In this document: in pieces, positions 1-64,000 of the stretch
How positions within the stretch are numbered: the first letter of the stretch is position 1
Layout: each line of letters starts with the position of its first letter
DNA from: a virus
IMG/VR virus record: IMGVR_UViG_3300006147_000378
Coordinates: 1-64,000 of that record
DNA length: 64,000 nucleotides
Reading direction: 5' to 3' (one strand)
The notes under the pieces: model-generated
What the model saw: only the letters and a program-made list of their open reading frames with translations
What the model was told of the DNA's origin: nothing
Databases searched by the model: none
Made by a program: the position numbers and the translations under genes

Positions 1-51
1 GAGAAGTGCTACCTGCTGAACGTGGTCAAGGCCGACAACGCCGCCGCGTAA
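1..51 (+). CDS. 3' end of an upstream CDS (partial; ...EKCYLLNVVKADNAAA*)
   Basis: open frame from window edge to TAA at 49-51 followed by terminator hairpin. Confidence 0.3.
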   Translation, partial: EKCYLLNVVKADNAAA

Positions 52-65
52 GCAGCCCCTTCGAC

Positions 66-99
66 GGGCCGCCCCATTTCTTCCGGGGCGGCCCTTTTT
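66..99 (+). terminator. Rho-independent terminator (GGGCCGCCCC/GGGGCGGCCC stem + TTTTT)
   Basis: 10-bp GC stem, 9-nt loop, T5 tract. Confidence 0.7.
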
Positions 100-219
100 C
101 ATGGGAGAATGGCGGAATTGGTTAGACGCGGGAGCCTTTTGAGCTTCTGGAGAGTCGCGCCCTCCATGCTGGTTCGAGCCCAGCTTCTCCCGCCAGCCCA
201 ATATAAGAGAGGTGTTTTT

Positions 220-1803
220 ATGTTCAAGAACAGTATCGCATCGACACCATTAACTACGGATGCTGCGAATGCCTACTTCTCCAACGTCACCGGCCAGAGG
301 TACGGCAATGATAACTCGTTCCTTGCAACGCTTCGTGCGTTGGTTGCACCTCGTATGAAAGAGGACGAGTTTATCACACTCAAGTTCGGTCGTTCGGACT
401 ATGACGCATCCACCATCAAAAGCGTACCAGGCGACCGGGCGGTTGACGCCATTTGCAGCAGCTATCGCCTGAACGATTCGGATGGCAACATCATCATCCA
501 TAACCTGGGGTGTGACGCTGAGAGCAACAAGGTGAACCTCCAAATTCTTGGCTCGTACTTTACGGGCCACTATACGGGGTATCACCGGCTCGAAAAGGTG
601 AAGGAGTTCTACCGCAAGGCCATCAACGTGGACTGCTACATCAATCCCGAGCGCAAGAATGTCATCCTGTTTGTTGACAAGCTCGACAATAAAAAGCTGC
701 ACTATTTGCAGCAGTCCGTCCTGGCTATCCTGCCGTGGTACTTCGACCCGGAAAGCGGCGTTTCTGAGCTGGAGATGGAGCTGATTCATTCCCTGCGGGA
801 AACCACGTCCGAAAAGTATGAGGCGTGTCTGGTTCGTGTGGCTGAGCAGTACGACTTCAAATCGGCGAGGATTCGCCAGTTGCTTGGCGGGTTTGAGACC
901 CGCTTTGAGCAGATGGAGTGCGACCGTGTCCGCAGGGAAATCGACGATTACGACCGGCGTATCAGGAGCTTGAATGATGACATCGGCTGTATGCTCAGGG
1001 AGAGGAACGAAAGTTGCATCCGGCTTCTGGGCCTTGAGACGAAGATTGCCAACAGTGGCGAGGACTCCGAGATTATGGAATACTTCCTCTGTAACAACAA
1101 GCTGTACCTGGAGGAAGTGACCGACACAGATATGTACTTCTGTGTGAAGGACTACCTCGTCTACTTCGACAAGGAAATGGCTGAGGCTGCTATCAACAAC
1201 CCGAACAGCTTCGTGTACCAAAATGGCCGCAACGGTGAGTATCGTGGTACATCGGCTGAGAAAATGAAGCGGCTGATGCGGGAAATCTTCATCGAGGAGA
1301 TGCCGCGCTTGCGTATTAAGTTCTGTGCGGCCTACCGATTCAATCTGAATGGCAGTGTGGGTACGCAAAGCAGCCACTCCTTTGGCTATGAGTTTGCCGA
1401 TGCCATGCCGAACACCCACATCGACCGGTTTGGGTGCCTGGGCGGCTATCAAAAAACCATCAACCAGTTGCTCCAAAAGCGGGATTATATCAGTGCGATT
1501 GAGCAGTGCATCGCTTCCTGTAAGAGCCTCAACTGGGGCGACAGTCCGGTCATGGGCGAGTTCATGAGAACTATGTGGGGCAGCAGCGAGTACCACTACA
1601 ACAATCGCTGCATCGAGCTTCCTGATGGCCGTGTGGTAAAGCCTGCGGAGGCCATCAAGTGGCTGGAGGAACAGGATGGCGGTGAGGAAGATGGGCAGGA
1701 GCCGACACCGGTGCCGAGGGAGCAAGTGGCAGAACCCGCAGTCGAGGCAGCACAACCCGCACAGCAGACAAACGAAAACGAAGTCGAAGACTGGGCGTTC
1801 TAA
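220..1803 (+). CDS. large hypothetical protein, first gene of JAB/E1 operon (track ORF from 109; RBS GAGAGGTG favours ATG 220)
   Basis: long ORF, good RBS, acidic C-terminus; no recognisable domain; tightly linked to JAB and E1 genes. Confidence 0.6.
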   Translation: MFKNSIASTPLTTDAANAYFSNVTGQRYGNDNSFLATLRALVAPRMKEDEFITLKFGRSDYDASTIKSVPGDRAVDAICSSYRLNDSDGNIIIHNLGCDAESNKVNLQILGSYFTGHYTGYHRLEKVKEFYRKAINVDCYINPERKNVILFVDKLDNKKLHYLQQSVLAILPWYFDPESGVSELEMELIHSLRETTSEKYEACLVRVAEQYDFKSARIRQLLGGFETRFEQMECDRVRREIDDYDRRIRSLNDDIGCMLRERNESCIRLLGLETKIANSGEDSEIMEYFLCNNKLYLEEVTDTDMYFCVKDYLVYFDKEMAEAAINNPNSFVYQNGRNGEYRGTSAEKMKRLMREIFIEEMPRLRIKFCAAYRFNLNGSVGTQSSHSFGYEFADAMPNTHIDRFGCLGGYQKTINQLLQKRDYISAIEQCIASCKSLNWGDSPVMGEFMRTMWGSSEYHYNNRCIELPDGRVVKPAEAIKWLEEQDGGEEDGQEPTPVPREQVAEPAVEAAQPAQQTNENEVEDWAF

Positions 1804-1816
1804 GGGGAGATACGAT

Positions 1817-2752
1817 ATGAGTAAACCGATTAAAATGACACCCGAGTATCTGGAACAGTGCCGCTTGGAATTTGAAAAGGCGCTGTCTACCAGCAAGATG
1901 GCCGACGGCAAGATTACTTTCACGAAGGTGTTTACCACGGACGCCCGTAAGGCCACGGTTCACCTTTCGGCGTTGGCGTGGAATAAGATGACCGCCTTGC
2001 TTAGCGGGTTCGACAAGGAGGTCGCATGGCACGGCGTCGCTTTTCGTGGTGATGACGAGAGCAAGGACGAGTACATCATTGAGGATATCGTGGTGTACCC
2101 GCAGGAGGTTACCGGTGCCACCGTCGAGATGGACACAGAGAAGTACGCTCTGTGGTTAATGGAGAACGATGAGGACGAGCGGTTCCAAAACCTCAATATG
2201 CAGGGCCACTCTCATGTGAACATGGGGGTTACGCCATCCAGCGTTGACCTCACCCATCAGGAGGAAATCCTCAATATGTTGGGCGACGATGACTTCTACA
2301 TTTTTATGATTTGGAACAAGTCGCTCACCAGCAACACTAAAATCTACGACATGAAAAAGAATATCCTGTTTGAGAACGCCGATGTGTCTGTAACCTACGA
2401 ACCCGATGACATCGATGATTTCGTCGATGCGGCCAAGAAGATGGTTACGACCAAGGTAGCTACATACGGCTCTTACAACAAAACGGGCAGCACCGCATAC
2501 AACCCACTGGCGGGTCAGAACACCACGTCCATCACGCCTCCGAAGGATAAGGATAAGGGCAAGAAGGATGGTAAGGGCGGCAAGGATGGGGAGAAACCCC
2601 GAACTAAGATTGGCGCTGGTTGGCAGGGCGTGAGCGGAACCCAAACTTCGCTGTACGATGGTGCCAAGCAGGAGCAGGATAACGAAGACGAAGAGTGGGA
2701 GCGGCTGTACGGCGGCTTCGGCTACGGTTCGAGTGGAGCATGGAGGGGATAA
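1817..2752 (+). CDS. JAB/MPN (JAMM) metalloprotease-domain protein with Lys/Gly-rich C-terminal tail
   Basis: JAMM motif E...HSHVNMGVTPSSVD (HxHx7SxxD) seen in translation; RBS AGGGGAGA. Confidence 0.8.
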   Translation: MSKPIKMTPEYLEQCRLEFEKALSTSKMADGKITFTKVFTTDARKATVHLSALAWNKMTALLSGFDKEVAWHGVAFRGDDESKDEYIIEDIVVYPQEVTGATVEMDTEKYALWLMENDEDERFQNLNMQGHSHVNMGVTPSSVDLTHQEEILNMLGDDDFYIFMIWNKSLTSNTKIYDMKKNILFENADVSVTYEPDDIDDFVDAAKKMVTTKVATYGSYNKTGSTAYNPLAGQNTTSITPPKDKDKGKKDGKGGKDGEKPRTKIGAGWQGVSGTQTSLYDGAKQEQDNEDEEWERLYGGFGYGSSGAWRG

Positions 2753-2753
2753 T

Positions 2754-3425
2754 ATGGATTTGTCAAAAAGCTACGAATACTTCCAGCCTGAGAAGCTGAC
2801 CGACCGAGTTCACATCATTGGGTGTGGTTCGGTCGGCTCAACTGTGGCTGAGAACCTCGCCCGCAGCGGCGTGACCAAGTTCGCACTGTGGGACTTCGAT
2901 ACGGTTGAGCCCCACAATCTGGCCAATCAGATGTTCCGCCAGAAGGACATCGGCAAGCCGAAGGTCGATGCGCTCCTGGATATCCTCTGTGATATCAACG
3001 AGGAGGTCAAGGACGACACCAAGCTCCAGCCGGAAGGCTGGAAGGGTCAGCAGCTCTCCGGCTTTGTGTTCCTGTGTGTGGACAACATTGACCTGCGCCG
3101 GGAGATTGTGACACAGCACATGGACAGCCCTTACATCAAGGCCATGTTCGACTTCCGTACCCGGCTGGAGGACGCCCAGCACTACGCCGCCGATTGGTCT
3201 GACTTCAAGATGAAGAAGGACTTCCTGGCGTCTATGAACTTCTCCCATGACGAGGCCAAGGAGGAGACGCCGGTGTCGGCCTGTAATGTCACCCTGTCCG
3301 TTTGCCCCACCGTCCGCATCGTTTGTGCGTATGGTGTGGCCAACTTCATGAACTTCTGGAATGGCAAACCGCTGAAGAAACTCATCCTGGCTGATGCGTT
3401 CAACTTCATGCTGGACGCCTTCTGA
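2754..3425 (+). CDS. E1-like (ThiF/MoeB/UBA family) adenylyltransferase
   Basis: Rossmann motif IIGCGSVGS, ThiF-like fold signature, start overlaps JAB stop (coupled). Confidence 0.75.
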   Translation: MDLSKSYEYFQPEKLTDRVHIIGCGSVGSTVAENLARSGVTKFALWDFDTVEPHNLANQMFRQKDIGKPKVDALLDILCDINEEVKDDTKLQPEGWKGQQLSGFVFLCVDNIDLRREIVTQHMDSPYIKAMFDFRTRLEDAQHYAADWSDFKMKKDFLASMNFSHDEAKEETPVSACNVTLSVCPTVRIVCAYGVANFMNFWNGKPLKKLILADAFNFMLDAF

Positions 3426-3440
3426 TTGCTGACCTGATAT

Positions 3441-3472
3441 GAGCCCCGGCCACTGTCGCCGGGGCTCTTTTG
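3441..3472 (+). terminator. Rho-independent terminator (GAGCCCCGGC/GCCGGGGCTC + TTTT)
   Basis: 10-bp stem, 7-nt loop, T tract. Confidence 0.7.
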
Positions 3473-3479
3473 CAAAAAG

Positions 3480-4310
3480 ATGTACCGAAGGGAGGTGCGT
3501 GTTACGGACACAACGATTGGCAAGCTGAAAATTGGTACGCCCTTGATTATGGGAAAGTATGGCGTGAATAGAGACAGACCTAAGCCAATTATTTGGTTGA
3601 AGGGTACTCCAAACGGTGATTTTATCACAAAAGATGCCATTGATTACCTGCCGTTCGATGCTAAGGAGCGTGAGAACACAGAGAACAATAACGCTCGAAT
3701 AATGGGGAACAGTAGATACAGCGTCTCCAATCTTCTCCAGTTTCTCAACTGCGCTGAGGAATCGTGGTTCGCGCCCATGCACCAATTCGATGCCCCGCCC
3801 ACCGTTATGAATGTCGATTGGAACCGAGGTCAGTACGACCAGCACTATGGATTCCTCTATTTCTTTGAAGAGTATGAGATTGCCGCATTAGAGCAGGACA
3901 CACGGGTAGTTGATACTGATAATGTGGCGACTTTGGTGCGGCTCCCGTCGATTGCCGACATCCTTAGCCCCGACAGGTTCAAACTCTTTACCAAGAAGGG
4001 CGTTCGCCCGAAGGCGACCGAAGAATTGATTGGGAAACCGGGCGCTGAGTTTTACCTTGGTTCCTATGTTCCATTTTGGGTATCAGATTGGGGCCGTAAC
4101 GGACACGCCGCATTCATCGACAGAGATGGCTCCGTAAAAGTCCAGTGGCCAACGGGAAATTGCGGAGTTCGCCCAGTCTGTACTATCAGCCCTGCTACCG
4201 CCGTAGTTCTTGGCGATGACGGGTTCCACTACATAAAGCCACAAGAAATCAAGCAGAACGTTTGTACTGACGAAGAGCTATACGCTTTCTTAGGTCTGGC
4301 ACAGCCTTAA
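3480..4310 (+). CDS. hypothetical protein (candidate partner/effector of downstream RT)
   Basis: 276-aa ORF, no recognisable domain. Confidence 0.5.
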   Translation: MYRREVRVTDTTIGKLKIGTPLIMGKYGVNRDRPKPIIWLKGTPNGDFITKDAIDYLPFDAKERENTENNNARIMGNSRYSVSNLLQFLNCAEESWFAPMHQFDAPPTVMNVDWNRGQYDQHYGFLYFFEEYEIAALEQDTRVVDTDNVATLVRLPSIADILSPDRFKLFTKKGVRPKATEELIGKPGAEFYLGSYVPFWVSDWGRNGHAAFIDRDGSVKVQWPTGNCGVRPVCTISPATAVVLGDDGFHYIKPQEIKQNVCTDEELYAFLGLAQP

Positions 4311-4348
4311 ATGCGCCAATGAACTGTAACGAATATCCTTTCGGGGAG

Positions 4349-4368
4349 CTTCACGCCAAAGGCTGAAG
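4349..4368 (+). repeat. recurrent stem-loop motif copy 1 (CTTCAcGCC-AAA-GGCTGAAG)
   Basis: one of five covarying copies. Confidence 0.5.
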
Positions 4369-4447
4369 TAACGAATTGTCAGAAAAGTGAGATACCCAGA
4401 GGCGAACGGGCCTGGCGCCCGCAGCAGGCCACCGCACCAGTGGAACT

Positions 4448-4590
4448 GGTCGATGAGCTCGCACTACCATCGGCAACCCGAACAAATGCAATTTCGCCAC
4501 AGAAAATGACACCTTTCAGTGTCATTTTCCACCTGGATTTTCACACTTTTACCGACCTATTCAGACTTGGTCTCATCCGAGAGCTCATCA
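4448..4590 (+). ncRNA. candidate retron-like structured RNA upstream of RT (flanking inverted repeats GATGAGCTC / GAGCTCATC enclosing an 11-bp perfect hairpin at 4502..4529)
   Basis: inverted repeats at 4453-4461 and 4581-4589; hairpin GAAAATGACAC-CTTTCA-GTGTCATTTTC; no credible ORF in 4311-4704. Confidence 0.3.
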
Positions 4591-4704
4591 CATCCCTGAG
4601 CCCAGTCGTCTGTTTCTGTGTAGGTTACAGCTCACACTCTTTTGCAAAGGGGGGTAATCAGGTTGGTATATATCACAGTCAGGCAATCACCCATCTATCA
4701 TCAG

Positions 4705-5799
4705 ATGACACTGGAGGAGTTCCTGTTTCAGAACTTCCAGGCACCTGCGGTTGTGAACGCAAACATGGCGAACACAAAGACATACGAATACGAATATGCA
4801 AGCGAACACTTTACAAGCAGTCTGGACGTTGACAGCCTCATCTACAAGTTGGAGCGGTACAACCAGTCGGTGGCCGCACTGCGGGAGAAAGACCGGCACT
4901 CTCTGTACGACAGCTTCCACATTCCCAAGAAGTCTGGTGGCTTGCGAAAGATTGACGCCCCACGCCCCGAACTGATGGATGCGCTCCGGCGGCTCAAGAC
5001 AATCTTTGAGGAGGACTTTCACGCTCTGTACCATACTGCGGCCTTCGCATATGTGAAAAAGCGCTGCACGGTAGACGCGGTCAAGCGCCATCAGAAGAAC
5101 AACAGTAAGTGGTTCGCCAAGCTCGACCTCCATAACTTCTTCGGCAGCACCACGCTGGACTTTGTGATGACAATGTTTTCCATGGTCTATCCATTCAGCG
5201 AGGTGGTTAAGGTTCCACACGGTCGGCAGGAGTTGAGGAATGCTCTTGAACTTGCCTTTTTGGACGGTGGACTCCCGCAGGGGACACCAATCTCTCCGCT
5301 CATCACAAATGTGATGATGATTCCTGTGGACTTCAAACTCTCCAAGGCGTTCCGAGAGTTCAATAAGCAACGGTACATCTACACTCGGTATGCGGATGAT
5401 TTTATCATCTCGTCCAAGTATGACTTCGATGTCCATACCGTTGAGGATTTGGTTGTCCAAACGCTGAAGGATTTTGGTGCTCCGTTCTCAATCAATAACG
5501 CTAAGACTCGCTACGGCTCATCTGCTGGCCGGAACTGGAATCTTGGTGTTATGTTGAACAAAGACAACGAAATCACGATTGGCAACAAGAAAAAACGGCA
5601 GTTCCAGTCCATGCTGTACAACTACATAACGGATAAAAAGAATGGCGTCGAATGGAGCCGTGAAGACATACAAACTGTGCAGGGGCTCCATAGCTACTAT
5701 CGCATGGTCGAGGAAAAGGCCATTGATGCAATCGTCAGCCATATCAACGACAAGATGAAGGTCGATGTGATGCGCCTCATCAAAGATGATTTAAGGTAA
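4705..5799 (+). CDS. reverse transcriptase, retron-like/defence-RT-like (motifs IPKKSGGLRKI, LDLHNFFGS, LPQGTPISP, YADD, INNAKT)
   Basis: RT motifs 1-7 in order in translation; QGxxxSP (not DGR-type); NAxxH-like AVKRH region. Confidence 0.85.
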   Translation: MTLEEFLFQNFQAPAVVNANMANTKTYEYEYASEHFTSSLDVDSLIYKLERYNQSVAALREKDRHSLYDSFHIPKKSGGLRKIDAPRPELMDALRRLKTIFEEDFHALYHTAAFAYVKKRCTVDAVKRHQKNNSKWFAKLDLHNFFGSTTLDFVMTMFSMVYPFSEVVKVPHGRQELRNALELAFLDGGLPQGTPISPLITNVMMIPVDFKLSKAFREFNKQRYIYTRYADDFIISSKYDFDVHTVEDLVVQTLKDFGAPFSINNAKTRYGSSAGRNWNLGVMLNKDNEITIGNKKKRQFQSMLYNYITDKKNGVEWSREDIQTVQGLHSYYRMVEEKAIDAIVSHINDKMKVDVMRLIKDDLR

Positions 5800-5863
5800 T
5801 AAACAATCCTTGGCAGTTGGAGGTTAAACTGCCATTCCTGTAATGTATAGTCGTTCAACGACG

Positions 5864-5883
5864 CTCTACGCCAAAGGCTGGAG
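5864..5883 (+). repeat. recurrent stem-loop motif copy 2 (CTCTAcGCC-AAA-GGCTGGAG)
   Basis: identical to copy 3, 296 nt apart. Confidence 0.5.
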
Positions 5884-6159
5884 TATCACGAGGGTGGGAA
5901 CTGGAGACACCTGCCAGGCACGCAGCAGGCACTGCGATGCGCCTCCAGAATGAGCCCACCGGAAAGCTTCCGACTCACGAACCCCAGCGAGTCTCCCAAA
6001 CCCATTGTCCCACAATGCAGCAGAAAGTCCATTAGCCTCATACTTAACATTACTGGATGTCTCTTCGGCGACGACCGGTCTTCAGGATACAGGACTTTCC
6101 TATGTAGATTACAGGAAACAAACTTCATTTGCAATGTATAACATTCAGAAATGGATGTG

Positions 6160-6179
6160 CTCTACGCCAAAGGCTGGAG
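6160..6179 (+). repeat. recurrent stem-loop motif copy 3 (CTCTAcGCC-AAA-GGCTGGAG)
   Basis: identical 21-mer to copy 2. Confidence 0.5.
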
Positions 6180-6424
6180 TTTCAACTTGATGAGAAGCAC
6201 ACCCTCCCCCGGAGGAGAAGGCGCCCGAGCTGGCCACGACAGCTACGCAGGTCGGCAGCCGTCATCACCACACACGAGATGTCCACACCCATTGCGAGAC
6301 AATAGCACCCATGGAATTTCTTCCTTCTTCCGGACATCCGATTCATCTCAAGATTCGCATCTTGAGCTGCTTCCGCGCAGCAACCAGGGAGCTACTTCTA
6401 TGCAGATTGCAAATGACGAACTAA

Positions 6425-6513
6425 GGAGAGATACCCAAGCTGGTTAAGGGGCAAGTTTGCTAAACTTGTAGGCCGAAAACGGTGCGTGGGTTCGAGCCCC
6501 ACTCTCTCCGCCA
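6425..6513 (+). tRNA. tRNA-Ser (anticodon GCT), long variable arm, CCA encoded
   Basis: cloverleaf folded by hand: acceptor GGAGAGA/TCTCTCC, anticodon loop TTGCTAA, T-loop TTCGAGC. Confidence 0.8.
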
Positions 6514-6631
6514 GGTATGGAACCATTCAATCATGCGTCAAAGGGGAGCCTTTACAGTATGCTGGTGCCTGCACCGGAAACTGGTTATACGTTGGTTCGG
6601 CGGGACGCCGCTGCATGAGCGTACTTTATAT

Positions 6632-6707
6632 TGGGGTGTAGCCAAGTGGTTAAGGCACGGGACTTTGACTCCCGCATTCGCTGGTTCGAGTCCAGCCACC
6701 CCAGCCA
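6632..6707 (+). tRNA. tRNA-Gln (anticodon TTG), CCA encoded
   Basis: closely resembles E. coli tRNA-Gln incl. 5' U; anticodon loop CTTTGAC. Confidence 0.8.
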
Positions 6708-6818
6708 TGTGCCGTTTTAAGCAAATTGTGTTTGGGTCAGAGAGGGGCTTCGTGTGCGCACCTTGTGGGGCCCCTCGTAAACAAATGTGCGGTAGGGCTT
6801 ACCTCAAGCCCACAATAT

Positions 6819-6894
6819 GCTGACGTAGCTTAACTGGTAGAGCGGGGCTTTCGTAAAGCTCAGGTTCCCGGTTCAACTCCGGGCGTCAGCTCCA
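6819..6894 (+). tRNA. tRNA-Thr (anticodon CGT), CCA encoded
   Basis: acceptor GCTGACG/CGTCAGC, anticodon loop TTCGTAA, T-arm CCCGG/CCGGG. Confidence 0.75.
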
Positions 6895-7031
6895 GTAGGT
6901 TCTGTTGGTCATGCTCACGTTTGTGCGGTTAGCTCATCACTCAACTGCTATCTCTGTGAGAGACACAGCCGGGTGCACACGGAGTCTTACGGGCGCAGAA
7001 TCCGCCGCTACGATGCGTCGCAGCGGTGTAC

Positions 7032-7106
7032 GCTGGTGTAGCTCAATGGTAGAGCCACCCCTTTGTAAGGGGAGGGTTGCGGGTTCGAGCCCTGTCACCA
7101 GCTCCA
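7032..7106 (+). tRNA. tRNA-Thr (anticodon TGT), CCA encoded
   Basis: acceptor GCTGGTG/CACCAGC, anticodon loop TTTGTAA. Confidence 0.7.
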
Positions 7107-7126
7107 CCCTGTATTACAGGGTTTTT
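7107..7126 (+). terminator. small terminator hairpin after tRNA (CCCTGT-ATT-ACAGGG + TTTTT)
   Basis: 6-bp stem and T5. Confidence 0.5.
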
Positions 7127-7286
7127 ACCACGGTGTTGGACGTGTTGTCCAATTCATTTCCTTTCCTTTCTTTGCTCATGTTGTATGCGTGTGCCGCTAA
7201 GCATAATAGGTGATGCTTGCGGTGAAGGTGGTTCGATTCCGCCAGTGGTACACGTCGTAGCAACAAAGAACCGTACCTCCATATAT

Positions 7287-7362
7287 CTGGGTGTAGCTCA
7301 GTTGGCAGAGCGCCTGTTTTGGGAACAGGAGGCCGTGGGTTCGAGACCCGCCACTCAGACCA
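7287..7362 (+). tRNA. tRNA-Pro (anticodon TGG), CCA encoded
   Basis: acceptor CTGGGTG/CACTCAG, anticodon loop TTTGGGA (G37). Confidence 0.75.
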
Positions 7363-7385
7363 CTAACCTGTAGAGGAAGATTGAT

Positions 7386-7874
7386 ATGCTGTTGTATCAT
7401 GGAACGTCCCAAACGTTCAACGAACCATGTTTGAGTAAGTGTAAGCCGCACCGAGATTTCGGTTGCGGCTTTTATCTTGCCCAAAACTACATAGACGCAC
7501 TAACAATGGCAATCAAGAACTCCCGCACAGGGTTCGTCCAATCATATTTTCTGGACGACACAAGCGAATTGAACGTGCTCGAACTCGATGGATATTCCGA
7601 GGAATGGTTACAATTCGTTGTGCAATCAAGGCTTGGGCAAAAATCAAACTTCGATTTGGTGATTGGGAACATGGCAGGCGGAGGCCGGAATCTGAAAAGC
7701 AAGTTCTCAAAGTACCGCAGTTCTGGCACATCGGTCGAAGAAGTGATGGCGGCTATGCGTAATGAGCTGACCAACACCACACTTGGCGTCCAGTATGCGT
7801 TTCTGACGCCGAAAGCAGTATCAAAACTAAAACTATTGGATGTCGAAACGATTGAAGAGGAGGAATTGGCATGA
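7386..7874 (+). CDS. putative ADP-ribosyltransferase-like protein (PARP-like H-Y-E signature: LYHGTS ... GCGFYLAQNY; DUF3990-like)
   Basis: HGT...GFYLA motif in translation. Confidence 0.5.
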   Translation: MLLYHGTSQTFNEPCLSKCKPHRDFGCGFYLAQNYIDALTMAIKNSRTGFVQSYFLDDTSELNVLELDGYSEEWLQFVVQSRLGQKSNFDLVIGNMAGGGRNLKSKFSKYRSSGTSVEEVMAAMRNELTNTTLGVQYAFLTPKAVSKLKLLDVETIEEEELA

Positions 7875-8428
7875 CCAGAGATGAATTTATCAATGGGGTC
7901 GATACCTGGTACGATTTGAGGGAGTTCTGCGACGAGCACGGCTGCTCGATTTGCGAGGACATCATCGATGATGACGACCGTGATGACGAAATCGACAGCG
8001 ATGTCGAGGATGCTATCCGCAACGACCGTTGGTACGACATCAAGGGCTACCTGGAAGACATTCCAACAGGTTACAGCTACTATCGGCGTGACGGCAGGTT
8101 TGACTATGTGGGCATGGATGACAATGACTTCGAGGAATACAAGTCCGATGTCCTTGAGTGGGCTGACAATGAAGGCGATATCTGGGAGACAGACCCAGAG
8201 GACGAAGATGAGGACTATGATGTCTTCGAGGCGGAGCTTGAGGCCGATGCCGCCGCTTCCGCTGCTGCCGCCGAGGAAGAGCCTGGCCCCGAAGCCGAGG
8301 ATTTCTCTGTCGGCGACCTGATGGGTATGTGCTGCGTTGCCTTCGTCACAATCAAGGAGGCCGATGCTCAGCGTGTCCAGGAAGAAGAGCAGAATCTTCA
8401 GCAGCTCTATCCGAAGGTCTTAAAGTAA
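7871..8428 (+). CDS. highly acidic protein (D/E-rich; candidate DNA-mimic anti-restriction protein)
   Basis: composition seen directly; runs of D/E. Confidence 0.55.
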   Translation: MTRDEFINGVDTWYDLREFCDEHGCSICEDIIDDDDRDDEIDSDVEDAIRNDRWYDIKGYLEDIPTGYSYYRRDGRFDYVGMDDNDFEEYKSDVLEWADNEGDIWETDPEDEDEDYDVFEAELEADAAASAAAAEEEPGPEAEDFSVGDLMGMCCVAFVTIKEADAQRVQEEEQNLQQLYPKVLK

Positions 8429-8513
8429 GGTCACAACGCATTTGCGTTTTGATAAGCAGTACCCGTGTAGATTGACTGCACTTACATAGCAATAGCGGAA
8501 AATGGTGCAGTAT

Positions 8514-8533
8514 CTTCTCGCCAAAGGCAGAAG
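8514..8533 (+). repeat. recurrent stem-loop motif copy 4 (CTTCTcGCC-AAA-GGCAGAAG)
   Basis: covarying copy. Confidence 0.5.
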
Positions 8534-8576
8534 AATAAACTTGGGTTCTTCGCTTTTTGAGTTCGCAATCCGACCA

Positions 8577-8610
8577 AACTAAATCATTTTCGGCGAAAAT
8601 GATTTAGTTA
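8577..8610 (+). promoter_or_regulatory. perfect 15-bp stem hairpin (AACTAAATCATTTTC-GGCG-GAAAATGATTTAGTT) in leader of NAD operon; no U tract
   Basis: inverted repeat seen directly. Confidence 0.5.
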
Positions 8611-8720
8611 GGCGGATTACTTCACCAAAAAGCGTCGCTCAGTGCACACGCCTCGCTGTCCTGTTATAAGCTTCGGCGTGCAGACGGGTATTTACGATGA
8701 TTTGGGAACGGAGGTGGCAC

Positions 8721-8873
8721 ATGACTGAGAAGAATAAGAAAAAGCAAAATGCGAAAAAGATACACAATTTTTGGACGTGTGCCCGCCCCGTTACCCAGAT
8801 TGTCCCCAACAAAAAAGCATATAACCGTAAGCGAAACAAAGATAACATCAACAAAGGGAGAGACAGCTCATGA
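8721..8873 (+). CDS. small basic peptide (50 aa, K-rich), stop overlaps nicotinamidase start (ATGA)
   Basis: strong RBS GGAGGTG 6 nt upstream of ATG; translational coupling. Confidence 0.35.
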   Translation: MTEKNKKKQNAKKIHNFWTCARPVTQIVPNKKAYNRKRNKDNINKGRDSS

Positions 8874-9421
8874 AATGTCTGGTTGTAGTAGATATGCAGA
8901 ACGATTTCATTGACGGTTCGCTGGGAACGGCGGAAGCCAAGGCCATCGTTGAGAATGTTGTTCAGAAAATCAACGGCTTTGACGGTCTGATTGCGGTCAC
9001 GCAGGACACGCATCCGGCCAACTACCTTAAAACTCAGGAGGGGCACCTGCTTCCCGTCGAGCACTGCATCGAGGGAACTGATGGCTGGAAGCTGAACCCG
9101 GCGGTATATGATGCCATTGATAAGCGGCATGATTCCGGCACACCTGTCGAGTCGTTCTTCAAACCCACCTTCGGTTCTGTGCGGCTCAGTGAGTGGCTGG
9201 CAAACAAGGACTGCGGCGACCCCGTGGAGGAGGTTGTGCTGATTGGTCTCTGTACCGACATCTGTGTCGTTTCCAATGCCCTGCTGGTTAAGGCCGTTCT
9301 GCCGGAGGCCAAGGTTACGGTAGACGCCGCCTGTTGTGCTGGTGTAACGCCGGAGAGCCACGCTGCCGCACTCAAGACCATGCAGATGTGCCAGGTGAAC
9401 GTTGAGAACTGGGAGGGATAA
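8870..9421 (+). CDS. isochorismatase-family hydrolase, nicotinamidase (PncA)-like
   Basis: MKCLVVVDMQNDF... and catalytic Cys region LIGLCTDICV. Confidence 0.75.
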   Translation: MKCLVVVDMQNDFIDGSLGTAEAKAIVENVVQKINGFDGLIAVTQDTHPANYLKTQEGHLLPVEHCIEGTDGWKLNPAVYDAIDKRHDSGTPVESFFKPTFGSVRLSEWLANKDCGDPVEEVVLIGLCTDICVVSNALLVKAVLPEAKVTVDAACCAGVTPESHAAALKTMQMCQVNVENWEG

Positions 9422-9424
9422 AAG

Positions 9425-10231
9425 ATGATTTTGGTAAACGGAAAGCCTTTGACACCCACCCAGTTTCCCGACAACACATCATCCTTCCGCTTCGATGTAA
9501 ACGAGAGTGTCAACAACCTGGAATGGGAGCGGTATGAAATTGAATGGCGCTATGACAGCGATACCGAGTGCATCCTGCTGTGGTATCTGGTGAATCATAT
9601 CCGCTCTGTTGCGGGCTGTGACGCCATCATTTACCTCTACCTGCCCTATATTCCCAACGCCAGAATGGACAGAGTGAAGAACGAGGATGAGGTGTTCACA
9701 CTGAAATGGTTTGCCAACTTCATCAACGAGCTTTGCTTCGAGCGGGTCGTTGTGCTTGACCCGCACTCCAACGTGGCGACGGCACTCATCAACAATGTGC
9801 TTGTCAATCAGCCGGATGGACTCATCCAAGAGGCAATCGACGCCATCGGCGCAGATGACCTCCTGCTTTGCTACCCGGACGAGGGTGCTGCCAAGCGATA
9901 TTCCGAGCTGATGAAGGCCGAGTATATCTTTGGCATCAAACACCGGGATTGGCGTTCTGGCAAGATTGAACGGTTGGAGTTGACCACACCTGAGAAGGTG
10001 GCGGGTCATACAGTCCTGATTGTGGATGATATCTGCTCCCGTGGCGGCACATTCACGCATACGGCCACCGCATTGAGGGAGGCCGGGGCCAAGGCGATTT
10101 ACCTGTATGTCACGCACTGTGAGAGCACCATCTTCAAGGGTTCTGTGTTGACGGATGGTATGATTCAGCACGTTTTTACAACCAACAGCATCTATCGTGG
10201 CGAGCACGAGATGGTGACTGTGTTAGAGTAA
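9425..10231 (+). CDS. ribose-phosphate pyrophosphokinase (Prs)-like PRTase-fold protein; possibly the ADPR-pyrophosphate synthetase of an NAD+ reconstitution pathway
   Basis: PRTase motif VLIVDDICSRGGT; Prs-like PYxxxARxDR and DLH blocks. Confidence 0.75.
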   Translation: MILVNGKPLTPTQFPDNTSSFRFDVNESVNNLEWERYEIEWRYDSDTECILLWYLVNHIRSVAGCDAIIYLYLPYIPNARMDRVKNEDEVFTLKWFANFINELCFERVVVLDPHSNVATALINNVLVNQPDGLIQEAIDAIGADDLLLCYPDEGAAKRYSELMKAEYIFGIKHRDWRSGKIERLELTTPEKVAGHTVLIVDDICSRGGTFTHTATALREAGAKAIYLYVTHCESTIFKGSVLTDGMIQHVFTTNSIYRGEHEMVTVLE

Positions 10232-10250
10232 CTGCGGAGGAGGGTGTATT

Positions 10251-10865
10251 ATGTCCGCAAATTTCGATGCAAGCAAAATGTATACATATCTCAAAGGGTA
10301 TGCAATGGGATTGGAGTGGCATGATACACTCGAAGCCCTTTCGTTTGCCAGGGTCGCACATAAAGACCAACGCCGCAAAAGCGGCGAACCGTATATTGTC
10401 CATCCTTTGACGGTTGCAAGCCATGCGGTGGCACTTGGAATTAAGGAGGATACAATCGTTGCGGCAGCAATTCTTCACGATGTTGTTGAGGATTGCGGTG
10501 TCAAAGCGGAGAATCTTCCTGTTTCTATGGACACGAGAGATGCGGTTCGCAGGCTCACGCATATCAAGGGCGAGCCTCTCGGCCCGTATTACCGTGAAAT
10601 TGGAGAGAACAGGGCCGCATCTATTGTAAAATTGTTGGATAGATGCGATAATGTATCTACCATGGCGGGCGTTTTTTCAGTAGAAAAGGTCGCACAGTAC
10701 ATCGGTGAAACGCGGCAGTTTGTTCTTCCGCTGTTGCGGGAGACAAAAGACAAGTGGCCAAATGACTCGAACGCACTCTTCGTGTTGAAATATCACATTA
10801 TGTCGGTTATTGATGGCCTTGAGGTCTGCCTGCAAGTAAAGAATGAGGTGGGTACAAATGCTTGA
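10251..10865 (+). CDS. HD-domain hydrolase of RelA/SpoT (p)ppGpp-hydrolase type (small alarmone hydrolase-like)
   Basis: HPLTVASHAVALG...AAILHDVVED HD motif. Confidence 0.7.
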   Translation: MSANFDASKMYTYLKGYAMGLEWHDTLEALSFARVAHKDQRRKSGEPYIVHPLTVASHAVALGIKEDTIVAAAILHDVVEDCGVKAENLPVSMDTRDAVRRLTHIKGEPLGPYYREIGENRAASIVKLLDRCDNVSTMAGVFSVEKVAQYIGETRQFVLPLLRETKDKWPNDSNALFVLKYHIMSVIDGLEVCLQVKNEVGTNA

Positions 10866-12063
10866 ACTCCAAGGAAAATTCGCAACCGCAAAAGTTTTCA
10901 CTGATGTGGTTGATAACGAATCCATTTCGCAGGTCATCAATCTCCTGAACCAGCCATATGCGGAAGGTGCCCATGTCCGCATGATGCCCGACATCCACGC
11001 TGGGGCAGGATGTACCATTGGCACTACCATGACTATTAAGGACAAGATTTGCCCGAACCTTGTGGGTGTGGACATCGGTTGTGGTATGGAGACAATCAAA
11101 ATCAAGGAAGACCACATCGAGCCGCAGAAACTGGATACCGTCATCCGTGATGGCATCCCTTCCGGGTTTTCTATCCGGGATAAGGCTCATCGGTTCTCCT
11201 CCGAGATTGACTTGGCCGAGCTGTATTGTGCCAAGCAGGTCAACATTGACCGTGCGCTGTGTAGCATTGGGACTTTGGGCGGCGGCAACCATTTCATCGA
11301 AGCGGACAAGGATGATGATGGTAACATCTATATCGTCGTCCACTCCGGCAGTCGGCATCTGGGGCTACAGATTGCCAACTACTATCAGGAGGCCGCATAC
11401 AAAGCACTCACCAGTTACAGCCAGGAGGAAATCGATGCTGTTATTACCCAACTCAAAGCAGAGGGGCGGCAAAAGGAAATCCAAAAGGCTTTGAAGCAGC
11501 TCAAGTCGAAGCATAGCCCGGTTCCGAAGCCGCTGGCCTATGTTGAGGGAGAGCTGTTTGACCAGTATATCCACGACATGAAGATTGCCCAGCAGTATGC
11601 TGAACTCAACCGCCGGGCAATGATGGATGTGATTGTGAAGGGCATGGGTTTCCATGTTGTCGAGCAGTTTACCACCATCCACAACTACATTGATGTGGAC
11701 AACATGATTCTTCGGAAGGGTGCTGTGTCCGCTCGGGCTGGGGAACGTCTGCTCATCCCCATCAACATGAGAGATGGTAGCCTGATTTGCACCGGCAAAG
11801 GGAACGAGGACTGGAACTGTTCTGCGCCCCATGGCGCTGGACGCCTGATGAGCCGGAGCGCTGCAAAGGAGACCTTCACAGTTTCCGAGTTTAAGAAGCA
11901 GATGGACGGTATCTATACCACATCTGTTGGCCGCAGCACTCTTGATGAGTGCCCGATGGCCTACAAGAACATGGCCGATATCGTGGACAACATCGACCCG
12001 ACGGCGGAGATTAACGCAATCATCAAGCCAATCTACAATTTCAAAGCAGGTGATGACGAATGA
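10858..12063 (+). CDS. rtcB: RNA 3'-phosphate/2',3'-cyclic phosphate ligase RtcB
   Basis: MPDIHAGAGCTIG and GGGNHFIE motifs. Confidence 0.85.
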   Translation: MLELQGKFATAKVFTDVVDNESISQVINLLNQPYAEGAHVRMMPDIHAGAGCTIGTTMTIKDKICPNLVGVDIGCGMETIKIKEDHIEPQKLDTVIRDGIPSGFSIRDKAHRFSSEIDLAELYCAKQVNIDRALCSIGTLGGGNHFIEADKDDDGNIYIVVHSGSRHLGLQIANYYQEAAYKALTSYSQEEIDAVITQLKAEGRQKEIQKALKQLKSKHSPVPKPLAYVEGELFDQYIHDMKIAQQYAELNRRAMMDVIVKGMGFHVVEQFTTIHNYIDVDNMILRKGAVSARAGERLLIPINMRDGSLICTGKGNEDWNCSAPHGAGRLMSRSAAKETFTVSEFKKQMDGIYTTSVGRSTLDECPMAYKNMADIVDNIDPTAEINAIIKPIYNFKAGDDE

Positions 12064-12168
12064 GTGGCTTCGACTGGCGGGGCTATTTAATGTTCTGTGC
12101 ATACATCTGTTTCCTTATTGGCTATACCATCTTCGTCGGCAAACAATTAACAAAGAGGTGGAAGTAAC

Positions 12169-13656
12169 ATGATTCACTACAATCCTTTGCTCTGCCTGGA
12201 TTTCTACAAGACGGCCCACGCAGAGCAGTATCCGCAGACTTTGACCAAGATGGTCTCCTACTATACACCACGCATGACTCGGCTTGGCGATACCGACAAG
12301 GTGACGATGTTCGGTCTCCAGGCATTCATCAAGGAATATCTCAGAGACTCATTTGACATCTGTTTCTTCCAAGAGGACTGGGAGGATGTTTTGGATGACT
12401 ACAAGCGTGTTCTCAACGCTACCATCAACACCGATGGCGTCGGTGTCCAGCGGCTGAAAGCTCTGCACGACCTCGGCTATCTGCCTTTGGAGATTAGGGC
12501 TGTGCCGGAAGGTGTTCGCACTAATATCAAAGTACCGCAAATCGAAATCTCCAATACCCACCCGGATTTCGTGTGGCTGGTCAACTCCATCGAGACCATG
12601 CTTTCCTGCACTATGTGGCACACCCAGGTTTCCGCTGAGGTGGGTTATCGCTACCGTCAAATCGTCAATGAGTACGCCGAGCGCACCTGTGATGACAGTG
12701 TGGTTCGGGCACGGCTCCTTGGCGATTTTTCTATGCGCGGTCAGGAGAGTGTAGAGAGCGCCACCAAGAGCTCCGCCGCTTTCTGCCTCAGTTTCCTGAA
12801 CACGGCCACCGTACCCGCTATTCTTTGGCTGGAGGATAACTACGACTGCGACTGTGTGCATGAGCCAGTTGCATATGGTGCTCTGTCCACCGAACACAGC
12901 GTTATGTGCTCCAACTTTGCCATTGATGGCGATGAGATTACCCATATTCGCCGTCTGCTGACTGAAATCTATCCACACCAGAGCTTCTCTATGGTCAGCG
13001 ACAGTTATGACTACTGGAATCTGGTGGACAATATCCTGCCGCAACTCAAGGATGAGATTCTGGCGCATGACGGGTGCATCTCCATCCGTGGCGACAGCGG
13101 TGACCCGGTTCAGGTTGTGACCGAGACCGTGTTCCGCCTGTGGGATATCTTTGGCGGCACTGTGAACAGTAAGGGGTTCAAGGTTTTGGACTCTCATGTC
13201 AAGGCGCTGTATGGCGACAGCATCACGCCGCAGCGTTGCCAGCAGGTCTATCAGATTCTGGAGGACAATGGGTTTGCTATCAACAACGTGGCGCTGGGTG
13301 TCGGTTCCTTCTCTATGCAATGTCTTGAGACAATGGACGCTGAACAGAAGTCCTATGCTCCATATACCCGTGATACCTTCGGTATCGCCGTGAAGGCAAC
13401 CTATGCAGAGGACGCTGACGGCAAACCCATCATGATTTTCAAGAACCCCAAAACCGACACCGGCCATTTTAAGAAATCCCAGCGTGGCTGTTGCCGTGTG
13501 GTCAAGGACGGCGACAACTACACATATGAGGATGGCCTGACTTGGGCCGAGGCTCAGGAGAACAATGAGCTTCAGACCGTGTTCAAGAATGGTGATATCA
13601 TCAAGAGGTTTACGCTGGATGAAGTGCGTCAGAACCTCCATGGAGGCCAGTTCTGA
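12169..13656 (+). CDS. nicotinamide phosphoribosyltransferase (NAMPT/NadV)-family protein; possibly a nicotinamide ADPR-transferase
   Basis: N-terminal LCLDFYKTAHAEQYP typical of NAMPT family; ~495 aa. Confidence 0.8.
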   Translation: MIHYNPLLCLDFYKTAHAEQYPQTLTKMVSYYTPRMTRLGDTDKVTMFGLQAFIKEYLRDSFDICFFQEDWEDVLDDYKRVLNATINTDGVGVQRLKALHDLGYLPLEIRAVPEGVRTNIKVPQIEISNTHPDFVWLVNSIETMLSCTMWHTQVSAEVGYRYRQIVNEYAERTCDDSVVRARLLGDFSMRGQESVESATKSSAAFCLSFLNTATVPAILWLEDNYDCDCVHEPVAYGALSTEHSVMCSNFAIDGDEITHIRRLLTEIYPHQSFSMVSDSYDYWNLVDNILPQLKDEILAHDGCISIRGDSGDPVQVVTETVFRLWDIFGGTVNSKGFKVLDSHVKALYGDSITPQRCQQVYQILEDNGFAINNVALGVGSFSMQCLETMDAEQKSYAPYTRDTFGIAVKATYAEDADGKPIMIFKNPKTDTGHFKKSQRGCCRVVKDGDNYTYEDGLTWAEAQENNELQTVFKNGDIIKRFTLDEVRQNLHGGQF

Positions 13657-14138
13657 TGGCGGTCAAAGTCATTGATGGCGACCTGTTCCAAACAACCGCT
13701 CCTACCATCTGCCACCAGGTAAATTGCCGTGGCAAGATGGGGAGCGGTGTTGCAAAACAAATCCGTGAGCTGTACCCATTGGCGTATGAGCGCTATCGGC
13801 TTGCTTACAATCGAGAGAAGAGCAACCCGAGTGGGTTGCTTGGCCGCATCCAGCACGTCTGCTGCAAGGACGAGCGAACCGAGACTGGTTTGAGAACCAT
13901 CGTCAATATGTTCGCTCAAGACAGGTACGGATATGATGGTCAATGCTACACGGACTATAAGGCTTTTGAATACTGCCTTGAAAAGCTCAAACACATTGTT
14001 CCTGCCGGTTCTGCGATTGCCATGCCATATAAGATTGGCTGCGGTCTCGCTGGTGGAGACTGGAATATCGTGTATGCTCTAATTGACCGAGTTCTCGGCC
14101 AGCAGTACACGGTGGAACTTTGGAGAAAAGAGGGATAG
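13656..14138 (+). CDS. macro-domain protein (ADP-ribose binding/processing)
   Basis: ICHQVNCRGKMGSGVAKQI glycine-rich macro motif. Confidence 0.7.
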   Translation: MAVKVIDGDLFQTTAPTICHQVNCRGKMGSGVAKQIRELYPLAYERYRLAYNREKSNPSGLLGRIQHVCCKDERTETGLRTIVNMFAQDRYGYDGQCYTDYKAFEYCLEKLKHIVPAGSAIAMPYKIGCGLAGGDWNIVYALIDRVLGQQYTVELWRKEG

Positions 14139-14140
14139 CT

Positions 14141-14881
14141 ATGCTGTATAACCCTGAGAAAATAAAAAACGACCTTGTCCAGTGGATTAGGGACTACTTC
14201 GCCGAGAACGGCCCAAGGTGCAGCGCTGTCGTGGGTATTTCTGGCGGCAAAGACAGCACCATCGTCGCCGCCTTGTGCGTCGAAGCGCTTGGCAAAGACC
14301 GGGTGGTCGGCGTCCTTATGCCGAACACAGAGCAAAATGACATCCTGGACAGCTACAAGCTGGTGGAACACCTTGGCATCGAGTACAAGTTTGTAAACAT
14401 CGGCGAGTCCGTCAATGCGCTGCTTCTTCGCCTGGAGGAGGTTGCGCAGGTAAGTGAGCAGACAAGGGTGAATCTCCCGGCCAGAATCCGCATGGCAACA
14501 CTGTATGCCATCGCCCAATCTCTGCCTAACGGCGGTCGTGTTGCCAATACCTGCAACAGGTCTGAGGATTTTGTAGGTTACTCCACCAAGTTTGGTGACA
14601 GTGCTGGCGACTTCAGCCCACTTGCCAATCTTATGGTAGATGAGGTAAAGCAGATTGGGCATGAGCTTTCACTGCCCGCCGACCTGGTTGATAAGATGCC
14701 GTCCGATGGCCTATGCGGTAAGACCGACGAGGACAATCTTGGTTTTACATACGCACAACTCGATACCTACATCAATTTTGGGTCATGCGGTGATGAGGAA
14801 ATTGACCGCAAAATTGCGGCCATGCACAAGTGCAACCTTCACAAGCTGGAGCCCATGCCCTCCTTCCGTGGTTGGAGATGA
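14141..14881 (+). CDS. nadE: NH3-dependent NAD+ synthetase NadE
   Basis: PP-loop SGGKDS plus NadE-specific blocks aligned by eye to B. subtilis NadE. Confidence 0.8.
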   Translation: MLYNPEKIKNDLVQWIRDYFAENGPRCSAVVGISGGKDSTIVAALCVEALGKDRVVGVLMPNTEQNDILDSYKLVEHLGIEYKFVNIGESVNALLLRLEEVAQVSEQTRVNLPARIRMATLYAIAQSLPNGGRVANTCNRSEDFVGYSTKFGDSAGDFSPLANLMVDEVKQIGHELSLPADLVDKMPSDGLCGKTDEDNLGFTYAQLDTYINFGSCGDEEIDRKIAAMHKCNLHKLEPMPSFRGWR

Positions 14882-14895
14882 CAAAGGAGGTGGCC

Positions 14896-16170
14896 ATGTT
14901 AAACGCTATCACAGCGATTACGGCCTTGCAAGGTGTATCCAGCACATTAAAAAAGCAAGAGGTTTTGCGGGAGTTCAGCGGTAACAAGGACTTCCGCAAA
15001 CTTTTGTATTACGCACTCAATCCCATGCTTACCTACAAGATTTCAGAGCAGACGCTGCGCCGTCCAGTGCGGTATGACCCAGCTATCACCTTGACTATGT
15101 GCGACATCTACGATATTTGCGAAACGCTGTCAAAGCGGAAGGCATTGGATGATGCAACAGTCTATCAGGTGTGTGCTTTTGTGCAGGCGTGCCCACCAGA
15201 GATTACGGAGTTTTACACGAAGCTGCTCAGCAAAACCCTGCGGCTGGGTGTTACTGCAAAGACGGTCAACAAAGTCATTCCGGGACTGATACCTGAATGG
15301 GAAGTCCAACAGGCGTATCCGATTGAAAAGCATCCGTTCCAGAATGGTACATGGTTTACCTTGACACAGAAGCTCAACGGTGTTCGGGCCACCTTCTACA
15401 AAGGAAAGCTAATTGCAAGAAGCGGCCTGCCCTATGAAGGTTTGGAACATATCACGAGCGTGCTTGAGCGAGCCGAGTTTGACGGTCTTGTTTTTGATGG
15501 TGAGCTCACACTTCTGGATAAGGGAGACCTGAGCGACAACGAGGCTTTCCGAAAGGCGACTGGCATCATCAACTCGGACGACGCCGATAAAACCGGCATT
15601 TGTTACACGATTTTTGATGTCATTCGTGAGGAGGACTTCAACAACGGAGAAGTAGGAATGACATATAGTGCACGCCGAACGGCAATGGAAACTATCACCG
15701 TTCTTCTCTCCGGCACCGAGTGTATCGACGTTCTTCCTGTTCTTTACATGGGTACTGACCAGTCCAAGATAGGTGAATTGCTGAAACGGATGGTCAGTGA
15801 GGACAAAGAGGGTCTGATTGTGAACCTGGATGTCCCGTATAAGCGTAAGCGGCACAGCGGCATCCTAAAGGTCAAGGAGTTCTACACAATGGACTTGCCC
15901 ATCATCGAGTGCGAGGAAGGCAGTGGCCGACTGGTTGGCACTCTTGGGGCCTTTGTTCTCAACTACAAGGGGAACGAGGTTCGTGTCGGCTCTGGATTCA
16001 CAGACAAGCAACGAGATGCGTATTGGCGGCGCAGAGAGGAACTTGCTGGGGTTCTCTGCGAGGTCAAGTATAAAGAAATCTCCAGCGACAAGAACACCGG
16101 GGCAGAAAGTCTGCAATTCCCGGTGTTTCTTTCATTACGCACAGATAAGGAAGATGTAAGCTATGGCTAA
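14896..16170 (+). CDS. ATP-dependent DNA ligase (T7-like), motif I variant KLNGVR
   Basis: motifs I KLNGVR, III FDGELT, IV EGLIVN, V ILKVKEF. Confidence 0.75.
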   Translation: MLNAITAITALQGVSSTLKKQEVLREFSGNKDFRKLLYYALNPMLTYKISEQTLRRPVRYDPAITLTMCDIYDICETLSKRKALDDATVYQVCAFVQACPPEITEFYTKLLSKTLRLGVTAKTVNKVIPGLIPEWEVQQAYPIEKHPFQNGTWFTLTQKLNGVRATFYKGKLIARSGLPYEGLEHITSVLERAEFDGLVFDGELTLLDKGDLSDNEAFRKATGIINSDDADKTGICYTIFDVIREEDFNNGEVGMTYSARRTAMETITVLLSGTECIDVLPVLYMGTDQSKIGELLKRMVSEDKEGLIVNLDVPYKRKRHSGILKVKEFYTMDLPIIECEEGSGRLVGTLGAFVLNYKGNEVRVGSGFTDKQRDAYWRRREELAGVLCEVKYKEISSDKNTGAESLQFPVFLSLRTDKEDVSYG

Positions 16171-16321
16171 GTACAAAGTGACGTGTTGCAAGCACGGCGA
16201 GGTCGTGGTCGAGGCCGACAGCGCTGAGAGCGCCGAGGAGATTGCTCAGGCTCTCCCCGACAGCGCCTATAGCTGGCTCAGTGCCGAAGACCACGAGGCA
16301 GCGGAAAAGGTTAGCGAGTAA
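16163..16321 (+). CDS. small acidic hypothetical protein (52 aa)
   Basis: ATG overlapping ligase stop; low support. Confidence 0.25.
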   Translation: MAKYKVTCCKHGEVVVEADSAESAEEIAQALPDSAYSWLSAEDHEAAEKVSE

Positions 16322-16345
16322 ATAGCGGCGAAAGGAGGTTCCACT

Positions 16346-16744
16346 GTGCCAAAGAAGAGACAAAAACCACAGTTTTCGCCGCACATCAGCGAGTTTTGCA
16401 AGTTGATGGAGAATGCGCAGAAGGACTATGTGTGGAACTATGAACAGGTCGGTCGCTTAGACAGGCTGACACAGGACTACCTCCACAAGCTGGAACTTGA
16501 AAACCTCGACTACAGAGAGCGGGCCAAGGTCGCCACCGCCCTTGCAAATTGCAGACGACAGCGTAGAGCCTGCAAGGATACGGTGGAGGTCTTGGAGCCT
16601 CTCGTCCAATTTCTTGAAAGCGACAAAGGCAAAAACCTTTTCAACCTTGTACGCGAGGTGCTCGGAAAGACTCGTAAGACTGAAGAGCGCATGGAAACCC
16701 GTACATATGTACCAAGAGTTTTAGGTCAGGAGGGAGCTACATGA
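16346..16744 (+). CDS. hypothetical protein
   Basis: ORF with RBS AAAGGAGG, GTG start. Confidence 0.5.
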   Translation: MPKKRQKPQFSPHISEFCKLMENAQKDYVWNYEQVGRLDRLTQDYLHKLELENLDYRERAKVATALANCRRQRRACKDTVEVLEPLVQFLESDKGKNLFNLVREVLGKTRKTEERMETRTYVPRVLGQEGAT

Positions 16745-16793
16745 ACATTCCAAGAAGGTCACTACATACTCCATCGGCATCGAGCAGTCCTAT

Positions 16794-17498
16794 TTGACCG
16801 CCGAGGACAAAGGTGACTCCAAGGAAGACGAGAGCTTCAGCATTCCTACGTCCGACGGTAAGACCGTTCGTGTGAACCTTGAGTTCTCCTATCGGTTTGA
16901 TGAGGCCCGTGTTGCCGAGACGTTTGTTACCTTTAAGGGTAAGTCCGGCGAGACCATCAAGGACACCTTCATCAAGCCCAAGGTCATCGCTTGGACGCAG
17001 GAGGTTTCTGCCAACTACCCCGTTACGGACATCTTCGGTGATAAGCGTACCGTTATCAACGCTGAGCTGGACACCTATCTGCGTCAGAAGTTTGATGTGT
17101 ACGGTATTATCATCGATACCGTGAACTTCACTGACATCTCCGTTGATGCAGAAACTGCTGCGGCTATTCAGAAGAAGGTTACTGCTCAGCAGGAGCTTGA
17201 GCTTGCCAACATTGAGGCGCAGACCGCCAAGGTGCAGGCCGAGAAAGACCGTGAGGTCGCTCTTATCCAGGCTCAGAAGGACAAGGAGGCCGCCGAAATT
17301 CAGGCGCAGACTGATATCATCGAGGCCGAGGCCGAGGCTGAGGTCGTTCGTATCGCTGCCGAGGCTGAGGCTACTGCCAACCGGCAGATTGCAGCATCTC
17401 TGACGCCTGAGCTGATTGAGAAAATCAAGTATGAGCAGTGGGACGGCAAGATGCCCACTGTCTCCGGCGGCGCAACGCCCATCATCGGAATCAACTAA
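16794..17498 (+). CDS. SPFH/band-7 (prohibitin/stomatin) domain protein, apparently lacking N-terminal TM/first strands (possible truncation or frameshift)
   Basis: C-terminal SPFH core and Ala/Glu/Gln-rich coiled coil; only TTG start; upstream in-frame stop at 16722. Confidence 0.5.
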   Translation: MTAEDKGDSKEDESFSIPTSDGKTVRVNLEFSYRFDEARVAETFVTFKGKSGETIKDTFIKPKVIAWTQEVSANYPVTDIFGDKRTVINAELDTYLRQKFDVYGIIIDTVNFTDISVDAETAAAIQKKVTAQQELELANIEAQTAKVQAEKDREVALIQAQKDKEAAEIQAQTDIIEAEAEAEVVRIAAEAEATANRQIAASLTPELIEKIKYEQWDGKMPTVSGGATPIIGIN

Positions 17499-17650
17499 AT
17501 ATCGCAGTTCTGGCAGACACCATATCTAAACGCTTGCCTGCGTCGCATTAGTCTGCTGGAGAAGAATAGCGGCCACTCCAATTATGATTGTTTCCTCATG
17601 GTTGGTGTTGGCCGCTCTTTTTATATCGCGCACGAGAAGGGCTGGTGCTC

Positions 17651-17941
17651 ATGAGTTTTGAAGTGAGCAATTTTTTGCAGAGGTTCCATTCGGATAACAA
17701 TGTTGATGTGGTTTTCACTTGTGGGTGCTGTTACTGGTTTGCGCTTATCCTTTACCTCCGGTTCCAGGGCAGGAGCAGAATAATGTATGACCAAGTTGAG
17801 AACCACTTCGTTACAGAGATTGATGGTCGAATATACGACATCACCGGTGATGTGACGGGCAAGTATCAGGTGGAGCCGTGGGATGAGCTCGACGACAGTT
17901 CTCTAAAAAGACGAATTGTCAGAGACTGTATCATGTTTTGA
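17651..17941 (+). CDS. hypothetical protein
   Basis: ORF. Confidence 0.4.
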   Translation: MSFEVSNFLQRFHSDNNVDVVFTCGCCYWFALILYLRFQGRSRIMYDQVENHFVTEIDGRIYDITGDVTGKYQVEPWDELDDSSLKRRIVRDCIMF

Positions 17942-18104
17942 GGTGTGTTATGAAAAAACCGGATGACTGCAAGTACAACAGTATGATTGAATGCCAGCCT
18001 GGAAGTCGGGATTGTTCTCGATGCGGCTGGAACCCAGCCGTCAGGGAACTGCGGCTCAAACAGGCTTTGCAGACGCAGAGCTATAAAAGGGAGGCACAAG
18101 CAAA

Positions 18105-19187
18105 ATGCGCCAGTTAGCAAGTATCAGGAAGATTTCTGATATCCGCCCCATCCCCGGCGCCGACCGCATTGTGGTTGCGCAGGTTGATGGATGGGAGTGT
18201 GTTGTTCAAAAGGACGAGTTCCATGTGGGCGACACCATCGTCTATGTCGAGGTGGACTCTATTGTCCCAGAGCGCCCAGAGTTCGAGTTCCTGCGTGACC
18301 GTAAGTTCCGTGTGCGCACCATCAAGCTGCGTGGGCAGGTCAGTCAGGGCCTGGTTTTGCCGATGTCTATCCTGCCGGATGGCATCTATCCGCTTGGCAG
18401 CGATGTGACGAAGGTTCTCGGAATTGAGAAGTATGACCCCGAAGCACAGCAGGAGGCCATGCTTACCCAGAAGCAGCCGAACAAGCCCAAGAGCAAGTTT
18501 GCCCAGTTCATGATGCGGTTCAAGTGGTATCGCAAGCTGTTCATGAAGTCGAAGCGCAAGGGCGGGTTCCCAGAGTGGATTGTCAAGACGGACGAGACCC
18601 GTATCCAGAACCTGACCACCCTCTTTGATATTGAGCGGAGGAACGGCACCAAGTTCTCCGTCACTGAGAAGGTGGACGGTCAGTCTGCGACCTACTATCT
18701 CAGAAAGGTCTCCCGGCGCAAGTATGAGTTCGGGGTTTGCAGTCGAAACATTCACCTGGGTACTCCTGACAACAGCTCCTATTGGACTGTGGCAAAGAAG
18801 TACGACATCGAGAACGTGCTGAAGAAGCTCATCGGTGATTATGAAACTATCGTTTTACAAGGTGAAATCTGTGGTAACCAGATTCAGGGGAACAAGTATC
18901 ACATCAGTGGTTATGAGCTTTTCGCCTTCAACCTGATTTACCCAGGGCACAAGTGCGGCACTGCCGAAATCAAAGACCTGCTCTCCCCGTTTGGAATCAA
19001 AACGGTTCCAATCCTTGAGGAAGGCAAGGTTTTACCGGACACTATCGCAGATTTGGTAGAGTATTCCAAAGGTAAATCGATAGTTCGGAAAGAACAGAAG
19101 CGGGAGGGTGTTGTGATGCGCAACGTTCAGAAGAACATCAGCTTCAAGGTCATCAACCCAGACTTCCTGCTCGCAGAAAAGGACTGA
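18105..19187 (+). CDS. ATP-dependent RNA ligase-family nucleotidyltransferase (motif I KVDGQS) with N-terminal OB-like domain
   Basis: KVDG motif I; family assignment RNA vs DNA ligase is inference from context. Confidence 0.6.
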   Translation: MRQLASIRKISDIRPIPGADRIVVAQVDGWECVVQKDEFHVGDTIVYVEVDSIVPERPEFEFLRDRKFRVRTIKLRGQVSQGLVLPMSILPDGIYPLGSDVTKVLGIEKYDPEAQQEAMLTQKQPNKPKSKFAQFMMRFKWYRKLFMKSKRKGGFPEWIVKTDETRIQNLTTLFDIERRNGTKFSVTEKVDGQSATYYLRKVSRRKYEFGVCSRNIHLGTPDNSSYWTVAKKYDIENVLKKLIGDYETIVLQGEICGNQIQGNKYHISGYELFAFNLIYPGHKCGTAEIKDLLSPFGIKTVPILEEGKVLPDTIADLVEYSKGKSIVRKEQKREGVVMRNVQKNISFKVINPDFLLAEKD

Positions 19188-19192
19188 TACAT

Positions 19193-19660
19193 ATGCCGAG
19201 ACCCATCAACAACTTGGTCGGTTGGCGTTTTGGTCGGCTGACCATCATTGACCGGGTTGAGAACCCGGAGAACAGACAATCCAAATGGCTGTGCCGCTGT
19301 GACTGCGGTAACACCTGCGAAGTGTTCGGAACCAACCTGAAATCCGGCAGCAAGGTTTCCTGCGGAAAATGTGAAAAGGAAGATATGAACAAGGAGCAGA
19401 TGCGGCAGACTTCGGTTAGCCTTGACCGACTCAGGAAGGACGCCGCAGACCCATATCAGAACCTTGCCAATGCAATCGTGGCCGTTGCCGCAGATGACTA
19501 CCGCTTGGCTATGCGGGAAAGCAACGGTCAGCTCATGGATAGCTTGGAAAAGTTTTTCCATTCTGGCTGGTATAAGACGCTGACCAGTTTGAACCCGGAT
19601 ACTCTGCTGGCTAATTTGCGGAGAGAACACAACGGCTGTTTGGAAGCCGTGTATACCTAA
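19193..19660 (+). CDS. hypothetical protein (N-terminal GWRFGRLTI motif, Cys cluster)
   Basis: ORF. Confidence 0.45.
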   Translation: MPRPINNLVGWRFGRLTIIDRVENPENRQSKWLCRCDCGNTCEVFGTNLKSGSKVSCGKCEKEDMNKEQMRQTSVSLDRLRKDAADPYQNLANAIVAVAADDYRLAMRESNGQLMDSLEKFFHSGWYKTLTSLNPDTLLANLRREHNGCLEAVYT

Positions 19661-19692
19661 TTCACAATTCAACATCACAAGGAGGGTTCATT

Positions 19693-20328
19693 ATGAATCT
19701 GAAAGAGTCGTTCCGCTATCAGAATTTCCTGGAGGGAATGATGTCGGAGGCGGGTAGCAATCTCGCCAGCCGCGAGCATTGCCTGACCACCATCAAACGG
19801 CACCTGCGCAGCAAGGCAAACCCGGATGCACAGGACATTCAGGAGGATGTGGATGTCGGTGAGTTCCATAAAAACGATGATGTCCTGAACTTTATGCTCC
19901 TGTTGGTCGATGAGCGTGACAAGCTGACAAATGCAATCGGCAGGGCTAAGGCGTCTATTGGGTTCGATATCGACGCCGCCGTGGAGACCAACAAGTTCCG
20001 CCAGACGTTGGCGAGCCGCGCAAAGATGATGCTTCGCTTTACCCCGTCCAAGCGAACTGAGCAGGGCCGTGACTACAAGTTCAATGTCGAGGGGAATCAG
20101 ACCCAGTATTTCTATGACATTGAGGTTGAGACCACTGATGCGTTTGACCGTGACCAGGCCAAGGATGTGGTTCGTGAGATTATGTCCAAGGCCGATAAAG
20201 TGTCTGCGGAGATTGACGCCGCCCTCATCAACACGCAGGTTGAGTATGAGCCTCCCTTCAATGTGAACGATTCTTTCGACGATGTGATGGAAGAGTTCCT
20301 TGCGGCGAGGGAGAAATCCTCTACCTAA
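19693..20328 (+). CDS. hypothetical protein
   Basis: ORF with RBS AAGGAGGG. Confidence 0.5.
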   Translation: MNLKESFRYQNFLEGMMSEAGSNLASREHCLTTIKRHLRSKANPDAQDIQEDVDVGEFHKNDDVLNFMLLLVDERDKLTNAIGRAKASIGFDIDAAVETNKFRQTLASRAKMMLRFTPSKRTEQGRDYKFNVEGNQTQYFYDIEVETTDAFDRDQAKDVVREIMSKADKVSAEIDAALINTQVEYEPPFNVNDSFDDVMEEFLAAREKSST

Positions 20329-20349
20329 TATAAAAGAAGGAGAATACAT

Positions 20350-20631
20350 ATGGCATTCGGAAAAAAGACCACCAGCACCACCAATGCGGACATCCTTGAC
20401 CAGAAGCGCAATAAGCTGAACTCCTACAACCAGCAGTTCGAGCGTGCGGTCTCCCTCATCACGGACACCATCGACAACCTGGGCTTCATCAGCCAGGGCA
20501 TCGACCAGACCATGAAGGAGATTGACGAGTACGAGAAGGAGCTGGCCACGACCAGGGAGGGGCTGGAGGCCGCCAAGGCCAAGAATGACCGGGTCATTGC
20601 CAATTTCCAGTCACTCTTGGCAGTGAACTAA
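20350..20631 (+). CDS. small coiled-coil hypothetical protein
   Basis: ORF. Confidence 0.45.
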   Translation: MAFGKKTTSTTNADILDQKRNKLNSYNQQFERAVSLITDTIDNLGFISQGIDQTMKEIDEYEKELATTREGLEAAKAKNDRVIANFQSLLAVN

Positions 20632-21139
20632 CCACAGCGCAGGGGTCTTTCGGCTCCCTGCTTCAGGCAGAAACGAGCTAAAGTAGTTTTGTGTTGACGC
20701 TGGACAGGGCGAATCTGTCACCGACAGAGATGCCGGTTTTTCACTTTGAGATATCGTCCTCCTGGATGCGTTAGTCTTCCTGGTGGTCGTTATGATAGAA
20801 GAAACAACATCAAATCCATTCCACCATTTGGGATGAGTAAGGGCGAAAATCGCTTCCAGAACCATAAGTTCAGCATACACACTACATTACTAACACCAGA
20901 TGCTAACCATATCACTACACTGTGCGGCACATCAGTAAAGACAACACGACATCACACGCCGCCATTTGGCCTTAACAGGCACCATTCTGGTTCAGTGGGG
21001 AGATTCCCCATTGATATTTGTAATGCAAGTATGCTTACTTAGCAAAAGAAATTTAACCCTATCGACATAAAAGTATTGCGGTGAGTTTCTGCTTGAAGCA
21101 GAGAGCTGAAACAATCTTCAAAGTATTGGAGGTAAAACC

Positions 21140-21688
21140 ATGGTCGTAGACAACAATGCTGTTGGTGATTATATCATCAAAGAAATTACGGCGAAGGAAG
21201 GCAGCTTACATCAACTCCATCATGACGCTATGGGGACTGAGTGCTTCATTGTGGACTTAGAGAAAGGTCAGCGGTCTTTATTGAGATACAAACCGGAGTA
21301 CGACAACCGCTATCATCGGCTCCACACTTCAACGGTTTTGGGTATCAAGACCAGCGGCGGCGAGAACGATGTGGTTATTGAAACCTTGAATACCGTGTAC
21401 CACCTGATACGCAACAACTTTGACGACACCTTCTCTGGCATCAATTCCTATACATACGAGGTCGCTAAGGAGACTGTCACCGGCTATCTCAATGAGCAGG
21501 ACGATTCCTATTTTGAGAAGTATGGCATCACAAAGGAAGCTGCATTGGAAAACGATGACCTGATTTCCCAATGTGCGTTCCTACATCACAGTTTAATCAA
21601 GGAAGCGGGGCTTGACTATGCGTGGGCTTGCGACTTTGCTTGCTCACATGGCCTGTCAAATACCATGGCTTTTGCCCAAGCAGATTAA
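21140..21688 (+). CDS. hypothetical protein
   Basis: ORF with RBS GGAGG. Confidence 0.5.
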   Translation: MVVDNNAVGDYIIKEITAKEGSLHQLHHDAMGTECFIVDLEKGQRSLLRYKPEYDNRYHRLHTSTVLGIKTSGGENDVVIETLNTVYHLIRNNFDDTFSGINSYTYEVAKETVTGYLNEQDDSYFEKYGITKEAALENDDLISQCAFLHHSLIKEAGLDYAWACDFACSHGLSNTMAFAQAD

Positions 21689-21698
21689 GGAGGGCGTT

Positions 21699-22445
21699 AT
21701 GAGTAACAAGAAGGATTCTCTCGGCGACCGCATGAAGAGGTATGAGGGTGTGTCGCGCAACTTCCTTGCCCGCAGAGTGCCAGTCATTATCCGGCTCGAT
21801 GGAAAGGCATTCCACACTTTCACAAAGGGTATGAGGAAACCGTTTGACCGCATCCTGATGAACGCCATGCAGGACACAATGCAGTATCTTTGCAAGAATA
21901 TCCAGGGCTGTGTGTTTGGATACACACAATCTGATGAGATTACCCTGGTTCTTATCGACTACACCACTATTAAGACAGACGCATGGTTCGGCTACAATGT
22001 CCAGAAGATGACCAGTATTGCCGCATCAATGGCTACACTCGCATTCAACTCCTGTTTTATCGACGGTGCCAATGCAGCACTCCAGTATAGGGCTTTCTCC
22101 ATCCCGGAGGATGAAGTTTGCAACTGCTTGATTTGGCGTCAACAGGATGCCACAAGAAACAGTATTGAGGCTGTTGGTCAGGCGAACTTCAGCCACAAAG
22201 AATTGCAGGGGAAAAGCTGCAACGATATCCAGGAAATGCTGTGGAGTAAGCGCAGCATCAACTGGAATGACTTCCCTGTGGATTGCAAGCGTGGTGCGTG
22301 CTGCTATCGGAAGTGTAGTGAGGTTCAGATGCAAGACCCACGGGATACCAGTAAAACTATCACGGTCGCTCGGCGTGGTTGGGTCATTGACAGGGAACCT
22401 CCTATCTTTACACAAGATAGAAACTACATTGAGGGGTGGCTGTAA
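21699..22445 (+). CDS. tRNA-His guanylyltransferase (Thg1)-like 3'-5' RNA polymerase
   Basis: VIIRLDGKAFHTF, YTQSDEITLV, IWRQQD blocks match the Thg1 family. Confidence 0.8.
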   Translation: MSNKKDSLGDRMKRYEGVSRNFLARRVPVIIRLDGKAFHTFTKGMRKPFDRILMNAMQDTMQYLCKNIQGCVFGYTQSDEITLVLIDYTTIKTDAWFGYNVQKMTSIAASMATLAFNSCFIDGANAALQYRAFSIPEDEVCNCLIWRQQDATRNSIEAVGQANFSHKELQGKSCNDIQEMLWSKRSINWNDFPVDCKRGACCYRKCSEVQMQDPRDTSKTITVARRGWVIDREPPIFTQDRNYIEGWL

Positions 22446-22993
22446 TGCAGTTTTACATTTCTGATTGGCACTATGGCCATAAGAACTGCTTGGCGTTTGA
22501 CAACCGACCATTCACATCTATTGAGCAGATGAATCAAGCGTTGATTGAGCGCTGGAACAGCGTGGTTAAACCGGGTGACACAGTGTATGTGCTTGGCGAT
22601 ATGTTCTGGTGTAACGCCGATGTGGCAATCCAAGTTCTGGACTCGCTGGCGGGTCAGATTTTTCTGGTTAAAGGGAACCACGACCGCTGCCATACCAAGA
22701 AGCTCACGGATAAGTTCGTAAAAGTTGCGGACTACATGGAGATTGAGGATGCGGGACGCAACGTAGTTCTTTGCCACTATCCAATCCCCTGTTTCAAGAA
22801 TCACTTCTATGGTTGGTATCACCTGTACGGCCACGTCCACAACTCGTTTGAGTTCAACATGATGGAACATGACAAGTTTCTGATGTCGGAACTCTATACA
22901 CGGCCATGTCAGATGTTCAATGTTGGTGCCATGATGCCCTGGATGGACTACACTCCGAGAACGCTTGATGAGATTATCGCCGCGTGTAAATAA
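22445..22993 (+). CDS. calcineurin-like metallophosphoesterase (possible RNA 2',3'-phosphatase of the repair set)
   Basis: DWHYGH, GDMF, GNHD motifs; start overlaps Thg1 stop. Confidence 0.7.
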   Translation: MQFYISDWHYGHKNCLAFDNRPFTSIEQMNQALIERWNSVVKPGDTVYVLGDMFWCNADVAIQVLDSLAGQIFLVKGNHDRCHTKKLTDKFVKVADYMEIEDAGRNVVLCHYPIPCFKNHFYGWYHLYGHVHNSFEFNMMEHDKFLMSELYTRPCQMFNVGAMMPWMDYTPRTLDEIIAACK

Positions 22994-23104
22994 AACTTGT
23001 TGACAAAAATGGGAAGGCTGAAGGCGTTGTAGCACAAGACATCAAGCCCCATTTGATGCCAGCCTTTATTGCTCTACTATTACAAAACAAGGACGGTGAC
23101 ACCG

Positions 23105-24268
23105 ATGATATATCTTGATAATGCCGCAACCACAAGGATTGCGCCGGAGGTGCTTGAGGCGATGATGCCATATCTCACCACTGAGTATGGGAACGCAGGC
23201 ACTCTATACAGTTTTGGCCGTTCTGCCGCCGATGCTATACAGAAAGCTCGGGCGCAGGTGGCAACGCTATTTGGCTGTACGCCAGACCATGTGATTTTTA
23301 CATCTGGCGGCAGCGAGGGTAACAATACAGTTTTTAAGGGGCTTCGGCACAAGTTCGCAGAGCAAGGCAAGAAGCACCTGATTGTTTCAGCGATTGAACA
23401 CGATTCCGTCTTGCGGGCCGCAGAAAGCCTGACCAAAGACGGATTTTATATTACATATATCAAGCCCGGTTCTGACGGACGCATCTCCCCTAAAGCGGTG
23501 GAAGCAGCGATTCACGAGGATACCGGGCTTGTTTCTGTTATGTTCGTCAACAACGAGATTGGTGCCGTCAACGACATCAACGAGATAGGCCGTATTTGCA
23601 GGCAGCATGAGGTCATGTTTCACACTGACTGTGTGCAGGCGGCTGGTCAGTACGAGTTGTCAGTCCATAAGAACGACGCTGATTTTGCGACCGTATCCTC
23701 CCACAAGATTCATGGCCCTAAAGGGGTCGGTGCTTTGTATGTGAGAGAAAAGGATTTCCTTCCGCTGGTCTGTGGCGGAGCGGAGCAAGAGTTTGGTCTG
23801 CGTGGCGGTACAGAGAATGTGCCTGGGATTGTAGGCTTCGGTGCAGCAGCAAGTATCGCCGTAGAGAGAATGCGCGATGACCTAATTAGTGTATCCACGT
23901 TGAAACAGCACTTCTATATGGCGCTGTTAGACGCATTTAGGCATCTTGACCTTCCAACGGACTGCATTCGTGTAAACGGGCACCCAGTTATTGAGCCGGG
24001 CAAGACATTGAATTTGCGGTTTGACAGCGTAGATGCACAAACACTCTTGCTTATGCTGGATGCGAATGGTGTCTGTGTTTCCGCTGGGTCTGCTTGCCGC
24101 AGCCATGAAGCCGAGCCGAGCCATGTGCTGACAGCTATGGGACTAACTCCAAATGAAGCGAGGAGTTCTGTTCGGGTTTCCTTCTCAAAGTACAATACAA
24201 CTGATGAGGTGGTGTGTGCTGCACAGAGTTTTGCCTCGTGCGTTGCCACTGCCTTGGAACTCATATAA
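23105..24268 (+). CDS. cysteine desulfurase (NifS/IscS family, PLP-dependent)
   Basis: IYLDNAATT start, SSHKIHGPKG PLP-lysine region. Confidence 0.8.
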   Translation: MIYLDNAATTRIAPEVLEAMMPYLTTEYGNAGTLYSFGRSAADAIQKARAQVATLFGCTPDHVIFTSGGSEGNNTVFKGLRHKFAEQGKKHLIVSAIEHDSVLRAAESLTKDGFYITYIKPGSDGRISPKAVEAAIHEDTGLVSVMFVNNEIGAVNDINEIGRICRQHEVMFHTDCVQAAGQYELSVHKNDADFATVSSHKIHGPKGVGALYVREKDFLPLVCGGAEQEFGLRGGTENVPGIVGFGAAASIAVERMRDDLISVSTLKQHFYMALLDAFRHLDLPTDCIRVNGHPVIEPGKTLNLRFDSVDAQTLLLMLDANGVCVSAGSACRSHEAEPSHVLTAMGLTPNEARSSVRVSFSKYNTTDEVVCAAQSFASCVATALELI

Positions 24269-24311
24269 GGAGTAAGCACCTATACATACAATTTGAAAGG
24301 TGTGATTCCGT

Positions 24312-24758
24312 ATGAACAACCCAATGCCCAGGATGTACACATACGCAATGGCGATTGCTACACTTGCAATCGAACACGGCGATGAAGCCGATAAGCTCCT
24401 AAACGAAAAGTTTGAAGCACTCAAAAGAGTGTACGGAGCTGTGGAGCGTTACGCGAAAGATGGTTTCATGGAACGGCTTGTTGACACGATTATGGAGAAG
24501 AAGGCCAAGATGATTCTTGGCGCCACATCTGTCAAAGATGTGCGAGAGATTGCCAGTTTGCCGAAGCCACAGTATGACGGGAACGAGTGGTATGCCTCCG
24601 CAAATTCCGTCCCAGAGGAGGAAATGGTGTTGTGGTCAATGACATCTCTGCGAGCACCGCTGGCATACGAAGCCGTGAAACGATACGAAGAGCTGTTTGA
24701 ACAGTTCTATGGCGTAAGCGTGGACGAGATAATGAGTGGAGGTCTGCACAATGATTGA
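24312..24758 (+). CDS. hypothetical protein
   Basis: ORF. Confidence 0.45.
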   Translation: MNNPMPRMYTYAMAIATLAIEHGDEADKLLNEKFEALKRVYGAVERYAKDGFMERLVDTIMEKKAKMILGATSVKDVREIASLPKPQYDGNEWYASANSVPEEEMVLWSMTSLRAPLAYEAVKRYEELFEQFYGVSVDEIMSGGLHND

Positions 24759-25296
24759 TGTTGGAGGCTCGCAGCTTTTTGCCTGCGATGAATGCCCGAT
24801 TATTTGCCAGCTCGACTATCGGCTCAGACTTGCCGAAGAATATCCAGAGTACGGCGATTTCCAATTTGACCATTGCGGGTGTGACAAGGTGTATGACGAG
24901 TTCTGGCAGTATGGATACTGCGAGGATGCCTGGGTTGACCTGCCAAAGCAGCCAAAGAAGGGTAAACGCAAGACTGGTCGTGCGTATCGGCGCCAGATGA
25001 GGGTTCAAAGGCTCAACCGGCAAATGAACATTGCGCATCATGGTGGCGGCAATACGATGTTCATGGGCTTTGGTTTGGATAAGCGAGGTCTGCCAGCAAG
25101 TAATGTCTTGGGATTATGGATGCTCGGGATTAACGATGATGATGTGCCAAGAGTTTATGTCAAAAGGCCAAAGTCATCGAAAAGCAGAAGGTTCTATAAA
25201 AACCACTCAAATCGAATCCTCAGACGGAGGTGCATCGTACTCCCAAAAGGGAATCAGCATCATAAGTATTTTGAATATTGGTGGACACTTCTTTGA
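24751..25296 (+). CDS. hypothetical Cys-rich protein (C-terminal extent uncertain)
   Basis: RBS GGAGG before ATG; overlaps next gene. Confidence 0.3.
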   Translation: MIDVGGSQLFACDECPIICQLDYRLRLAEEYPEYGDFQFDHCGCDKVYDEFWQYGYCEDAWVDLPKQPKKGKRKTGRAYRRQMRVQRLNRQMNIAHHGGGNTMFMGFGLDKRGLPASNVLGLWMLGINDDDVPRVYVKRPKSSKSRRFYKNHSNRILRRRCIVLPKGNQHHKYFEYWWTLL

Positions 25297-25802
25297 GGAT
25301 TGAGCTATTTGACGCCTATGGCGTCCTACATATCGGTCAGTCCGAGTTCTTGTTCGATGTTGAAGACCTTGCTTTGATAGAGGGCCGCAGTTGGTATCAG
25401 GACAAGGATGGTTACTTGGTGAGCAGTTACTTCTTCAACGGCAGACGACGGTTCGTCCGCTTCCACAGGATTGTGATACAAGCCAAGGAAGGTCAGTTTG
25501 TAGACCACATCAACAAGAACCGGGCCGACAACAGAAAACAAAATTTGCGATGCTGCAACCGGGCTGAGAATGACAGAAACCGTAGGCCGTATTCAACTAA
25601 CACGTCTGGAGTGTCCGGCGTATATTTCGACAAGCAGCGTGGTCGGTGGACTGCGAGCATCTCATATAACAAAAAGCGGCTGTTCATTGGGAGATTCGCT
25701 AACAAGGAAGACGCTATTCGAGCCAGACTTGAAAAAGAGGTCGAGCTGTTCAAAGAGTTTGCCCCACAGCGGGCGTTAATGGAGGAATTAGCTTATGGAT
25801 AG
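25278..25802 (+). CDS. HNH homing endonuclease with AP2 DNA-binding domain
   Basis: HINKNRADNRKQNLR HNH motif; AP2-like SGVSGVYFDKQRGRWTASI. Confidence 0.7.
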   Translation: MVDTSLRIELFDAYGVLHIGQSEFLFDVEDLALIEGRSWYQDKDGYLVSSYFFNGRRRFVRFHRIVIQAKEGQFVDHINKNRADNRKQNLRCCNRAENDRNRRPYSTNTSGVSGVYFDKQRGRWTASISYNKKRLFIGRFANKEDAIRARLEKEVELFKEFAPQRALMEELAYG

Positions 25803-26217
25803 GGCAATCAAGACATTCAAAGGGAACAATTTCTTTCTGAGCAACTTTTATGTTGCTCCTGTCGTTTATCAAGGAATCAGGTTTGAGAACAATGAAGCGG
25901 CATTCCAGGCCGCAAAGTGTCCAGAGCGTATGCGTGATTTCTGTGGCCTGAATCCGCAAGCCGCAAAGCGCCTTGGGCGCCGTGTTGAACTGCGACCAGA
26001 CTGGGAGTCCGTCAAGTATGACGTAATGTACCAGGTCTGTAAAGCCAAGTTTACACAGAACCCAAACCTACTCGAAAGACTCCTTGCCACAGGCGATGCG
26101 GAGCTTGTAGAAGGCAACACCTGGGGTGACCAAGTATGGGGTGTCTGCAAGGGTGTCGGCGAGAATCATCTCGGCAAAACCCTGATGCGTATCAGGGCCG
26201 AGCTGGGAAATGGGTGA
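25795..26217 (+). CDS. NADAR (YbiA-like) domain protein, candidate ADP-ribose N-glycosidase
   Basis: FFLSNFY...EAAFQAAK...WGDQVWG NADAR signature. Confidence 0.7.
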   Translation: MDRAIKTFKGNNFFLSNFYVAPVVYQGIRFENNEAAFQAAKCPERMRDFCGLNPQAAKRLGRRVELRPDWESVKYDVMYQVCKAKFTQNPNLLERLLATGDAELVEGNTWGDQVWGVCKGVGENHLGKTLMRIRAELGNG

Positions 26218-26422
26218 AATCATGCGGAATGTGGGCTTAAAAGCAGCCATCATCTAAGGAGTGGGGCGAAGCACCCTTGTTTGAGTTGCGTTATTGCCAG
26301 CGCAAACCTATATGGACAAGGGATGGCAATGTGGATAGTAGGGAGGCACCCCGTAACTGGTAAGGCCAGCCCTCCCCTTTGGCGTAAAAGCACACCGCAA
26401 AATAGAGGAGTAAAGGATATCA

Positions 26423-26557
26423 TGTGGTTATATATGAAGTTTGCACATTCAAAATATGCGTGGATTTACAAGAGCGCAACCGTGGTAAATGATGGATACT
26501 GCTTGCAATATAAGGTGTTCGGAATCACAGTTGCAAAAGCATACATGAATGGTTAAT
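26423..26557 (+). CDS. small hypothetical protein (44 aa)
   Basis: RBS AGGAGTAAAGGA before ATG. Confidence 0.25.
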
Positions 26558-26559
26558 AC

Positions 26560-26698
26560 GGTAGCGTAGCTTAATTGGTTAGAGCTGCGGGCGCAAAGCG
26601 TCGAGGAGTGACTCTCCTTCTTGGAAGGTACAGCCAAGACCCGTGTAAGTGGAGTGTTTCGTCAACATCCCGTGTAGGTTCGAGTCCTACCGCTACCA
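26560..26698 (+). tRNA. tRNA-like gene with ~64-nt internal insertion (intact acceptor/D-arm and T-arm/acceptor ends; anticodon unresolved)
   Basis: 5' GGTAGCG-TA-GCTT...GAGC and 3' GTAGG-TTCGAGT-CCTAC-CGCTACC-A; internal 8-nt direct repeat CCCGTGTA. Confidence 0.4.
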
Positions 26699-26721
26699 TT
26701 TTATGAAAAGTTAATTGGGCG

Positions 26722-26937
26722 GTGAAATGGTTGAGCTTACTTGGAACATTTTTTACTGAGCAACATTCATATTCTTCATCAGGAGGATATCTTCTGATAA
26801 CTTATCGCTGCTCTAATTGCAATCACAAAGTTACGCTCCCAGAGCAACAGGGGTTTAATTACTGCTATTTATGTGGTGAAAAAGTGCGAAAGATTAAGTC
26901 AAAGAGCTTAACCTGGAACCCATTATCACTCATTTAA
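26722..26937 (+). CDS. small zinc-ribbon protein (CxxC...CxxC)
   Basis: ORF in AT-rich block. Confidence 0.4.
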   Translation: MKWLSLLGTFFTEQHSYSSSGGYLLITYRCSNCNHKVTLPEQQGFNYCYLCGEKVRKIKSKSLTWNPLSLI

Positions 26938-26968
26938 GAATGAAAAGTTATTTGGTGGTGATTTTACT

Positions 26969-27307
26969 ATGAGATTCAAAGTCGGCACAAATGTTTGTGT
27001 AAAAAACGTGTATAGTGGTGGCAATTTTGAAAACGGAGATATTGTCACAATCACACAAATTGGAGATGGAGACGGAGACTTAGATTGTTACGGCGCAATT
27101 TCTCCATGGGACGGGTTATTGTGGTATTTACGAGATAATGAAGTTGAAGCTGCCACAAATGCAGACCACATTCGTTCAATGGGTGATGATGAATTAGCCA
27201 AGTTTTTATATTCTGTGGAATTTAGGCGCTCAATTACTGGTGGTGGAGCAATGTGGGAGGATATCAGCGATTGCCTGCATTGGCTCAAATCTGCAAAGTC
27301 AGAATAA
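26969..27307 (+). CDS. hypothetical protein
   Basis: preceded by TTTGGTGGTGAT motif. Confidence 0.5.
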   Translation: MRFKVGTNVCVKNVYSGGNFENGDIVTITQIGDGDGDLDCYGAISPWDGLLWYLRDNEVEAATNADHIRSMGDDELAKFLYSVEFRRSITGGGAMWEDISDCLHWLKSAKSE

Positions 27308-27325
27308 AAGGTTATTTTATCAAGA

Positions 27326-27619
27326 ATGATGGTGAATGATAGAATGGATTTTGGCGTGTATTTTTATCAGGTCGTAAACGGGCGGCAGATATCAGGAGGC
27401 ATCTATCACTCTGTAGAGTTTGTTTGGTTGTATGATGTGCTAAAAAACGTACATCGACTTGAGTTTCCGGTAATAGAGGTAGATAAGCCGTCTTCCATAG
27501 TCTTTGGCATCACGGATACCGAGCACTTTATCCCTCTATGCCGATGTGTTGCAGACATCCAACCAATGGTGCAGGGCACTTATATCACGCCGTATAACTG
27601 GACAATAAAGAAAGATTGA
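27326..27619 (+). CDS. hypothetical protein
   Basis: ORF. Confidence 0.4.
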   Translation: MMVNDRMDFGVYFYQVVNGRQISGGIYHSVEFVWLYDVLKNVHRLEFPVIEVDKPSSIVFGITDTEHFIPLCRCVADIQPMVQGTYITPYNWTIKKD

Positions 27620-27635
27620 TTCGGTGGTGATTGTA

Positions 27636-27791
27636 ATGAGCAAAAAGAGATTATCTGGTGATGGTTTTGTTTATGACGAAAATGATACCTATGTATCACC
27701 TTCGGATGATGACTACGAATATTGGAAAAGTGAGCAGGAGGCATTGACAGACCCATTGTCTGATGACTACTGCAAATACGACAACGAATAA
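27636..27791 (+). CDS. small acidic hypothetical protein (51 aa)
   Basis: preceded by TTCGGTGGTGAT motif. Confidence 0.3.
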   Translation: MSKKRLSGDGFVYDENDTYVSPSDDDYEYWKSEQEALTDPLSDDYCKYDNE

Positions 27792-27814
27792 ACGAAACAT
27801 TGGAGATGAACAAC

Positions 27815-28042
27815 ATGAGTCTTTCCAATATTGATGAGCTCTGGAGGCCAGAGCCAGGTGGCGACCTCGCCCTTATGCCATGTCCATTCTGCGGTGGAAC
27901 AACAGTTGTGTATTTTCACTACAAGCATCGTGTTGGAGATAGGTATGGAGTTCTCTGCTGTGACTGTATGGCGAACATTGACCCAGGCTGGGCGCAGCAA
28001 AAGTCTGCTGTGCAGGCTCTTTGGAATCATAGGGTAACTTAA
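27815..28042 (+). CDS. Lar-family restriction alleviation protein
   Basis: LMPCPFCGG motif characteristic of Lar family. Confidence 0.65.
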   Translation: MSLSNIDELWRPEPGGDLALMPCPFCGGTTVVYFHYKHRVGDRYGVLCCDCMANIDPGWAQQKSAVQALWNHRVT

Positions 28043-28058
28043 AAGGAGCTGTATAGAT

Positions 28059-28394
28059 ATGCCAAAGTTCAACATAAACAAAATCCGGTCTGCCGGTCTG
28101 CGATATATCGTAGCCGATTTAGATGGGCAAAGATGGGCATTTGAGAATATGCCAGTTCGGGAGGCTACTTACTGGCGTTTGCCGTATAAACTCTTGTGCC
28201 CAGTTACCTATGATGAAAACTACGAAAAGTATTGGGCACGGCTGCTCAGTTGGAGATTGAAGGGTAGGGAATTTGTCATACCGATATACGATGTGCCGTT
28301 TGACATCTCATGGGAAGACGAGCCATATGACATCGTGGAGCATGGACTTGTGGCAGAATGCGACCTAAAAGTTTGGCCAGAGTTTCGTGTGTAA
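28059..28394 (+). CDS. hypothetical protein
   Basis: ORF with RBS AAAGGAG. Confidence 0.5.
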   Translation: MPKFNINKIRSAGLRYIVADLDGQRWAFENMPVREATYWRLPYKLLCPVTYDENYEKYWARLLSWRLKGREFVIPIYDVPFDISWEDEPYDIVEHGLVAECDLKVWPEFRV

Positions 28395-28417
28395 AATAGA
28401 ATTTTGGTGGTGATGAC

Positions 28418-28618
28418 GTGAAAATAGTTAAGTATGGGAATATATACCAAGTCGCAAGAGTAAGGCGATTTACTTGCTGCCGCTGTGGAAGCGTATTTGA
28501 TGCAGACAATGGCGAGTACACAACAGTAGTCGGCCAAATCGAATATATGTACGACAACATTATCGCAAAATGTATATGCCCGGTTTGTGGTTCAACATCG
28601 TACTCATATGATAGATAA
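28418..28618 (+). CDS. small zinc-ribbon protein
   Basis: CCRCG...CPVCG; preceded by TTTGGTGGTGAT motif. Confidence 0.45.
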   Translation: MKIVKYGNIYQVARVRRFTCCRCGSVFDADNGEYTTVVGQIEYMYDNIIAKCICPVCGSTSYSYDR

Positions 28619-28647
28619 AACAGAACTTTGATAGCGGGGTATAAAGA

Positions 28648-29061
28648 ATGAGCGAGATTGCAAATAGGTATAACAAAGCATATACAGCAATGTGCAAATA
28701 TCGGGATGCACCGCGCAGAGGCTGGGCAGAACCAAATGGTCGAAAGACGGCCGATAATCAAACGATTGAGGTGCGCCGGGACGAAGTGGTGGAACTGGCC
28801 AGGAGGCTTAGCTCACAAGAGTATGCTAACGCCTGCCTTCTATATGAAGTCATGGAGTTGAGCAATTACATGGGTCAGCTTGCGGTTGGCGAACCAAATG
28901 GTGCAGAGTGTGAAAACTGTTACAATAGATATCTTCCAAGTTGGCTTGACGGTAAATGCCCATACTGTTCGGCACATACGAAAGCAGAAGAAAGGGTGCG
29001 GAAGATTTTGAAAGAAGCGGAAGAAACGAGGAGTTCTTGCATTAACGGGGATAAAACTTAG
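28648..29061 (+). CDS. hypothetical Cys-containing protein
   Basis: ORF. Confidence 0.5.
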   Translation: MSEIANRYNKAYTAMCKYRDAPRRGWAEPNGRKTADNQTIEVRRDEVVELARRLSSQEYANACLLYEVMELSNYMGQLAVGEPNGAECENCYNRYLPSWLDGKCPYCSAHTKAEERVRKILKEAEETRSSCINGDKT

Positions 29062-29077
29062 CTTCGGTGGTGAAAAA

Positions 29078-29266
29078 ATGGAGCGCAATAAATGGAGCGG
29101 ATGTAGCTGGTGCAAAGAATATGGCAGCATACCACTTAGGGGGTTTACGATACATGGATGCACAAGTATAACCGTGAGGTACTGCCCAGTCTGCGGAATG
29201 CCACTTACAAAAGATGCGTGGGCAGAACTTGAACACAAGGTGGGCGATATCATATGTTCCGAGTAA
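29078..29266 (+). CDS. small zinc-ribbon protein
   Basis: CSWC...CPVCG; preceded by TTCGGTGGTGAA motif. Confidence 0.45.
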   Translation: MERNKWSGCSWCKEYGSIPLRGFTIHGCTSITVRYCPVCGMPLTKDAWAELEHKVGDIICSE

Positions 29267-29616
29267 TTATTGCTGGTGGTCGGGATTTTAATGACTACGC
29301 TTTACTGTCCGATACGATGGACTGTCTTCTGCTCAATATCAAGGAAGACATAACGGTAGTGTGTGGACAGGCTCGTGGGGCCGATACGCTTGGAGAGCAG
29401 TATGCCAAAGAGCATGGTTATGCTGTAAGCTACTTTCCGGCTGATTGGGATAGGTATGGTAAATCCGCAGGCTATATCCGCAATACAGAGATGGCCAAAA
29501 ACGCTGATGCCCTGGTCGCATTTTGGAATGGTCAAAGTCGTGGTACAATGCACATGATTGAGATTGCCAAAAGACAGGGTTTGAGAGTACGCATAAAGCG
29601 GTACGATAGAAAGTGA
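29254..29616 (+). CDS. SLOG/DUF2493-like (DprA/LOG-related) nucleotide-binding domain protein
   Basis: IIAGGRDF...VVCGQARGAD...AFWNGQSRGT pattern. Confidence 0.55.
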   Translation: MFRVIIAGGRDFNDYALLSDTMDCLLLNIKEDITVVCGQARGADTLGEQYAKEHGYAVSYFPADWDRYGKSAGYIRNTEMAKNADALVAFWNGQSRGTMHMIEIAKRQGLRVRIKRYDRK

Positions 29617-29928
29617 GGCTTCACATGGATTGTCCATTCAAACAGCAGCTCGCAGAGGGTTCAATGGTTTGTGACTATGGTGGGATTCGTCACGAGCCAG
29701 GCATAGAACAATGCCCGACCGAAATCTTTAACCGGTGCCAAAGCGATGACATAGACCAAGCATAGGCGATGTACTGTCGTTAATACATACAGATGCTCCA
29801 CAAAAACATAAACTTTGATATTGTGTAACATGAAAGGGCTGCATCCGTGCGGCCCTTTCTGTACATATACGCCCAAATTTGGCCAGTCGCCTTGAAGATT
29901 TGCCGTGGTACATACAACTCCATAGCAG

Positions 29929-29948
29929 CTTTTCGCCAAAGGCAGAAG
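29929..29948 (+). repeat. recurrent stem-loop motif copy 5 (CTTTTcGCC-AAA-GGCAGAAG)
   Basis: covarying copy. Confidence 0.5.
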
Positions 29949-29982
29949 TAAAAATTCGGAACTACGCTCTCCGAGTCCAGCA

Positions 29983-30010
29983 GCCCGCTAACGCGGGCAA
30001 GACTTTTTTT
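29983..30010 (+). terminator. Rho-independent terminator (GCCCGC-TAAC-GCGGGC + spacer + T7)
   Basis: 6-bp GC stem and T7 run. Confidence 0.55.
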
Positions 30011-30154
30011 CTCACTCGCATTGCTGAGGCAATGCTTCGTGAGTGCTGGGCTCGGGAGCGACGCTATGCACATCGGCGGCTCACTCAACCTACAGCCGCT
30101 TCGATGCGGAAGGCGACTGGCCTGTTTGTATAAAAATTTCTGGAGGTGTATAAT

Positions 30155-30418
30155 GTGGGAAGAATAATTCGCAGTATTCGGGTCGGGCAAAGAGCGAGCT
30201 TTGAAAAGGCGAGAAAAAACTTTGGTGACCTGGCAAAAATCGAGGATGCCGAGATTTACTGGGGTAACGGTACAATCGCAGTTGTCGCCTCCAAGGAGTG
30301 GTGTGATTATTTGGGCGGGATAACGGATGTGCGCCCAGAACCGCAGGGCGATGACACCACATTCGAGTTCGATGAACAAGAGTTCATGCGATTTATTGGG
30401 CAGGAGGTGCGGACATGA
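30155..30418 (+). CDS. hypothetical protein (DUF2442-like?)
   Basis: GTG start 6 nt after GGAGGTG. Confidence 0.4.
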   Translation: MGRIIRSIRVGQRASFEKARKNFGDLAKIEDAEIYWGNGTIAVVASKEWCDYLGGITDVRPEPQGDDTTFEFDEQEFMRFIGQEVRT

Positions 30419-30747
30419 ACAGAGCAGAGAGACGCCATCCGCCAAAGGCTGGGCAAGTCCGCCAAATCCTGGACGACCTGAACAAAATAGAGAAAATCAA
30501 ACAGGCCATGAATGACAGTTGGCCGTTCCGGCCTGGGGACAAGGTGATGCTCAACATGGATGCCATCACCAGCAGAAAGGGATATGACCAGAAACTCCCC
30601 GCATATAAAGCGTTCTGTGAGAGCAATACGGGCCAGGTCTTCACGGTTGAGTATGTCGAGGGTATGCACCCCAGCGTGGTATGCCTTGCCGAGGATGAGT
30701 CAACACCCAAGTGGCTGTTCTGGGTTGGAGACTTAAAGGCGGTATAA
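30415..30747 (+). CDS. hypothetical protein
   Basis: RBS CAGGAGG. Confidence 0.5.
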   Translation: MNRAERRHPPKAGQVRQILDDLNKIEKIKQAMNDSWPFRPGDKVMLNMDAITSRKGYDQKLPAYKAFCESNTGQVFTVEYVEGMHPSVVCLAEDESTPKWLFWVGDLKAV

Positions 30748-30782
30748 AACTGGGATTTGATTAAAAGTATGGAGGCGAGAGC

Positions 30783-31805
30783 ATGACAATCGAACAAATC
30801 AAAGAGATGGTGAACGGCCCCGAGTACGATTTTCTCAGAACCAATCCCCATCTCCAGAACAGAATCATTTTCTTGACGCTGGGCGGCAGTTACTCCTATG
30901 GAACCAACGTGGAAACCTCCGACGTTGATGTCCGAGGATGTGCCCTGAACCGTCCATCCGATTTGCTCGGCCTCACAAACTTCGAGCAGGTCGTAAACAC
31001 ACAGACCGACACTACGGTTTATGCGTTCAACAAGCTCATCACGCTACTTCTCAACTGCAACCCAAACACAATCGAGATGTTGGGCTGCAAACCGGAGCAC
31101 TATTTCCTGCTTACGGATGTTGGCCAGGAAATGATTGAAAACAGGAAACTGTTTATGTCCCGGCGTGCTGTTCATTCCTTTGGTGGCTATGCCTCTCAAC
31201 AACTCCGGCGGCTTGAGAATGCCCTGGCCAGGGATAAGATGGCACAGGCTATGAAGGAGGAACACATCCGGCGCTCCATGGAAGGTGCTGTTAAGTCTTT
31301 CTCCGACCGATACACCTCTTTTGACAAGGGTAGCTTCGTCCTTTATACGGCGGAAAGCCAGCGTGAAGACCTCGACCGTGAGATTTTTGCGGACATCCAC
31401 CTCGACAAATTCCCAGTTCGGGAGTTCAACAGCATGATGAACGACCTGACCAATGTGCTGGGAAACTACGAGAAGTTGAACCACAGAAACCATAAGAAGG
31501 ATGATAACCATCTCAACAAGCACGCCATGCACCTTATCCGTCTGTATCTGATGTGCCTGGACATCCTGGAGAAGGGCGATATCATCACCTACCGGGAAGC
31601 CGACCACGACCTGCTTATGAGCATCCGCCGTGGCGACTATCAGCGTGAAGACGGAACGTACATGGACGAGTTTTTCGAGATGGTCAACGACTTCGAGCGG
31701 AGGCTGGACTATGCAAAGAACAACACGAGCCTCCCTGACAACCCCGATATGAAACGAGTCGAGGAGTTCGTCATGGAGGTAAACAGGAGGGCTCTGAATG
31801 AGTAG
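30783..31805 (+). CDS. pol-beta superfamily nucleotidyltransferase-domain protein
   Basis: LTLGGSYSYGTNVETSDVDVRG (GS...DxD) motif. Confidence 0.65.
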   Translation: MTIEQIKEMVNGPEYDFLRTNPHLQNRIIFLTLGGSYSYGTNVETSDVDVRGCALNRPSDLLGLTNFEQVVNTQTDTTVYAFNKLITLLLNCNPNTIEMLGCKPEHYFLLTDVGQEMIENRKLFMSRRAVHSFGGYASQQLRRLENALARDKMAQAMKEEHIRRSMEGAVKSFSDRYTSFDKGSFVLYTAESQREDLDREIFADIHLDKFPVREFNSMMNDLTNVLGNYEKLNHRNHKKDDNHLNKHAMHLIRLYLMCLDILEKGDIITYREADHDLLMSIRRGDYQREDGTYMDEFFEMVNDFERRLDYAKNNTSLPDNPDMKRVEEFVMEVNRRALNE

Positions 31806-33159
31806 AATCACAATTCCAGATGGGGCCAGGGAAATCATTGACACGCTGACCTCTGCTGGTTTTGAAGCGTATGTGGTAGGTGGCTGTGTCCGCGACAGCC
31901 TACTGGGCCTGGAGCCTCACGATTGGGACATTTGCACATCTGCATTACCATCAGATGTTATGTCGATTTTTTCAGAAAAGAGAATTATTGGCACGGGAAT
32001 GAAGCATGGCACTGTTACAATTCTTACAGATAGTGGCGGATACGAGGTCACGACTTTCCGCATTGACGGTGATTATTCAGACCATCGGCGACCAGACAGT
32101 GTGACCTTCACGACCAGCCTGGATGAGGATTTGTCACGCAGAGACTTTACCATCAACGCTATGGCCTACAACGATGCGGTCGGCCTAATTGACCCGTTCG
32201 GCGGTATATATTCTTTATGCAACCGAGAAATCTCATGCGTTGGCAGTCCTGCTCACAGATTTGAGGAAGATGCACTTCGCATCATGCGGGCTCTCCGTTT
32301 TGCATCCACATACGGGTTCTGTATCGAAGATAGAACGGCAAAAGCGATTCATCTGTTCGCTCCAAGCCTGAATAATATTGCTGTGGAACGTATCCAGTCT
32401 GAGCTATGTAAGCTCTTGCTGGGTGACGGAGCGCTTAACATCCTCTTGGATTACAGTGACGTGATTGCCACCATTATTCCAGAGATAGAACCTTGTATCG
32501 GGTTCGACCAAAACAACCGTTACCATGAGTACACAGTGTATGACCACATTGCTTATGCGGTTGCAAACTACAAGGGTAAAGACATCTCTGTCAAAGTTGC
32601 TCTTCTTTTGCACGATATTGGGAAACCTCTATGCTACACGGAGGATATAAACGGAGGCCATTTCCATGGACACGCTGTTCCAAGCCGTGATATTGCGGAA
32701 GCCGTTATGAATCGTCTGCGTTTTGACAACAGGACTAAAGCCGAGGTTTTAGAGCTGGTCTTGTACCATGACGCAGTGATTGAGCCGACGCCAAAGACCG
32801 TGAGACGGTGGCTGAATAAGATTGGCAAACATCGGTTTTCACAGTTGCTTAAAGTCCGAATGGCGGATATCCTGGCTCACTCCAAGAGAACGCAGCAGTC
32901 ACGCATCGAACGCTGTAATGCACTCAAGTCCCTTATCGCAGAGGTTCTGGAAGCAGAACAATGTTTCTCACTGAAAGACCTTGCCATCCACGGCAATGAT
33001 GTGCTGTCGCTCGGTGTTCCAGAAGGGAAAATTGTAGGGGATATTCTCCGGCATATCCTGGACATGGTAATCAACGGTGATGTCCCAAATGAAATCGAAG
33101 AGCAGATAGATATCGCCATGCAGTATTTGACGGAGCATCAACATGAGTGGAAGGAATGA
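31798..33159 (+). CDS. cca: tRNA nucleotidyltransferase (CCA-adding enzyme) with HD domain
   Basis: GGCVRDSLLG + DWD head motif; LLHDIGK HD motif. Confidence 0.8.
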   Translation: MSRITIPDGAREIIDTLTSAGFEAYVVGGCVRDSLLGLEPHDWDICTSALPSDVMSIFSEKRIIGTGMKHGTVTILTDSGGYEVTTFRIDGDYSDHRRPDSVTFTTSLDEDLSRRDFTINAMAYNDAVGLIDPFGGIYSLCNREISCVGSPAHRFEEDALRIMRALRFASTYGFCIEDRTAKAIHLFAPSLNNIAVERIQSELCKLLLGDGALNILLDYSDVIATIIPEIEPCIGFDQNNRYHEYTVYDHIAYAVANYKGKDISVKVALLLHDIGKPLCYTEDINGGHFHGHAVPSRDIAEAVMNRLRFDNRTKAEVLELVLYHDAVIEPTPKTVRRWLNKIGKHRFSQLLKVRMADILAHSKRTQQSRIERCNALKSLIAEVLEAEQCFSLKDLAIHGNDVLSLGVPEGKIVGDILRHILDMVINGDVPNEIEEQIDIAMQYLTEHQHEWKE

Positions 33160-33364
33160 GCCTAAGTACCCAAAAAGCGAACGTGTATGGGTGGGGTACT
33201 ATAACCAGGCCCATGAGTTAAAGTTCATCATCACCAGCAAGGAGTTAAGGGACTTTTATTACCTGTACGAGTTGGTGGATGGTGAGTTTCGCAAACTTGG
33301 TCGCTCAAAGTCTCCCAAGGAGCTTGAAGAGAAATTCGAGGTCGATAAGAAGCTGAGAGGTTAG
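33143..33364 (+). CDS. small hypothetical protein
   Basis: ORF. Confidence 0.35.
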   Translation: MSGRNEPKYPKSERVWVGYYNQAHELKFIITSKELRDFYYLYELVDGEFRKLGRSKSPKELEEKFEVDKKLRG

Positions 33365-33366
33365 CT

Positions 33367-33960
33367 ATGAACGATTTCGACTATGATTGTCTGGAGCGGA
33401 AACGGTTGGCAAGGCAGGCCCGGTATCGCAAGTGCGGTTCAAAAAGCAGGAAATGCCCCATGTCTACCGACCATATGACACAGAAACAATGGAAAGAAAG
33501 GTGTGGAGCTGTTGTGAGCATCAGTATCGGGAAACCTGTTTCCTGGGATAACTTCAAAGAGATGTCAAAGAGTACACAGGAGGAGTACCTCAAAGACCTT
33601 ATGAGTACATACGGCGCAAATGCCACCAGCTTGGCGGCAATGTTCGGTATTCGCCCTCTCACCGTGCGCCGTTACATAGTGTCCAAAGAATTGGACATCA
33701 CTTTTCCTGTTGGCCATTCCATGAACTCAGAGCAGAGGGCGGCATGGGAGCGGTTTCTCGCCAATGAGGATACGCCACTGGCTTTGCCTGAGCAGAAGCC
33801 GGAGAACCCACAGATAGAAGCAAGTGCTCATATGAGTATGAGCAAGTTTTCTCTGTCATTCAGCGGAAAGATTGATGTGAACATGATTACAAATTCACTG
33901 CTCAACATTCTTGGCAGTGATGCGTCTGGTCACATTGAAATCATCTGTGACCTTGCGTAG
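33367..33960 (+). CDS. hypothetical protein (possible HTH)
   Basis: ORF. Confidence 0.5.
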   Translation: MNDFDYDCLERKRLARQARYRKCGSKSRKCPMSTDHMTQKQWKERCGAVVSISIGKPVSWDNFKEMSKSTQEEYLKDLMSTYGANATSLAAMFGIRPLTVRRYIVSKELDITFPVGHSMNSEQRAAWERFLANEDTPLALPEQKPENPQIEASAHMSMSKFSLSFSGKIDVNMITNSLLNILGSDASGHIEIICDLA

Positions 33961-34001
33961 CCCCACACATTGTGGTAATATGTCCCCAAAGGAGTGAGCA
34001 A

Positions 34002-34391
34002 ATGGACAAAGACTTTAGTATGGCCTTCTCGTCCGACAAGGAGCTCGAACAGAGCTTTGACGAACTTATCGACGGGTTAAAGGCTGACATCGAGAATGAG
34101 GACAGCAAAGTAACTGTGCTTGATGCTATGCGGCTCAAGCAAATCCAGTTTGCCTATGCTGCATTGCAGTACATTACACGGGGCACAGATACGGTTGTGT
34201 CTTATAAGCTCAATGAACCGTTCAAAACTATGGGCAGTATCAGTGTCGAAGGGCAATCTTTGGAGTTTGACAAGCCTGAGTGGTTTGCCAGGGTCGCAGA
34301 GTTTGCCAGTAATACAGAGGTCTATCCGCTGACCAAGAACAGGGTTCGCTTGACCTTCACATTCCACGGCCTGACCAAGCCGATTGAGTAA
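34002..34391 (+). CDS. hypothetical protein
   Basis: RBS AAAGGAGTG. Confidence 0.5.
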   Translation: MDKDFSMAFSSDKELEQSFDELIDGLKADIENEDSKVTVLDAMRLKQIQFAYAALQYITRGTDTVVSYKLNEPFKTMGSISVEGQSLEFDKPEWFARVAEFASNTEVYPLTKNRVRLTFTFHGLTKPIE

Positions 34392-34402
34392 GGAGGTGCC
34401 GA

Positions 34403-34762
34403 ATGGAATACACAGGATGCTATAATTCCGTCATCAGCTTCGTTGACGAAGGAACAGCGCAGTTCGATAGTTACGACCTGAATAGGGAAAAGTACGAGAA
34501 GCTCCGTGAGATTTGCGAGGCAACCGATAAGCTGGCCGAGGAGACTGAATGTGAGTGCGTCAATGTGAGTATCGATGACACCACAAAGCAGCTCACAATC
34601 AGTGTGTTCTGCTATGATGTAATCTTCCAACATGGTCGGGAGGATATGTTCTTCTCCCTCATTCAGATGTTGAGCTCATTCTCCTTCTCCAAAGCAAAAG
34701 GTGGTCTCTTACGGATTGACCTGAATATTGATGGGGTATGGGAGAAAAAGAGTGGATGCTAA
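34403..34762 (+). CDS. hypothetical protein
   Basis: RBS AAGGAGG. Confidence 0.5.
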   Translation: MEYTGCYNSVISFVDEGTAQFDSYDLNREKYEKLREICEATDKLAEETECECVNVSIDDTTKQLTISVFCYDVIFQHGREDMFFSLIQMLSSFSFSKAKGGLLRIDLNIDGVWEKKSGC

Positions 34763-34793
34763 AAGAAGAGGGCGTCTTCACGACGCCCTGAAA

Positions 34794-34982
34794 ATGTTGG
34801 CCTCAGCCGCTACAATCGTGGATTCTGTCTGCGATAAAGAGCAGGACTGCATTGATAACTATCCTGAAAATCTTCAGGGTACAGAGCGTTACGAGCAGAT
34901 GGAGGCCGCTGTTGACAGTTTGAATGACGCTCTGGAGAAAATCGACGATGCCAAAGGGCATATAGAGTCAGCAATCGGGTGA
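34794..34982 (+). CDS. small hypothetical protein
   Basis: ORF. Confidence 0.3.
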   Translation: MLASAATIVDSVCDKEQDCIDNYPENLQGTERYEQMEAAVDSLNDALEKIDDAKGHIESAIG

Positions 34983-34989
34983 TATAATC

Positions 34990-35688
34990 ATGTTCGAGTT
35001 TTTTGTTGCGCTGTTCGGCGGCGTACACTACGGCGGAAAGATACTGGCCGAAAGCGCAGAGGTAAAGAGGTTTGATAGGTCTTCTGCGGCGAAGTTCGCA
35101 TATCATGACCAGCGACTCCAAGAATGGAAAAGTCAGGTTTGTAATCGTGCGCTTGAGGAAGACTTGAAGCGTCTCATTGCCGACCCACAGAGCTATGAAG
35201 ATGTATGGCAGGAAGTCCACACAGCCTATCTTAAAATGCCAACGTACCAATCATACACGACAATTTTGCTACATCCTTATATGGTTATGCGATACTATGG
35301 TAGAGATACCTATACGAAAAAGCAACGTGAAAATATTGCAGACCACGAGCGCCGTCGGGCTTTAGATATCATGCTGGCTCGGCGTGGAAATGTGTGTGGC
35401 CGTGGTACGCAAGATAGGTCTGCCGTTGACCTGCTTCATAGGGGCGATGGGGAACAATCGAAAAAAGTTTGGGATGAAACTTTTGAGTTTTGGGTCTACA
35501 TCAGGGATGAACTGCGACGGAACAACGTGAACGCACGGCTCATCTTCAAGGCTGGCCTGGTTGGCGATGAACGAAACCAAGTGGCGTATGATGTGGATGA
35601 TGTGGGAAAGTTCCGATATCAAGCCGGACAACTCACTTGGCTTCCTTTGACCTTTTATGATGATAACCTCCAATATATGAGGGTTTAA
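34990..35688 (+). CDS. hypothetical protein
   Basis: ORF. Confidence 0.5.
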   Translation: MFEFFVALFGGVHYGGKILAESAEVKRFDRSSAAKFAYHDQRLQEWKSQVCNRALEEDLKRLIADPQSYEDVWQEVHTAYLKMPTYQSYTTILLHPYMVMRYYGRDTYTKKQRENIADHERRRALDIMLARRGNVCGRGTQDRSAVDLLHRGDGEQSKKVWDETFEFWVYIRDELRRNNVNARLIFKAGLVGDERNQVAYDVDDVGKFRYQAGQLTWLPLTFYDDNLQYMRV

Positions 35689-36491
35689 TCCTCCTCGAAC
35701 AGATAATCAGGCAAGTCAATTTTGCGGCCAAGCAGGACTTTACCAAAGGTTGTGACAGAACTACCGCTGTCTGCTGCAACACGGACGTTAGTATGGCGAA
35801 GCTCTGGGTTGGCGGACACAAGAATGAGGTTGTTTTCTTCATCCAGGTAGTATTGCTTGCAATACATAGCTCCGTCTACACAGAAGATGCCTACATCGCC
35901 AACCATCAGTTCAGCACCCTTTTTAACAAACACCATATCGCCATCGTGAATACAGGGCTCCATACTGTTGCCCTGGATGTCAACGGCAAAGTCTGCATCG
36001 TCTGGCACATTGTCATCCACAAGCATCATCTCAAAGTCTGCACCATCCAGTGGGACATTGATGCCTGCGGCAGAAGGTGTTGTATAGTGTGGGACATATC
36101 TCTCCCTGGCTTTGGTAACCTGTTTGAAGTTAATAACCTTTGGTTCAGAAACCTTGCGGAGCGCATCTATGCGCTCCTTTTCTAATGCGCATATTGCTTC
36201 CACGGCTTTCTTGCCGTATTGGTCAAGCGATTGATACTTGTCCAGTAGGGCCATCTCCGTGGGTGACAATATTACCCCCACTGGCTGAAAGCGGCCAGCT
36301 ACCCCGAGCAAGGTGTCAATGGACGTACCTAACGCATCTCCAAGAGAGATAAGCGCATCCATTGACGGTTTTTTGCTACCGTGTTCCCAACTCCTGACAG
36401 CAACAACAGACACACCTATTTGGGACGCCAAATCCTGCTGTGTTTTCTTCTGCGACAATCGCAGATTTTTAAGCCTCTGACCGAACTCCAT
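35685..36491 (-). CDS. CI/LexA-like phage repressor (HTH + S24 peptidase)
   Basis: HTH QQDLASQIGVSVVAVRSWEHG; S24 motif GNSMEPCIHDGDMVFVKKG; RBS GGAGGT. Confidence 0.85.
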   Translation of the reverse strand: MEFGQRLKNLRLSQKKTQQDLASQIGVSVVAVRSWEHGSKKPSMDALISLGDALGTSIDTLLGVAGRFQPVGVILSPTEMALLDKYQSLDQYGKKAVEAICALEKERIDALRKVSEPKVINFKQVTKARERYVPHYTTPSAAGINVPLDGADFEMMLVDDNVPDDADFAVDIQGNSMEPCIHDGDMVFVKKGAELMVGDVGIFCVDGAMYCKQYYLDEENNLILVSANPELRHTNVRVAADSGSSVTTFGKVLLGRKIDLPDYLFEED

Positions 36492-36514
36492 AGGTGACCT
36501 CCAAAATTCTCTCT

Positions 36515-36625
36515 TCTTTCTTGTTGACATCTTCACTGGTTTGTGATAGCATAAGCGGCACAACAACTGTTTCTGTTGACAGACTAACACAAACCATGGT
36601 TTCTGTCAATAGGGAAAAGACAACT
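36515..36625. promoter_or_regulatory. divergent regulatory region with repeated near-palindromic TTGACA-containing operator-like sites (CTGTTGACAG, TTCTGTCAA)
   Basis: repeats seen directly between repressor and rightward genes. Confidence 0.4.
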
Positions 36626-36803
36626 CGCCACAAAGGACGAGCTGCCTAAAGAAATGGGTGCGCCGTGAACGCCAACACCAATGACAATACGGCACACACG
36701 CCCTGCATACCACAGGGTGGAGACACGATGACACCACTCATCATGACCCACCCGTAGTATACCACGTTACCATGTACAAATCAATGGAGGTTTTTGCTAC
36801 GGA

Positions 36804-37127
36804 ATGAAAAAAACTGTAAATGTCAGGGAATTACAGGAGTACCTTGCGTGCCACAAAGTCAGCTCCGTTCTGTTCTATACTGAGAACCAACGGTGGTATC
36901 GTGCATCCGACCCATGCAAAATCAGAATGACCTTCCCAATTATGTTGATACGCGAAAATCCAAACCTGATTTGCTTGAAGTCCGGGATGCACTCCATCTC
37001 CTTTGACAGGGTAAAGTCGGTGGAAATAGACACGGATTCCACAGTATTAGGCACTGTACTCACCGTTTTCTGTGGTGATTTTGATTCGGAGGGATATGAC
37101 ACTACATATACATTGATTGCTGCGTAG
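36804..37127 (+). CDS. hypothetical protein
   Basis: ORF. Confidence 0.4.
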   Translation: MKKTVNVRELQEYLACHKVSSVLFYTENQRWYRASDPCKIRMTFPIMLIRENPNLICLKSGMHSISFDRVKSVEIDTDSTVLGTVLTVFCGDFDSEGYDTTYTLIAA

Positions 37128-37150
37128 TCTGGAGTTGTTTATATAATTGG

Positions 37151-37179
37151 GTTGACATAGGGATTCCTATATGCTATAC
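37151..37179 (+). promoter_or_regulatory. consensus sigma70 promoter (TTGACA-17 nt-TATACT)
   Basis: perfect -35, 17-nt spacer, near-consensus -10. Confidence 0.6.
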
Positions 37180-37220
37180 TCCAACCATCAACATAATTGA
37201 AGAGAAGGAGTACAGCAGCT

Positions 37221-37655
37221 TTGAGTATCCAGGAAAATGGCCGCAAACTGCGGATTGGGGACGTATATCGTGTGAAATTCGAGGGCGTTGGCAGCGAACA
37301 GCAAGGTGAACGTCCCGCCCTCGTGTTCCAAAACAATGTGGGTAACGCCCACAGCCCCAACATTATCATTCTGCCCCTGACAAGCGTTCGCAAGAAGGTC
37401 AACCAACCAACCCATGTTTTTGTCCCGAAGTCTGTAGGACTCAAGTTGGACAGCATGGTACTTTGCGAGAACCCACAGTGCGTTTCCAAGGATAGGGTCG
37501 GTGCGTATATCACGACTTTGCCCAAGGAATATATGGCAAAGGTGGCGGAGGCCAGCATTTTGGCAAGCTCCGCAATCGCCTTCATCAGCCCCGAAGTTTT
37601 AGTGACGCTTTGGAAAAAAGCCGCTTCATTAAACAAGGAGGTTCGCCATGTATAA
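37221..37655 (+). CDS. MazF/PemK/Kid-family endoribonuclease toxin-like protein
   Basis: GDVYRVKFEGVGSEQQGERPALVFQNN...IIILPLTS family signature; TTG start after AAGGAG. Confidence 0.7.
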   Translation: MSIQENGRKLRIGDVYRVKFEGVGSEQQGERPALVFQNNVGNAHSPNIIILPLTSVRKKVNQPTHVFVPKSVGLKLDSMVLCENPQCVSKDRVGAYITTLPKEYMAKVAEASILASSAIAFISPEVLVTLWKKAASLNKEVRHV

Positions 37656-38598
37656 TGAGGAGCAAAAAGTCAGGTTCATCCGGGAGTACACCGGGAGCCT
37701 GAACACTGCCAACGTAGCGACCACGCTTTTTAACGCACTGGAGGAGCATGAAAAGTCATGGGGAGCAGACCTGTGTACCAGAAGCAGCGAGGAGCTCCAG
37801 CCAGTCGTCGATGAAGTTACTGGCCTTCGCACAAGAAGCAAATGGATGTCACTTACTATACTCAAAGAGTATGTTAAGTGGTGCATCGCCATGCAGGTTC
37901 CTGGTGCTTGTGATGGTATGTTACAGATTCAAACTGTTGGCCTCGACAAAATAAAGCATCAGATGGTATCTGGGCCGCTCCATCTCCAAAAATATCTGGA
38001 TGACATCTTCGACCCAGAAAGCGAAGAGACCATTGACAACATCTACCGTTGTTATTTCTGGATGGCGTATGGTGGGATTGACGAGGAAGACACTGTCTTG
38101 ATTAAAAATGAGCAGGTCGATTTTTCTCAGATGTCAATCTACTACAAGACAACAAATATCCCTATTTATAGGGAGGCGCTTCCGGCTTTTAGGAACGCCG
38201 TGTCACTCAACAGCTTTATCTATAAGCACCCGAATTACACCAAACCAGTTCGCAGGGACAGGGTCTCTGGGGACACGCTTATGCGGGGAATCCGCGCAAC
38301 GACAAAGACCTTCACAATGCGCACTACCCTGTCAAAGCGGAACATCAAGGCCGTCGAAGACGGTTTGACCGACCTTCAACTCAGCTTTTACCGTGTCCGT
38401 ATGTCCGGGCTTTTCTACCGGGTTTATGAAATGGAGCGAGCCGGTATCCCGGCCAGTTTCTCAGAGGCCGCACTTCGTGTGATGGACGGTAAAACTTATG
38501 CACTATACGGACGGGAAAAACTTGAGCATAGGCAAAACAAGATAGAGCGAAACTATTTGGAAGACTACCAACGATGGAAACTTGCGTTTTCAATCTGA
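37648..38598 (+). CDS. hypothetical protein
   Basis: RBS AAGGAGG. Confidence 0.55.
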   Translation: MYNEEQKVRFIREYTGSLNTANVATTLFNALEEHEKSWGADLCTRSSEELQPVVDEVTGLRTRSKWMSLTILKEYVKWCIAMQVPGACDGMLQIQTVGLDKIKHQMVSGPLHLQKYLDDIFDPESEETIDNIYRCYFWMAYGGIDEEDTVLIKNEQVDFSQMSIYYKTTNIPIYREALPAFRNAVSLNSFIYKHPNYTKPVRRDRVSGDTLMRGIRATTKTFTMRTTLSKRNIKAVEDGLTDLQLSFYRVRMSGLFYRVYEMERAGIPASFSEAALRVMDGKTYALYGREKLEHRQNKIERNYLEDYQRWKLAFSI

Positions 38599-38707
38599 GC
38601 TTTCCGAGAGAGCCCAAGCAGGGCTCTCTTTTTCACGCTATCAACATAATTAAATAATCCACAAAGCCGATAGGCGACGTTGCAATCTGGAAGAAAGGAG
38701 GTTTTGC

Positions 38708-39356
38708 ATGGAAGGCTCTCCACAAAATCACACAGACCTTTTTGTGCATCTGTTCCAAGAGAACATCAAGCGTGAAGGCGCAGATGCGCTACTTGATTGG
38801 CTCAAGAGGTCAGATTTCTTTACGGCTCCAGCATCAACGAAGTACCATGGTGCCCACGAAGGCGGTCTGCTGGAGCATTCCCTAAACGTCTATGACTGCT
38901 TACTTGGTGAGCTGTCGTCTATGGGGATGGCAGACAAATACTCAAATGAGACTGTGGCCATTGTTTCGTTGCTCCATGATGTGTGCAAGATTGGGTTGTA
39001 TGTCTCTGAGCCGAAGAACCAAAAGACCTACGACCTGGAGAAAGTCGCAGCGGCCCGCGATGGCAAACCGTGGACGGTTAAGCATGACTCACTCGGTGAT
39101 TTTTTGGGAAACGGTTAGGGGCTACAAAGCAGACGACCAGTTGCCCTATGGCCACGGCGAAAAGAGTGTCTACATAGTTTCTGGCTTTATGAAACTGACA
39201 CGAGACGAGGCCATGGCTATCCGCTGGCACATGGGGTTCACCGACAACGACTTCCGTGGCGGCGGCCAGTCTGTCGGCAAAGCATTTGAGATGTATCCGT
39301 TAGCGGTACTTACTCACTTGGCCGATATGAAGGCTACTTATTTATTGGAGGGATGA
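38708..39356 (+). CDS. HD-domain phosphohydrolase, reading frame interrupted at T6 run (39102-39107); two track ORFs 38708..39118 and 38892..39356
   Basis: HD motifs split across frames; deleting one T restores continuous HD-domain protein. Confidence 0.55.
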
Positions 39357-39357
39357 T

Positions 39358-40065
39358 ATGGCAGAACAAAACATGAACATCTACCAAAAACTTGCAAAAG
39401 TTCGTAAGCAGGTCGAGGTAATCCAGCGCAATAAGTCCGGTTACGGCTATAAGTACGTCAGCGAGGACGAGATTTTGGCCAAGGTTTCCGGGCTTATGGA
39501 CAAGTACAACTTGTCTCTTATCCCGAGCGTCGTACATACTAATACGGTCGTTGCGCCGTACAACACGAAGAAGACCAAGGTTCTCAACAACAAGGCAACC
39601 GGAGAGACCTCGACTTATGAGGAGAACGTCAATGAGATTTTGGTAAGTGCCGATATGGTTTTTACCTGGGTCAATAATGACAATCCGGCGGAGTACATCG
39701 AGGTGCCCTGGATTTTGGTTGGGCATCAGACGGACGGCTCTCAGAGTTTCGGTTCTGGCCTCAGCTATGCCATGCGGTATTTCCTGCTGAAGTTCTTCAA
39801 CGTCGCAACGCCAGATGACGACCCGGATAAGTGGCGCAGCAAGCAAAAGGCCGCCAGCGCCGCAGAGGACAAGATGATTGCGGATGAAATCATTGGTGTA
39901 ATCGATTCTACGGTAAAGGACTATCTTGCGGCCCACGCGGACAAGGCTGATGAGGTCAAGAAGTTTGTGGGTAAGTATGTGAAGGGCGGCAATTACTTCG
40001 CCATTGCAGAGCCCACGCTTGCATCCAAGCTGTTGAACGATTTCAAAGAAGCGTTCGCAATCTGA
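39358..40065 (+). CDS. ERF-family single-strand annealing protein
   Basis: N-terminal NIYQKLAKVRKQV...YKYVSEDEILAKV pattern. Confidence 0.7.
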   Translation: MAEQNMNIYQKLAKVRKQVEVIQRNKSGYGYKYVSEDEILAKVSGLMDKYNLSLIPSVVHTNTVVAPYNTKKTKVLNNKATGETSTYEENVNEILVSADMVFTWVNNDNPAEYIEVPWILVGHQTDGSQSFGSGLSYAMRYFLLKFFNVATPDDDPDKWRSKQKAASAAEDKMIADEIIGVIDSTVKDYLAAHADKADEVKKFVGKYVKGGNYFAIAEPTLASKLLNDFKEAFAI

Positions 40066-40086
40066 TTTTGAAAGGAGTGATGGTTT

Positions 40087-40464
40087 ATGGGCTTCCGTAC
40101 AGGAGCATACGCCAAGGTTTGGGAGGTTGCTCCCATGAGTGACACCAGCACGAAGATTCGTATATCGGTCAGCCGCATGAATAAGAAGACAGATGAATGG
40201 GAACAAGATTTCTCTGGTTTTGTGCTCTGCATCGGCACCGCTGCCGCCCGTAACGCAGCAAAGCTGAACGCAGGCGCACGCATCAAGATTGGAGACTGTG
40301 ATGTCACGACCAAGTATGACGCACAGAAGAAGATTACATACACGAACTTCAAGATGTTCTCTTTTGAGGACGCAGACGGGAACAATAATTCCGAGCCTGA
40401 CAAGACCGACCCTCAACCGCCGGTTGACGAGGGCGAAGTTGACGAAAACCGCCTCCCGTTTTAA
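40087..40464 (+). CDS. single-stranded DNA-binding protein (OB fold, acidic tail ending LPF)
   Basis: SSB-like core and acidic C-terminal tip. Confidence 0.65.
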   Translation: MGFRTGAYAKVWEVAPMSDTSTKIRISVSRMNKKTDEWEQDFSGFVLCIGTAAARNAAKLNAGARIKIGDCDVTTKYDAQKKITYTNFKMFSFEDADGNNNSEPDKTDPQPPVDEGEVDENRLPF

Positions 40465-40476
40465 GGGTGGCGGCTC

Positions 40477-41382
40477 ATGGGAGAAGTCAACTACAGGCCA
40501 ATCATCCAGGACATGACCTGGAGCTACTCCCGAATTAAATCCTTTAACGACTGCCCATATCGCTGGTTTTTGAAGTACATTCAACCCGTTCTGCTTATCC
40601 GCAGTGTTTTCGGCGGTGAACGTCCGTCAAAGGCCGACATTGATGCAGCTTATGTCAGAAGCGAAATTGAAAAAGCCGATGTTGGTTTGCTGTACGCCTA
40701 TCTTGGTATCAAGCGCAAGGAGATGTTCTTCGCAAACTACGGCACGTTCATGCACAAGCTGATTGAGCTGTACTACCTGGGAGAGAAAACCCCACATCAG
40801 CTATGTGATATGTACTTGCAGGAGTTCAAGGGACAGGTTCGTGGGAGAGCGCCAAACAGAACGGTGTTTGCAAACTACTTCAAGAGCGGCATCAACTATC
40901 TGCGGGGGTTCCAACCATTCCCCTATGATACGATTGCAGTTGAGAAGCGAGTTGATTTCAGCCTAAACGGTATCCCATTCGTGGGCTATATCGACTACCT
41001 TGGCCAAAAAAATGACAACATCGCTGTCATTGACAATAAGTCGAGGGTCTTGAAGACACGCAGCAAACGAGCAAAACCGACTAAGACAGATGTAGAACTG
41101 GACTCATACCTTACCCAGCTCTATCTGTACTCAGTAGCGGTTGAACAGGAGTTTGGCAGACTGCCGACAGACCTGTGCTTCAACTGTTTCCGCACTCCAA
41201 TCCTAATCACAGAGCCATTCAAGGAGGAAGCGTATACGGCATCCAAGCTCTGGCTCTCCGATAAGGTGTCGGAAATCATGGGAGAGACCGAGTTTAGACC
41301 TAACATAGAGTTCTTCAAGTGCAAGCACCTCTGTGAGATGCAGGATTTTTGTGAGTATTGTGAACTCGCAGGAAAGGGGTGA
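40477..41382 (+). CDS. PD-(D/E)XK nuclease of Cas4/RecB family with C-terminal 4-Cys cluster
   Basis: GYIDYLG...VIDNKS nuclease motif; CKHLC...CEYC. Confidence 0.7.
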   Translation: MGEVNYRPIIQDMTWSYSRIKSFNDCPYRWFLKYIQPVLLIRSVFGGERPSKADIDAAYVRSEIEKADVGLLYAYLGIKRKEMFFANYGTFMHKLIELYYLGEKTPHQLCDMYLQEFKGQVRGRAPNRTVFANYFKSGINYLRGFQPFPYDTIAVEKRVDFSLNGIPFVGYIDYLGQKNDNIAVIDNKSRVLKTRSKRAKPTKTDVELDSYLTQLYLYSVAVEQEFGRLPTDLCFNCFRTPILITEPFKEEAYTASKLWLSDKVSEIMGETEFRPNIEFFKCKHLCEMQDFCEYCELAGKG

Positions 41383-42716
41383 TTTGTATAAGAGCAGAAG
41401 ACATCACCAGAATTGAAAGTGAAGCAGGGGTTTTAGCTTCGCTGGTTTATCATCCAGAGTTTTCTTTCTATTCAGAGAACCTGCTACCGAATCATTTCTT
41501 CAACAAGGAGAATCGTTACATCTATACCGCCATTTGCTGTCTGGCACTTCGAGGCGTGAACCACATCGATTCGTACAGCATTTTGGAAGCCCTCAAATCA
41601 AACGAGAATACAGCGCAGTTTGCGGATGAACTCCCCATTGATGTTCTGAATGACTTTATTGACAATAGCGAGAATCTTGCCCGCCACACACTGGAGGGGT
41701 ATAAGCTGTGCGTTGATAACGTTATGAACGCAGCGTTTCGCAGAGACACATTGCAAAGCCTGAAACGGTGTGAGGCCATGTGCTTCAATGAGAGTATTCA
41801 GAATGTTGAGCAGGAAATCTATAAGGCTCTGGACGATGTGATGATGGAGTTCTCTGCTACAACCGAGGTTCCATCTTATAGCGAAGTCATTGACGACTGC
41901 TGGGAGGAAATCAAGGGTAGACAGGACAGCGGAGCCGCTGGAATCCCATTCAAGTTTTCTGCCTTGAATGATTATGCCACGATTGAACGCAGTGAGCTGT
42001 TTATCTTTGGAGCAGAGCAGAAACAGGGTAAAAGCATGATGCTCCTGAACTGTGCGGTTGACCTGCTCAAGCAAGATTATGCAGTTCTCTATCTGGACAG
42101 TGAACTGAACACCAGGCTTTTCACCGCCAGAATCCTTGCTCACCTATCTGGTGTGGAGTACCGGCGTTTGACGACCGGTGCATATAGCAAGGAGGAAGAG
42201 GAACGTATCATCAAGGCGAAAGATTGGATGAAGACACGGAAGTTTACCCACATCTATATTCCAACCTTCGACCAGCAGAGCATCTACACCGCAGTCAAGA
42301 AGGTTTACCACACTCAAGGTCTCGATGTTTTGATTGTGGATTACTTTAAGGGCAAGGGCGAGGGTGATGCGTTCGACAGCTACCAAGAACTTGGTAGGTT
42401 TGTTGATATGGTGAAGAACCAAATCTGTGGCGGCATGAATATCGCAGGCATTGGGGCCGCACAGGCAACATCAACGGGCAAGTTGGCCGACAGCGCAAAG
42501 ATTGCCCGGAACGCCTCGACCATTGCTATGATAACAGAGAAAACACCGGAGGAAATCGAGGCTGATGGGGTTGAGTGCGGCAACAAAAAGCTCAGGGTCA
42601 CCTACAACCGTAACGGAATGCAGATGGCACAAGGCGAATACATAGACCTGCTTTTTGATGGCAACCACATTCTGTATGAGCAGGCCAAGCAGCACATCCC
42701 AGAGACACCGTTTTGA
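41379..42716 (+). CDS. DnaB-like replicative DNA helicase
   Basis: DnaB N-domain, Walker A GAEQKQGKS. Confidence 0.7.
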   Translation: MICIRAEDITRIESEAGVLASLVYHPEFSFYSENLLPNHFFNKENRYIYTAICCLALRGVNHIDSYSILEALKSNENTAQFADELPIDVLNDFIDNSENLARHTLEGYKLCVDNVMNAAFRRDTLQSLKRCEAMCFNESIQNVEQEIYKALDDVMMEFSATTEVPSYSEVIDDCWEEIKGRQDSGAAGIPFKFSALNDYATIERSELFIFGAEQKQGKSMMLLNCAVDLLKQDYAVLYLDSELNTRLFTARILAHLSGVEYRRLTTGAYSKEEEERIIKAKDWMKTRKFTHIYIPTFDQQSIYTAVKKVYHTQGLDVLIVDYFKGKGEGDAFDSYQELGRFVDMVKNQICGGMNIAGIGAAQATSTGKLADSAKIARNASTIAMITEKTPEEIEADGVECGNKKLRVTYNRNGMQMAQGEYIDLLFDGNHILYEQAKQHIPETPF

Positions 42717-42758
42717 CCTGTCAACATAATTAAATAATCTACGGAAGGAGGAGACGGT

Positions 42759-43739
42759 GTGGAACTGTCTGAGTTGATTGAGTCGGTTGATATCCTTGAG
42801 TACATCTCTCAATACACAGAGTTTACTGAAAAAAACGGGGAATATTGGGCGCTCTCACCACTAAAAGACGAGAACACACCGTCCTTCTCCGTCCGAAAAG
42901 AGGAGAACAGTTTCTACGACTTCTCATCCGGCATCGGCGGCAACGTTTTGACCTTTATTCGGTACTACAACAGATGTGGCTACCAAAAGGCAATCGAAAT
43001 CCTGAAAGCATATGCCGGATGCAACGGCACAATAAGACCACATAAGAAATTATCTGCCACAGAAGTTGCAAAACGGTTCTCAAAGCCGAAAAAGACACCC
43101 AAGACGAGCAAGGGTGTGGTTTTACAAGACGATTACATGGCCAGATATGAAAAAAGAGATGACAAGCTGGCCGTTTGGGAGCAAGAGGGTATATCCAGAG
43201 CATCTCTGGACAAGTTCCAGGTGTTCTACGACAGTTTTTCAGACCGACTTGTCTATCCAATCCGCAATATGGACGGAAAAATCGTGAATATTGGTGGTCG
43301 AACGCTGGATGATGACTGGAAAGCCAAGGGATTAAGGAAATACACATACTTTAAGCCCTGGGGTGAGCTTAACACCATCTATGGACTACCAGAGAACATG
43401 GATTTTATCCGTGAAAAGCGAGAAATCATACTCTTTGAGGGCTGTAAGTCGGTTTTGCTGGCCGACACATGGGGAATCCATAATGCCGGAGCGATTTTGA
43501 CCTCGCACCTCAACCCAAATCAGATGAAAATCCTGGCTCGGCTTGGTTGCAGAGTGGTTTTTGCTCTCGACAAAGAGGTTTGCGTGCGCGAAGACCACAA
43601 CATCAAGCGTCTCAAGCAATTTGTAAAGGTCGAGTACATTTGGGACAAAGATAACTTGCTTGATGAAAAGGATGCCCCGGTCGATAAAGGCCACCAAACA
43701 TGGGAAAAACTCTACGAAGGGAGGTTGTCATGGCGATAG
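42759..43739 (+). CDS. DNA primase (DnaG-like: CHC2 zinc finger + TOPRIM)
   Basis: zinc-binding and TOPRIM-like blocks. Confidence 0.65.
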   Translation: MELSELIESVDILEYISQYTEFTEKNGEYWALSPLKDENTPSFSVRKEENSFYDFSSGIGGNVLTFIRYYNRCGYQKAIEILKAYAGCNGTIRPHKKLSATEVAKRFSKPKKTPKTSKGVVLQDDYMARYEKRDDKLAVWEQEGISRASLDKFQVFYDSFSDRLVYPIRNMDGKIVNIGGRTLDDDWKAKGLRKYTYFKPWGELNTIYGLPENMDFIREKREIILFEGCKSVLLADTWGIHNAGAILTSHLNPNQMKILARLGCRVVFALDKEVCVREDHNIKRLKQFVKVEYIWDKDNLLDEKDAPVDKGHQTWEKLYEGRLSWR

Positions 43740-46700
43740 AAGGTCAATACACCGTATATCATCTGCACAGTGACCTGAGCAATGGTGTTACAAACATCGA
43801 TTCGGTCACCAAGTACAACGAATACATAGCCAGGGCACAGGAGCTTGGCATGAAAGCAATGGCTTTCTCGGAACATGGCTCGGTTTTTGAGTGGTGGCAC
43901 AAGAAAAGCGCCATTGAAGAAGCTGAGATGAAGTACATTCACGCTGTCGAAGCATATCTCACGGCCACTCTTGACGAGAAGGTCAGAGACAACTATCACT
44001 GTGTACTTTTGGCTAAGAACTATGAAGGTTTTTTAGAGCTAAATGGGCTCGTTTCCAACAGTTTCAACCGTAAGGACAACCACTTCTATTATGCGCCTCG
44101 CATTACGTTTGATGAGTTGTTCTCAACATCCGACAATATCCTGGTTACTACCGCCTGTGTTGGCGGGGTTTTTGGCAAGGGGGATGAAGCCGTACAGCGG
44201 GCTTTTCTTGATTTCATGGTCAGGAATAAGCACAGATGTTTCTTCGAGATTGGGCACCACATCGACCCCAAGCAGGTCGCCTACAATCAGAAGATGTTTG
44301 AGCTTAGCCAGCAGACTGGTATCCCGCTGATAGCAGGCACAGACACTCACGTTCTGAACGAGGAGCATGAGAAAGGCCGCAGTATCTTACAGATGTCCAA
44401 GAACATCCAGTTTGATGGCGAAGAGCGGTGGGATTTGAAGTTCAAGTCCTATGAGGAGTTGGTCAACGCCTACCGCAAGCAAGGGTCTCTTCCAGAGGCT
44501 GTATATATGCAAGCCATCGAGAACACCAACGTAATGGCGGATATGGTCGAGGAGTTTGAGCTTGACCGTGGTACAAAGTATCCCCACATTTATGAGAACC
44601 CGGACGAAACCTTCCGAGCGAAGGTGGACGCCGCTGTCCACACACATCCGTATGCGCTCCAGTATCACGGCGAAGGCGAGTTGAAGCAGGTCGTTGACGA
44701 GGAGTTCAAGGTTTATCAGGCCACACAGTCCATCGACTTCATGCTTTTGCAAACTTATCTCAGAGAGTGGGAGAAGGAGAATGGCATCCAGTGTGGGTAT
44801 GGCCGTGGCTCTGTTTCAGGCAGTATGATAGCCTATCTCCTTGGCATCACCCAGATGGACAGTATGCGGTTTGGCCTAAACTTCTTCCGGTTTATGAATC
44901 CATCTCGTGTGACTAACGCCGATATTGATACCGACTACTCCGGTAAGGATAGAGACACTATCAAACAGTTCCTGTTGCGGGATAAGATGAACCTGCCAAG
45001 CATTCGCTCTGCCGAAATCATCACATTCAACACGATTGCGATGAAGGGCGCTATCCGAGATGTTTGCCGAGCTTTGTATAAGGATAGTAAAGAGGTGAAC
45101 TATCTCCAGGTTGCCAATGAAATCTGCAAGGAAGTGGAGCTCCGTGAAGACGCAATCCGTCGGAAGTACCCAGAGGTTTTCAAGTACGTTGATATTGTCA
45201 ACGGAACGATAGTCTCCATTGGTACTCACCCCAGCGGCGTTCTCATCAGCGACCTCCCAATCGAGCAGACGGTCGGCCTGTGCAGTATCGCAACGTCGGA
45301 CTACCCTGTATCCATGATAAACATGAAGGAATTGGACGACTTGATGTATGTCAAGTTGGACATCCTCGGCCTGGACAACATCGGCGTTATCAACGAGACC
45401 TGTAAGATGCTGGGCATCGAACGTCTGACCCCGGATAACACGGATATGGATGACATGAACGTCTGGAAGAGTATCCGGGACAACACAACGCTGATATTCC
45501 AATGGGAAAGTAACAGCGCCCAGCAGTACCTCAAGAAGTTTATGTCGGATGATACGTTGGAAAAGGCGAGGTCACGGATACCGAACTTCTCCATGCTGAA
45601 GTGGATGTCATTCGGTAACGGCTTGCTTCGTCCGGCCTGTGCCAGTTTCCGGGATAGTGTGGCGGATGGCGAGTTCTACGACAATGGGTTTGACGCACTC
45701 AATGAGTTCCTCTCCCCGGAGGCTGGTAGAATCGCCATGCAGGAGACCATCATGCAGTTTCTGGTCAAGTTCTGCGGCTATTCCGATGCGGAGTCAGATA
45801 ACGTGCGTCGGGCCATTGCTAAGAAGAAGGGCACAGAGAAGCTCTTGCCGGAGATTGAGGAGCGGTTCATCGCTTTCTGCCCAGAGCATTACAACATCAC
45901 CAAAGAGCGATGCGAGGAAGTCATTAAGCCGTTCCTGCAAATCATCCTGGATGCCTCAGCTTATGGGTTTTCTTGGAACCACTCGGACGCCTACTCGTCC
46001 ATTGGATACATCTGTGGGTATCTGCGCTACTACCACCCGCTTGAGTTTTTGACTGCGGCCCTCAACATCTTTGGCGACAACATGGACAAGACTGCTGACA
46101 TCACCAGCTATGCAACAAGAGTCGGCATCAAGGTCACGCTCCCAAAGTGGGGGTTGTCCAGAGGAGAATACTTCTTCGACCGGGATAAGCGTATCATCGC
46201 AAAGGGCCTTACCTCCATCAAGTACATGAGCGCAGGTCTTGCCGACGAGCTCTACAATCTGGCCAAGAAAAAGAACTACACCAGTTTTATGGAGTTGCTG
46301 GCCGACCTTGACAAAGAAACAAGCATCAACTCTCGGCAACTTGATATCCTGGTAAAGTTGGATTTCTTCTCAGACTTTGGCAATCAACGGGAACTTCTCC
46401 GCATGGTAGACTTGTTCTCCACCACCTTCAAAAAGGGCGAGGCCAAGCAGGTAAAGAAGTCAGAGATTGACGGAACGCCGTTGGAGGAAATCGTAAAAAA
46501 GTACGCCATCGGTGTTACCAAGTCCGGCGGTTCTGCGAAATCCTACACTCTTCTGGATGTGGGTTCAATTCTCAGGGAGGCCGAAAGTGTTATCAAGTCA
46601 TTTGGTTTGGAAGACCTCAGCGATATTCTGAAGGTTCGTAACTTCTATGATGTCATGGGCTACATTGGCTATGTATCCGGCAAAGATGAAGACCGCCGCA

Positions 46701-46927
46701 AGCTGTATGTAACCGAGGTCAAACCATTACATAGGAAAAAGGACGGTAAGCTGTTTGGATATAGTGTGTTTACAAAGTCCATCGGCAGTGGGAAGGAAAG
46801 CCGCTTCACTGTGTTTTGCAGAGTTTTCGATAAAGACCCCATCAAGGAGGGCGACATCATCTACTGCACTGGTTTCGAGCGTGACGGCCAATACTTCCAG
46901 CTAACATCCTTTCGCAAGATTTATTGA
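43730..46927 (+). CDS. dnaE: DNA polymerase III alpha subunit (DnaE-type, PHP domain)
   Basis: PHP YTVYHLHSDLSNG; >1000 aa. Confidence 0.85.
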   Translation: MAIEGQYTVYHLHSDLSNGVTNIDSVTKYNEYIARAQELGMKAMAFSEHGSVFEWWHKKSAIEEAEMKYIHAVEAYLTATLDEKVRDNYHCVLLAKNYEGFLELNGLVSNSFNRKDNHFYYAPRITFDELFSTSDNILVTTACVGGVFGKGDEAVQRAFLDFMVRNKHRCFFEIGHHIDPKQVAYNQKMFELSQQTGIPLIAGTDTHVLNEEHEKGRSILQMSKNIQFDGEERWDLKFKSYEELVNAYRKQGSLPEAVYMQAIENTNVMADMVEEFELDRGTKYPHIYENPDETFRAKVDAAVHTHPYALQYHGEGELKQVVDEEFKVYQATQSIDFMLLQTYLREWEKENGIQCGYGRGSVSGSMIAYLLGITQMDSMRFGLNFFRFMNPSRVTNADIDTDYSGKDRDTIKQFLLRDKMNLPSIRSAEIITFNTIAMKGAIRDVCRALYKDSKEVNYLQVANEICKEVELREDAIRRKYPEVFKYVDIVNGTIVSIGTHPSGVLISDLPIEQTVGLCSIATSDYPVSMINMKELDDLMYVKLDILGLDNIGVINETCKMLGIERLTPDNTDMDDMNVWKSIRDNTTLIFQWESNSAQQYLKKFMSDDTLEKARSRIPNFSMLKWMSFGNGLLRPACASFRDSVADGEFYDNGFDALNEFLSPEAGRIAMQETIMQFLVKFCGYSDAESDNVRRAIAKKKGTEKLLPEIEERFIAFCPEHYNITKERCEEVIKPFLQIILDASAYGFSWNHSDAYSSIGYICGYLRYYHPLEFLTAALNIFGDNMDKTADITSYATRVGIKVTLPKWGLSRGEYFFDRDKRIIAKGLTSIKYMSAGLADELYNLAKKKNYTSFMELLADLDKETSINSRQLDILVKLDFFSDFGNQRELLRMVDLFSTTFKKGEAKQVKKSEIDGTPLEEIVKKYAIGVTKSGGSAKSYTLLDVGSILREAESVIKSFGLEDLSDILKVRNFYDVMGYIGYVSGKDEDRRKLYVTEVKPLHRKKDGKLFGYSVFTKSIGSGKESRFTVFCRVFDKDPIKEGDIIYCTGFERDGQYFQLTSFRKIY

Positions 46928-46941
46928 TTGGAGGTGTTCTG

Positions 46942-47361
46942 ATGGAAGTGCTGACCGGCACCACTCTGAGCGAGGCGCTGAAAACCTGCGATACGCATGA
47001 CGGTGCAAGGATTGGTATCGTCTGCGCAAGCAGCGATACCGCAAAGACAATGGTAGATTCCTTCTGGCTCGAAATCTCGGGCGGAAGAATGCCAGGATGG
47101 GAAATTGGGCGTGAGGTGGGAGGCTACCGTGCTCAACTTAGAAAGAAGGGCAAAGAGGATTACAGCACGATTGAAATTTTCTCCGCTATTTCTGAGAATG
47201 AGATTCGTGGCAGGTCATACCATCAGGTTTTATATGAGCGCTATCTTGATGCACCACTGATAAACGCTCTCCAGTGGTGCGAACGTCTTTCCTTTGATGA
47301 TATCGAGGAAGATGGGAGAGAAAAGCTCGATAAGTTTTTGAATAGCTTCAAAATTGTGTAG
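46942..47361 (+). CDS. hypothetical protein
   Basis: RBS GGAGGTG. Confidence 0.5.
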   Translation: MEVLTGTTLSEALKTCDTHDGARIGIVCASSDTAKTMVDSFWLEISGGRMPGWEIGREVGGYRAQLRKKGKEDYSTIEIFSAISENEIRGRSYHQVLYERYLDAPLINALQWCERLSFDDIEEDGREKLDKFLNSFKIV

Positions 47362-47374
47362 AGGAGGTGTACTC

Positions 47375-47749
47375 ATGAAGTGTATCGTTTGTGACCGCTG
47401 TAAGCAAATCATTGAGAATCCCCGGAATTGCCGGGTGATTACCTGTGCTAAGCCGCTGAAACCGCCCATTGTTCCTGCGGAACATTGTAAGACACAGTAT
47501 CGCGGCAACGACCGCCAGCAGAACGACATTCTTTGGGAGAAGGAGGTCTGCTTGGACTGCCTGGATGCCCTGGAGGAGTTCTTCGAGGCTGGAGCTGGGA
47601 CGGTTACCCCGCCTGAGCCTGAGCAGCCTGATACTCCGGGCGACGGTGATGAACGGCCTGAGCAGCCCACTGACCCGGATGAGGGTGGCGATGGCGGCGA
47701 GACCGGCGGTGAAACTGGCGGCGATGGCGAGAGCACACAGTGGCTGTAA
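47375..47749 (+). CDS. hypothetical Cys-containing protein with Gly/Glu/Thr-repeat tail
   Basis: RBS GAGGAGGTG. Confidence 0.5.
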   Translation: MKCIVCDRCKQIIENPRNCRVITCAKPLKPPIVPAEHCKTQYRGNDRQQNDILWEKEVCLDCLDALEEFFEAGAGTVTPPEPEQPDTPGDGDERPEQPTDPDEGGDGGETGGETGGDGESTQWL

Positions 47750-47819
47750 CCCTTGCGCCACAATACCATAATTGGGTATAAAACACGAATTTGGTAACCA
47801 CATAGGAGGTGTGTAAGGC

Positions 47820-48023
47820 TTGCCAGAACAGAAAGTATGCAGTCGTTGCGGGCGTGAGCTCGATTTCTTCGACCTGCAACAGGATTTCTCCATACATAAA
47901 AAAATCGGATATGGGAGCATCTATGACGGTTGTACCGTGAACTACCAGCTCTGCTGTGAGTGCTTCGATAAAGCGGCGGAGGAGTGTGCTGTGTTCCCTA
48001 TCTCGGAGGAGGAGCATGAGTGA
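47820..48023 (+). CDS. small zinc-ribbon protein
   Basis: CSRCG...CCEC. Confidence 0.4.
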   Translation: MPEQKVCSRCGRELDFFDLQQDFSIHKKIGYGSIYDGCTVNYQLCCECFDKAAEECAVFPISEEEHE

Positions 48024-48358
48024 ACGCCAGTGATATGGTTCGGCTCTTAACATGGCATGATACTGGGGCCAATCGAAACGGCAGAATGTTTTTGCCAAGC
48101 GAGGCAGAGCAGTTCCTTCCATACCATCGCTATGAAACGGAGCGGTTCACGAGGTATGACCGCTACAAAGAGCGTGAGGTAACTCGTCCAACATTTATGG
48201 AGGCACATTATAACGAGCTGATGAGGTTTGCCAGAATTGCCTCATGGTCTGGTGAGGCTCGCCAAGTTGTGAGTACCCCTCCTGTGGAGGATACCGAATT
48301 GACAGCAGAGGACACAAAGGAGCTCGACGAGTTCCTCAGCAGTTTCTCAAGAACGTAA
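48020..48358 (+). CDS. hypothetical protein
   Basis: ORF. Confidence 0.45.
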   Translation: MNASDMVRLLTWHDTGANRNGRMFLPSEAEQFLPYHRYETERFTRYDRYKEREVTRPTFMEAHYNELMRFARIASWSGEARQVVSTPPVEDTELTAEDTKELDEFLSSFSRT

Positions 48359-48441
48359 GAATCAACCAACATACCACGGGGAAAGAGCCTTGGAGCATAA
48401 GTTCCGGGCTCTTTTCTCATGGACAGTAGAGAGGTAGAACA

Positions 48442-49161
48442 ATGCAAAAAGTTTTCACTATCTTCTTGCTGGCAGCTATGATGTGCGTTTCGGTCTGCGG
48501 GTGCAGTAACGCACCTGCCACACAAGACCCTGAGCCCGCTGTCATCGAGAGAGCAGATGAAGATGCGGGCGCCGTTGCGACTGCATTAGTGTACGACGGC
48601 GATACGGATGCGTTGGAGACCGCTATTCCAACAGAAGATACCAAAGAGTGGGACACGGACTATCTGACCATCATGCGAGAGTGTTGTCTGAGCGGCGACG
48701 TGGCCGCAGGACGTGATGCCGAGTCCAACAGAAATGCAAAAATTGCCGCACTCAACTTAGATGTACCGGAAATCAGCTTCGATGAACTGTTCGAGCTGTC
48801 CAAGACCATCACCAATGAGGCCGGTTCAAGTTGGATTCCAATGGACTGGAAGATGATGGTCGGTGAAGTCGTTCTTAACCGTGTAGCATCCGTAGAGTTT
48901 CCCAATACGGTTATTGAGGTCATTCACCAGAAGGGTCAATACTCCGGCGCAAACTCCAGTCATTTTGACAGCATGGTTCCGTTTGAGGACTGTGTAGATG
49001 CGGCAATCAGGTTGCTCAGTGGTGAGCGGCTTATCAATGATGTCTCTGTTGTGTTCCAGTCTGAGCACCGCCAAGGTAGCGGTACATATCTCGAACTGTA
49101 TGACAGTTACTACGGATATACATACCTATGTTACAGCAACCACCCGGAGCTGTACGAATGA
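48442..49161 (+). CDS. lipoprotein with SleB-like cell-wall hydrolase domain
   Basis: lipobox VCGCS; NEAGSS...VVLNRVAS...QKGQYSG Hydrolase_2-like. Confidence 0.65.
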   Translation: MQKVFTIFLLAAMMCVSVCGCSNAPATQDPEPAVIERADEDAGAVATALVYDGDTDALETAIPTEDTKEWDTDYLTIMRECCLSGDVAAGRDAESNRNAKIAALNLDVPEISFDELFELSKTITNEAGSSWIPMDWKMMVGEVVLNRVASVEFPNTVIEVIHQKGQYSGANSSHFDSMVPFEDCVDAAIRLLSGERLINDVSVVFQSEHRQGSGTYLELYDSYYGYTYLCYSNHPELYE

Positions 49162-49171
49162 AAGGACATCT

Positions 49172-49864
49172 ATGGGAAAGGTAATCATTCAAAGCGAATA
49201 CACCACGAGAAACCCCATTACAATGATTGGCACAGAGGCCGGTATCTGCTGGGGCGCAGACACATCTGATACCCAGAAGAACTACAAGCGCGGACTTGAC
49301 TGCCTGGAGAGCGAGCATGGCCGAACGTTTGAGTTCCCAGACATCTATATGATTCTGGACGGCTATTCGGCCAGGGTTATTCGGGAGTGGTACACCCACA
49401 TTGGCGGCGCTCCCACAAGGCTTCAGGCCAGCACCCGATATATCGACTACGAGCATGGGTTTTCCTATGTGACACCGAATACTCCTGCGTTTAGCGGTAG
49501 AGCACTTGCCGTCTACGACAGGGTTATGCACAGTATTATGGAGGGCCTGCGTGAGCTTGACGAGCTCGGCGTACCAAGAGAGGACTCTGCCCTCTGTCTG
49601 CCGCTCGGTATGACCACAAAGATTGTGGACAAGCGTAATCTCCGTAACCTGATGGATATGTCTCATCAGCGGATGTGTACCCGTGCCTATCACGAGTATC
49701 GGCAACTGTTCGCCGATATCAGGGCAGCACTCAATGGGTATTCCCCTGAGTGGAATTATATAGTTGACCACTACCTCATGCCAAAGTGCCAGTACATGGG
49801 CTTTTGTAAAGAGCGGCACACCTGTGGCATGATGCCCAGAAAGCAGGTGGTCACAGGTGGATAA
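49172..49864 (+). CDS. thyX: ThyX (Thy1)-like flavin-dependent thymidylate synthase homologue, divergent
   Basis: Thy1-like layout with ...REWYTH...QASTRY in place of canonical RHR...S..RY. Confidence 0.55.
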   Translation: MGKVIIQSEYTTRNPITMIGTEAGICWGADTSDTQKNYKRGLDCLESEHGRTFEFPDIYMILDGYSARVIREWYTHIGGAPTRLQASTRYIDYEHGFSYVTPNTPAFSGRALAVYDRVMHSIMEGLRELDELGVPREDSALCLPLGMTTKIVDKRNLRNLMDMSHQRMCTRAYHEYRQLFADIRAALNGYSPEWNYIVDHYLMPKCQYMGFCKERHTCGMMPRKQVVTGG

Positions 49865-49972
49865 CTTCTGGCCGCTCGTTCCCATTGCTTTGGTAATTAT
49901 TATGCTCATACTTGGTGGCGGCGGCGGCCCGAAGCCTCAGCCCGAGTATGTTTATGCGTAGGCAGTAAGCGT

Positions 49973-50422
49973 ATGGAGAGCAAAATTAAGAATCCTGCCA
50001 GAATGAAGCAGCTCATTGACTTCAAGGGTCTTGGTCTTGACGGCGGGATATACCCCACAGATATCGATGGCCTGATTGAGTACCACGATAAGGAATACAT
50101 ACTGATTGAGGTCAAGCATGGCAACGCAAAACTTCCGGTTGGACAGCGTGTCGCCATGCAGAGGATGGTGGAGGACTTCACAAAAGTCGGTAAGCGAGCG
50201 GTTGCAATCGTCTGTGAACATCACATTGATGATGTGGACAAGCCTGTAGTTGCCGCTTACTGCCGTGTGAGGGAGTTCTACTACGGCGGTGAGCACAAGT
50301 GGCGCCCGCCTGACAAGCGTATGACCGTCCAAGAAATGGTCAACAGCTTCGTAAGATATTCAAAGTCAAAGGAGGCCAAGAATGCAGGTAATCGCAATCT
50401 CAGGAAAAGCACAGCACGGTAA
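49973..50422 (+). CDS. putative PD-(D/E)XK-like nuclease
   Basis: D...ILIEVK pattern; low certainty. Confidence 0.4.
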   Translation: MESKIKNPARMKQLIDFKGLGLDGGIYPTDIDGLIEYHDKEYILIEVKHGNAKLPVGQRVAMQRMVEDFTKVGKRAVAIVCEHHIDDVDKPVVAAYCRVREFYYGGEHKWRPPDKRMTVQEMVNSFVRYSKSKEAKNAGNRNLRKSTAR

Positions 50423-50972
50423 GGACACAACGGCGGCGATTCTCAAAGACCAGCTCGAATCTGATGGCTACAAAGTTCTGGTCACTCACTATGCAGACCT
50501 TCTCAAGTATATGTGTCGCACCTATTTTGGGTGGAATGGTGAGAAGGACGATGCTGGGCGGCACATCTTGCAGTATGTCGGCACAGACATCATCAGGCAG
50601 AAGCGCCCAGACTTCTGGGTAGGCTTTGTTACCGATGTGCTCGGCCTGTTCCCTGATGAGTGGGACTTCGTTCTGATTCCAGACTGCCGTTTCCCCAATG
50701 AAATCGACTGTCTGAAAAAGGCGGGGCTCGCTATGATTCATATGCGGGTCATCAGGGAGAACTTTGAAAGCCCGCTCACGCCGGAGCAGCAGGCGCATCC
50801 ATCTGAAACGGCATTGGATGGCTGTACCCCGGACTACTACATAACCAACAACGGAACCATCGAAGACCTGTCTAAAGCCATCTCAAACTGGCTGACAGAG
50901 TTCAACGGACACCATCAGATGACCTTTGACGAATACTGCGGGTCGAACCTGGTTCTGGATAAAAAGGAGTAA
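50382..50972 (+). CDS. deoxynucleoside monophosphate kinase (T4 gp1-like P-loop kinase)
   Basis: Walker A ISGKAQHGKDTTA. Confidence 0.65.
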   Translation: MQVIAISGKAQHGKDTTAAILKDQLESDGYKVLVTHYADLLKYMCRTYFGWNGEKDDAGRHILQYVGTDIIRQKRPDFWVGFVTDVLGLFPDEWDFVLIPDCRFPNEIDCLKKAGLAMIHMRVIRENFESPLTPEQQAHPSETALDGCTPDYYITNNGTIEDLSKAISNWLTEFNGHHQMTFDEYCGSNLVLDKKE

Positions 50973-50975
50973 GCA

Positions 50976-51770
50976 ATGAAACGTCTGACGGTGTTAGTTG
51001 ATATGGACGACACAATCGAAGATTTGTTGGGCGCATGGGTAGATACGCTGAACGAGCAGTATCACACCGCCGTTGACCCGAACGATGTCAGCGATTGGGA
51101 TGTCGCAAAATTCTTCCCAACCCTGACCAAACCGCAGGTCTTTGCCCCAATCTACAATGATGATTTCTGGAGAACTGTCAAGCCTATCGATGGCGCCGCA
51201 GACGCTCTTCAGCAGTTGATTGCAGATGGGCATCGTATCTATATCGTGACAAGTTCCTTCTATGAAACCCTTGCGGTCAAGATGACCGATGTGTTATTTC
51301 GATATTTCCCCTTTCTCAAGTGGGAAGATGTCATCATCACCAGCCACAAGCAGTTGATTCACGGAGACGTGCTGGTAGATGATGGCGTACATAACCTTGA
51401 GGGCGGAGATTACTTAAAAATTCTGATGGATGCACCCCATAACCGTGGCTACGATGCTGAACGGGGTGGTATGCACAGGGTAACAAGCTGGGACGATGCG
51501 TATGACATCATCACGCAGTACGCTTTCCAGTCTGAACACGATGGAGAGGAGGTAGAACATGACCGTATGACTGTAATCCTATACTCAACGGGCTGTCCAA
51601 GGTGCAAGGTTCTCAGGCAGAAGCTGGATAACAGTGGTGTCCAGTACACAGTGAACGATTCTGTGGATGATATGCTTGCTCTTGGCATTGCACAGGTGCC
51701 CGTCCTCTCGATTGATGGGGAATTACTCCCCTTTGCCAAGGCAATCGAGTGGGTCAACCAAATCCATTGA
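50976..51770 (+). CDS. HAD-family 5'(3')-deoxyribonucleotidase fused to C-terminal NrdH/glutaredoxin-like domain (CPRC)
   Basis: VLVDMDDT HAD motif I; C-terminal CPRC thioredoxin-fold segment. Confidence 0.65.
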   Translation: MKRLTVLVDMDDTIEDLLGAWVDTLNEQYHTAVDPNDVSDWDVAKFFPTLTKPQVFAPIYNDDFWRTVKPIDGAADALQQLIADGHRIYIVTSSFYETLAVKMTDVLFRYFPFLKWEDVIITSHKQLIHGDVLVDDGVHNLEGGDYLKILMDAPHNRGYDAERGGMHRVTSWDDAYDIITQYAFQSEHDGEEVEHDRMTVILYSTGCPRCKVLRQKLDNSGVQYTVNDSVDDMLALGIAQVPVLSIDGELLPFAKAIEWVNQIH

Positions 51771-51784
51771 AGGAGGCATGAGAA

Positions 51785-53749
51785 TTGAACATTCCAATCA
51801 AAATGAACAAGGACTTTGAGAAGGCAATGGCCGCTCTGAGTGAGCGGTATGGCGAAGATTTTGAGTTTTTGAACGGGTTTCACGAGTCGCAGCTCAATTT
51901 TTCCGACTTTATCGATGGGTTCATCGATAGAAACGTCTCTGACGTGACTATCGATGCGAACGCAAATGCCTCCAACAAGGACATTCGCAGCCTTTTGAAC
52001 GAAAAGGGCAAGTCGCACGACAAACTCTTTGCGTTCAACAAGATTTTCTACGAAATCAAAAAGCGGTACAACCTCAAAACGGCACGGGAGTGGCTGGAAA
52101 CCGAGTACAACGGCGGTTTTTATCTCCATGATGCCCCAACATCGACCTACCTCCCCTACTGTTATGCCTACGACCTGACGAGGCTGGCGACAGAGGGGCT
52201 TTTCTTCCTGAAAAACTACAACAATCAGCCGCCGAAGCACCTGACAACGTTCATGGACGATGTTATTGAGTACATCAGTTACATGAGCAACCGCAGTTCT
52301 GGTGCTGTTGGCATCCCCAACGTGCTTATTTGGACGTACTACTTCTGGAAGAAGGACTGTGAGAGCGGGCACATCATCAAAGACCCCGACTACTACATCC
52401 GCCAGTGCTTCCAGAAGTTCATCTATCGGCTGAACCAGCCATTCATGCGCATCGACCAGACGGCTTTTGTCAATGTTTCCATCTTTGACCGCAACTATAT
52501 CGAATCTCTGTTCGGCGGTGTCCAGTACCCGGATGGGTCATTCGTCATTGACAATGTGGAGGAGCTGATTGAGCATCAGAAAACCTTCATGGAGGTCGTG
52601 TCTCAGATTCGCAGCGAGAATATGTTTACATTCCCAGTCCTTACATACAGCTTGCTCAAACGCACTGCTATCACAACCGAGGAAGCGCTGGAGATGCTTC
52701 GCTCGAAGAACTACGATGTGTTCGTTGACAAGGAGTTTGCCCGTTGGTGCAGCGACCACAACTGCACCTGGAACGACAGCAACTTCTTTATGAGCGATGA
52801 CGTGGGCACACTCAGCAACTGTTGTCGCCTGCTCTCAGACACGAAGAAGCTGAATGCTTTCATCAACTCCATTGGTGGTACGGCGCTGTCTATCGGCTCT
52901 GTCAAGGTCAACACCATCAACCTGATGCGGATTGCCCTTGAAACTGACTGCGATGAAAAGAAGTACCTGGCTCTGTTGAGAAAGCGTGCCCTGCTCTGCT
53001 GTAAGGCTCTGGACACGGTGCGCCACATTATCCAACGCAATGTAGAGAAGGGTTTGCTCCCCAACTACCAAGAGGGCGCAGTCGAGATGGACAAGCAGTA
53101 TTGCACCATGGGCATCCTCGGCCTGTATGAGGTCATCGAAGCCTTTGGCTACACACAGACGGACGAGTTCGGTTACATCAGCTACACCGACGAGGGCGTC
53201 GAGTTTGCTTCCAAGATTTTTGAGGTGCTCAACTCAGTGAAGGACAACTTCACCAACGAGTATTCCTTCAACATTGAGAGCGTCCCCGCTGAGAGGGCGG
53301 CGGTCATCCTCTGTCAGAAGGACAATGTCCTGTATGATATGAGGGACAAGGAGCTGTACTCCAACCAGTGGATTCCTCTGTCTGCCAAATGCACCATTCA
53401 AGAGAAGCTCCGGCTTTGCTCTATTCTGGATGAGAAGTGCTCTGGCGGCAGTATTGCCCACATCAACCTGGAGTCGAACTTCCCCAACACAGATGCGGCA
53501 TGGGATATGCTCAACAAGATTGCGCTATCCGGCGTTATCTACTTTGCGTTCAACACTCGCATCAACGAGTGTGAGAACCACCACGGCTTTGTCGGAACAG
53601 ACCACTGCCCCATCTGTGGCAAGCCGGTGTATGACACCTATCAGCGCATCGTTGGGTATCTCGTTCCGTCCAGAGCGTATTCCAAGGAGCGGTTCCGGGA
53701 GTTCAACACCCGGCAATGGTACAGCTATGCGGAGGCTATGTCAGAATGA
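51785..53749 (+). CDS. nrdD: anaerobic ribonucleoside-triphosphate reductase (class III), NrdD
   Basis: C-terminal zinc ribbon CPICG and glycyl-radical RIVGYL. Confidence 0.85.
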   Translation: MNIPIKMNKDFEKAMAALSERYGEDFEFLNGFHESQLNFSDFIDGFIDRNVSDVTIDANANASNKDIRSLLNEKGKSHDKLFAFNKIFYEIKKRYNLKTAREWLETEYNGGFYLHDAPTSTYLPYCYAYDLTRLATEGLFFLKNYNNQPPKHLTTFMDDVIEYISYMSNRSSGAVGIPNVLIWTYYFWKKDCESGHIIKDPDYYIRQCFQKFIYRLNQPFMRIDQTAFVNVSIFDRNYIESLFGGVQYPDGSFVIDNVEELIEHQKTFMEVVSQIRSENMFTFPVLTYSLLKRTAITTEEALEMLRSKNYDVFVDKEFARWCSDHNCTWNDSNFFMSDDVGTLSNCCRLLSDTKKLNAFINSIGGTALSIGSVKVNTINLMRIALETDCDEKKYLALLRKRALLCCKALDTVRHIIQRNVEKGLLPNYQEGAVEMDKQYCTMGILGLYEVIEAFGYTQTDEFGYISYTDEGVEFASKIFEVLNSVKDNFTNEYSFNIESVPAERAAVILCQKDNVLYDMRDKELYSNQWIPLSAKCTIQEKLRLCSILDEKCSGGSIAHINLESNFPNTDAAWDMLNKIALSGVIYFAFNTRINECENHHGFVGTDHCPICGKPVYDTYQRIVGYLVPSRAYSKERFREFNTRQWYSYAEAMSE

Positions 53750-54231
53750 GAGTAAAAACCATTGTTGAGGAGGACTTCACCAACTACAAGGTTCCATCCA
53801 TGTTCATCGGAACTATCTCATGTGGCGGGAAATGCTGCTCCGAAGCAGGCATCCCGCTTTCAGTTTGCCAAAATGATGGGTGGCGCTCATGCGCCCCCAT
53901 CGAGGTAAACGACTTTGACTTGTGCAGACGTTACATCCACAACAGACTGACGGGGGCCATCGTCATTGGCGGTTTGGAACCGTTCGAGCAGTTTCAAGAG
54001 GTAGAGGAGTTCATTCATACTCTCCGTCTGGTATACGGCTGTCAGGATGATGTGGTCATCTACACAGGCTACTACCCGCAAGAGATTGGGCAACAGGTAA
54101 AGGCACTGGCCTCCTACAAGAACATCGTCATCAAGTTCGGGCGGTACATCCCCAATCGTAGGGCCATTTTCGATGATGTTCTTGGTGTAACACTTGCGTC
54201 CGACAATCAGTTTGCTGAAAGGATTAGCTGA
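53746..54231 (+). CDS. nrdG: anaerobic RNR activating protein NrdG (radical SAM)
   Basis: Cys cluster SCGGKCCSE; overlaps nrdD stop. Confidence 0.7.
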   Translation: MRVKTIVEEDFTNYKVPSMFIGTISCGGKCCSEAGIPLSVCQNDGWRSCAPIEVNDFDLCRRYIHNRLTGAIVIGGLEPFEQFQEVEEFIHTLRLVYGCQDDVVIYTGYYPQEIGQQVKALASYKNIVIKFGRYIPNRRAIFDDVLGVTLASDNQFAERIS

Positions 54232-54233
54232 CC

Positions 54234-54416
54234 ATGAAGATTGAACTGAACCCTGACAAAGAATATGTCAAGGAAATCAAAGACCAACTCAAGGCCAACT
54301 CTGGCTATTGCCCCTGCGTCCTCTACAAAAACGCTGATACCAAGTGTATGTGTAAGGAGTTCAGGGAGATGGACGAGGGTATGTGTCACTGTGGGCTTTA
54401 CATCAAAACGAAGTGA
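54234..54416 (+). CDS. ferredoxin-thioredoxin-reductase catalytic-subunit-like mini protein (CPC...CMC...CHC)
   Basis: CPCVLYKNADTKCMCKEF...CHCGLY spacing typical of FtrB. Confidence 0.5.
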   Translation: MKIELNPDKEYVKEIKDQLKANSGYCPCVLYKNADTKCMCKEFREMDEGMCHCGLYIKTK

Positions 54417-54425
54417 GGGAAATAA

Positions 54426-54974
54426 ATGCTCGTTGTAAATCTGTTCGGAGCCCCTGGTGCTGGTAAGTCAACCGGTGCCGCCTACATCTTCTCAAAGCTG
54501 AAGATGGCTGGTATCAACGCAGAACTCGTGACGGAGTTCGCCAAGGATAAGGTTTGGGAAGAGAGTAAGGCTGTCTTCCAGAATCAAGCATACATATTCG
54601 GCAAGCAGTATTTCCGCATCAGCCGAGTGCAGGGCAAAGTAGATGTGGTCATCACTGACTCACCAATCCTGCTGTCGAGCTTTTATGCAAACGATGATGT
54701 GCTGGGCAAGGAGTTTGACGCACTGATTATGAAGGTGTTCAACTCCTATGATTCCATGAACGTCTTCGTCAACCGGGTGAAACCATACAACCCCTCTGGT
54801 CGGTTCCAGACCGAGAGCGAGAGCGATGAGCTGGCCAATGTGATGCGCAAGTTCCTGGATGAGCATGGCGTTGTCTGTGAGCAGTACGACGGCTGTGTTG
54901 CCGGGTATGACGCTCTCGTAAACGCCATTCTGACAAGGGTAAAATGCCCCGGCAGAAGCTACGGGGCAGTGTAA
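54426..54974 (+). CDS. P-loop NTPase, putative (poly)nucleotide kinase (Pnk-kinase-like)
   Basis: Walker A GAPGAGKST; VVITDSP Walker-B-like. Confidence 0.55.
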   Translation: MLVVNLFGAPGAGKSTGAAYIFSKLKMAGINAELVTEFAKDKVWEESKAVFQNQAYIFGKQYFRISRVQGKVDVVITDSPILLSSFYANDDVLGKEFDALIMKVFNSYDSMNVFVNRVKPYNPSGRFQTESESDELANVMRKFLDEHGVVCEQYDGCVAGYDALVNAILTRVKCPGRSYGAV

Positions 54975-54986
54975 AAGGAGGATATT

Positions 54987-55229
54987 ATGGACAAGAAAAC
55001 CAAGACCACAAAGGTTACATACCACTTTGACGATGTGACAGAGAAAATGATTGGCAAAACCATCGTTGAGACAGAAGACTTGGTTGAGCCTATTGCTGAC
55101 GGCTATGATGTCGAGACTGGTGTTGAACTGGACGGCGTTATCGAACTGTCCCCTCTGGAAATCTTCCTGACAGCCGCCGCAGGCGCTCTGGTTGGCAACC
55201 TGCTTTACCGTGCAGCCCATAAGAATTGA
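54987..55229 (+). CDS. small hypothetical protein
   Basis: ORF. Confidence 0.4.
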   Translation: MDKKTKTTKVTYHFDDVTEKMIGKTIVETEDLVEPIADGYDVETGVELDGVIELSPLEIFLTAAAGALVGNLLYRAAHKN

Positions 55230-55441
55230 GGTGTGCCATGGTTAAGAGAACTATCAAGGAAACCGTTCGTGAATATGACACAGATGGTCGCCTGTTGAAG
55301 GAGACAGTCACCGAAACCTCCGAAGACGATGACACTGTCTATTACCCGTCATATGCACCAAACATCATCCCCGCCGTTTGGGGAACGGAGGTAACTTGCG
55401 ACACGCAGTACAAAGGAGGAACAGATGCAGAAGGTCGGTAA
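55226..55441 (+). CDS. small hypothetical protein
   Basis: ORF. Confidence 0.4.
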   Translation: MRCAMVKRTIKETVREYDTDGRLLKETVTETSEDDDTVYYPSYAPNIIPAVWGTEVTCDTQYKGGTDAEGR

Positions 55442-55934
55442 CTTTGAAAAGGTGAGCTTTGAGCAGTTTACCACAGCTATGAAAGAGGAATTTGGTATCG
55501 GTGAAACCGAGGCCAGGATGATGTATGACCTGATTGACCTGCCTGTGCGGGCCACGACAGGAAGCGCCGGGTACGACTTCAAGTCACCAGTCAGTATCAC
55601 TCTGGCACCTGGGGCATCTGCGAAGATTCCCACCGGTATCCGGGTAAAGATTGACGAGGGCTGGTGGCTGTGCTGTGCACCACGGAGTGGCCTGGGCTGT
55701 AAGTACCGTATGCAGTTGGACAACACCATCGGCGTGGTTGACAGCGACTACTACAACTCCGACAACGAGGGGCACATCTACGCCAAGATTACTAACGACA
55801 GCAGGGAGGGCAAAAACCTCGCTATTGGGGCCGGAGACCGCTTTATGCAGACCATCTTCATTCCCTACGGGATTACATACTCCGATGCTGCCGAGGGTGT
55901 CAGGAACGGCGGCTGGGGCTCCACAGGCTCTTGA
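55425..55934 (+). CDS. dut: dUTP diphosphatase (trimeric dUTPase)
   Basis: AGYDF, RSGLG, VVDSDY, GGWGSTG motifs. Confidence 0.85.
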   Translation: MQKVGNFEKVSFEQFTTAMKEEFGIGETEARMMYDLIDLPVRATTGSAGYDFKSPVSITLAPGASAKIPTGIRVKIDEGWWLCCAPRSGLGCKYRMQLDNTIGVVDSDYYNSDNEGHIYAKITNDSREGKNLAIGAGDRFMQTIFIPYGITYSDAAEGVRNGGWGSTGS

Positions 55935-55949
55935 TGGAGGATACATACA

Positions 55950-56123
55950 ATGAGTGATAACAAAAGATACGGGCTCGGCATCTGTGATGTGCTTGGAATT
56001 GTGTTCATCGTCTTGAAACTCCTGGGTGTCATCGACTGGAGCTGGTGGTGGGTGCTTGCACCTATCTGGATTCCTGTTGTTATTGTGTTGGTCTTGTATG
56101 GCGTCCTTGCCATCTGCAAATAG
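55950..56123 (+). CDS. small hydrophobic membrane protein (57 aa, Trp-rich TM)
   Basis: ATG after GGAGG; two predicted TM helices. Confidence 0.4.
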   Translation: MSDNKRYGLGICDVLGIVFIVLKLLGVIDWSWWWVLAPIWIPVVIVLVLYGVLAICK

Positions 56124-56138
56124 CTGACAGAAAGAAAA

Positions 56139-56181
56139 GGACGGGGCGAGTGTAAAAACTCGTCACCGTCCTATTTTTTTA
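56139..56181 (+). terminator. Rho-independent terminator (long GC hairpin + T7)
   Basis: GGACGG...CCGTCC stem, TTTTTTT. Confidence 0.7.
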
Positions 56182-56197
56182 CCCTCAAATAAAGAAG

Positions 56198-56380
56198 GTG
56201 GTCATTATACAAAAATACGCCCAAGAAACTATAAACGCCGTCTATGGCGGCGATGTCTATACCATAATCAACCTAACCCCCATCATACATAAAGACGACA
56301 GAGAGGAGCGGAAAGCTCAGATAGAGAAAACCCTGTATGCCGTCTTTAGTAAATACTCACAAAAGCCAAAGAAAAGGTAG
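56198..56380 (+). CDS. small hypothetical protein upstream of integrase
   Basis: ORF. Confidence 0.3.
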   Translation: MVIIQKYAQETINAVYGGDVYTIINLTPIIHKDDREERKAQIEKTLYAVFSKYSQKPKKR

Positions 56381-56386
56381 GTTGAC

Positions 56387-57901
56387 ATGGAAGATTTAAT
56401 CTATGCACGACAGTCAGTAGACAAAGAGGATAGTATTTCTATCGAAAGCCAGATAGAACTGTGTCTACGAGAAGTGGGCAACCGCCCACACAGGGTATTT
56501 AGAGACAAGGGATACAGCGGCAAAAACACAGAACGCCCAGACTTCCAAGACATGATGGCGGAGGTTCGCAGAGGTGGTGTCAGCCGCATCATCGTGTACC
56601 GGCTCGACCGTATCAGCCGGTCTGTTCTCGACTTCGCCAACGTTATCAGTGAGCTCCAGAAGTATGGGGTGGAGTTCGTATCCATCACAGAACGGTTCGA
56701 CACCTCGACCCCAATCGGCAAAGCCATGCTGATGATTGTCATGGTCTTCGCCCAGCTCGAACGTGAGACCATCCAGCAGCGTGTCATTGACGCATATCGC
56801 TCTCGCAGCAGGAAGGGATTCTACATGGGAGGTCGTGTTCCATACGGCTATGAGCTTGAGAACACGGTCATGGAAGGCATTAAGACCTGTATGTATAAGC
56901 CCATCCCGGAGCAAATTCAGGTCGTCCAGTTGATATTCTCGCTCTACTCCCGGCCACAGGTCTCCTTTTCCGATGTTATGAAGTACCTCAGCGAGAACGG
57001 CATCAAAAACCAAGCGGGCCAGAACTTCAGCAGGATGCGGATACGGGACATCATCATCAACCCAGCCTACGCCAAGGCAGACGCAGAACTGTATGAGTTC
57101 TTCCGCACTCAGGGGACAGAAATCATCAATGATATCTCACAGTTCATTGGGACAAACGGTGCTTATCTCTACACAGGAAGCAAAGCCACTAAGCGGAAGT
57201 CCATCTGCCTCGATGGTCAGGTGTTGGTACTCGCACCACATGAAGGCTGCATTGATTCAGACACATGGATTCGGTGCCGCCGAAAGTGCTTGAACGTGCG
57301 CCAGATTGCAAAGCCAGTGAAGGCCAGAAACACATGGTTGGCAGGGAAAATCAAGTGTATTGATTGCGGCCACGCTCTCTCGCTCAAATCTTACCCACGC
57401 AAGCGCACAGAGGATGCCAGATACTACATTTGCAATAGTAAGTATGTGTCAGCATCGTGCGACGGCGTTGGTGCGGTTCAGGCAGGCGATATTGAAGGCA
57501 TTGTGTTCGATGAGATGTCCAGAAAGCTGAGGGAGTTCAGCGAGCTGTCCTACACAGAGAAGCAAGGGGATACCGCCGAGCTTACCAAGCTCAAGATTCG
57601 CTTGGATGAAATCGAAAAAGAAATCGCCACACTCATAGACAAAATCGTGTCTGCGAGCGAAGCGACGATGGAGTATATCAACAAGCGTGTGGATGCGCTT
57701 GACGAGGAGAAAAAGGAGCTCCGTGAAAAGGTATCACAGATGTCCGCTGAAATGTATGATAGGAAGAACATTGGAACAATCAATGGGTACATGAACAACT
57801 GGGAGAGCGTCAGTATTGACGATAAATTATCAGTGGTTGATGCGCTAATTGAAAGTGTTCATGTTGGTCACGGCAAGGTACAGATATCCTGGAAAATCTG
57901 A
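56387..57901 (+). CDS. large serine recombinase (phage integrase)
   Basis: resolvase catalytic domain YARQS...VYRLDRISRS; recombinase and zinc-ribbon/coiled-coil C-terminus. Confidence 0.85.
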   Translation: MEDLIYARQSVDKEDSISIESQIELCLREVGNRPHRVFRDKGYSGKNTERPDFQDMMAEVRRGGVSRIIVYRLDRISRSVLDFANVISELQKYGVEFVSITERFDTSTPIGKAMLMIVMVFAQLERETIQQRVIDAYRSRSRKGFYMGGRVPYGYELENTVMEGIKTCMYKPIPEQIQVVQLIFSLYSRPQVSFSDVMKYLSENGIKNQAGQNFSRMRIRDIIINPAYAKADAELYEFFRTQGTEIINDISQFIGTNGAYLYTGSKATKRKSICLDGQVLVLAPHEGCIDSDTWIRCRRKCLNVRQIAKPVKARNTWLAGKIKCIDCGHALSLKSYPRKRTEDARYYICNSKYVSASCDGVGAVQAGDIEGIVFDEMSRKLREFSELSYTEKQGDTAELTKLKIRLDEIEKEIATLIDKIVSASEATMEYINKRVDALDEEKKELREKVSQMSAEMYDRKNIGTINGYMNNWESVSIDDKLSVVDALIESVHVGHGKVQISWKI

Positions 57902-57956
57902 CGTGGTAGTCTGATTGTTTTGGTTTAGCATGACAATCATCATACAACGTCTTTTC

Positions 57957-57986
57957 AGCCTTGGGAAACTGATACAACCCAAGGCC
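57957..57986. other. 8-bp perfect inverted repeat GCCTTGGG-(14 nt)-CCCAAGGC; candidate attP core
   Basis: palindrome 55 nt downstream of integrase stop. Confidence 0.3.
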
Positions 57987-58080
57987 AATACATAACAATG
58001 TTCATTTACAAGAGCGCTGATATATGCTATAATTGCATCAACGATGTTGTAAGCGAACATTTGAGAAATAGGAGAAAGAT

Positions 58081-58782
58081 ATGAAGACAACGAACATCGA
58101 CAAGGTTAGAGACCTCGCTATCACCTTTGCTTACCTTCCAATAGAGCCAAATGAAAAGATACCATTCATTGTATCTCATCCGTTCCTTGATACGTCTGTC
58201 ACTGCTATACAGGGTGAGAGCGGTTTAGAAATGATAAATGTATTAGAGGGCGATGGTGAGGATAAGTTTCGGGCCTCCATTGTAGACCGCCTAAAGAAGA
58301 TAGACACACTTACCGGCTTCCTTCTCCTGTTAAGCAAGTCCTACCGTTTCACATTCCTTGACCACATCAAGAGCTATCTAAGCGACGACGACCTTGGTGC
58401 GTGCCTGCGCTACATCTGGGAAAACAGCGAGTACACAAACAGCGGCTCCGTTTTCACGAAGAAACAGCTTCTCAGTTTGTTCAAGCGCAGCACAAAAGAG
58501 AAGCTAATGGACGAAGATGAACTTCCGGTCTTCAATGACCTTCCTGACCGCATCACAGTTTACCGTGGCACCACCTCTGTGAATAGCAAAGATATCAAGG
58601 TCTTCTCATGGACGTTATCCAAAAAGAGGGCAGAATGGTACTCTAAGCGATTTGATGACAGTGTTCAAAACGTGTTCCAGGCAGAGTTACCAAAGGACGG
58701 CGTCCTTGCCTACTTCTCCGCCGACGATGAGATTGTCGCAGACCCATTCAAGCTGGAAAACATCCAAAACATAAGTGCATAA
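58081..58782 (+). CDS. hypothetical protein
   Basis: ORF. Confidence 0.5.
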   Translation: MKTTNIDKVRDLAITFAYLPIEPNEKIPFIVSHPFLDTSVTAIQGESGLEMINVLEGDGEDKFRASIVDRLKKIDTLTGFLLLLSKSYRFTFLDHIKSYLSDDDLGACLRYIWENSEYTNSGSVFTKKQLLSLFKRSTKEKLMDEDELPVFNDLPDRITVYRGTTSVNSKDIKVFSWTLSKKRAEWYSKRFDDSVQNVFQAELPKDGVLAYFSADDEIVADPFKLENIQNISA

Positions 58783-58835
58783 CGCAAAAAGAAGGAGAGC
58801 TACCTGCAATCGCAAGTAACTCTCCTATTTTTGTT

Positions 58836-59390
58836 TTACGCAAAATCGTGTTTCTCCATGCGCTCGTCATAAACCCGCTTGATGTTCATGATTGCGCGAA
58901 CAGCCCGATTGTTTGGATACTCAGGGTGTTCCTCACAGTATCTCTCATAGCAGTCGATATTGTAGAGAACCTCGTTAAAGTGCTCCTCCGTGTGTTGACG
59001 GTTGGCAATCAACTCCTCATTAAACCGCAGGATGCTGGCTCGGTGCATATCGGCATTTCGCTCGTCATCGATACGGATATGGGTTCCAAGGCGCTCCTTT
59101 GTCTCGGTTTGTGCCTCCTCAATCTTATCAAGACGCTCCTTTGCTTCTGCTTGAGCGGACTCTATCTGGTCGAGCCTCTTCTGTGTTTCAATCTGGGTCG
59201 CTTCTATCCTGTCCAGCCGCTCAATCACATCGCCGTTAAACGCCTTGCCCACAGCCTTCCAAATGGCCTTAATTACTTTACCGATGGCAGACCACGGGTT
59301 TACCTTGATGGGTGCAATCTGCACCAGTGTCATCAGGATAACCAGCGCCCCGCCGCCATTTACAAGGATTTCCTGAACGCTCACAGTCAC
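58836..59390 (-). CDS. membrane-anchored coiled-coil protein with repeated RLDxIExxQxE units (lysis-cassette associated)
   Basis: N-terminal TM; repeats seen directly. Confidence 0.5.
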   Translation of the reverse strand: MTVSVQEILVNGGGALVILMTLVQIAPIKVNPWSAIGKVIKAIWKAVGKAFNGDVIERLDRIEATQIETQKRLDQIESAQAEAKERLDKIEEAQTETKERLGTHIRIDDERNADMHRASILRFNEELIANRQHTEEHFNEVLYNIDCYERYCEEHPEYPNNRAVRAIMNIKRVYDERMEKHDFA

Positions 59391-59719
59391 TCACCTGCCT
59401 TCTCCGTTTCAGTAGGTGCGTTGACCTTCTTGCTCATCTTGCACAGGTCATCGATGAGCTTACTGATTTCCTCCATGTTGATGTCGTAATCAACAGTGTC
59501 GGCAGAAGCCTTGACCATGGCGAGAACCCATTCCTTACGGTCGGCACCGTTGTCGAACTTTTCCTCGGCAGTAGCCATGTACTTCATAACCATGTCAAGA
59601 ACCTTGCCCCAGTTCTTCTCCTTCACGGCCTTCTTGACATACTCCACCAGCTTAATTGCCAGAGGAATAGCGGTAATCAGACCGGCTACGATTGACGCAA
59701 TCAGTTGCAGCCACTCCAT
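59387..59719 (-). CDS. holin-like small membrane protein
   Basis: N-terminal TM, charged C-terminus, adjacent to endolysin. Confidence 0.5.
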   Translation of the reverse strand: MEWLQLIASIVAGLITAIPLAIKLVEYVKKAVKEKNWGKVLDMVMKYMATAEEKFDNGADRKEWVLAMVKASADTVDYDINMEEISKLIDDLCKMSKKVNAPTETEKAGE

Positions 59720-59733
59720 ATTTATACCTCCTC

Positions 59734-60093
59734 TCAGATTGCGGGGCTATCCTCTACCACCGCATCCGTTTGTGTAAATCCAGCCGCTTTTGCAGCAGCA
59801 TACTTGATTCCCTCGCCGTCAGCGCCAGTATTTTCAGCTTCACTCTTGCGGACAATGCTGTTCAGCACGATGCCGATAGCTGTTCCGATTGGCGTGAACA
59901 CCACAGTGAAGCAAGCGAGTGCGCCCATATACTGGTACTCAATGCTCCTCCATGCGAGGATGAATCCGCCCGCCAGACCCAGCAGCAGAAGCAATATGAG
60001 GAGCAGGGCAAAGAGGTTGGTAAACCCAATGCCCCGACGCTTCTTTGTACGCCGCCGGGTCTTCTTACGGCCACGCTCAATCTTGATGGTCAT
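59734..60093 (-). CDS. membrane protein, second holin-like component
   Basis: basic N-terminus, two TM segments. Confidence 0.45.
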   Translation of the reverse strand: MTIKIERGRKKTRRRTKKRRGIGFTNLFALLLILLLLLGLAGGFILAWRSIEYQYMGALACFTVVFTPIGTAIGIVLNSIVRKSEAENTGADGEGIKYAAAKAAGFTQTDAVVEDSPAI

Positions 60094-60096
60094 GGC

Positions 60097-61560
60097 TTAG
60101 ACCATCCCCATCAGTTTTGCAAAGCGGTGCAGCACAGCGACAAACTGTTCACGGGTGAGAACATCTGCCCACATATAGTTGGGCTCGCCGTTGATTTCTG
60201 TGCCGTTACCAGCAATCAGGCCAGTAGCGGTCGCCCAGTTACGAGCCTCCTCGCTCCACTTGCTGCTGTCATTGTCTTGAAGCTCTTTGCGCATCTCATT
60301 GTAGAGCTGCTTAAAACGTACCACATCCATGTCGTCATCCTCCTCCTTATTGTTGTTTACCCCCGCAAGCAAAGCGGAGACATCATTACGAACTGTCTGC
60401 ATACTCTTGCCATACTTCGGAAGCCAATGCAGCACATCGCCATGGTTGGAGCCAAGACCGAGCTGATAGCTATCCTGATGGCACAGGATAACAGGCACCT
60501 TCACGCCGTTATATGCAACCGTACCTTGCGGGTCGAGGTTGTAGAGCTTGCACAGATACGCAGTAAGTTCAACGGCCTCACGGTAGACCTTCTCGAAGTA
60601 AACTGGGTCGCCCAGATTGTCCTCACAGATTTCAAACTGAATCCACCCGTTGTTGCAGGAGCCCTTCTTGCCAGAGCCACAACCCCAAGCCTTTTTGTCC
60701 CAATCGCCAGCCTGCACAGTGGTTACTTCACCACTGGCGAGCTTACCGATAAAAGCATGGACACCGGCTTTGAGCGGAACCCACTGACCTTTGACCCATT
60801 GACCCTCACGGTTCCAGTCATTGCTGTTTTTGTTCACACCGAGCAGCTCCAACAACCTTGCCCTGTCCGCTGCGGTGTCATCAGGCTGGACATAGCGTTT
60901 CAGACTTGGGTTGTTAGCTCCGGTGGAGTGCCACAGCACACCACGCACAGGAACCTTACCAGTGCTCTTATACCAGGAACTCTGGCGCATAAAGCACTTC
61001 ATGGGCGGGTTTGCAGAAGTATATTTCATCGAACCGCTCTCTCCTTTCTCCACCGCTGCTGCGGCGAATTTGTCGTAATATCCCTGGGCATACCCGGCAC
61101 GCTTATCCTGTGTTGCCTTAGTATCCTTGCTGGCAGGCCGCTCGAATTGGAGCAGAACAATGTCGGACGCCTCACGCACAGACGTAGTGCTGAAAAGCAC
61201 TCCCAGGACGCTCTTGAAGCTCTCTGAGAGCTCTTTCATCAGGAACTTGAGCTGGGTATCAAGGTCACCAATGGACGCTCCTACGGCCTTACAGAAGGCG
61301 TAGAGAGCCTGTTTTCTCGTCCAGTACGTCCACTGTGCCAAGCCATAGCCAGCAGAGTCCTTGACGAAGTTGGTATACTTGCCGCTATCTACAGCGGCGG
61401 TGTAAGTTTCGTCTGTGTAGCCAAGTTTCTTTTCATATGTGTTCTGGAGATTCTTCGGATTGAGCCCACTCTCGGCGAACAGGTTGCCCATCAGGCCAGC
61501 GGCACCAGCGTCAGTCATGCCCTGGGACTTCAAAAACCTCCAGATAGCAGCTTCATTCAC
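60097..61560 (-). CDS. endolysin / multidomain peptidoglycan hydrolase
   Basis: AGLMGNLFAESGLNP motif and amidase-like central region. Confidence 0.65.
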   Translation of the reverse strand: MNEAAIWRFLKSQGMTDAGAAGLMGNLFAESGLNPKNLQNTYEKKLGYTDETYTAAVDSGKYTNFVKDSAGYGLAQWTYWTRKQALYAFCKAVGASIGDLDTQLKFLMKELSESFKSVLGVLFSTTSVREASDIVLLQFERPASKDTKATQDKRAGYAQGYYDKFAAAAVEKGESGSMKYTSANPPMKCFMRQSSWYKSTGKVPVRGVLWHSTGANNPSLKRYVQPDDTAADRARLLELLGVNKNSNDWNREGQWVKGQWVPLKAGVHAFIGKLASGEVTTVQAGDWDKKAWGCGSGKKGSCNNGWIQFEICEDNLGDPVYFEKVYREAVELTAYLCKLYNLDPQGTVAYNGVKVPVILCHQDSYQLGLGSNHGDVLHWLPKYGKSMQTVRNDVSALLAGVNNNKEEDDDMDVVRFKQLYNEMRKELQDNDSSKWSEEARNWATATGLIAGNGTEINGEPNYMWADVLTREQFVAVLHRFAKLMGMV

Positions 61561-61661
61561 GAAACCACCTCCTATAAAACATCAATTTCATAGCCGGATA
61601 TACAGAATGGGAGCTCACCATGCGGTGGCTCCCATTTCTTTTATCCATATTCCGGCTCAAT

Positions 61662-62126
61662 TTAGGAACGAGTTCTCCAGAGTGTGTAGTGCGGTCTTTC
61701 GCCGCCCTCTACTCCATACCGCATCCAGTCCAACATCACGATGCCGACTGCCGCCAGTACCATCCACATGATAAGGAACTGTGGACAAATCTGCCCCATG
61801 ATGTTCCCAGCCATGCCAGAGTAGTCCCACACGCCCATGCCGAGCCATACATTTATGATAAGCCCAGCTACGAACTCAACTGCTGTGATAGCCACGCCGC
61901 AGATAGCAGACTGTGCCATCAGCGGCATATCCCATGGCAACTCAGCACCGAACCGTTCCAGCGGTACGGCCAGGATGATAGCCAGCAAAAGCATTGTCCA
62001 GCTAATCATCTCCTGCCTTCCGTGTGAAGTCTTCCATACGACCTCGATAAAGAAGTAGAGCGTACCAGTCCAAACCCACAGGAGGACGCTCAAGAGCCAC
62101 TTGCTGATTCGTGTTCTGCCATACAT
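61662..62126 (-). CDS. multi-pass membrane protein
   Basis: 4 hydrophobic segments. Confidence 0.5.
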   Translation of the reverse strand: MYGRTRISKWLLSVLLWVWTGTLYFFIEVVWKTSHGRQEMISWTMLLLAIILAVPLERFGAELPWDMPLMAQSAICGVAITAVEFVAGLIINVWLGMGVWDYSGMAGNIMGQICPQFLIMWMVLAAVGIVMLDWMRYGVEGGERPHYTLWRTRS

Positions 62127-62142
62127 GACCCGACACCTCTTT

Positions 62143-62382
62143 TCAATCTGTCACAATGCAATCGAAGAAACAGGCGCCCCAGTGGAAACGCCCGTCCTCT
62201 AAACAACAGCACACCCCTTCGTCTTCCTCAATGGTGGCCGATATAGTGCCTACCTCGTGAATTGTCACGACCTGCCCAAGATACTCGCACATATATCTGT
62301 TGTAGCCGAAACCTGGGTCAGTCGGCCATTGGTCAATGACCTTCACCTTCATCCCAGGGTGCAGCATCTTGATATCTACCAT
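62143..62382 (-). CDS. small hypothetical protein
   Basis: ORF. Confidence 0.4.
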   Translation of the reverse strand: MVDIKMLHPGMKVKVIDQWPTDPGFGYNRYMCEYLGQVVTIHEVGTISATIEEDEGVCCCLEDGRFHWGACFFDCIVTD

Positions 62383-62388
62383 AGCTCC

Positions 62389-62958
62389 TTAACCGTTCAG
62401 ACGGGCCACAATGGCCTCCATCTGTGCCTGGGCGACGGCCAGCTTCTCGTTCATCTCAGTGGTGAACTTCTTCGGCAGATTCATGCCGTAAGTCACGGCG
62501 GAAATCTTCTCCACATCAGTCAGGGACTGCACATACGCTTTCAGAGCGTTGTGGTAGGTCGTCTGTGATGTGATGGTGGTTTGAGCCGTGATGTAGATTT
62601 GGGCGATTTCCTGGGCGGTGTAGATGCGGCACTTGCCGCCGTCAGCCTGATAGGGAAACTCGGTGCCGCCCAGCTCCACCACACGGAACAGGTTAGCAAT
62701 GTTGCTCTGGTCTTCGATGCTCAGATTGAAGTGTTCGGTTTCCTCGCCCAGCGTGATGTCAAACCCGGCCACGATGACAGCATTACAGGTGGCGGAGATT
62801 TCAGCGATTTTTGCGCCACGGATGACCTCAGTGGCGTTGTCCTCTCCGATGATACCGACCACATCCTCCACGGTCACCCAGCCCTTGGCAACTGCGGCCA
62901 GGAGCTTGGCGGGGGTGAGCTCGCCGCTCTCATACAGATTCTTCAGTCTTTCTTTCAT
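62389..62958 (-). CDS. hypothetical protein (tail-end module)
   Basis: ORF. Confidence 0.5.
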   Translation of the reverse strand: MKERLKNLYESGELTPAKLLAAVAKGWVTVEDVVGIIGEDNATEVIRGAKIAEISATCNAVIVAGFDITLGEETEHFNLSIEDQSNIANLFRVVELGGTEFPYQADGGKCRIYTAQEIAQIYITAQTTITSQTTYHNALKAYVQSLTDVEKISAVTYGMNLPKKFTTEMNEKLAVAQAQMEAIVARLNG

Positions 62959-62961
62959 TTT

Positions 62962-63234
62962 TTAGCCCTCCAATGCACTGATGAGCAGCCCATCAATAAT
63001 GCGCTGTTGTTCGGCGACCAGCGCTCCACCGTCAAACTCGGAGACAACAACCGTGTCCGCACCTTCGATTTCCTCGTGACCGAGCAGGTTGTAGGCCACC
63101 CCGTTCAGAGCAACGCCAATGGCCTCATCCTCTGGTGCTGGGTGGAAATCACCGCTTGCACCAATGTTGATGTAGGTCACCTTGTCAACGGCACCCAGAT
63201 TAGCACCGCTGTTGATATTGGTGATTCGATACAT
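62962..63234 (-). CDS. small hypothetical protein (tail-end module)
   Basis: ORF. Confidence 0.45.
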   Translation of the reverse strand: MYRITNINSGANLGAVDKVTYINIGASGDFHPAPEDEAIGVALNGVAYNLLGHEEIEGADTVVVSEFDGGALVAEQQRIIDGLLISALEG

Positions 63235-63635
63235 TACTTGACCTCCTTTGCGCCAACAAGTTCTGCGATGTGTTTCAGCACATCAATATCAGCATTAAAA
63301 AATGCTTGGTTCCAAAACCACCTGTCATCGTAGTCAGCACGCTTGTACGGCTGGCAGGCTGGGTCGTTCCACACCCTGTCCCAACGTTCCTGGTACTGCT
63401 CGTCATGGCGTTCAAGCGTTTTGGTGATGGCCTGTGTCAACTTGCCACGCTCCATACCATACCCATCGTCGTTCCGAGCAAAGAACTGGTTGGCTGTCTC
63501 ACATTCCTCATAGCACACAATGCCGTTGTTGTAGATGATGATGCCGCCCTCGCACTCCACCTCGGTCATGGCCGGGATATTGACGGGGCCGCAGATGACG
63601 TTTTTCTTTAAGCGTCTATGCGCAATGTACTTCAT
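63234..63635 (-). CDS. hypothetical protein
   Basis: ORF. Confidence 0.45.
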   Translation of the reverse strand: MKYIAHRRLKKNVICGPVNIPAMTEVECEGGIIIYNNGIVCYEECETANQFFARNDDGYGMERGKLTQAITKTLERHDEQYQERWDRVWNDPACQPYKRADYDDRWFWNQAFFNADIDVLKHIAELVGAKEVK

Positions 63636-63990
63636 TTTCTGTTCCTCTCATTCTAAAATTTTCAATCTTCTCAGGGGAAAACCCGAAGATTGCATAAAAA
63701 AGCCTGCGAAGACGCAGGACACGCTTGTGGTCGTTATAGCACCCGAAGTATGCGAGCATACCATTCACAGAAGTCCACAAATCTTCATATGACATTCCGC
63801 CTTCTGCAATCTTTTTGTGGAAGGCTTTTATTTTTCTCCGTGCCCGTTTCATTCCGTCACGGTTCCCGTTGACAACCACCTTTCCGGTTTCTGTCAGGGT
63901 ATACTTAGCCTTACAGTAACGGAACGACTTGGTCAGCGGAACGATGCGGGATTTTGATTTACTGATAGTCAGCTTCAAACTCTCCGCCAT
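63616..63990 (-). CDS. C-terminal fragment of a reverse-transcriptase-like protein (thumb/X-domain-like), gene continues beyond window end
   Basis: VNGMLAYFGCYN resembles LNPxxRGWxNYY thumb/maturase motif; N-terminus outside window. Confidence 0.35.
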   Translation of the reverse strand: MAESLKLTISKSKSRIVPLTKSFRYCKAKYTLTETGKVVVNGNRDGMKRARRKIKAFHKKIAEGGMSYEDLWTSVNGMLAYFGCYNDHKRVLRLRRLFYAIFGFSPEKIENFRMRGTENEVHCA

Positions 63991-64000
63991 TTCTACGATA

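Follow-up and report, generated by a model that had tools for sequence, protein, structure and literature searches.

A phage-borne reverse transcriptase of the retron clade accompanied by at least five copies of a putative template RNA

Retrons are understood as tripartite bacterial defence systems made up of one reverse transcriptase (RT), one noncoding RNA (ncRNA), and one effector. The phage window analysed here (the whole stretch of 64,000 nucleotides) encodes an RT that groups with those of retrons and carries at least five copies of a candidate template RNA, three around the RT gene and two elsewhere in the genome, a layout unlike that of any bacterial retron. We consider it probable, from sequence comparison, that this is an effector-less phage retron whose single template RNA has multiplied into a family. 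A preliminary description had read the locus as a phage-borne, retron-like RT with structured ncRNA and no recognisable effector, and this core reading is supported and strengthened by the results below, which place a retron-clade RT on the virus side, with no effector and with several cognate templates spread over the genome.

Reverse transcriptase of the retron clade

4663 to 5799, + strand: RT, retron clade; 378 aa from TTG at 4663, 364 aa from ATG at 4705.

Most database homologues are called at 378 aa, the length given by the TTG codon at 4663, and a GGGGGG Shine-Dalgarno-like run precedes this codon. The open reading frame at 4705 to 5799 had been recognised as an RT by its motifs, and the assignment is borne out by Pfam (RVT_1, 4.5e-20), with LPQGTPISP, YADD, and AVKRH all present; the 378-aa protein has no fused domain. 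In comparisons with PADLOC profiles, the best match was retron RT_II-A (1.3e-45), retron RTs made up 25 of 25 among the matches listed, and the retron HMMs spanned the RT over its full length. NCBIfam models gave the same ranking, with retron_St85_RT (2.7e-51; 174.5 bits, under the equivalog cut-off of 235) ahead of the group II model (1.8e-24; 86.5 bits) and Drt2 (3e-11; 43 bits), the last matching over only 80 residues. A PDB sequence search returned the retron Ec83 RT at the top (6.5e-22), and the best eight matches were retron RTs. Judged by profile scores and PDB sequence matches, the protein is assigned to the retron clade.

The catalytic box reads YTRYADD; YADD is invariant across the phage RT family, and all catalytic motifs are kept clade-wide. 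In retron RTs, region X (NAXXH) sits between RT2 and RT3, with H as its most conserved residue, and region Y (the VTG triplet, with G most conserved) lies in RT7 and is said to direct the RT to its own msr (PMC7736814). Both signatures are degenerate here: region X reads AVKRH, with N and A replaced and H invariant in the phage family, and region Y reads NWNLG, so that VTG has become NLG, with neither V nor T and with G again invariant in the phage family. This degeneracy counts against the explanation that we prefer. The nearest bacterial relatives of the RT (27 to 32% identity) have the canonical YTRYADD and RQxVTG, and a sharp identity gap separates the phage RT clade (at least 37%) from bacterial retron RTs (at most 32%).

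An RT of the group II intron type had been named beforehand as the contrary assignment. The group II model scored far below the retron model, and no intron domains flank the gene. That the locus is a diversity-generating retroelement (DGR) or a group II intron remnant is hardly credible. The RT does have a group-II-like QGxxxSP, and a variable surface-type protein adjoins the first RNA unit described below, but the maturase model reaches 86.5 bits against a cut-off of 300, and Rfam finds no intron domain at the gathering threshold or at an E value of ≤10. As for a DGR, no payload (the part of each unit following the conserved hairpins) resembles coding sequence elsewhere in the 64-kb window, hence there is no TR/VR pair, and the units are without microdiversity among near-identical contigs. 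Within the limits of the window, both readings are refuted, and the RT is classed by its sequence as neither a group II intron, nor a DGR, nor a UG/Abi type.

Five units of one RNA family

Covariance model R1 had exactly five matches over the 64 kb, all on the + strand. These units (u1 to u5), together with a conserved hairpin beside them, are as follows.

4324 to 4630, + strand: u1, class A, upstream of the RT, where an msr-msd canonically lies (R1, 65.5 bits, E 1.8e-11); a1 4324-4330, G 4331, hairpin 1 4336-4347, hairpin 2 4349-4368, payload 4369-4617, GTGTAG 4618-4623, a2 4624-4630.
5811 to 5834, + strand: conserved hairpin TGGCAGT..ACTGCCA between the RT stop and u2, identical in L259.
5835 to 6117, + strand: u2, class A (R1, 65.3 bits); a1 core 5838-5844, G 5845, hairpin 1 5850-5862, hairpin 2 5864-5883, internal hairpin CATTGTCCCACAATG 6003-6017, G 6107, a2 6108-6114.
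6125 to 6416, + strand: u3, class A (R1, 59.4 bits); a1 core 6129-6135, G 6136, hairpin 1 6141-6158, hairpin 2 6160-6179, internal hairpin 6290-6304, G 6405, a2 6406-6412.
8458 to 8692, + strand: u5, class B, dispersed (R1, 39.3 bits, E 5.6e-06); a1 8460-8466, G 8467, hairpin 2 8514-8533, long payload hairpin, G 8683, a2 8684-8690.
29881 to 30122, + strand: u4, class B, dispersed (R1, 48.9 bits, E 5.4e-08); 13-bp perfect a1 29881-29893, G 29894, hairpin 2 29929-29948, branched long payload hairpin, G 30109, a2 30110-30122.

The two flanks of the RT are homologous copies of one RNA, with u1 upstream and u2 and u3 downstream, each of about 280 to 310 nt. The common plan comprises a covarying 7- to 13-bp closing helix (a1/a2), a variable hairpin, and a hairpin with the apical sequence CGCCAAAGGC. 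In u1 (fold z-score, -4.09), CTGTAAC (4324 to 4330) pairs with GTTACAG (4624 to 4630), and 33 nt separate the end of the unit from the TTG codon of the RT, which lies on the same strand. A G stands right after a1 in all five units of the window and in almost every related unit, facing the G before a2; in the Ec86 ncRNA, the branching G is likewise opposite a G. The hairpin at 5811 to 5834 is possibly a processing site or a 3' structure of the RT mRNA.

A structured ncRNA beside the RT had been proposed earlier, and there is one, but the real RNA is a repeated unit with other boundaries, present five times in the window. The upstream region indeed holds no credible open reading frame, and the pairings noted in the flanks exist: the 11-bp perfect hairpin at 4502 to 4529, the hairpin after the RT stop, the nested GGTGGG/CTGGAG pairing at about 5888 to 5960, and a 9-bp inverted repeat, whose second arm lies at 4581 to 4589 and whose first arm lies at 4452 to 4460, one base away from where it had been placed. 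The suggestion that these inverted repeats are a1 and a2 around an msd hairpin fails. By our estimate, about 0.3 such 9-bp repeats are expected by chance per 390 nt, and a relative with 90% RT identity has lost all three features, namely the 9-bp repeat, the 11-bp hairpin, and the pairing at 5888 to 5960. They lie in unconstrained payload and do not represent a1/a2; the inverted repeats and the supposed msd hairpin are chance features of a stretch that is not conserved.

Covariation and association with the RT across phages

Units of this architecture covary in sequence and accompany the RT over a broad phage clade. Over 81 covariance model matches, hairpins 1 and 2 were 96.4% paired, with 224 cells altered on both sides; none of 500 shuffles reached as high a value, and slid controls were 40 to 46% paired. 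A perfect 7-bp a1/a2 helix was present at the first position of the model in about 70 of 77 matches, represented by at least 15 distinct complementary pairs. The layout of RT plus units was found in more than 100 gut phage contigs, at RT identities down to about 44%, with units upstream and downstream of the RT and on the same strand in both IMG/VR and metagenome-assembled genome loci. Relatives sit on IMG/VR viral contigs of up to 148 kb. Two to four units lie near the RT in each locus across these relatives, and unit length ranges from 230 to 370 nt across the family. The apical sequence of hairpin 2 varies between RT lineages and is mostly common to the units of one phage (CGCCAAAGGC in this phage and, as an example from a distant lineage, GTATTGTAAATC).

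Rfam searches of the window at the gathering threshold, and of all unit regions at an E value of ≤10, returned only tRNAs or noise, and the searchable literature gave us no account either of this ncRNA family or of any phage retron that has more than one ncRNA. To that extent, the family is previously undescribed. As a side observation, the RT and its units are abundant in human and animal gut viromes.

Two classes of payload

The payloads of class A (u1 to u3) are 200 to 290 nt long, A/C rich, and weakly structured. Their folds have a median z-score of -0.9, which is not significant, and their length is long for an msd; both points count against the preferred explanation. Between u1 and its counterpart in the relative with 90% RT identity, the scaffold is 90 to 97% identical and the payload is about 50% identical. 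Payload identity (45 to 55%) matches the 54% found at four-fold degenerate sites of the RT, so that positive selection is not needed to account for the divergence, and class A payload sequence drifts at about the neutral rate. Such drift gives no hint of a sequence-specific role, which again counts against the preferred explanation. Payload hypermutation was considered and rejected, as four near-identical contigs had almost no differences in u1.

The class B payloads (u4 and u5) are long hairpins, almost purely Watson-Crick, with fold z-scores of -5 to -10 (u5, -7.90; u4, -7.74). G-U pairs account for 3.6% of their stem pairs overall and for 1 of 51 in u5. In an alignment of u4 orthologues (A5), 15 of 66 pairs were kept via changes on both sides. 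Because the hairpin is almost purely Watson-Crick, a cDNA would fold as its mirror image; the cDNA strand, folded with DNA parameters, gave -34 to -45 kcal/mol. Avoidance of G-U pairs is expected if the complementary DNA must fold too.

Neither a blastn-short search of the payloads against the whole 64-kb window nor a blastn search of 50,697 phage records with the payloads concatenated found any target above chance, which also counts against the preferred explanation.

Genomic setting and search for an effector

Two further features adjoin the row of units.

3480 to 4310, + strand: 276-aa neighbour, a variable accessory gene and not part of the system (phrog_10993, 3.1e-15, a weak Hoc-like match).
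6425 to 7362, + strand: tRNA array Ser-GCT, Gln-TTG, Thr-CGT, Thr-TGT, Pro-TGG (ARAGORN, Rfam).

No effector is linked to the RT and the units. The absence of an adjacent effector had been noted earlier and holds in a PADLOC search of the neighbours, in which no retron effector matched; proteins near the units matched neither a retron effector nor, strongly, any defence model. The earlier proposal of an RT and an ncRNA with a partner protein keeps its first two parts, but the 276-aa neighbour is not an obligate partner. Its gene is present in 37 of 72 related loci (30 to 51% identity) and absent from 35, and it evolves much faster than the RT. The protein had no match in Pfam, PADLOC, NCBIfam, or PDB.

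These observations bear on the reading, improbable in our judgement, that the element belongs to a temperate phage and is a retron for defence or superinfection exclusion, in which an RT-msDNA complex would restrain a toxin that is freed on infection by a rival, the effector being encoded elsewhere or being the 276-aa protein. All characterised retrons are reported to be defensive, and some lie in prophages. The phage encodes a large serine recombinase, which means that it could be temperate and the element could serve host defence, and this argues against a counter-defence role. The 276-aa gene also lies right next to u1, and its fast evolution is typical of arms-race genes. Against this reading stand the lack of any match to a retron effector or strong PADLOC defence model near the units, the loss of the 276-aa gene from 35 of 72 loci in which the RT and units are retained, the neighbouring genes with functions of the counter-defence type, and the number of templates, five per toxin being without known precedent.

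The wider gene context includes RtcB, an RNA ligase, a Thg1-like enzyme, two CCA-adding enzymes, NAMPT, Prs, and a PncA-like protein, and the setting is a tRNA-repair and NAD-salvage island. Conserved genes upstream encode a 525-aa protein, a protein of 303 to 358 aa that matches JAB weakly (1.9e-4), and a ThiF/E1 protein; they look like a separate E1 (ThiF) and JAB-like module. PDB sequence searches of three upstream proteins gave no match.

The tRNA array directly continues the row of units, with 8 nt between the end of u3 and tRNA-Ser. The units might act as RNA and never be reverse transcribed, being structured RNAs co-processed with the tRNAs or binding the RT or host proteins as sponges or regulators. 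The 8-nt spacers into the array, the sequence-unconstrained and weakly structured class A payloads, and the location of u4 and u5 near tRNA- and NAD-related genes are in keeping with this idea. We nevertheless regard it as very unlikely, given that the RT keeps every catalytic motif clade-wide, that the units keep a retron-style closing helix with its G-G juxtaposition, that the hairpin 2 apex differs between RT lineages, and that class B stems avoid G-U pairs.

Proposed mechanism and role

Most likely, as far as sequence can tell, one RT copies many templates into msDNA-like products. The single retron-clade RT would recognise a common msr-like handle, namely hairpin 2 with its apex CGCCAAAGGC in this phage, would prime on the invariant G with which the a1 arm of the closing helix ends, and would turn the adjacent payload into single-stranded DNA resembling msDNA. 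Its templates would be of two kinds, the RT-flanking class A units (u1 to u3) and the dispersed class B units (u4 and u5). Reverse transcription of the units, priming at the G, and the start and end points of the cDNA are what we infer from the architecture described above.

If the RNAs are copied, retron biology extends to phages, and the locus offers a natural case of one RT with many templates, organised via a short, swappable recognition hairpin, which would be relevant to multiplexed retron editing.

We tentatively suggest, as a possibility, that the msDNA products serve the phage as counter-defence agents, such as decoys or sponges for DNA-sensing or retron-type immunity. Only the missing toxin and the surrounding tRNA-repair and NAD-salvage genes point to such a role. 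A more far-reaching version, which we hold to be rather doubtful, is that a widespread clade of phages of gut Clostridia turned the retron, so far known as a bacterial weapon against phages, into one of their own, with one RT and dispersed, fast-turning templates flooding the infected cell with varied msDNAs that act as decoys or surrogate antitoxins against DNA-sensing or retron-based immunity. Were this true, it would be the first retron known to act in counter-defence and the first known in nature to use several templates.

Comparison with known systems

Retrons are said to fall into types I to XIII in the scheme of Mestre et al. from 2020, and the RT models nearest to the phage enzyme are those of type II-A/St85 and type I-A (Ec83 and Ec78). 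The phage system shares with bacterial retrons a retron-clade RT with YTRYADD, an ncRNA directly upstream on the same strand, closing a1/a2 repeats with an invariant G ending a1, and msr-like hairpins with a region behind them that could be copied; u4 and u5 also share a long hairpin resembling an msd. It differs from them in having at least five ncRNAs per RT rather than one, two of them 3 to 25 kb off, in lacking an effector, in its location on a large phage amid genes of the counter-defence type, in the reduction of NAXXH and VTG to ..H and ..G, and in its class A payloads of 200 to 290 nt, which are A/C rich and weakly structured.

The nearest parallel comes from the UG27 ncRNA arrays that gut prophages carry, which have another RT active-site motif and other RNA motifs. 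UG27 RTs of gut phages and prophages copy arrays of diverse ncRNAs into cDNA hairpins of 50 to 100 nt; the units are diverse in sequence, conserved in structure, and built on a basal hairpin, and at some loci further units lie in intergenic regions nearby (bioRxiv 10.64898/2026.09.22.753630). UG27 belongs to UG/Abi class 2, has YSDD, and requires two accessory proteins (sORF and bORF, with no known domains) for cDNA; its units are about 135 to 167 nt long, with AUCN7UANAG and UUYA bracketing a central hairpin, and contain a pseudoknot (PMC9226505; bioRxiv 10.64898/2026.09.22.753630). Both systems consist of a phage-borne RT without defence-island association and of arrays that vary in copy number, are diverse in sequence, and are conserved in structure, with extra intergenic units; both include Bacillota gut phages among their hosts, and an anti-defence role has been suggested for both. 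The phage system described here differs in its retron-clade YADD RT, its units of 230 to 370 nt, its a1/a2 helix with the G, and its different conserved hairpin. If its RNAs are copied, the two together suggest that two phage RT clades converged on an "RT + template-RNA library."

By analogy with UG27, the RT, perhaps with accessory proteins, could copy only the central hairpin into a short, unbranched cDNA, in which case a1/a2 would be a basal stem. The copy number near the RT, varying from two to four as in the variable UG27 arrays, the degenerate retron motifs, and the presence of two poorly annotated conserved proteins upstream would all fit. We think this unlikely. The invariant motif is YADD and not YSDD, and retron HMMs score far above Drt HMMs, a comparison that reaches the UG27 RT itself indirectly. 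The AUCN7UANAG motif occurs in none of the five units, and a scan for ATCN7TANAG gave two matches in the window where 5.7 are expected by chance. Moreover, the units measure 230 to 370 nt against about 150 nt, and the conserved upstream genes resemble a separate E1 (ThiF) and JAB-like module.

DRT2 and DRT9 (UG2 and UG28) resemble the phage retron proposed here in that a lone RT gene sits beside a structured template RNA and no effector is encoded separately; they differ in RT clade, in having one ncRNA, in their concatemeric or homopolymeric products, and in their role in bacterial defence. A GenBank phage match that we considered as a possible example of UG27 turned out to be an ordinary retron RT carrying a fused C-terminal domain.

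Structured units around the RT and elsewhere in the window

A repeat search placed one copy of GCTCTACGCCAAAGGCTGGAGT upstream of the reverse transcriptase (RT) gene and two downstream, with no match of this type expected by chance, and alignment showed that the three RT flanks (u1, 4324-4630; u2, 5835-6117; u3, 6125-6416) are homologous units. Each begins with CTGTAAT-G-NAT, continues through a short variable hairpin (hairpin 1) and a conserved hairpin (hairpin 2), CTYNN-CGCCAAAGGC-NNRAG, and ends in YATGTAG plus a reverse-complement copy of its first 7 nt. The terminal 7-mers, which form the closing helix (a1/a2), vary in a compensatory fashion among the three units (CTGTAAC/GTTACAG, CTGTAAT/ATTACAG, and TTGCAAT/ATTGCAA). 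A covariance model of 54 positions covering the 5' module, run with filters off, matched the window at exactly five sites, all on the + strand (next best match, 11 bits): the three flanking units, 8490-8540, and 29903-29955. No Rfam family matched the units. The last two sites lie in dispersed units, as follows.

Dispersed units in the window
8458-8692, +, unit u5, closed by TACCCGT/ACGGGTA; fold z-score, -7.9
29881-30122, +, unit u4, closed by a perfect 13-bp GGCCAGTCGCCTT/AAGGCGACTGGCC; fold z-score, -7.7

The preliminary description had proposed other elements as a1/a2 and msd. Its 9-bp inverted repeat (first arm at 4452-4460, one base from where it had been placed), 11-bp hairpin (4502-4529), and nested pairing at about 5888-5960 are all present, but all three are lost in a relative with 90% RT identity and are therefore not functional a1/a2 or msd elements. 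The hairpin at 5811-5834 is the sole small feature from that description retained in this relative.

Conservation and covariation among relatives

RT homologues were found at 72 IMG/VR loci (41 to 79% identity; contigs up to 148 kb) and on MAG contigs mostly binned to Clostridia, e.g., Oscillospiraceae, Acutalibacteraceae, and Lachnospiraceae. In these relatives, to an RT identity as low as about 44%, the covariance model recovered same-strand units immediately on either side of the RT, with one to three of them on the downstream side. Hairpins 1 and 2 were paired at 96.4% over 81 matches, with both-sided changes in 224 cells; none of 500 shuffles attained this result, and slid controls were 40 to 46% paired. 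In about 70 of 77 matches, a1 and a2 pair perfectly over 7 bp from model position 1 onward, and the complementary sequences come in at least 15 versions, with a G directly after a1 and another directly before a2. The apical part of hairpin 2 differs by RT lineage (CGCCAAAGGC, CGCCGAAGGC, CGCTGTCAGCG, TACTGTTAGTG, GTATTGTAAATC, or GCGTTTCGC), retains its internal pairing, and is mostly common to the units of one phage, as would be expected of a recognition element of the RT. An exact-pattern scan found the hairpin in 106 IMG/VR stretches, among them positions remote from the RT of the same contig.

Two classes of payload

The stretch following the hairpins (the payload) differs between the RT-flanking units (class A) and the dispersed units (class B). 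Class A payloads are 200 to 290 nt long, A/C-rich (A, 0.31; C, 0.28; G, 0.22; T, 0.19) vs a near-even genome, and without significant structure (median z-score of -0.9 across all 59 units analyzed). Class A payloads change at close to the neutral rate: in the comparison with the relative at 90% RT identity, identity is 45 to 55% for payloads, 54% for four-fold degenerate RT sites, and 90 to 97% for the scaffold. Many u2- and u3-type units retain a small internal hairpin (CATTG..CAAT) located about 160 nt from the 5' end. Separately, among 54 class A payloads drawn from diverse phages, 9 to 12 contain the palindrome (A)AGGCGCC(T) (expected, <1), for example, at 6236-6245 and 4405-4412 in the window, and GCAGCAGG is likewise recurrent. 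Both lie 40 to 70 nt past hairpin 2 and are possibly protein-binding or restriction-type sites.

Class B payloads, in contrast, are about 150 nt long and form long hairpins (z-scores of -5 to -10). Orthologues of u4 align well, with 15 of 66 consensus pairs retained through changes on both sides and no consensus pair of the long stem broken. Only 3.6% of the predicted class B pairs are G-U, and under DNA folding parameters the complementary DNA strand has a folding energy of -34 to -45 kcal/mol, as expected if the structure were also needed in the cDNA.

The RT and its relation to known systems

The ORF at 4705-5799 is an RT, as proposed from the sequence (Pfam RVT_1, 4.5e-20). Most database homologues are 378 aa long, a form corresponding to a TTG start at 4663 with a GGGGGG run just before it. 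The best PADLOC match was RT_II-A (1.3e-45), and retron RTs made up 25 of 25 among the matches listed; NCBIfam models ranked retron_St85_RT (2.7e-51) above group II maturase (1.8e-24) and Drt2 (3e-11), and the best eight matches in a PDB sequence search were retron RTs (Ec83, 6.5e-22). The phage clade is set off by a sharp identity gap (at least 37% within it vs at most 32% to bacterial retron RTs). In the PDB-hit alignments, the retron signature motifs NAXXH and VTG (defined in PMC7736814) are cut to their most conserved residue (AVKRH and NLG, respectively); the closest bacterial relatives retain YTRYADD and RQxVTG. Region Y reportedly guides a retron RT to its own msr (PMC7736814), and its alteration in the phage RT fits the unusual hairpin-2 handle.

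The anatomy of the units resembles that of retron noncoding RNAs (ncRNAs), with an a1/a2 closing helix, a G-G juxtaposition, msr-like hairpins, and then a templatable region; in the Ec86 ncRNA, the G at the a1 end faces a G before a2. Given this match, we propose that a single RT would bind hairpin 2 of every unit, prime from the G at the end of a1, and copy the payload into msDNA-like DNA, yielding several products per infected cell, a scheme that the sequences make reasonably likely. A retron-clade RT, a1/a2, and the G residues are all present, although the element departs from the retron definition of "tripartite, one ncRNA"; it is a real, well-supported retron variant that is phage-borne and effector-less and has several putative templates. 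The variant has apparently not been described earlier; a phage retron with more than one ncRNA did not turn up in our literature searches.

Functionally, the nearest precedent is UG27, whose RTs occur in gut viruses with a putative ncRNA (Mestre et al. 2022, PMC9226505). In UG27 loci, ncRNAs of ~150 nt form variable arrays and are copied to 50- to 100-nt cDNA hairpins, and cDNA synthesis needs a YSDD RT and two accessory proteins (preprint, bioRxiv 10.64898/2026.09.22.753630). In contrast, the phage RT has a YADD active site, its units are larger and lacked the UG27 motif in a motif scan, and the element has retron-style features not in the description of UG27. Retron HMMs also far outscore Drt HMMs for the phage RT, an indirect test of the clade.

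Genomic neighborhood and possible role

The 276-aa protein encoded next to u1 (3480-4310, +) has only a weak Hoc-like match, is missing from 35 of 72 loci, and, where present, is 30 to 51% identical vs 76 to 79% for the RT in closer loci. An exact 12-mer, CTCTTTTGCAAA, lies just before the start of this gene (3465-3476) and again just before the RT start (4637-4648). The two copies could reflect an expression signal common to both genes or a trace left when the variable gene inserted. Farther upstream, a three-gene module is kept in about 65 of 72 related loci.

Upstream module
229-3425, encoding a 525-aa protein with no assigned function, a 303- to 358-aa protein with a weak JAB match (1.9e-4), and a ThiF/E1-like adenylyltransferase

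The ThiF/E1-like protein matches Cap2-type E1 models of CBASS-like systems. These genes look like a separate ubiquitin-like module, which may be a phage conjugation or deconjugation system.

A tRNA array directly continues the row of units, and none of the proteins neighboring u4 or u5 resembled a retron effector. Between the array and u5 lies a DUF3990 protein (7386-7874), conserved in 25 related loci and matching the PADLOC candidate defense families PDC-M13B and PDC-M10A (2.6e-26), and directly upstream of u4 is a YspA/SLOG-family protein (29254-29616; PF10686, 2.6e-19). SLOG domains are tied to nucleotide-signal conflict systems. RNA-repair and NAD-salvage genes are dense at 8870-22445 and 30783-33159.

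RNA-repair and NAD-salvage genes in the first 34 kb of the window
8870-9421, PncA-like isochorismatase
9425-10231, Prs
10843-12063, RtcB
12169-13656, NAMPT
14830-16170, ATP-dependent DNA ligase
18105-19187, RNA ligase
21612-22445, Thg1-like tRNA-His guanylyltransferase
30783-33159, two CCA-adding nucleotidyltransferases

This set looks like a counter-defense island against tRNA-cleaving and NAD-depleting immunity, and the gene content of these 34 kb is as expected for a phage counter-defense and RNA-repair island. A defense or exclusion role of the RT element in a lysogen is possible; we tentatively favor a role that serves the phage, probably in counter-defense, because the element lacks a toxin partner, is phage-borne and lies amid counter-defense-type genes, and has class A payloads that can drift freely.

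Two tRNA-like genes stand out as exceptionally long: tRNA-Lys(TTT) at 103-195 (93 nt) and a 139-nt Rfam tRNA match at 26560-26698 (43.8 bits, whole model), the latter not recognized by ARAGORN, a pattern suggesting an insertion or intron. RNA ligases of the RtcB and other types are present in the same phage. Beyond the repair genes lie replication genes and a large serine recombinase. The recombinase (56387-57901; phrog_95, 3.8e-96) and a second, weaker integrase-like protein (37648-38598) suggest that this may be a temperate large phage. One relative, L182, is located close to one end of a MAG contig of 359 kb.

Follow-up and report, generated by a model that had tools for sequence, protein, structure and literature searches.

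A conserved hairpin shared by five retron-like non-coding RNA genes around a phage reverse transcriptase

Several reverse transcriptases (RTs) work with structured RNAs, and, as judged from sequence, the closest published analogue of the locus described here is the phage RT UG27 with its ncRNA arrays, although the motifs that define UG27 are missing here. The UG27 enzyme belongs to class 2 of the UG/Abi RTs, has a YSDD motif, and requires two accessory proteins without known domains (bioRxiv 10.64898/2026.09.22.753630). Its units of 135-167 nt lie in tandem arrays, contain AUC-N7-UANAG and UUYA motifs, and template short cDNAs, with function still unknown (bioRxiv 10.64898/2026.09.22.753630). 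In the literature, no retron was found described with one RT and several RNA templates.

Here 'window' refers to the whole stretch of viral DNA that was analysed (64,000 nt), and 'P2' to a hairpin of 5 bp, a one-base bulge, 3 bp and a triloop. The 10-mer core CGCCAAAGGC occurs six times on the + strand against 0.16 expected, a count reached in none of 100 shuffles, and five of the six copies have a complementary 5-bp base. These five had been reported as + strand sites in a preliminary description, and all of them exist (Table 1). That count missed a sixth exact core match (30440-30449), which lies within an ORF (30415-30747) without complementary flanks, scores 8.9 bits with the covariance model, and is most likely a chance match. 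By themselves, the five window copies show modest covariation, with double changes at 2 positions and 2 G.T wobbles.

P2 is the shared, conserved stem-loop of five non-coding RNA genes of a large gut phage (E1-E5, 235-307 nt), which cluster around a retron-type RT gene, one unit (E1) before it and two (E2 and E3) after it. From 5′ to 3′, a unit consists of an arm a1, an invariant G, hairpin P1, P2, a TAACAAnTTG box, a variable and GC-rich body of 150-250 nt, the sequence UAUGUAG and an arm a2. The two arms form a long-range, covarying closing helix of 7-13 bp, whose sequence differs from unit to unit in every window copy with complementarity kept. P1 is variable in sequence and covarying, and is separated from P2 by 1-2 nt. 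Retron RNAs have this same a1-G-msr-msd-a2 layout. Predicted folds of E4 and E5 have a long central hairpin (-117 kcal/mol for the E5 fold), and a single dominant long msd-type hairpin is absent from those of the E1-E3 bodies.

The hairpins had been taken as stand-alone repeats; they are real, but each is embedded in this much larger conserved unit. The 296-nt structured segment said to lie between copies 2 and 3 is indeed there, as the whole of E2 plus the 5′ part of E3. P2 lies 18-48 nt inside the closing helix of its unit in the window copies, never at a unit boundary, and this fixed place inside a closed unit does not support its suggested role as an RNase processing site, an anti-termination site or a transcription-unit boundary.

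Table 1. Positions of the RT gene and of the RNA units with their parts in the window.
Feature	Position	Strand	Details
E1, retron-like ncRNA gene upstream of RT	4324-4630	+	307 nt; 69.1 bits (R1 covariance model); closing helix CTGTAAC/GTTACAG
E1 a1 arm (4324-4330) and invariant G (4331, candidate branching G)	4324-4331	+	
E1 variable hairpin P1	4336-4347	+	covariation at all P1 pairs
E1 P2 (copy 1)	4349-4368	+	CUUCA-C-GCC-AAA-GGC-UGAAG
E1 a2 arm	4624-4630	+	UGUGUAG directly before
RT gene, retron-clade	4768-5799	+	343 aa; catalytic YADD; Pfam RVT_1 3.9e-20
E2, retron-like ncRNA gene directly 3′ of RT stop	5835-6117	+	283 nt; R1 68.4 bits; closing helix TTCCTGTAAT/ATTACAGGAA
E2 a1 arm (5835-5844) and invariant G (5845)	5835-5845	+	
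E2 variable hairpin P1	5850-5862	+	GUCGU-UCA-ACGAC
E2 P2 (copy 2)	5864-5883	+	
E2 mid-unit small hairpin	6003-6017	+	CAUUG-UCCCA-CAAUG; conserved in type-A units by direct inspection of 23 full-length units
E2 a2 arm	6108-6117	+	CUAUGUAG directly before
E3, retron-like ncRNA gene	6125-6416	+	292 nt; R1 66.5 bits; closing helix TCATTTGCAAT/ATTGCAAATGA
E3 a1 arm (6125-6135) and invariant G (6136)	6125-6136	+	
E3 variable hairpin P1	6141-6158	+	ACAUUC/GGAUGU
E3 P2 (copy 3)	6160-6179	+	
E3 a2 arm	6406-6416	+	CUAUGCAG directly before
E4, type-B retron-like ncRNA gene	8458-8692	+	235 nt; 2.7 kb downstream of RT; closing helix AGTACCCGT/ACGGGTATT
E4 a1 arm (8458-8466) and G (8467)	8458-8467	+	
E4 P1	8475-8511	+	ACUGCAC/GUGCAGU; large loop with UACAUA
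E4 P2 (copy 4)	8514-8533	+	24.3 bits, local match (covariance model)
E4 a2 arm	8684-8692	+	GUGCAG directly before
E5, type-B retron-like ncRNA gene	29881-30122	+	242 nt; 24 kb from RT; R1 27.8 bits; closing helix 13 bp, GGCCAGTCGCCTT/AAGGCGACTGGCC
E5 a1 arm (29881-29893) and G (29894)	29881-29894	+	
E5 P2 (copy 5)	29929-29948	+	
E5 a2 arm	30110-30122	+	GAUGCGG directly before

The RT is matched best by RT_II-A in PADLOC (1.1e-45), where all 25 listed matches are retron RT models, and its best PDB sequence matches are the RTs of retrons Ec83, Ec78 and Ec67. The NCBIfam model retron_St85_RT scores 174.8 bits, under its cutoff of 235, and the Drt2 model scores 43 bits, on the catalytic core only. 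In place of the retron RT signatures NAxxH and VTG, all 19 aligned family members have AVKRH and NLG. E1 directly upstream of the RT gives the canonical retron gene order, and no recognisable retron effector gene adjoins the RT.

E3 starts 7 nt past E2 and ends 8 nt before tRNA-Ser (6425). Neighbours in the tight run of E2, E3 and five tRNAs are 7-9 nt apart, so processing must occur. E4 and E5 have no tRNAs nearby. The surrounding gene block contains tRNA-repair and NAD-salvage genes, and the conserved upstream proteins are a 517-aa protein of unknown function, a JAB-like protein and a ThiF/E1-like protein.

Related phages were searched with a covariance model, as the preliminary description had proposed. 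The module was found in more than 100 related gut-phage contigs with RT identity of 43-80%, and only on the RT strand (92 of 92 model matches and 76 of 76 matches in distant loci). Unit size across the family is 215-380 nt with a median of 298 nt. When P1 and P2 were scored together in 92 units, 98.6% of cells were paired with double changes at 11 of 13 pairs, while none of 500 shuffles reached the observed score and slid controls were 36-49% paired. For P2 alone, the paired fraction is 99.6%, with double changes at 6 of 8 pairs. The covariation, modest in the five copies, is overwhelming with the relatives included.

Over 91 units from 44 sources, the best a1/a2 helix has a mean length of 9.9 bp, as against 5.9 bp after shuffling. 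Given 23 full-length units and no input structure, RNAalifold returned the closing helix, P1 and P2, with double changes at 8 of 11 closing-helix pairs. All 89 of 89 aligned units have a G directly after a1, and the nucleotide directly before a2 is G in 69 of 72, with A at -2 in 61 of 72. E1 has orthologues with covarying helices in relatives, as does E4 in four of them (L038, L039, L059 and L099), with the same G-WAGAUUG start. Because many pairs are G.U, which become A.C mismatches on the other strand, the fold exists on the + strand only; with the strong covariation, the structure was rightly described as selected and + stranded.

In relatives down to 43-46% RT identity, units are found ~400-480 nt before the start of the RT gene and also immediately past its stop, and the RT is present in 29 of 32 genuine motif loci, within the DNA retrieved per locus. 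The unit thus travels with a retron-type RT gene, rather than being the autonomous intergenic element that had been pictured. The relatives all come from one phage lineage with conserved gene order, so the linkage between RT and units could partly reflect shared descent instead of function.

The bulged C, GCC/GGC apex and AAA loop had been regarded as invariant, which is the case in the close clade only (RT identity of ~71% or more). Relatives farther away have GCU/AGC, ACU/AGU, AUU/AAU, GCG/CGC or GGU/ACC as the apex, a bulged C, U or A, and a loop of GUN or a similar sequence. The ratio of paralogous to between-genome divergence is 1.10 in a1 and 1.08 in P1, as paralogues there differ from one another as much as from the units of other genomes. 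For the bulge and apex of P2, on the other hand, the ratio is 0.38, as paralogues are much more alike, although the apex is not strictly identical among units in every genome (L067 and L069 are examples). Because the P2 apex is alike within a genome and different between genomes, these sequences point to a trans-acting partner that recognises P2 and that each genome encodes for itself.

We think it probable that this partner is the RT, and that several retron-like templates share it with P2 as its docking hairpin. Five msr-msd-like RNA genes around one retron-type RT suggest one RT with several templates, and the phage family appears to have such an arrangement, which departs from that of known retrons in its several template RNAs per RT, some of them kilobases off. 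We infer that the units are transcribed and that P2 serves as the second stem-loop of an msr-like 5′ domain in E1-E5. The RT would bind P2, whose apex differs between phages but is common to the units of one phage, and the binding would put the a1/a2 duplex and its flanking G into the RT active site. By analogy with bacterial retrons, the RT may then prime from the 2′-OH of the G after a1 and copy the RNA upstream of a2 into single-stranded DNA, so that a single enzyme could yield a set of different msDNA-like products. The nearby tRNA-repair and NAD-salvage genes would be in keeping with a role in counter-defence or regulation, but this is speculation. The earlier suggestion of a recognition hairpin for a phage RNA-binding protein comes close to this reading, and the adjacent RT had been noticed. 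The earlier interpretation is thus supported in part; the unit, the closing helix and the retron connection had not been seen.

The units could instead be RT-associated ncRNAs with P2 as a protein-binding site but with a chemistry that is not retron-like, which we consider unlikely. cDNA would then be primed by protein or a 3′-OH, as in the class-2 UG/Abi systems DRT2, DRT9 and UG27, or the RNAs would act on the RT as scaffolds or regulators and would not be copied. Many units per RT are more UG27-like than retron-like. UG27 has recently been demonstrated as a gut-phage RT system with arrays of ncRNA units that template short cDNA hairpins (bioRxiv 10.64898/2026.09.22.753630; Mestre et al. 2022, PMC9226505). 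Although the RT here lacks the canonical NAxxH and VTG and stays under the NCBIfam retron cutoff, its best full-length matches are retron RTs and not UG/DRT models, and its catalytic YADD differs from the YSDD reported for UG27. The UG27 motif AUC-N7-UANAG occurs in only 4 of 92 units, at random positions, and the units are dispersed and longer than the tandem UG27 units of ~150 nt. The a1-G ... AG-a2 junction also argues for retron priming geometry.

The genome-specific constraint on P2 demands a partner from the same genome, not the RT specifically. Another phage- or host-encoded factor may thus be the partner, such as an endoribonuclease acting on a joint transcript of units and tRNAs or a protein from the conserved upstream set, and this stands nearest to the earlier idea of a processing site or an RNA-binding protein. 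We regard it as quite improbable. The tight packing of E2, E3 and the tRNAs does call for processing, but P2 lies off the unit boundary and is also present in E4 and E5, despite their lack of neighbouring tRNAs. The four-gene block that precedes the RT keeps its synteny in nearly all relatives, but two of them (L115 and L123) retain the RT and units with the block missing or displaced. Among the adjacent proteins, only the RT is known to depend on a specific RNA.

HK022 put RNA consists of two adjacent stem-loops, and N4 virion RNA polymerase promoters have a 5-7 bp stem with a 3-nt loop. Like these, P2 is a short conserved hairpin repeated in a phage genome and co-oriented with the genes at all five copies, and its neighbour P1 recalls put, but it is very improbable that P2 acts as a signal for transcription, whether on RNA or on DNA, be it as a put-like antiterminator of two hairpins, as an unconventional terminator or boundary element, or as an N4-type promoter formed by a hairpin of single-stranded DNA. 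No such model explains the closing helix and the G junction, both of them conserved. E2 has only another non-coding unit after it and so leaves nothing to antiterminate into, and the G.U wobbles leave no hairpin on the template strand, which is the one used by N4-type promoters. P2 has no sequence relation to either signal, folds on the + strand only and is part of a closed, RT-linked unit of ~300 nt. A giant virion RNA polymerase is not seen, since the window contains no ORF of more than 1075 aa. That P2 is not a classical terminator had been recognised, and neither a U-tract after any of the five copies nor a terminator or promoter at any of them in a scan of the window was found.

DRT2 and DRT9 (UG2 and UG28) also have a structured ncRNA adjoining the RT gene, which is both scaffold and template. 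They differ from the present locus in having a single ncRNA per system, another RT class and rolling-circle or homopolymer products, and in being bacterial defence systems rather than phage genes. UG27 shares with it a phage RT with multiple units conserved in structure and diverse in sequence, extra units that can sit in neighbouring intergenic regions, and occurrence in gut phages of Bacteroidota and Bacillota. By its published description, UG27 is set apart from the retron-like RT here.

Compared with bacterial retrons (Ec86/Eco1; St85/Sen2 of type II-A; Ec83 and Ec78 of type I-A), the present system, with putative msDNA, resides in a large phage (contigs of about 100-135 kb) instead of a bacterial defence island. 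It has 3-5 or more ncRNA genes per RT, units longer than most retron ncRNAs, AVKRH and NLG in place of the RT signatures, and no recognisable effector. On the other hand, the RT resembles retron RTs most over its full length, one ncRNA gene comes just ahead of that of the RT, and inverted repeats close the ncRNA. Within it, a conserved G adjoins the 5′ repeat, two hairpins come next as in msr, and a variable body fills the stretch between the msr-like part and a2.

Six copies of the 10-mer CGCCAAAGGC are present in the window, always on the + strand, where dinucleotide shuffles give an expectation of 0.16. At five of these sites (4349, 5864, 6160, 8514 and 29929), 5-bp flanks are fully complementary around a one-base bulge, just as the preliminary description of an intergenic stem-loop had it. 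The sixth copy, at 30440, is not in that description and is attributed to chance: it falls within an ORF, forms no stem and reaches 8.9 bits with R1, the covariance model built here. Covariation of the basal stem, also claimed in that description, is indeed present among the five copies as two-sided changes at two positions and two G·T wobbles, but these copies by themselves make it thin and merely suggestive. On the other hand, the GCC-AAA-GGC apex with a bulged C, described as invariant, turned out to be one state among many; relatives carry GCU-GUC-AGC, ACU-GUA-AGU, AUU-GUA-AAU, GCG-UUY-CGC or GGU-AUU-ACC, with C, U or A as the bulge. The repeated hairpin is genuine and exceeds its first account, being the visible tip of a larger conserved RNA family.

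A scan of IMG/VR with a degenerate 20-mer returned 34 loci, nearly all on 60–130-kb human-gut viral contigs, and two of the loci carry three copies each at the same spacing as window copies 1–3. Two of the 34 (loci L001 and L024) are considered chance matches because they contain the 20-mer alone, without flanking features. Flank alignment revealed a module in the order of a TGYAAYG-nAU box, a hairpin (P1), a 1–2-nt linker, the repeated hairpin (P2) and a UAnCAAnUUG box. The sequence of P1 varies by locus, while its pairing is kept.

To look for a closing helix, the region 5′ of P2 was compared for complementarity with the 500 nt on its 3′ side. A helix of 7–13 bp, in which the upstream box pairs with a site ~215–380 nt away, is present for all window copies and almost all relatives. 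The closed units thus delimited in the window, E1 to E5, are listed in the table with the 5′ and 3′ arms of the closing helix (a1 and a2); over the whole set of units, length is 214–379 nt, with a median of 298. Arm sequences differ among units and among orthologues, with complementarity retained. The best helix that abuts the conserved G has a mean of 9.9 bp in 91 units, compared with 5.9 bp when the downstream sequence is shuffled, and in 65 of the 91 it is longer than the longest from 20 shuffles. When RNAalifold was run on 23 full-length units without a supplied structure, it recovered P1, P2 and the closing helix, which has 11 pairs, 8 of them showing double changes. Single-sequence folds of E1–E5 agree with the closed-unit layout. 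The conserved G is directly 3′ of a1 in 89/89 aligned units, and another G is directly 5′ of a2 in 69 of 72, preceded by A in 61 of 72, within a motif ..UAUGUAG.

Coordinates of the closed units, the reverse transcriptase gene and the upstream gene block in the window
Feature	Position	Strand	a1	a2	G after a1
E1	4324-4630	+	CTGTAAC	GTTACAG	4331
E2	5835-6117	+	TTCCTGTAAT	ATTACAGGAA	5845
E3	6125-6416	+	TCATTTGCAAT	ATTGCAAATGA	6136
E4	8458-8692	+	AGTACCCGT	ACGGGTATT	8467
E5	29881-30122	+	GGCCAGTCGCCTT	AAGGCGACTGGCC	29894
Reverse transcriptase gene (RVT_1)	4768-5799	+			
Four-gene block 5′ of E1 and the reverse transcriptase gene (ORFs 250-1803, 1676-2752, 2658-3425, 3480-4310)	250-4310				

The unit bodies are too variable for alignment. 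E4 and E5 fold with a long central hairpin, and E1–E3 with several shorter helices. E4 and E5 belong to type B, in which units start with a1-G-WAGAUUG, P1 is larger, and the closing helices covary in orthologues from four other phages. Type-B units also have a conserved motif GUGUUUUGAUAU ~2–6 nt upstream of a1 (in the related loci L038, L048 and L061), the E4 version of which is GCGTTTTGATAAG at 8443–8456; it may be a promoter −10-like element, which would set the transcript start at a1. Type-A units (6003–6017 and 6300–6312 in the window; L035–L061 among relatives) have in common a small hairpin in mid-unit, CCAUUG-YGCCA-CAAU, which is conserved although the A/C-rich sequence around it is unalignable; a second protein contact and a reverse-transcription stop signal are possible roles. 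In E5, a run of 7 T begins 5 nt past the apex of the long hairpin, GCCCGC-UAAC-GCGGGC (29983–30010, +), which resembles an intrinsic terminator inside the unit, and another terminator-like hairpin lies at ~29834–29860, just 5′ of E5. Runs of 10–13 A occur in the variable body of some orthologous units (L040:5533–5868, L059:5536–5868 and L061:1656–1968). A blastn-short search of the window with the five units turned up the shared P2 and chance 11- to 14-mers only; for the variable bodies, neither a significant match nor a significant complement was found elsewhere in it.

R1 has 63 positions and was built from 17 hand-checked modules. Applied to the window with filters off, it detects the five known copies and nothing else. 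A covariance-model search of related phages was the check proposed in the preliminary description; R1 found 92 modules in 44 diverse sources and 76 in 35 distant loci of a reverse transcriptase (RT), on the RT strand in every case. In the alignment of the 92 sequences, which was fitted to R1 and is thereby biased toward the structure, standard pairs fill 98.6% of pair cells, changes on both sides occur in 11 of 13 pairs, and the observed covariation was reached by 0 of 500 column shuffles. When 3′ partners are slid as a control, pairing falls to 36–49%. P2 alone is 99.6% paired with 6 of its 8 pairs covarying; only the bottom two, C-G and U-A, never vary. A MAFFT seed alignment, independent of the model, gives the same picture, with 96.9% paired and double changes in 9 of 14 pairs. 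Because G·U pairs are frequent, the fold is specific to the + strand, which would be that of the transcript. Rfam reported only tRNAs at gathering thresholds over the whole window and nothing credible at E up to 5 in 4250–8900. We are confident that P2 is a structured element of an RT-associated noncoding RNA family.

For the RT encoded in the window, retron RT models account for all 25 of the PADLOC matches listed, the best being RT_II-A (1.1e-45, 154 bits, profile positions 25–297 of 304). In NCBIfam, retron_St85_RT scores 174.8 bits, under its curated cutoff of 235, followed by group II intron RT at 86.8 and Drt2 at 43, and the most similar solved structures in the PDB are the RTs of retrons Ec83, Ec78 and Ec67. 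No retron type is clearly preferred. Retron RTs bear the signatures NAxxH and VTG. In alignment to the Ec83 RT, NAKIH is replaced by AVKRH and VTG by NLG, with the H and the G retained; both variants and the catalytic YADD are conserved in 19 aligned family members. Judged from its sequence, the RT is a divergent member of the retron RT clade.

RT homologues with 43–80% identity were found on 70 viral contigs, 28 MAG contigs and one GenBank faecal-virome contig. Module positions relative to the RT gene are alike across them: ~400–480 nt 5′ of the start, directly after the stop, ~300 nt farther on, and sometimes kilobases off. In the first scan, the RT was within the fetched DNA of 29 of the 32 genuine motif loci. 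In the window, E2 begins 35 nt past the RT stop, E3 7 nt past E2, and a tRNA-Ser 8 nt past E3, while E1 followed by the RT is the canonical msr-msd-ret order. There are five units for one RT, two of them 2.7 and 24 kb away from it; relatives have 2–5 units within 6–8-kb flanks. Throughout a widespread lineage of large gut phages, a divergent retron-type RT is linked with conserved retron-like RNAs of ~300 nt, of which a genome has several.

Genome-contig matches are all MAG contigs, probably mis-binned phage contigs. Host assignment from their taxon labels (Clostridiales, Prevotella, Alistipes, even ‘archaeon’) was rejected, as the taxa are inconsistent among contigs. In a phage collection, a DNA search for close cultured relatives returned tRNA genes only, and an RT protein search gave 43% identity at best, with an unannotated human faecal contig. 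Two lower-identity RT matches from the collection (L134 and L135) were rejected as further family members, for they are canonical retron RTs with NAKIH/NANPH and VTG/ITG, and the RNA module is absent. Incidentally, the stretch from the RT stop to E2 contains a hairpin UGGCAGU-UGGAGGUUAA-ACUGCCA (5811–5834, +). Its counterpart in the related locus L035, GCCGU...ACGGC, has an identical loop; the stem thus appears to covary around a conserved loop, and the hairpin may be another RNA element or the end of the RT mRNA on its 3′ side.

The layout a1-G-(P1, P2)-variable body-AG-a2 beside a retron-clade RT is the retron msr-msd architecture, which is why the hairpins can be read as an RT-docking stem-loop. 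We conceived that the five P2 hairpins would serve as the docking site shared by five retron-like template RNAs. The RT bound to P2 would prime from the 2′-OH of the G after a1 and then copy the RNA upstream of a2 into single-stranded DNA (ssDNA). This full mechanism with P2 as the RT site, reasoned by analogy with retrons, is favored with moderate confidence.

Units within a genome were compared with units from different genomes using a within/between divergence ratio for each region. The ratios for a1 and P1 are 1.10 and 1.08, respectively; having diverged there as far as between phages, the paralogues are therefore old rather than recent copies. The ratio is 0.84 for the post-P2 box, 0.62 for the upper basal pairs of P2, and 0.38 for its bulge and apex, and two units have the same apex in 44% of pairs within a genome versus 4% of pairs between genomes. 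A constraint on the apex that is common to the units of one phage and shifts between phages is predicted by a co-evolving trans-acting factor and is evidence for one. The RT would be the obvious candidate for this P2-reading partner. Work of the Inouye laboratory and the Ec86 structures reportedly indicate that a bacterial retron RT recognizes its msr stem-loop specifically.

Other roles of the hairpin were considered. A put-like antiterminator or another promoter-proximal 5′ hairpin was rejected on account of the closing helix, the RT linkage, and E2, which has no downstream genes. The 3-nt loop suggested an ssDNA hairpin promoter of the N4 type. This was also rejected, because the G·U wobbles place the fold on the non-template strand, the hairpin sits inside a closed unit, and the window, as the part of the genome covered here, has no giant polymerase ORF, its largest ORF (1075 aa) being the DNA polymerase. 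An intrinsic terminator is dismissed because the flanks are UAACGAAUUG and similar sequences instead of a U-tract and a scan places no terminator at any copy; overall, sigma-70 promoter and terminator scans showed nothing enriched or positioned at the copies.

As for the surroundings of the units, the window corresponds to the early/replication arm of a large phage, with DNA polymerase, DnaB-like helicase and NrdD. It contains a tRNA array, a tRNA/RNA-repair set (RtcB, RNA ligase, nucleotidyltransferase and CCA-adding enzyme) and an NAD-salvage set (Nampt, PRPP-synthetase-like protein and nicotinamidase-like isochorismatase). Domain and profile searches of the genes neighboring the RT found no known effector domain. 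The four-gene block (see table) encodes a ~517-aa protein without known function, another that is weakly JAB-like, a ThiF/E1-like adenylyltransferase, and a variable protein of 276 aa that has a Hoc-like Ig region. Nearly all relatives, down to an RT identity of 46%, keep the block in synteny with the RT. The pair of ThiF/E1-like and JAB-like proteins may be either a partner of the RT system or just a conserved neighbor.

Genes of counter-defence type, which include these NAD-salvage and tRNA/RNA-repair genes, are dense at 8870–13656, 18105–19187 and 30783–33159. An array of five tRNAs spans 6425–7362, and directly 3′ of it (7386–7874, +) is a DUF3990 protein, conserved in some relatives, that matches the PADLOC candidate defence families PDC-M13B and PDC-M10A (2.6e-26). 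ARAGORN called a tRNA-Lys(UUU) at 103–195 (+), unusually long at 93 nt. Because it overlaps the start of the mechanical ORF 109–1803, the true protein start is probably further downstream. A tRNA-like gene at 26560–26698 (+; Rfam tRNA, 43.8 bits; no ARAGORN call) is 139 nt long with a 47-nt insertion in the anticodon-stem/loop region and a long extra arm, and may be an intron-containing or otherwise unusual phage tRNA. A large serine recombinase/integrase (56387–57901, +; PHROG integrase, 3.8e-96) suggests that the phage may be temperate or invertase-bearing, although the relatives were all found as free viral contigs or MAG contigs.

In this widespread gut-phage lineage, a conserved feature is an RT of the retron clade that comes with several template-like RNAs but without an effector. 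Should the units be reverse transcribed, retron chemistry would be applied by the phages themselves to produce multiple distinct ssDNAs, and the role of these during infection becomes a question. Because many window genes are of counter-defence type, a counter-defence or regulatory role of the products is plausible, if purely speculative; beside the tRNA-repair and NAD-salvage genes, varied msDNA-like ssDNAs might be counter-defence decoys or regulators. A compact RT taking several natural templates via a short, definable hairpin of 5 bp, a bulge, 3 bp and a triloop would also be a natural platform for multiplexed ssDNA production in cells, with the natural apex variants and their cognate RTs as a ready-made specificity series. 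Interest in the system is fairly high because it places retron-style multi-template machinery in phages and because the proposed mechanism is directly testable.

In the current understanding, a retron is a bacterial anti-phage system whose operon comprises one RT, one noncoding RNA and an effector. The present system resembles retrons in its RT clade, a1/a2 repeats, G after a1, and msr hairpins (P1 and P2, strongly covarying), but differs in lacking the NAxxH/VTG signatures, a single noncoding RNA per RT, and an adjacent effector. By these features of sequence and layout it is filed as a retron-like variant rather than a standard retron. Nothing relevant on phage-encoded retrons or retrons with several noncoding RNAs was found in the literature, in which coverage of subscription papers was sparse.

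In the literature searched, UG27 is the nearest functional analogue; it is a class-2 UG/Abi RT that is frequent in phages of the gut (PMC9226505). According to a September 2026 preprint, UG27 loci have tandem arrays of ~150-nt noncoding RNA units, each giving a 50–100-nt cDNA hairpin; the units are ~135–167 nt long with AUC-N7-UANAG and UUYA motifs, and cDNA synthesis needs the RT (YSDD) and two accessory proteins (10.64898/2026.09.22.753630). These accessory proteins are sORF and bORF, of clusters 337 and 346; the conserved neighbors here include ThiF/E1-like and JAB-like proteins, which have known domains. The catalytic motif here is YADD in 19/19 aligned family members, the RT best matches retron models instead of UG/DRT, and the units, with their median of 298 nt, are differently arranged. 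The AUC-N7-UANAG motif was found in only 4 of 92 units, at unrelated, random positions. UG27 membership was rejected on this absent motif and the different catalytic motif, by comparison with the published features of UG27; the two systems may still be distantly related.

Our broadest reading is a tentative one: a whole family of large human- and animal-gut phages may carry a divergent retron in which one RT would use 3–5 or more dispersed, anciently diverged msr-msd-type templates through one co-evolving docking hairpin, so that the phage, not the bacterium, would make varied msDNA-like ssDNAs. It would be a second case of ‘phage RT plus many templates’, independent of UG27. If true, the system would parallel the just-reported UG27 phage systems from another RT lineage, suggesting convergent evolution.

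Follow-up and report, generated by a model that had tools for sequence, protein, structure and literature searches.

The closest described system to the locus reported here is the phage NAD+ reconstitution pathway NARP1, which consists of Adps and Namat (Osterman et al., bioRxiv 10.1101/2024.02.11.579819) and for which structures are available (PMC12774641; PMC13586617). NARP1-AP combines NARP1 with the macro phosphatase Adpp (bioRxiv 10.64898/2026.01.28.702374). Yeast Poa1p is an ADP-ribose 1''-phosphate phosphatase. NARP2 consists of NadV and NMNAT, and NARP3 of PnuC and NadR (PMC13464706). Here we describe a gene cluster within a 64,000-nucleotide stretch of DNA from a phage of gut bacteria (IMGVR_UViG_3300006147_000378:1-64000), hereafter the window. 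We propose, with a probability of roughly 0.55, that it is a NARP1-derived phage NAD+ reconstitution operon with a core of PncA, Adps, a variant Namat and NadE, frequently joined by a macro phosphatase, which would run via nicotinate and nicotinic acid adenine dinucleotide (NaAD).

As in NARP1, genes for a PRPS-like enzyme of Adps type and for a transferase of the Namat clade run in the same direction within one cluster; both enzymes have kept their catalytic residues, and the transferase also the Arg of the clamp loop and the first aromatic of the clamp. The locus differs from NARP1 by an Ala in place of Asp215, three more pocket changes and a 13-aa clamp-helix insertion, as well as by the obligatory partnership with PncA and NadE and by the proposed transferase product, NaAD instead of NAD+. 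A Poa1p-like macro gene adjoins the Namat gene as in NARP1-AP; the likeness to Adpp of Vibrio phage Gary runs through yeast Poa1p, the closest characterised homologue, and the macro gene is accessory to a four-gene core here but to a two-gene core in NARP1-AP. The locus has the first (PncA) and last (NadE) enzymes of the Preiss-Handler pathway (PncA, PncB, NadD, NadE) and probably also uses nicotinate as its base, whereas PncB and NadD are missing, with Adps and the variant Namat acting on ADP-ribose (ADPR) as the proposed replacement of the middle steps. The goal, NAD+ restored during infection, would be shared with NARP2 and NARP3; unlike these, the window has no NMNAT-type motif, no such family is recurrent, and the transferase is only ~29% identical to T4-like NadV-type proteins.

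Organisation and recurrence of the locus

The genes between positions 8870 and 14881 are tightly packed and follow one another along the plus strand in this order:

8870..9421, + strand: PncA-like nicotinamidase, 183 aa; PF00857 (isochorismatase/nicotinamidase), E=2.6e-22
9425..10231, + strand: Adps-type PRPS-like enzyme, 268 aa, containing VLIVDDICSRGGT; phrog_619, 247.6 bits
10251..10865, + strand: small HD_4 hydrolase (RelA/SpoT hydrolase-like); PF13328, E=1.6e-11; hydrolase part of TIGR00691, E=3.7e-22
10843..12063, + strand: RtcB RNA ligase; PF01139, E=7e-65; phrog_1075, 484.6 bits
12169..13656, + strand: Namat-clade NAMPT-like transferase, 495 aa, with Ala213; phrog_448, 522 bits; NF006629, 456.5 bits
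13656..14138, + strand: Poa1p-like macro domain, Adpp-like, 160 aa; phrog_335 'phosphatase', E=2e-38; PF01661, weak
14141..14881, + strand: NadE, NH3-dependent NAD+ synthetase, 246 aa; TIGR00552, 183 bits (cut-off 63.65); PF02540, E=2.4e-53

Neighbouring ORFs touch or overlap by a few bases, with the exception of a 105-nt gap 5' of the NAMPT-like gene, and the Namat stop and macro start codons share bases (ATGA). On identical contigs, gene callers begin NadE at the ATG of position 14141; the frame is also open from a TTG at 14120. The five genes named in the initial annotation (nicotinamidase, Prs-like, NAMPT-like, macro domain and NadE) were all found on the plus strand at the coordinates that it gave, with profile matches for each. 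The window is also rich in nucleotide-metabolism (NrdD, NT5C) and RNA-repair genes.

We compared the locus with a set of 191 non-redundant loci, 124 of which encode, like the window, a Namat with a non-acidic residue (Ala, Ser or Val in every case) at the position of Asp215, while 67 have Asp or Glu. The four-gene set PncA/Adps/Namat/NadE was seen again in 110/124 of the related non-acidic loci, in varying gene order, with PncA-Adps-Namat-Macro-NadE as the most frequent arrangement. This clustering exceeds chance by far; among phage records at large, in contrast, PncA-like genes are rare (8 of 50,697). The distance between the Adps and Namat genes in the window is 1.9 kb, both being on the plus strand with the HD and RtcB genes intervening. 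This separation, which had been remarked upon from the sequence, is genuine and rare: HD and RtcB split Adps from Namat in only 2/124 related loci, and no module gene intervenes in most of them. RtcB occurs in 10/124 non-acidic and 3/67 acidic loci. Together, the HD and RtcB genes make up an RNA-repair cassette of their own, which was inserted into the operon in the lineage of the window, and the HD hydrolase is probably outside the NAD pathway.

Family placement of the PRPS-like and NAMPT-like proteins

The PRPS-like protein shares phrog_619 with the biochemically verified Adps of ICP1, which scores 285 bits in that family. Against the canonical PRPS profile TIGR01251 it reaches 91.7 bits and thus stays under the cut-off of 113, while the best solved PRPS yields just 58.9 bits; the protein is short, and the PRPS C-terminal module (alpha11-alpha12) is missing. 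By alignment, R80, H114, D152, K172 and D201/D202 of the window protein correspond to R87, H121, D161, K185 and D212/D213 of ICP1 Adps (PMC13586617), and the Adps catalytic residues are kept across 180 homologues. The PP loop, DDICSRGGTF, has the S-x-GGTF form found in the sister Asp-type Adps of Staphylococcus and Bacillus phages (DDL[TI]S[YK]GGTF). The protein is Adps-type, with ADPR rather than ribose-5-phosphate as proposed substrate.

Among solved structures, the NAMPT-like protein scored 403 bits with SpbetaL1 Namat (9w5x), against 182 with Xanthomonas (Xcc) Nampt and 154 with human NAMPT. The initial annotation had found the Prs-like/NAMPT-like pair to fit NARP1, and had pointed to phylogenetic placement as a check; these scores and the family common to the PRPS-like protein and ICP1 Adps bear out the assignment to NARP1 and not to a NadV/PRPS type. 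In the tree the NAMPT-like protein falls inside the Namat part, where Namats from Staphylococcus and Bacillus phages are its sisters.

The stacking Arg of the adenine-clamp loop (Arg40 in SpbetaL1) is kept, TPRMTRL in the window aligning with TPRTSRV. The clamp-helix motif GS-X-phi-X-phi-X-phi-TRD, whose third and seventh residues are aromatic, is broken in the window (GSFSMQ[CLETMDAEQKSYA]PYTRD): the position-3 aromatic (Phe, GSF) is kept, and 13 aa are inserted ahead of P-Y-TRD. Basal members of the non-acidic clade retain the canonical motif (GSYTYQYVTRD), as does Phass-1, a basal relative with PncA and NadE (GAYTYQYVTRD). Because the motif is interrupted by an insertion that is variable in the window's own subclade, ADPR-PP recognition may be different there, a point against the pathway proposed here.

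The base pocket of the Namat-type transferase is remodelled

Ala213 of the window Namat corresponds to the nicotinamide-binding D215 of SpbetaL1 Namat and to D219 of human NAMPT. Three other pocket residues are changed as well, G185, S240 and N211 standing for H187/H191, A242/A244 and G213/G217 (Namat/human), respectively. When the 495 columns are ranked by how well they discriminate the clade, the equivalents of D219, H191 and A244 rank 1-3 and that of G217 ranks 8, and these four positions all line the nicotinamide/FK866 pocket (PMC4919578). The non-acidic (A/S/V) Namats, 58 of 157 diverse representatives, group together in exactly one clade, which contains no Asp sequence.

In SpbetaL1 Namat, D215 hydrogen-bonds nicotinamide, and the D215A substitution lowers NAD+ formation 8.1-fold (PMC12774641). 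In human NAMPT, D219 determines specificity for the substrate, and its replacement by Ser (D219S) 'switches the substrate affinity' (PMC7096376; PMC4919578 Table 2); D219A is listed as loss of activity with no switch (PMC4919578), which counts against the nicotinate reading. E. coli PncB has Ser at the D219 column and Thr at the A244 column, an assignment made through collinear motifs (hhalign covered the C-terminal half only), and two of the four pocket positions are shifted towards the E. coli PncB residues. The substitutions suggest that nicotinate is the base, whichever the ribosyl donor.

The pocket state is associated with PncA and NadE

The closest solved structures to the PncA-like protein are nicotinamidases (1ILW, 3PL1, 2WT9 and 2H0R), and each residue of its catalytic triad (D8/K98/C132) and metal site (D46/H48/H65) is kept in 109-112 of 112 phage homologues. 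The SGGKDS sequence of NadE (the SGGxDS PP-loop) and further motifs are kept in 114 homologues. Its closest solved relatives include Francisella NadE (3FIU), a short NadE form; Francisella NadE prefers NaMN, which speaks against NaAD as substrate.

PncA is present in 116/124 non-acidic loci, as is NadE (116/124), and the two occur together in 110; of the remaining 14, ten are truncated at the edge of their contig. In contrast, neither gene was found in any locus with an Asp/Glu Namat (0/67 for each). The association holds through at least four gene orders and down to ~32-36% Namat identity (e.g. Phage Phass-1). The non-acidic state arose once, so that the association reflects one evolutionary event with long maintenance and not many independent events. 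Since loss of the Asp and the remodelled pocket are perfectly linked with PncA and NadE in the 191 loci, both enzymes probably are integral members of a single pathway running via nicotinate and NaAD. The initial view, in which Namat uses nicotinamide while PncA and NadE contribute additional Preiss-Handler steps, is at odds with the absent Asp, the altered pocket and this linkage.

Profile searches detected neither PncB (NAPRT) nor NadD in the window region, and neither is a recurrent neighbour. The absence of NMNAT noted at the outset also stands: the (H/T)xGH nucleotidyltransferase motif is missing from every frame of the window in a crude scan, and no NMNAT/NadD-like or other additional family is common to more than 25/124 related loci.

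A macro profile search of the PDB returned the uncharacterised BT1257 (101.9 bits) and then yeast Poa1p (6LFQ/6LFU; 96 bits, E ~1e-26), and a macro gene occurs in 71/124 (57%) of the non-acidic loci. The initial suggestion that the macro protein could bring ADPR-phosphate into the pathway agrees with the published NARP1-AP/Adpp arrangement and with the Poa1p match.

Proposed pathway and alternative explanations

In the pathway that we propose, host NADase effectors would split NAD+ into ADPR (or ADPR-1''-phosphate) and nicotinamide. The macro protein would convert ADPR-1''-phosphate to ADPR where required, and Adps would use ADPR and ATP to form ADPR-PP, while PncA would deamidate nicotinamide to nicotinate. 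The variant Namat, having lost the amide-binding Asp, would then join nicotinate and ADPR-PP directly into NaAD, from which NadE would produce NAD+ with ATP and ammonia. Sequence comparison shows the gene identities, the family placement, the pocket substitutions and the gene association; which substrates the variant Namat uses, the intermediate NaAD and an anti-defence role are inferred from these as the most likely reading. That the enzyme is a nicotinate ADP-ribosyltransferase making NaAD in one step we regard as an even bet. To our knowledge, no organism is known to perform this one-step reaction, and we found no publication on nicotinate-type phage NAD+ reconstitution. The longer deamidated route offers no evident advantage to the phage, which counts against the nicotinate reading.

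The same genes could be read as a classical NARP1-AP with helpers, its Namat making NAD+ from nicotinamide and ADPR-PP and PncA/NadE boosting the host Preiss-Handler pathway in parallel. Adps, Namat and a Poa1p-like macro protein are all there, as in the published three-gene NARP1-AP (bioRxiv 10.64898/2026.01.28.702374), and the clamp-loop Arg and first clamp-helix aromatic are retained. We nevertheless consider this explanation unlikely: the amide-binding Asp is missing in all 124 loci of the PncA/NadE type, while all 67 loci without these genes have Asp/Glu, three more pocket positions are altered clade-specifically, the D215A substitution costs SpbetaL1 Namat 8.1-fold of its nicotinamide-dependent NAD+ synthesis (PMC12774641), and a parallel boost needs PncB and NadD too, neither of which is phage-borne. 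It is similarly doubtful that the ribosyl donor is PRPP, be it that the Prs-like protein makes PRPP, the NAMPT-like protein NaMN, host NadD NaAD and phage NadE NAD+, or that NadE, like that of Francisella, amidates NaMN to NMN and host NMNAT finishes the synthesis; both versions are covered by this one estimate. The nicotinate-directed pocket changes fit either donor, SpbetaL1 Namat keeps PRPP-dependent activity in vitro (PMC12774641), the adenine-clamp helix is broken by the insertion in the window's subclade, and NadE is similar to short forms including Francisella 3FIU. However, the Prs-like protein is of Adps type by family (phrog_619), by its score under the PRPS cut-off, by the missing C-terminal module and by the form of its PP loop, and basal clade members have the full Namat clamp motif; moreover, association with a Poa1p-like ADPR-1''P phosphatase is sensible only with ADPR as substrate, and either version depends on host NadD or NMNAT. 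The basal clamp motif, the macro gene in 57% of loci and the lack of a recurrent NadD/NMNAT suggest the ADPR route rather than the PRPP route.

Finally, the same chemistry might lack an anti-defence role and instead, as part of an auxiliary metabolic cassette, increase the supply of NAD+ for phage replication in niacin-dependent gut Clostridia. The abundance of nucleotide-metabolism and RNA-repair genes in the window is in line with such a cassette, which we nonetheless regard as quite improbable, given that Adps/Namat systems experimentally counter NAD+-depleting defence (bioRxiv 10.1101/2024.02.11.579819) and that consumption of ADPR/ADPR-1''P suits the recycling of NADase products and not de novo supply.

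If the proposed nicotinate route is correct, phages of gut Clostridia would widely carry a four-enzyme, nicotinate-dependent NAD+ reconstitution pathway, possibly selected by nicotinamide being unavailable or quickly deamidated in their hosts.

The NAD module and its genomic setting

The NAD module comprises seven co-directional genes, abutting or overlapping, whose identities are each backed by Pfam, NCBIfam and PHROG scans; all genes listed in the initial annotation are present as it described them (window 8870-14881, + strand).

8870-9421, +, PncA-like isochorismatase
9425-10231, +, PRPS-like protein
10251-10865, +, HD_4 hydrolase
10843-12063, +, RtcB
12169-13656, +, NAMPT-like protein
13656-14138, +, macro domain protein
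14141-14881, +, NadE (alternative TTG start at 14120)

The setting is that of a large phage. An ATP-dependent DNA ligase gene comes next after NadE, five of the six tRNA genes of the window lie just upstream of the module (6425-7362), and the window also carries replication genes (DnaB, primase, DNA polymerase) and genes of nucleotide metabolism (NT5C, NrdD). Further features are:

4642-5799, reverse transcriptase (RVT_1, E=4.9e-20; phrog_2825), between a tRNA-Lys gene and the tRNA cluster
7386-8428, DUF3990 protein (E=1e-27) and then a 185-aa protein that is very acidic, directly upstream of the module
56387-57901, large serine recombinase

The very acidic protein gave no family match. We also observed that the tRNA-Lys(TTT) gene (103-195) has a length of 93 nt, well above what is usual in class I tRNAs and possibly due to an intron or insertion, and that genes for an SPFH/Band 7 protein (16794-17498) and a class-V aminotransferase or cysteine desulfurase-like protein (23069-24268, PF00266, E=1e-77) lie near the module. 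A promoter and terminator scan gave signal at the level of shuffled sequence and was uninformative on operon structure. A 35-aa ORF in the gap between RtcB and the NAMPT-like gene (12060-12167) was called on identical contigs, is unconserved elsewhere and was dropped.

The Prs-like and NAMPT-like proteins form a NARP1-type pair

The NAMPT-like protein scores 403 bits with the solved SpbetaL1 Namat (9w5x), versus 182 with Xanthomonas Nampt and about 154 with human NAMPT. It is 41% identical to Staphylococcus and Bacillus phage homologues encoded directly after a Prs-like gene; proteins of the T4-like NadV type share only about 29% identity with it. The Prs-like protein matches phrog_619 with 247.6 bits, the family of the ICP1 Adps (285 bits), for which ADPR pyrophosphorylation has been demonstrated biochemically and structurally (PMC13586617). 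It lies under the curated PRPS threshold (TIGR01251, 91.7 vs 113), receives only 58.9 bits from the best solved PRPS and is without the PRPS C-terminal module, while equivalents of ICP1 R87, H121, D161, K185 and D212/D213 are retained. The NARP1 logic proposed initially stands, in which Adps would convert ADPR to ADPR-PP and Namat would join ADPR-PP to a base. NARP2 and NARP3 were rejected, as NMNAT, NadR and PnuC are lacking.

A single Namat clade has an altered base pocket

Ala213 of the window Namat aligns with SpbetaL1 D215 (human NAMPT D219), the residue that hydrogen-bonds nicotinamide. The D215A substitution lowers NAD+ synthesis by SpbetaL1 Namat 8.1-fold (PMC12774641), and human D219S is listed as a substrate-affinity switch (PMC4919578, citing Khan 2006). 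We aligned the full-length (>=430 aa) members of the best 150 50%-identity cluster representatives with reference and locus sequences (n=158). The column holds Asp in 99 sequences, Glu in 1, Ala in 38, Ser in 19 and Val in 1, and neighbour-joining groups the 58 non-acidic ones in exactly one clade, with no Asp within it and the Staphylococcus/Bacillus-phage Namats as its sister. All 495 columns were then ranked by divergence between the acidic and non-acidic groups.

Top-ranked columns (window residue; SpbetaL1 / human residue; divergence; acidic group; non-acidic group)
A213; D215 / D219; 1.00; Asp; Ala/Ser
G185; H187 / H191; 0.97; His 98/99; Ser/Gly/Cys
S240; A242 / A244; 0.95; Ala 97/99; Ser 57/58
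N211; G213 / G217; 0.83; Gly 98/99; Lys/Asn

A242 is among the listed nicotinamide-pocket residues of Namat (PMC12774641), and mutation of human H191, G217 or A244 blocks pocket inhibitors (PMC4919578). Thus, the strongest clade-specific changes concentrate in the base-binding pocket. The nicotinate-specific E. coli PncB belongs to the same superfamily and has collinear motifs (DFGTRR ... VGTSN ... GTQAHEW ... RHDSGDP); by motif order only, since hhalign aligned just its C-terminal half to the Namat alignment, its residues at the D219 and A244 columns are Ser and Thr, respectively. By this comparison, the variant pocket has moved at these two columns towards the state of a nicotinate enzyme.

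PncA and NadE accompany the non-acidic Namats

Related loci were drawn from IMG/VR, GTDB genomes and deposited phages, and typed by the Namat column and by the neighbouring genes that family HMMs identified within 7 kb; identical proteins were removed before counting.

PncA and NadE genes by residue at the Namat column
Ala/Ser/Val: 124 loci; both 110; one only 12; neither 2
Asp/Glu: 67 loci; both 0; one only 0; neither 67

A contig end cuts 10 of the 14 incomplete non-acidic loci. Adps is found in both groups (117/124 non-acidic and 64/67 acidic). The association is kept across the gene orders PncA-Adps-Namat-Macro-NadE, PncA-Adps-Namat-NadE, Adps-Namat-Macro-NadE-PncA and PncA-Namat-NadE-Adps, and persists as far as Phage Phass-1, with a Namat sharing only about 32-36% identity (the value varies with the aligner). 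PncA and NadE had been recognised at the outset as adding Preiss-Handler steps; their presence is borne out, while the additive role does not fit 110/124 non-acidic versus 0/67 acidic loci, and we conclude that both are integral to the pathway.

The PncA protein carries the full nicotinamidase signature and its best solved relatives are nicotinamidases; D8, K98, C132, D46, H48 and H65 are each kept in 109-112 of 112 homologues. A phmmer placement of the catalytic Lys near H87 was rejected, as family conservation points to K98.

Other neighbours in non-acidic loci were identified by eye: a putative NADAR/YbiA-like gene in 19 (L019:9778-10200 and 18 others) and a putative adenylosuccinate synthetase-like gene (PurA/PurZ, GDEGKGQ motif) in 12 (L057:10111-11217 and 11 others). 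Separately, Glu rather than Asp occupies the nicotinamide column (G-S-E-T) in the related loci L107, L110, L114, L117, L118, L120, L122, L124, L142, L144, L145, L148, L149, L155, L159, L164 and L167; these have a different order, Namat - accessory gene - Adps, and PncA or NadE in none.

Only 2 of the 124 non-acidic loci have HD and RtcB between Adps and Namat, and a few more have RtcB alone; together with the window's further RNA-repair genes, the two look like a separate cassette. The RNA/tRNA-repair kit is unusually complete (10251-12063, 18105-19187, 21612-22445, 30783-33159 and 6425-7362), with a RelA/SpoT-type HD hydrolase, RtcB, an Rnl-type RNA ligase with a PHA02142 OB domain, the tRNA cluster, a Thg1-like tRNA-His guanylyltransferase, an RlaP nucleotidyltransferase and a CCA-adding enzyme. 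The NARP1-type loci L001, L009-L013, L101, L105 and L121 likewise have RtcB or a different RNA ligase next to them.

Putative accessory phosphatases

A Poa1p-like macro phosphatase, Adpp, occurs in 15% of NARP1 operons and turns ADPR-1''-phosphate, the product of aRES defence, into ADPR (2026 preprint, 10.64898/2026.01.28.702374). The window macro protein belongs to phrog_335 ('phosphatase') in the PHROG scan, and its family profile matches yeast Poa1p with 96 bits (E about 1e-26), second to BT1257, which is uncharacterised. The protein is predicted to be Adpp-like, and the early suggestion that it feeds ADPR-phosphate into the pathway is consistent with the published enzyme. A Poa1p-like macro gene is present in 71 non-acidic loci (57% of 124) and 9 acidic ones.

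The gene just after Namat, the place of the window macro gene, was rejected as a macro family member in two phages, where it encodes a small HAD-like hydrolase of phrog_1238 (labelled 'phosphoheptose isomerase'; weak Pfam Hydrolase_3):

L005:8597-9016, HAD-like gene in Phass-1
L088:4975-5424, HAD-like gene in Bacillus phage Kida

The HAD-like gene occurs in 36 of the 191 related loci (13 non-acidic, 23 Asp/Glu) and never together with the macro gene. It may serve NARP1 as a second accessory phosphatase, analogous to the macro protein.

Nicotinate as the probable base

From gene identity onwards, we infer every mechanistic step. Judged from the pocket, the base used is probably nicotinate; the ribosyl donor could be ADPR-PP or PRPP. 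The canonical Namat adenine-clamp motif GSYTYQYVTRD is kept in basal non-acidic members and the clamp-loop Arg in most members; the Adps partners of non-acidic Namats have unchanged catalytic residues and a PP loop of the S-x-GGTF form, as in the sister Asp-type Staphylococcus/Bacillus phage Adps. NadD, NMNAT-like or any other family was common to no more than 25 of the 124 loci, and the (H/T)xGH motif is absent from the window. Together with the macro gene in 57% of loci, these features lead us to favour a route in which nicotinate and ADPR-PP are joined directly to give NaAD, which NadE would then convert. A caveat is the window's own subclade, whose clamp helix carries an insertion (GSFSMQC...P[YF]TRD; 13300-13370 of the window, about residues 378-402 of Namat). 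Across 120 relatives otherwise 77-89% identical, both the length and the sequence of the insertion are hypervariable, with recovered variants of 22 to 35 residues for this stretch.

NadE is of the short NH3-dependent form, with P. horikoshii NadE and Francisella NadE as nearest solved relatives. Francisella NadE prefers NaMN, and the phage enzyme could conceivably be a variant converting NaMN to NMN. Overall, the initial interpretation is supported in part: its NARP1 logic and macro role hold, and its additive PncA/NadE steps give way to a pathway whose base is probably nicotinate.

Distribution and host

A megablast search with the 6-kb region found no deposited phage that is similar at the DNA level. 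The module is nonetheless abundant: the exact NAMPT-like protein of the window is indexed in 78 blocks of a public assembly collection, and the non-acidic clade covers dozens of clusters at 50% identity. Among deposited phages, 2,043 records have NAMPT-like genes, and 8 of 50,697 have PncA-like genes, all 8 from human gut or faecal samples; confinement of the module to uncultured gut phages would explain why it has been overlooked. NAMPT-like relatives of 78-79% identity are found in the cultured Oscillospiraceae Dysosmobacter segnis, Hominicoprocola fusiformis and Oscillospiraceae bacterium 50-58, and further ones in many Clostridia MAGs from animal guts, which places the host among the gut Clostridia. 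In the three cultured genomes, the related NAD modules lie inside contigs (L177, L178 and L181), which, with the serine recombinase, points to phages that are temperate or carried; that of the window is probably temperate. The relatives in D. segnis and H. fusiformis isolates offer culturable systems in which experiments are feasible.

Implications

A full-text literature search of incomplete coverage returned NARP1, NARP1-AP, NARP2, NARP3 and RyDEP, and nothing linking NARP1 to PncA, NadE, nicotinate or NaAD. Tools that search only for Adps and Namat would probably call the module plain NARP1, and the pocket signature, with Asp missing from the D215 column and Ser present at the A242 column, provides a simple annotation rule. 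Depletion of NAD+ is central to bacterial defence against viruses, and the phage pathways NARP1-3, which restore NAD+, and NARP1-AP have been described since 2024. If our reading is true, a few substitutions in the Namat pocket would have created a new enzyme activity, and the module would add a fourth logic, the recycling of ADPR via nicotinate and NaAD.
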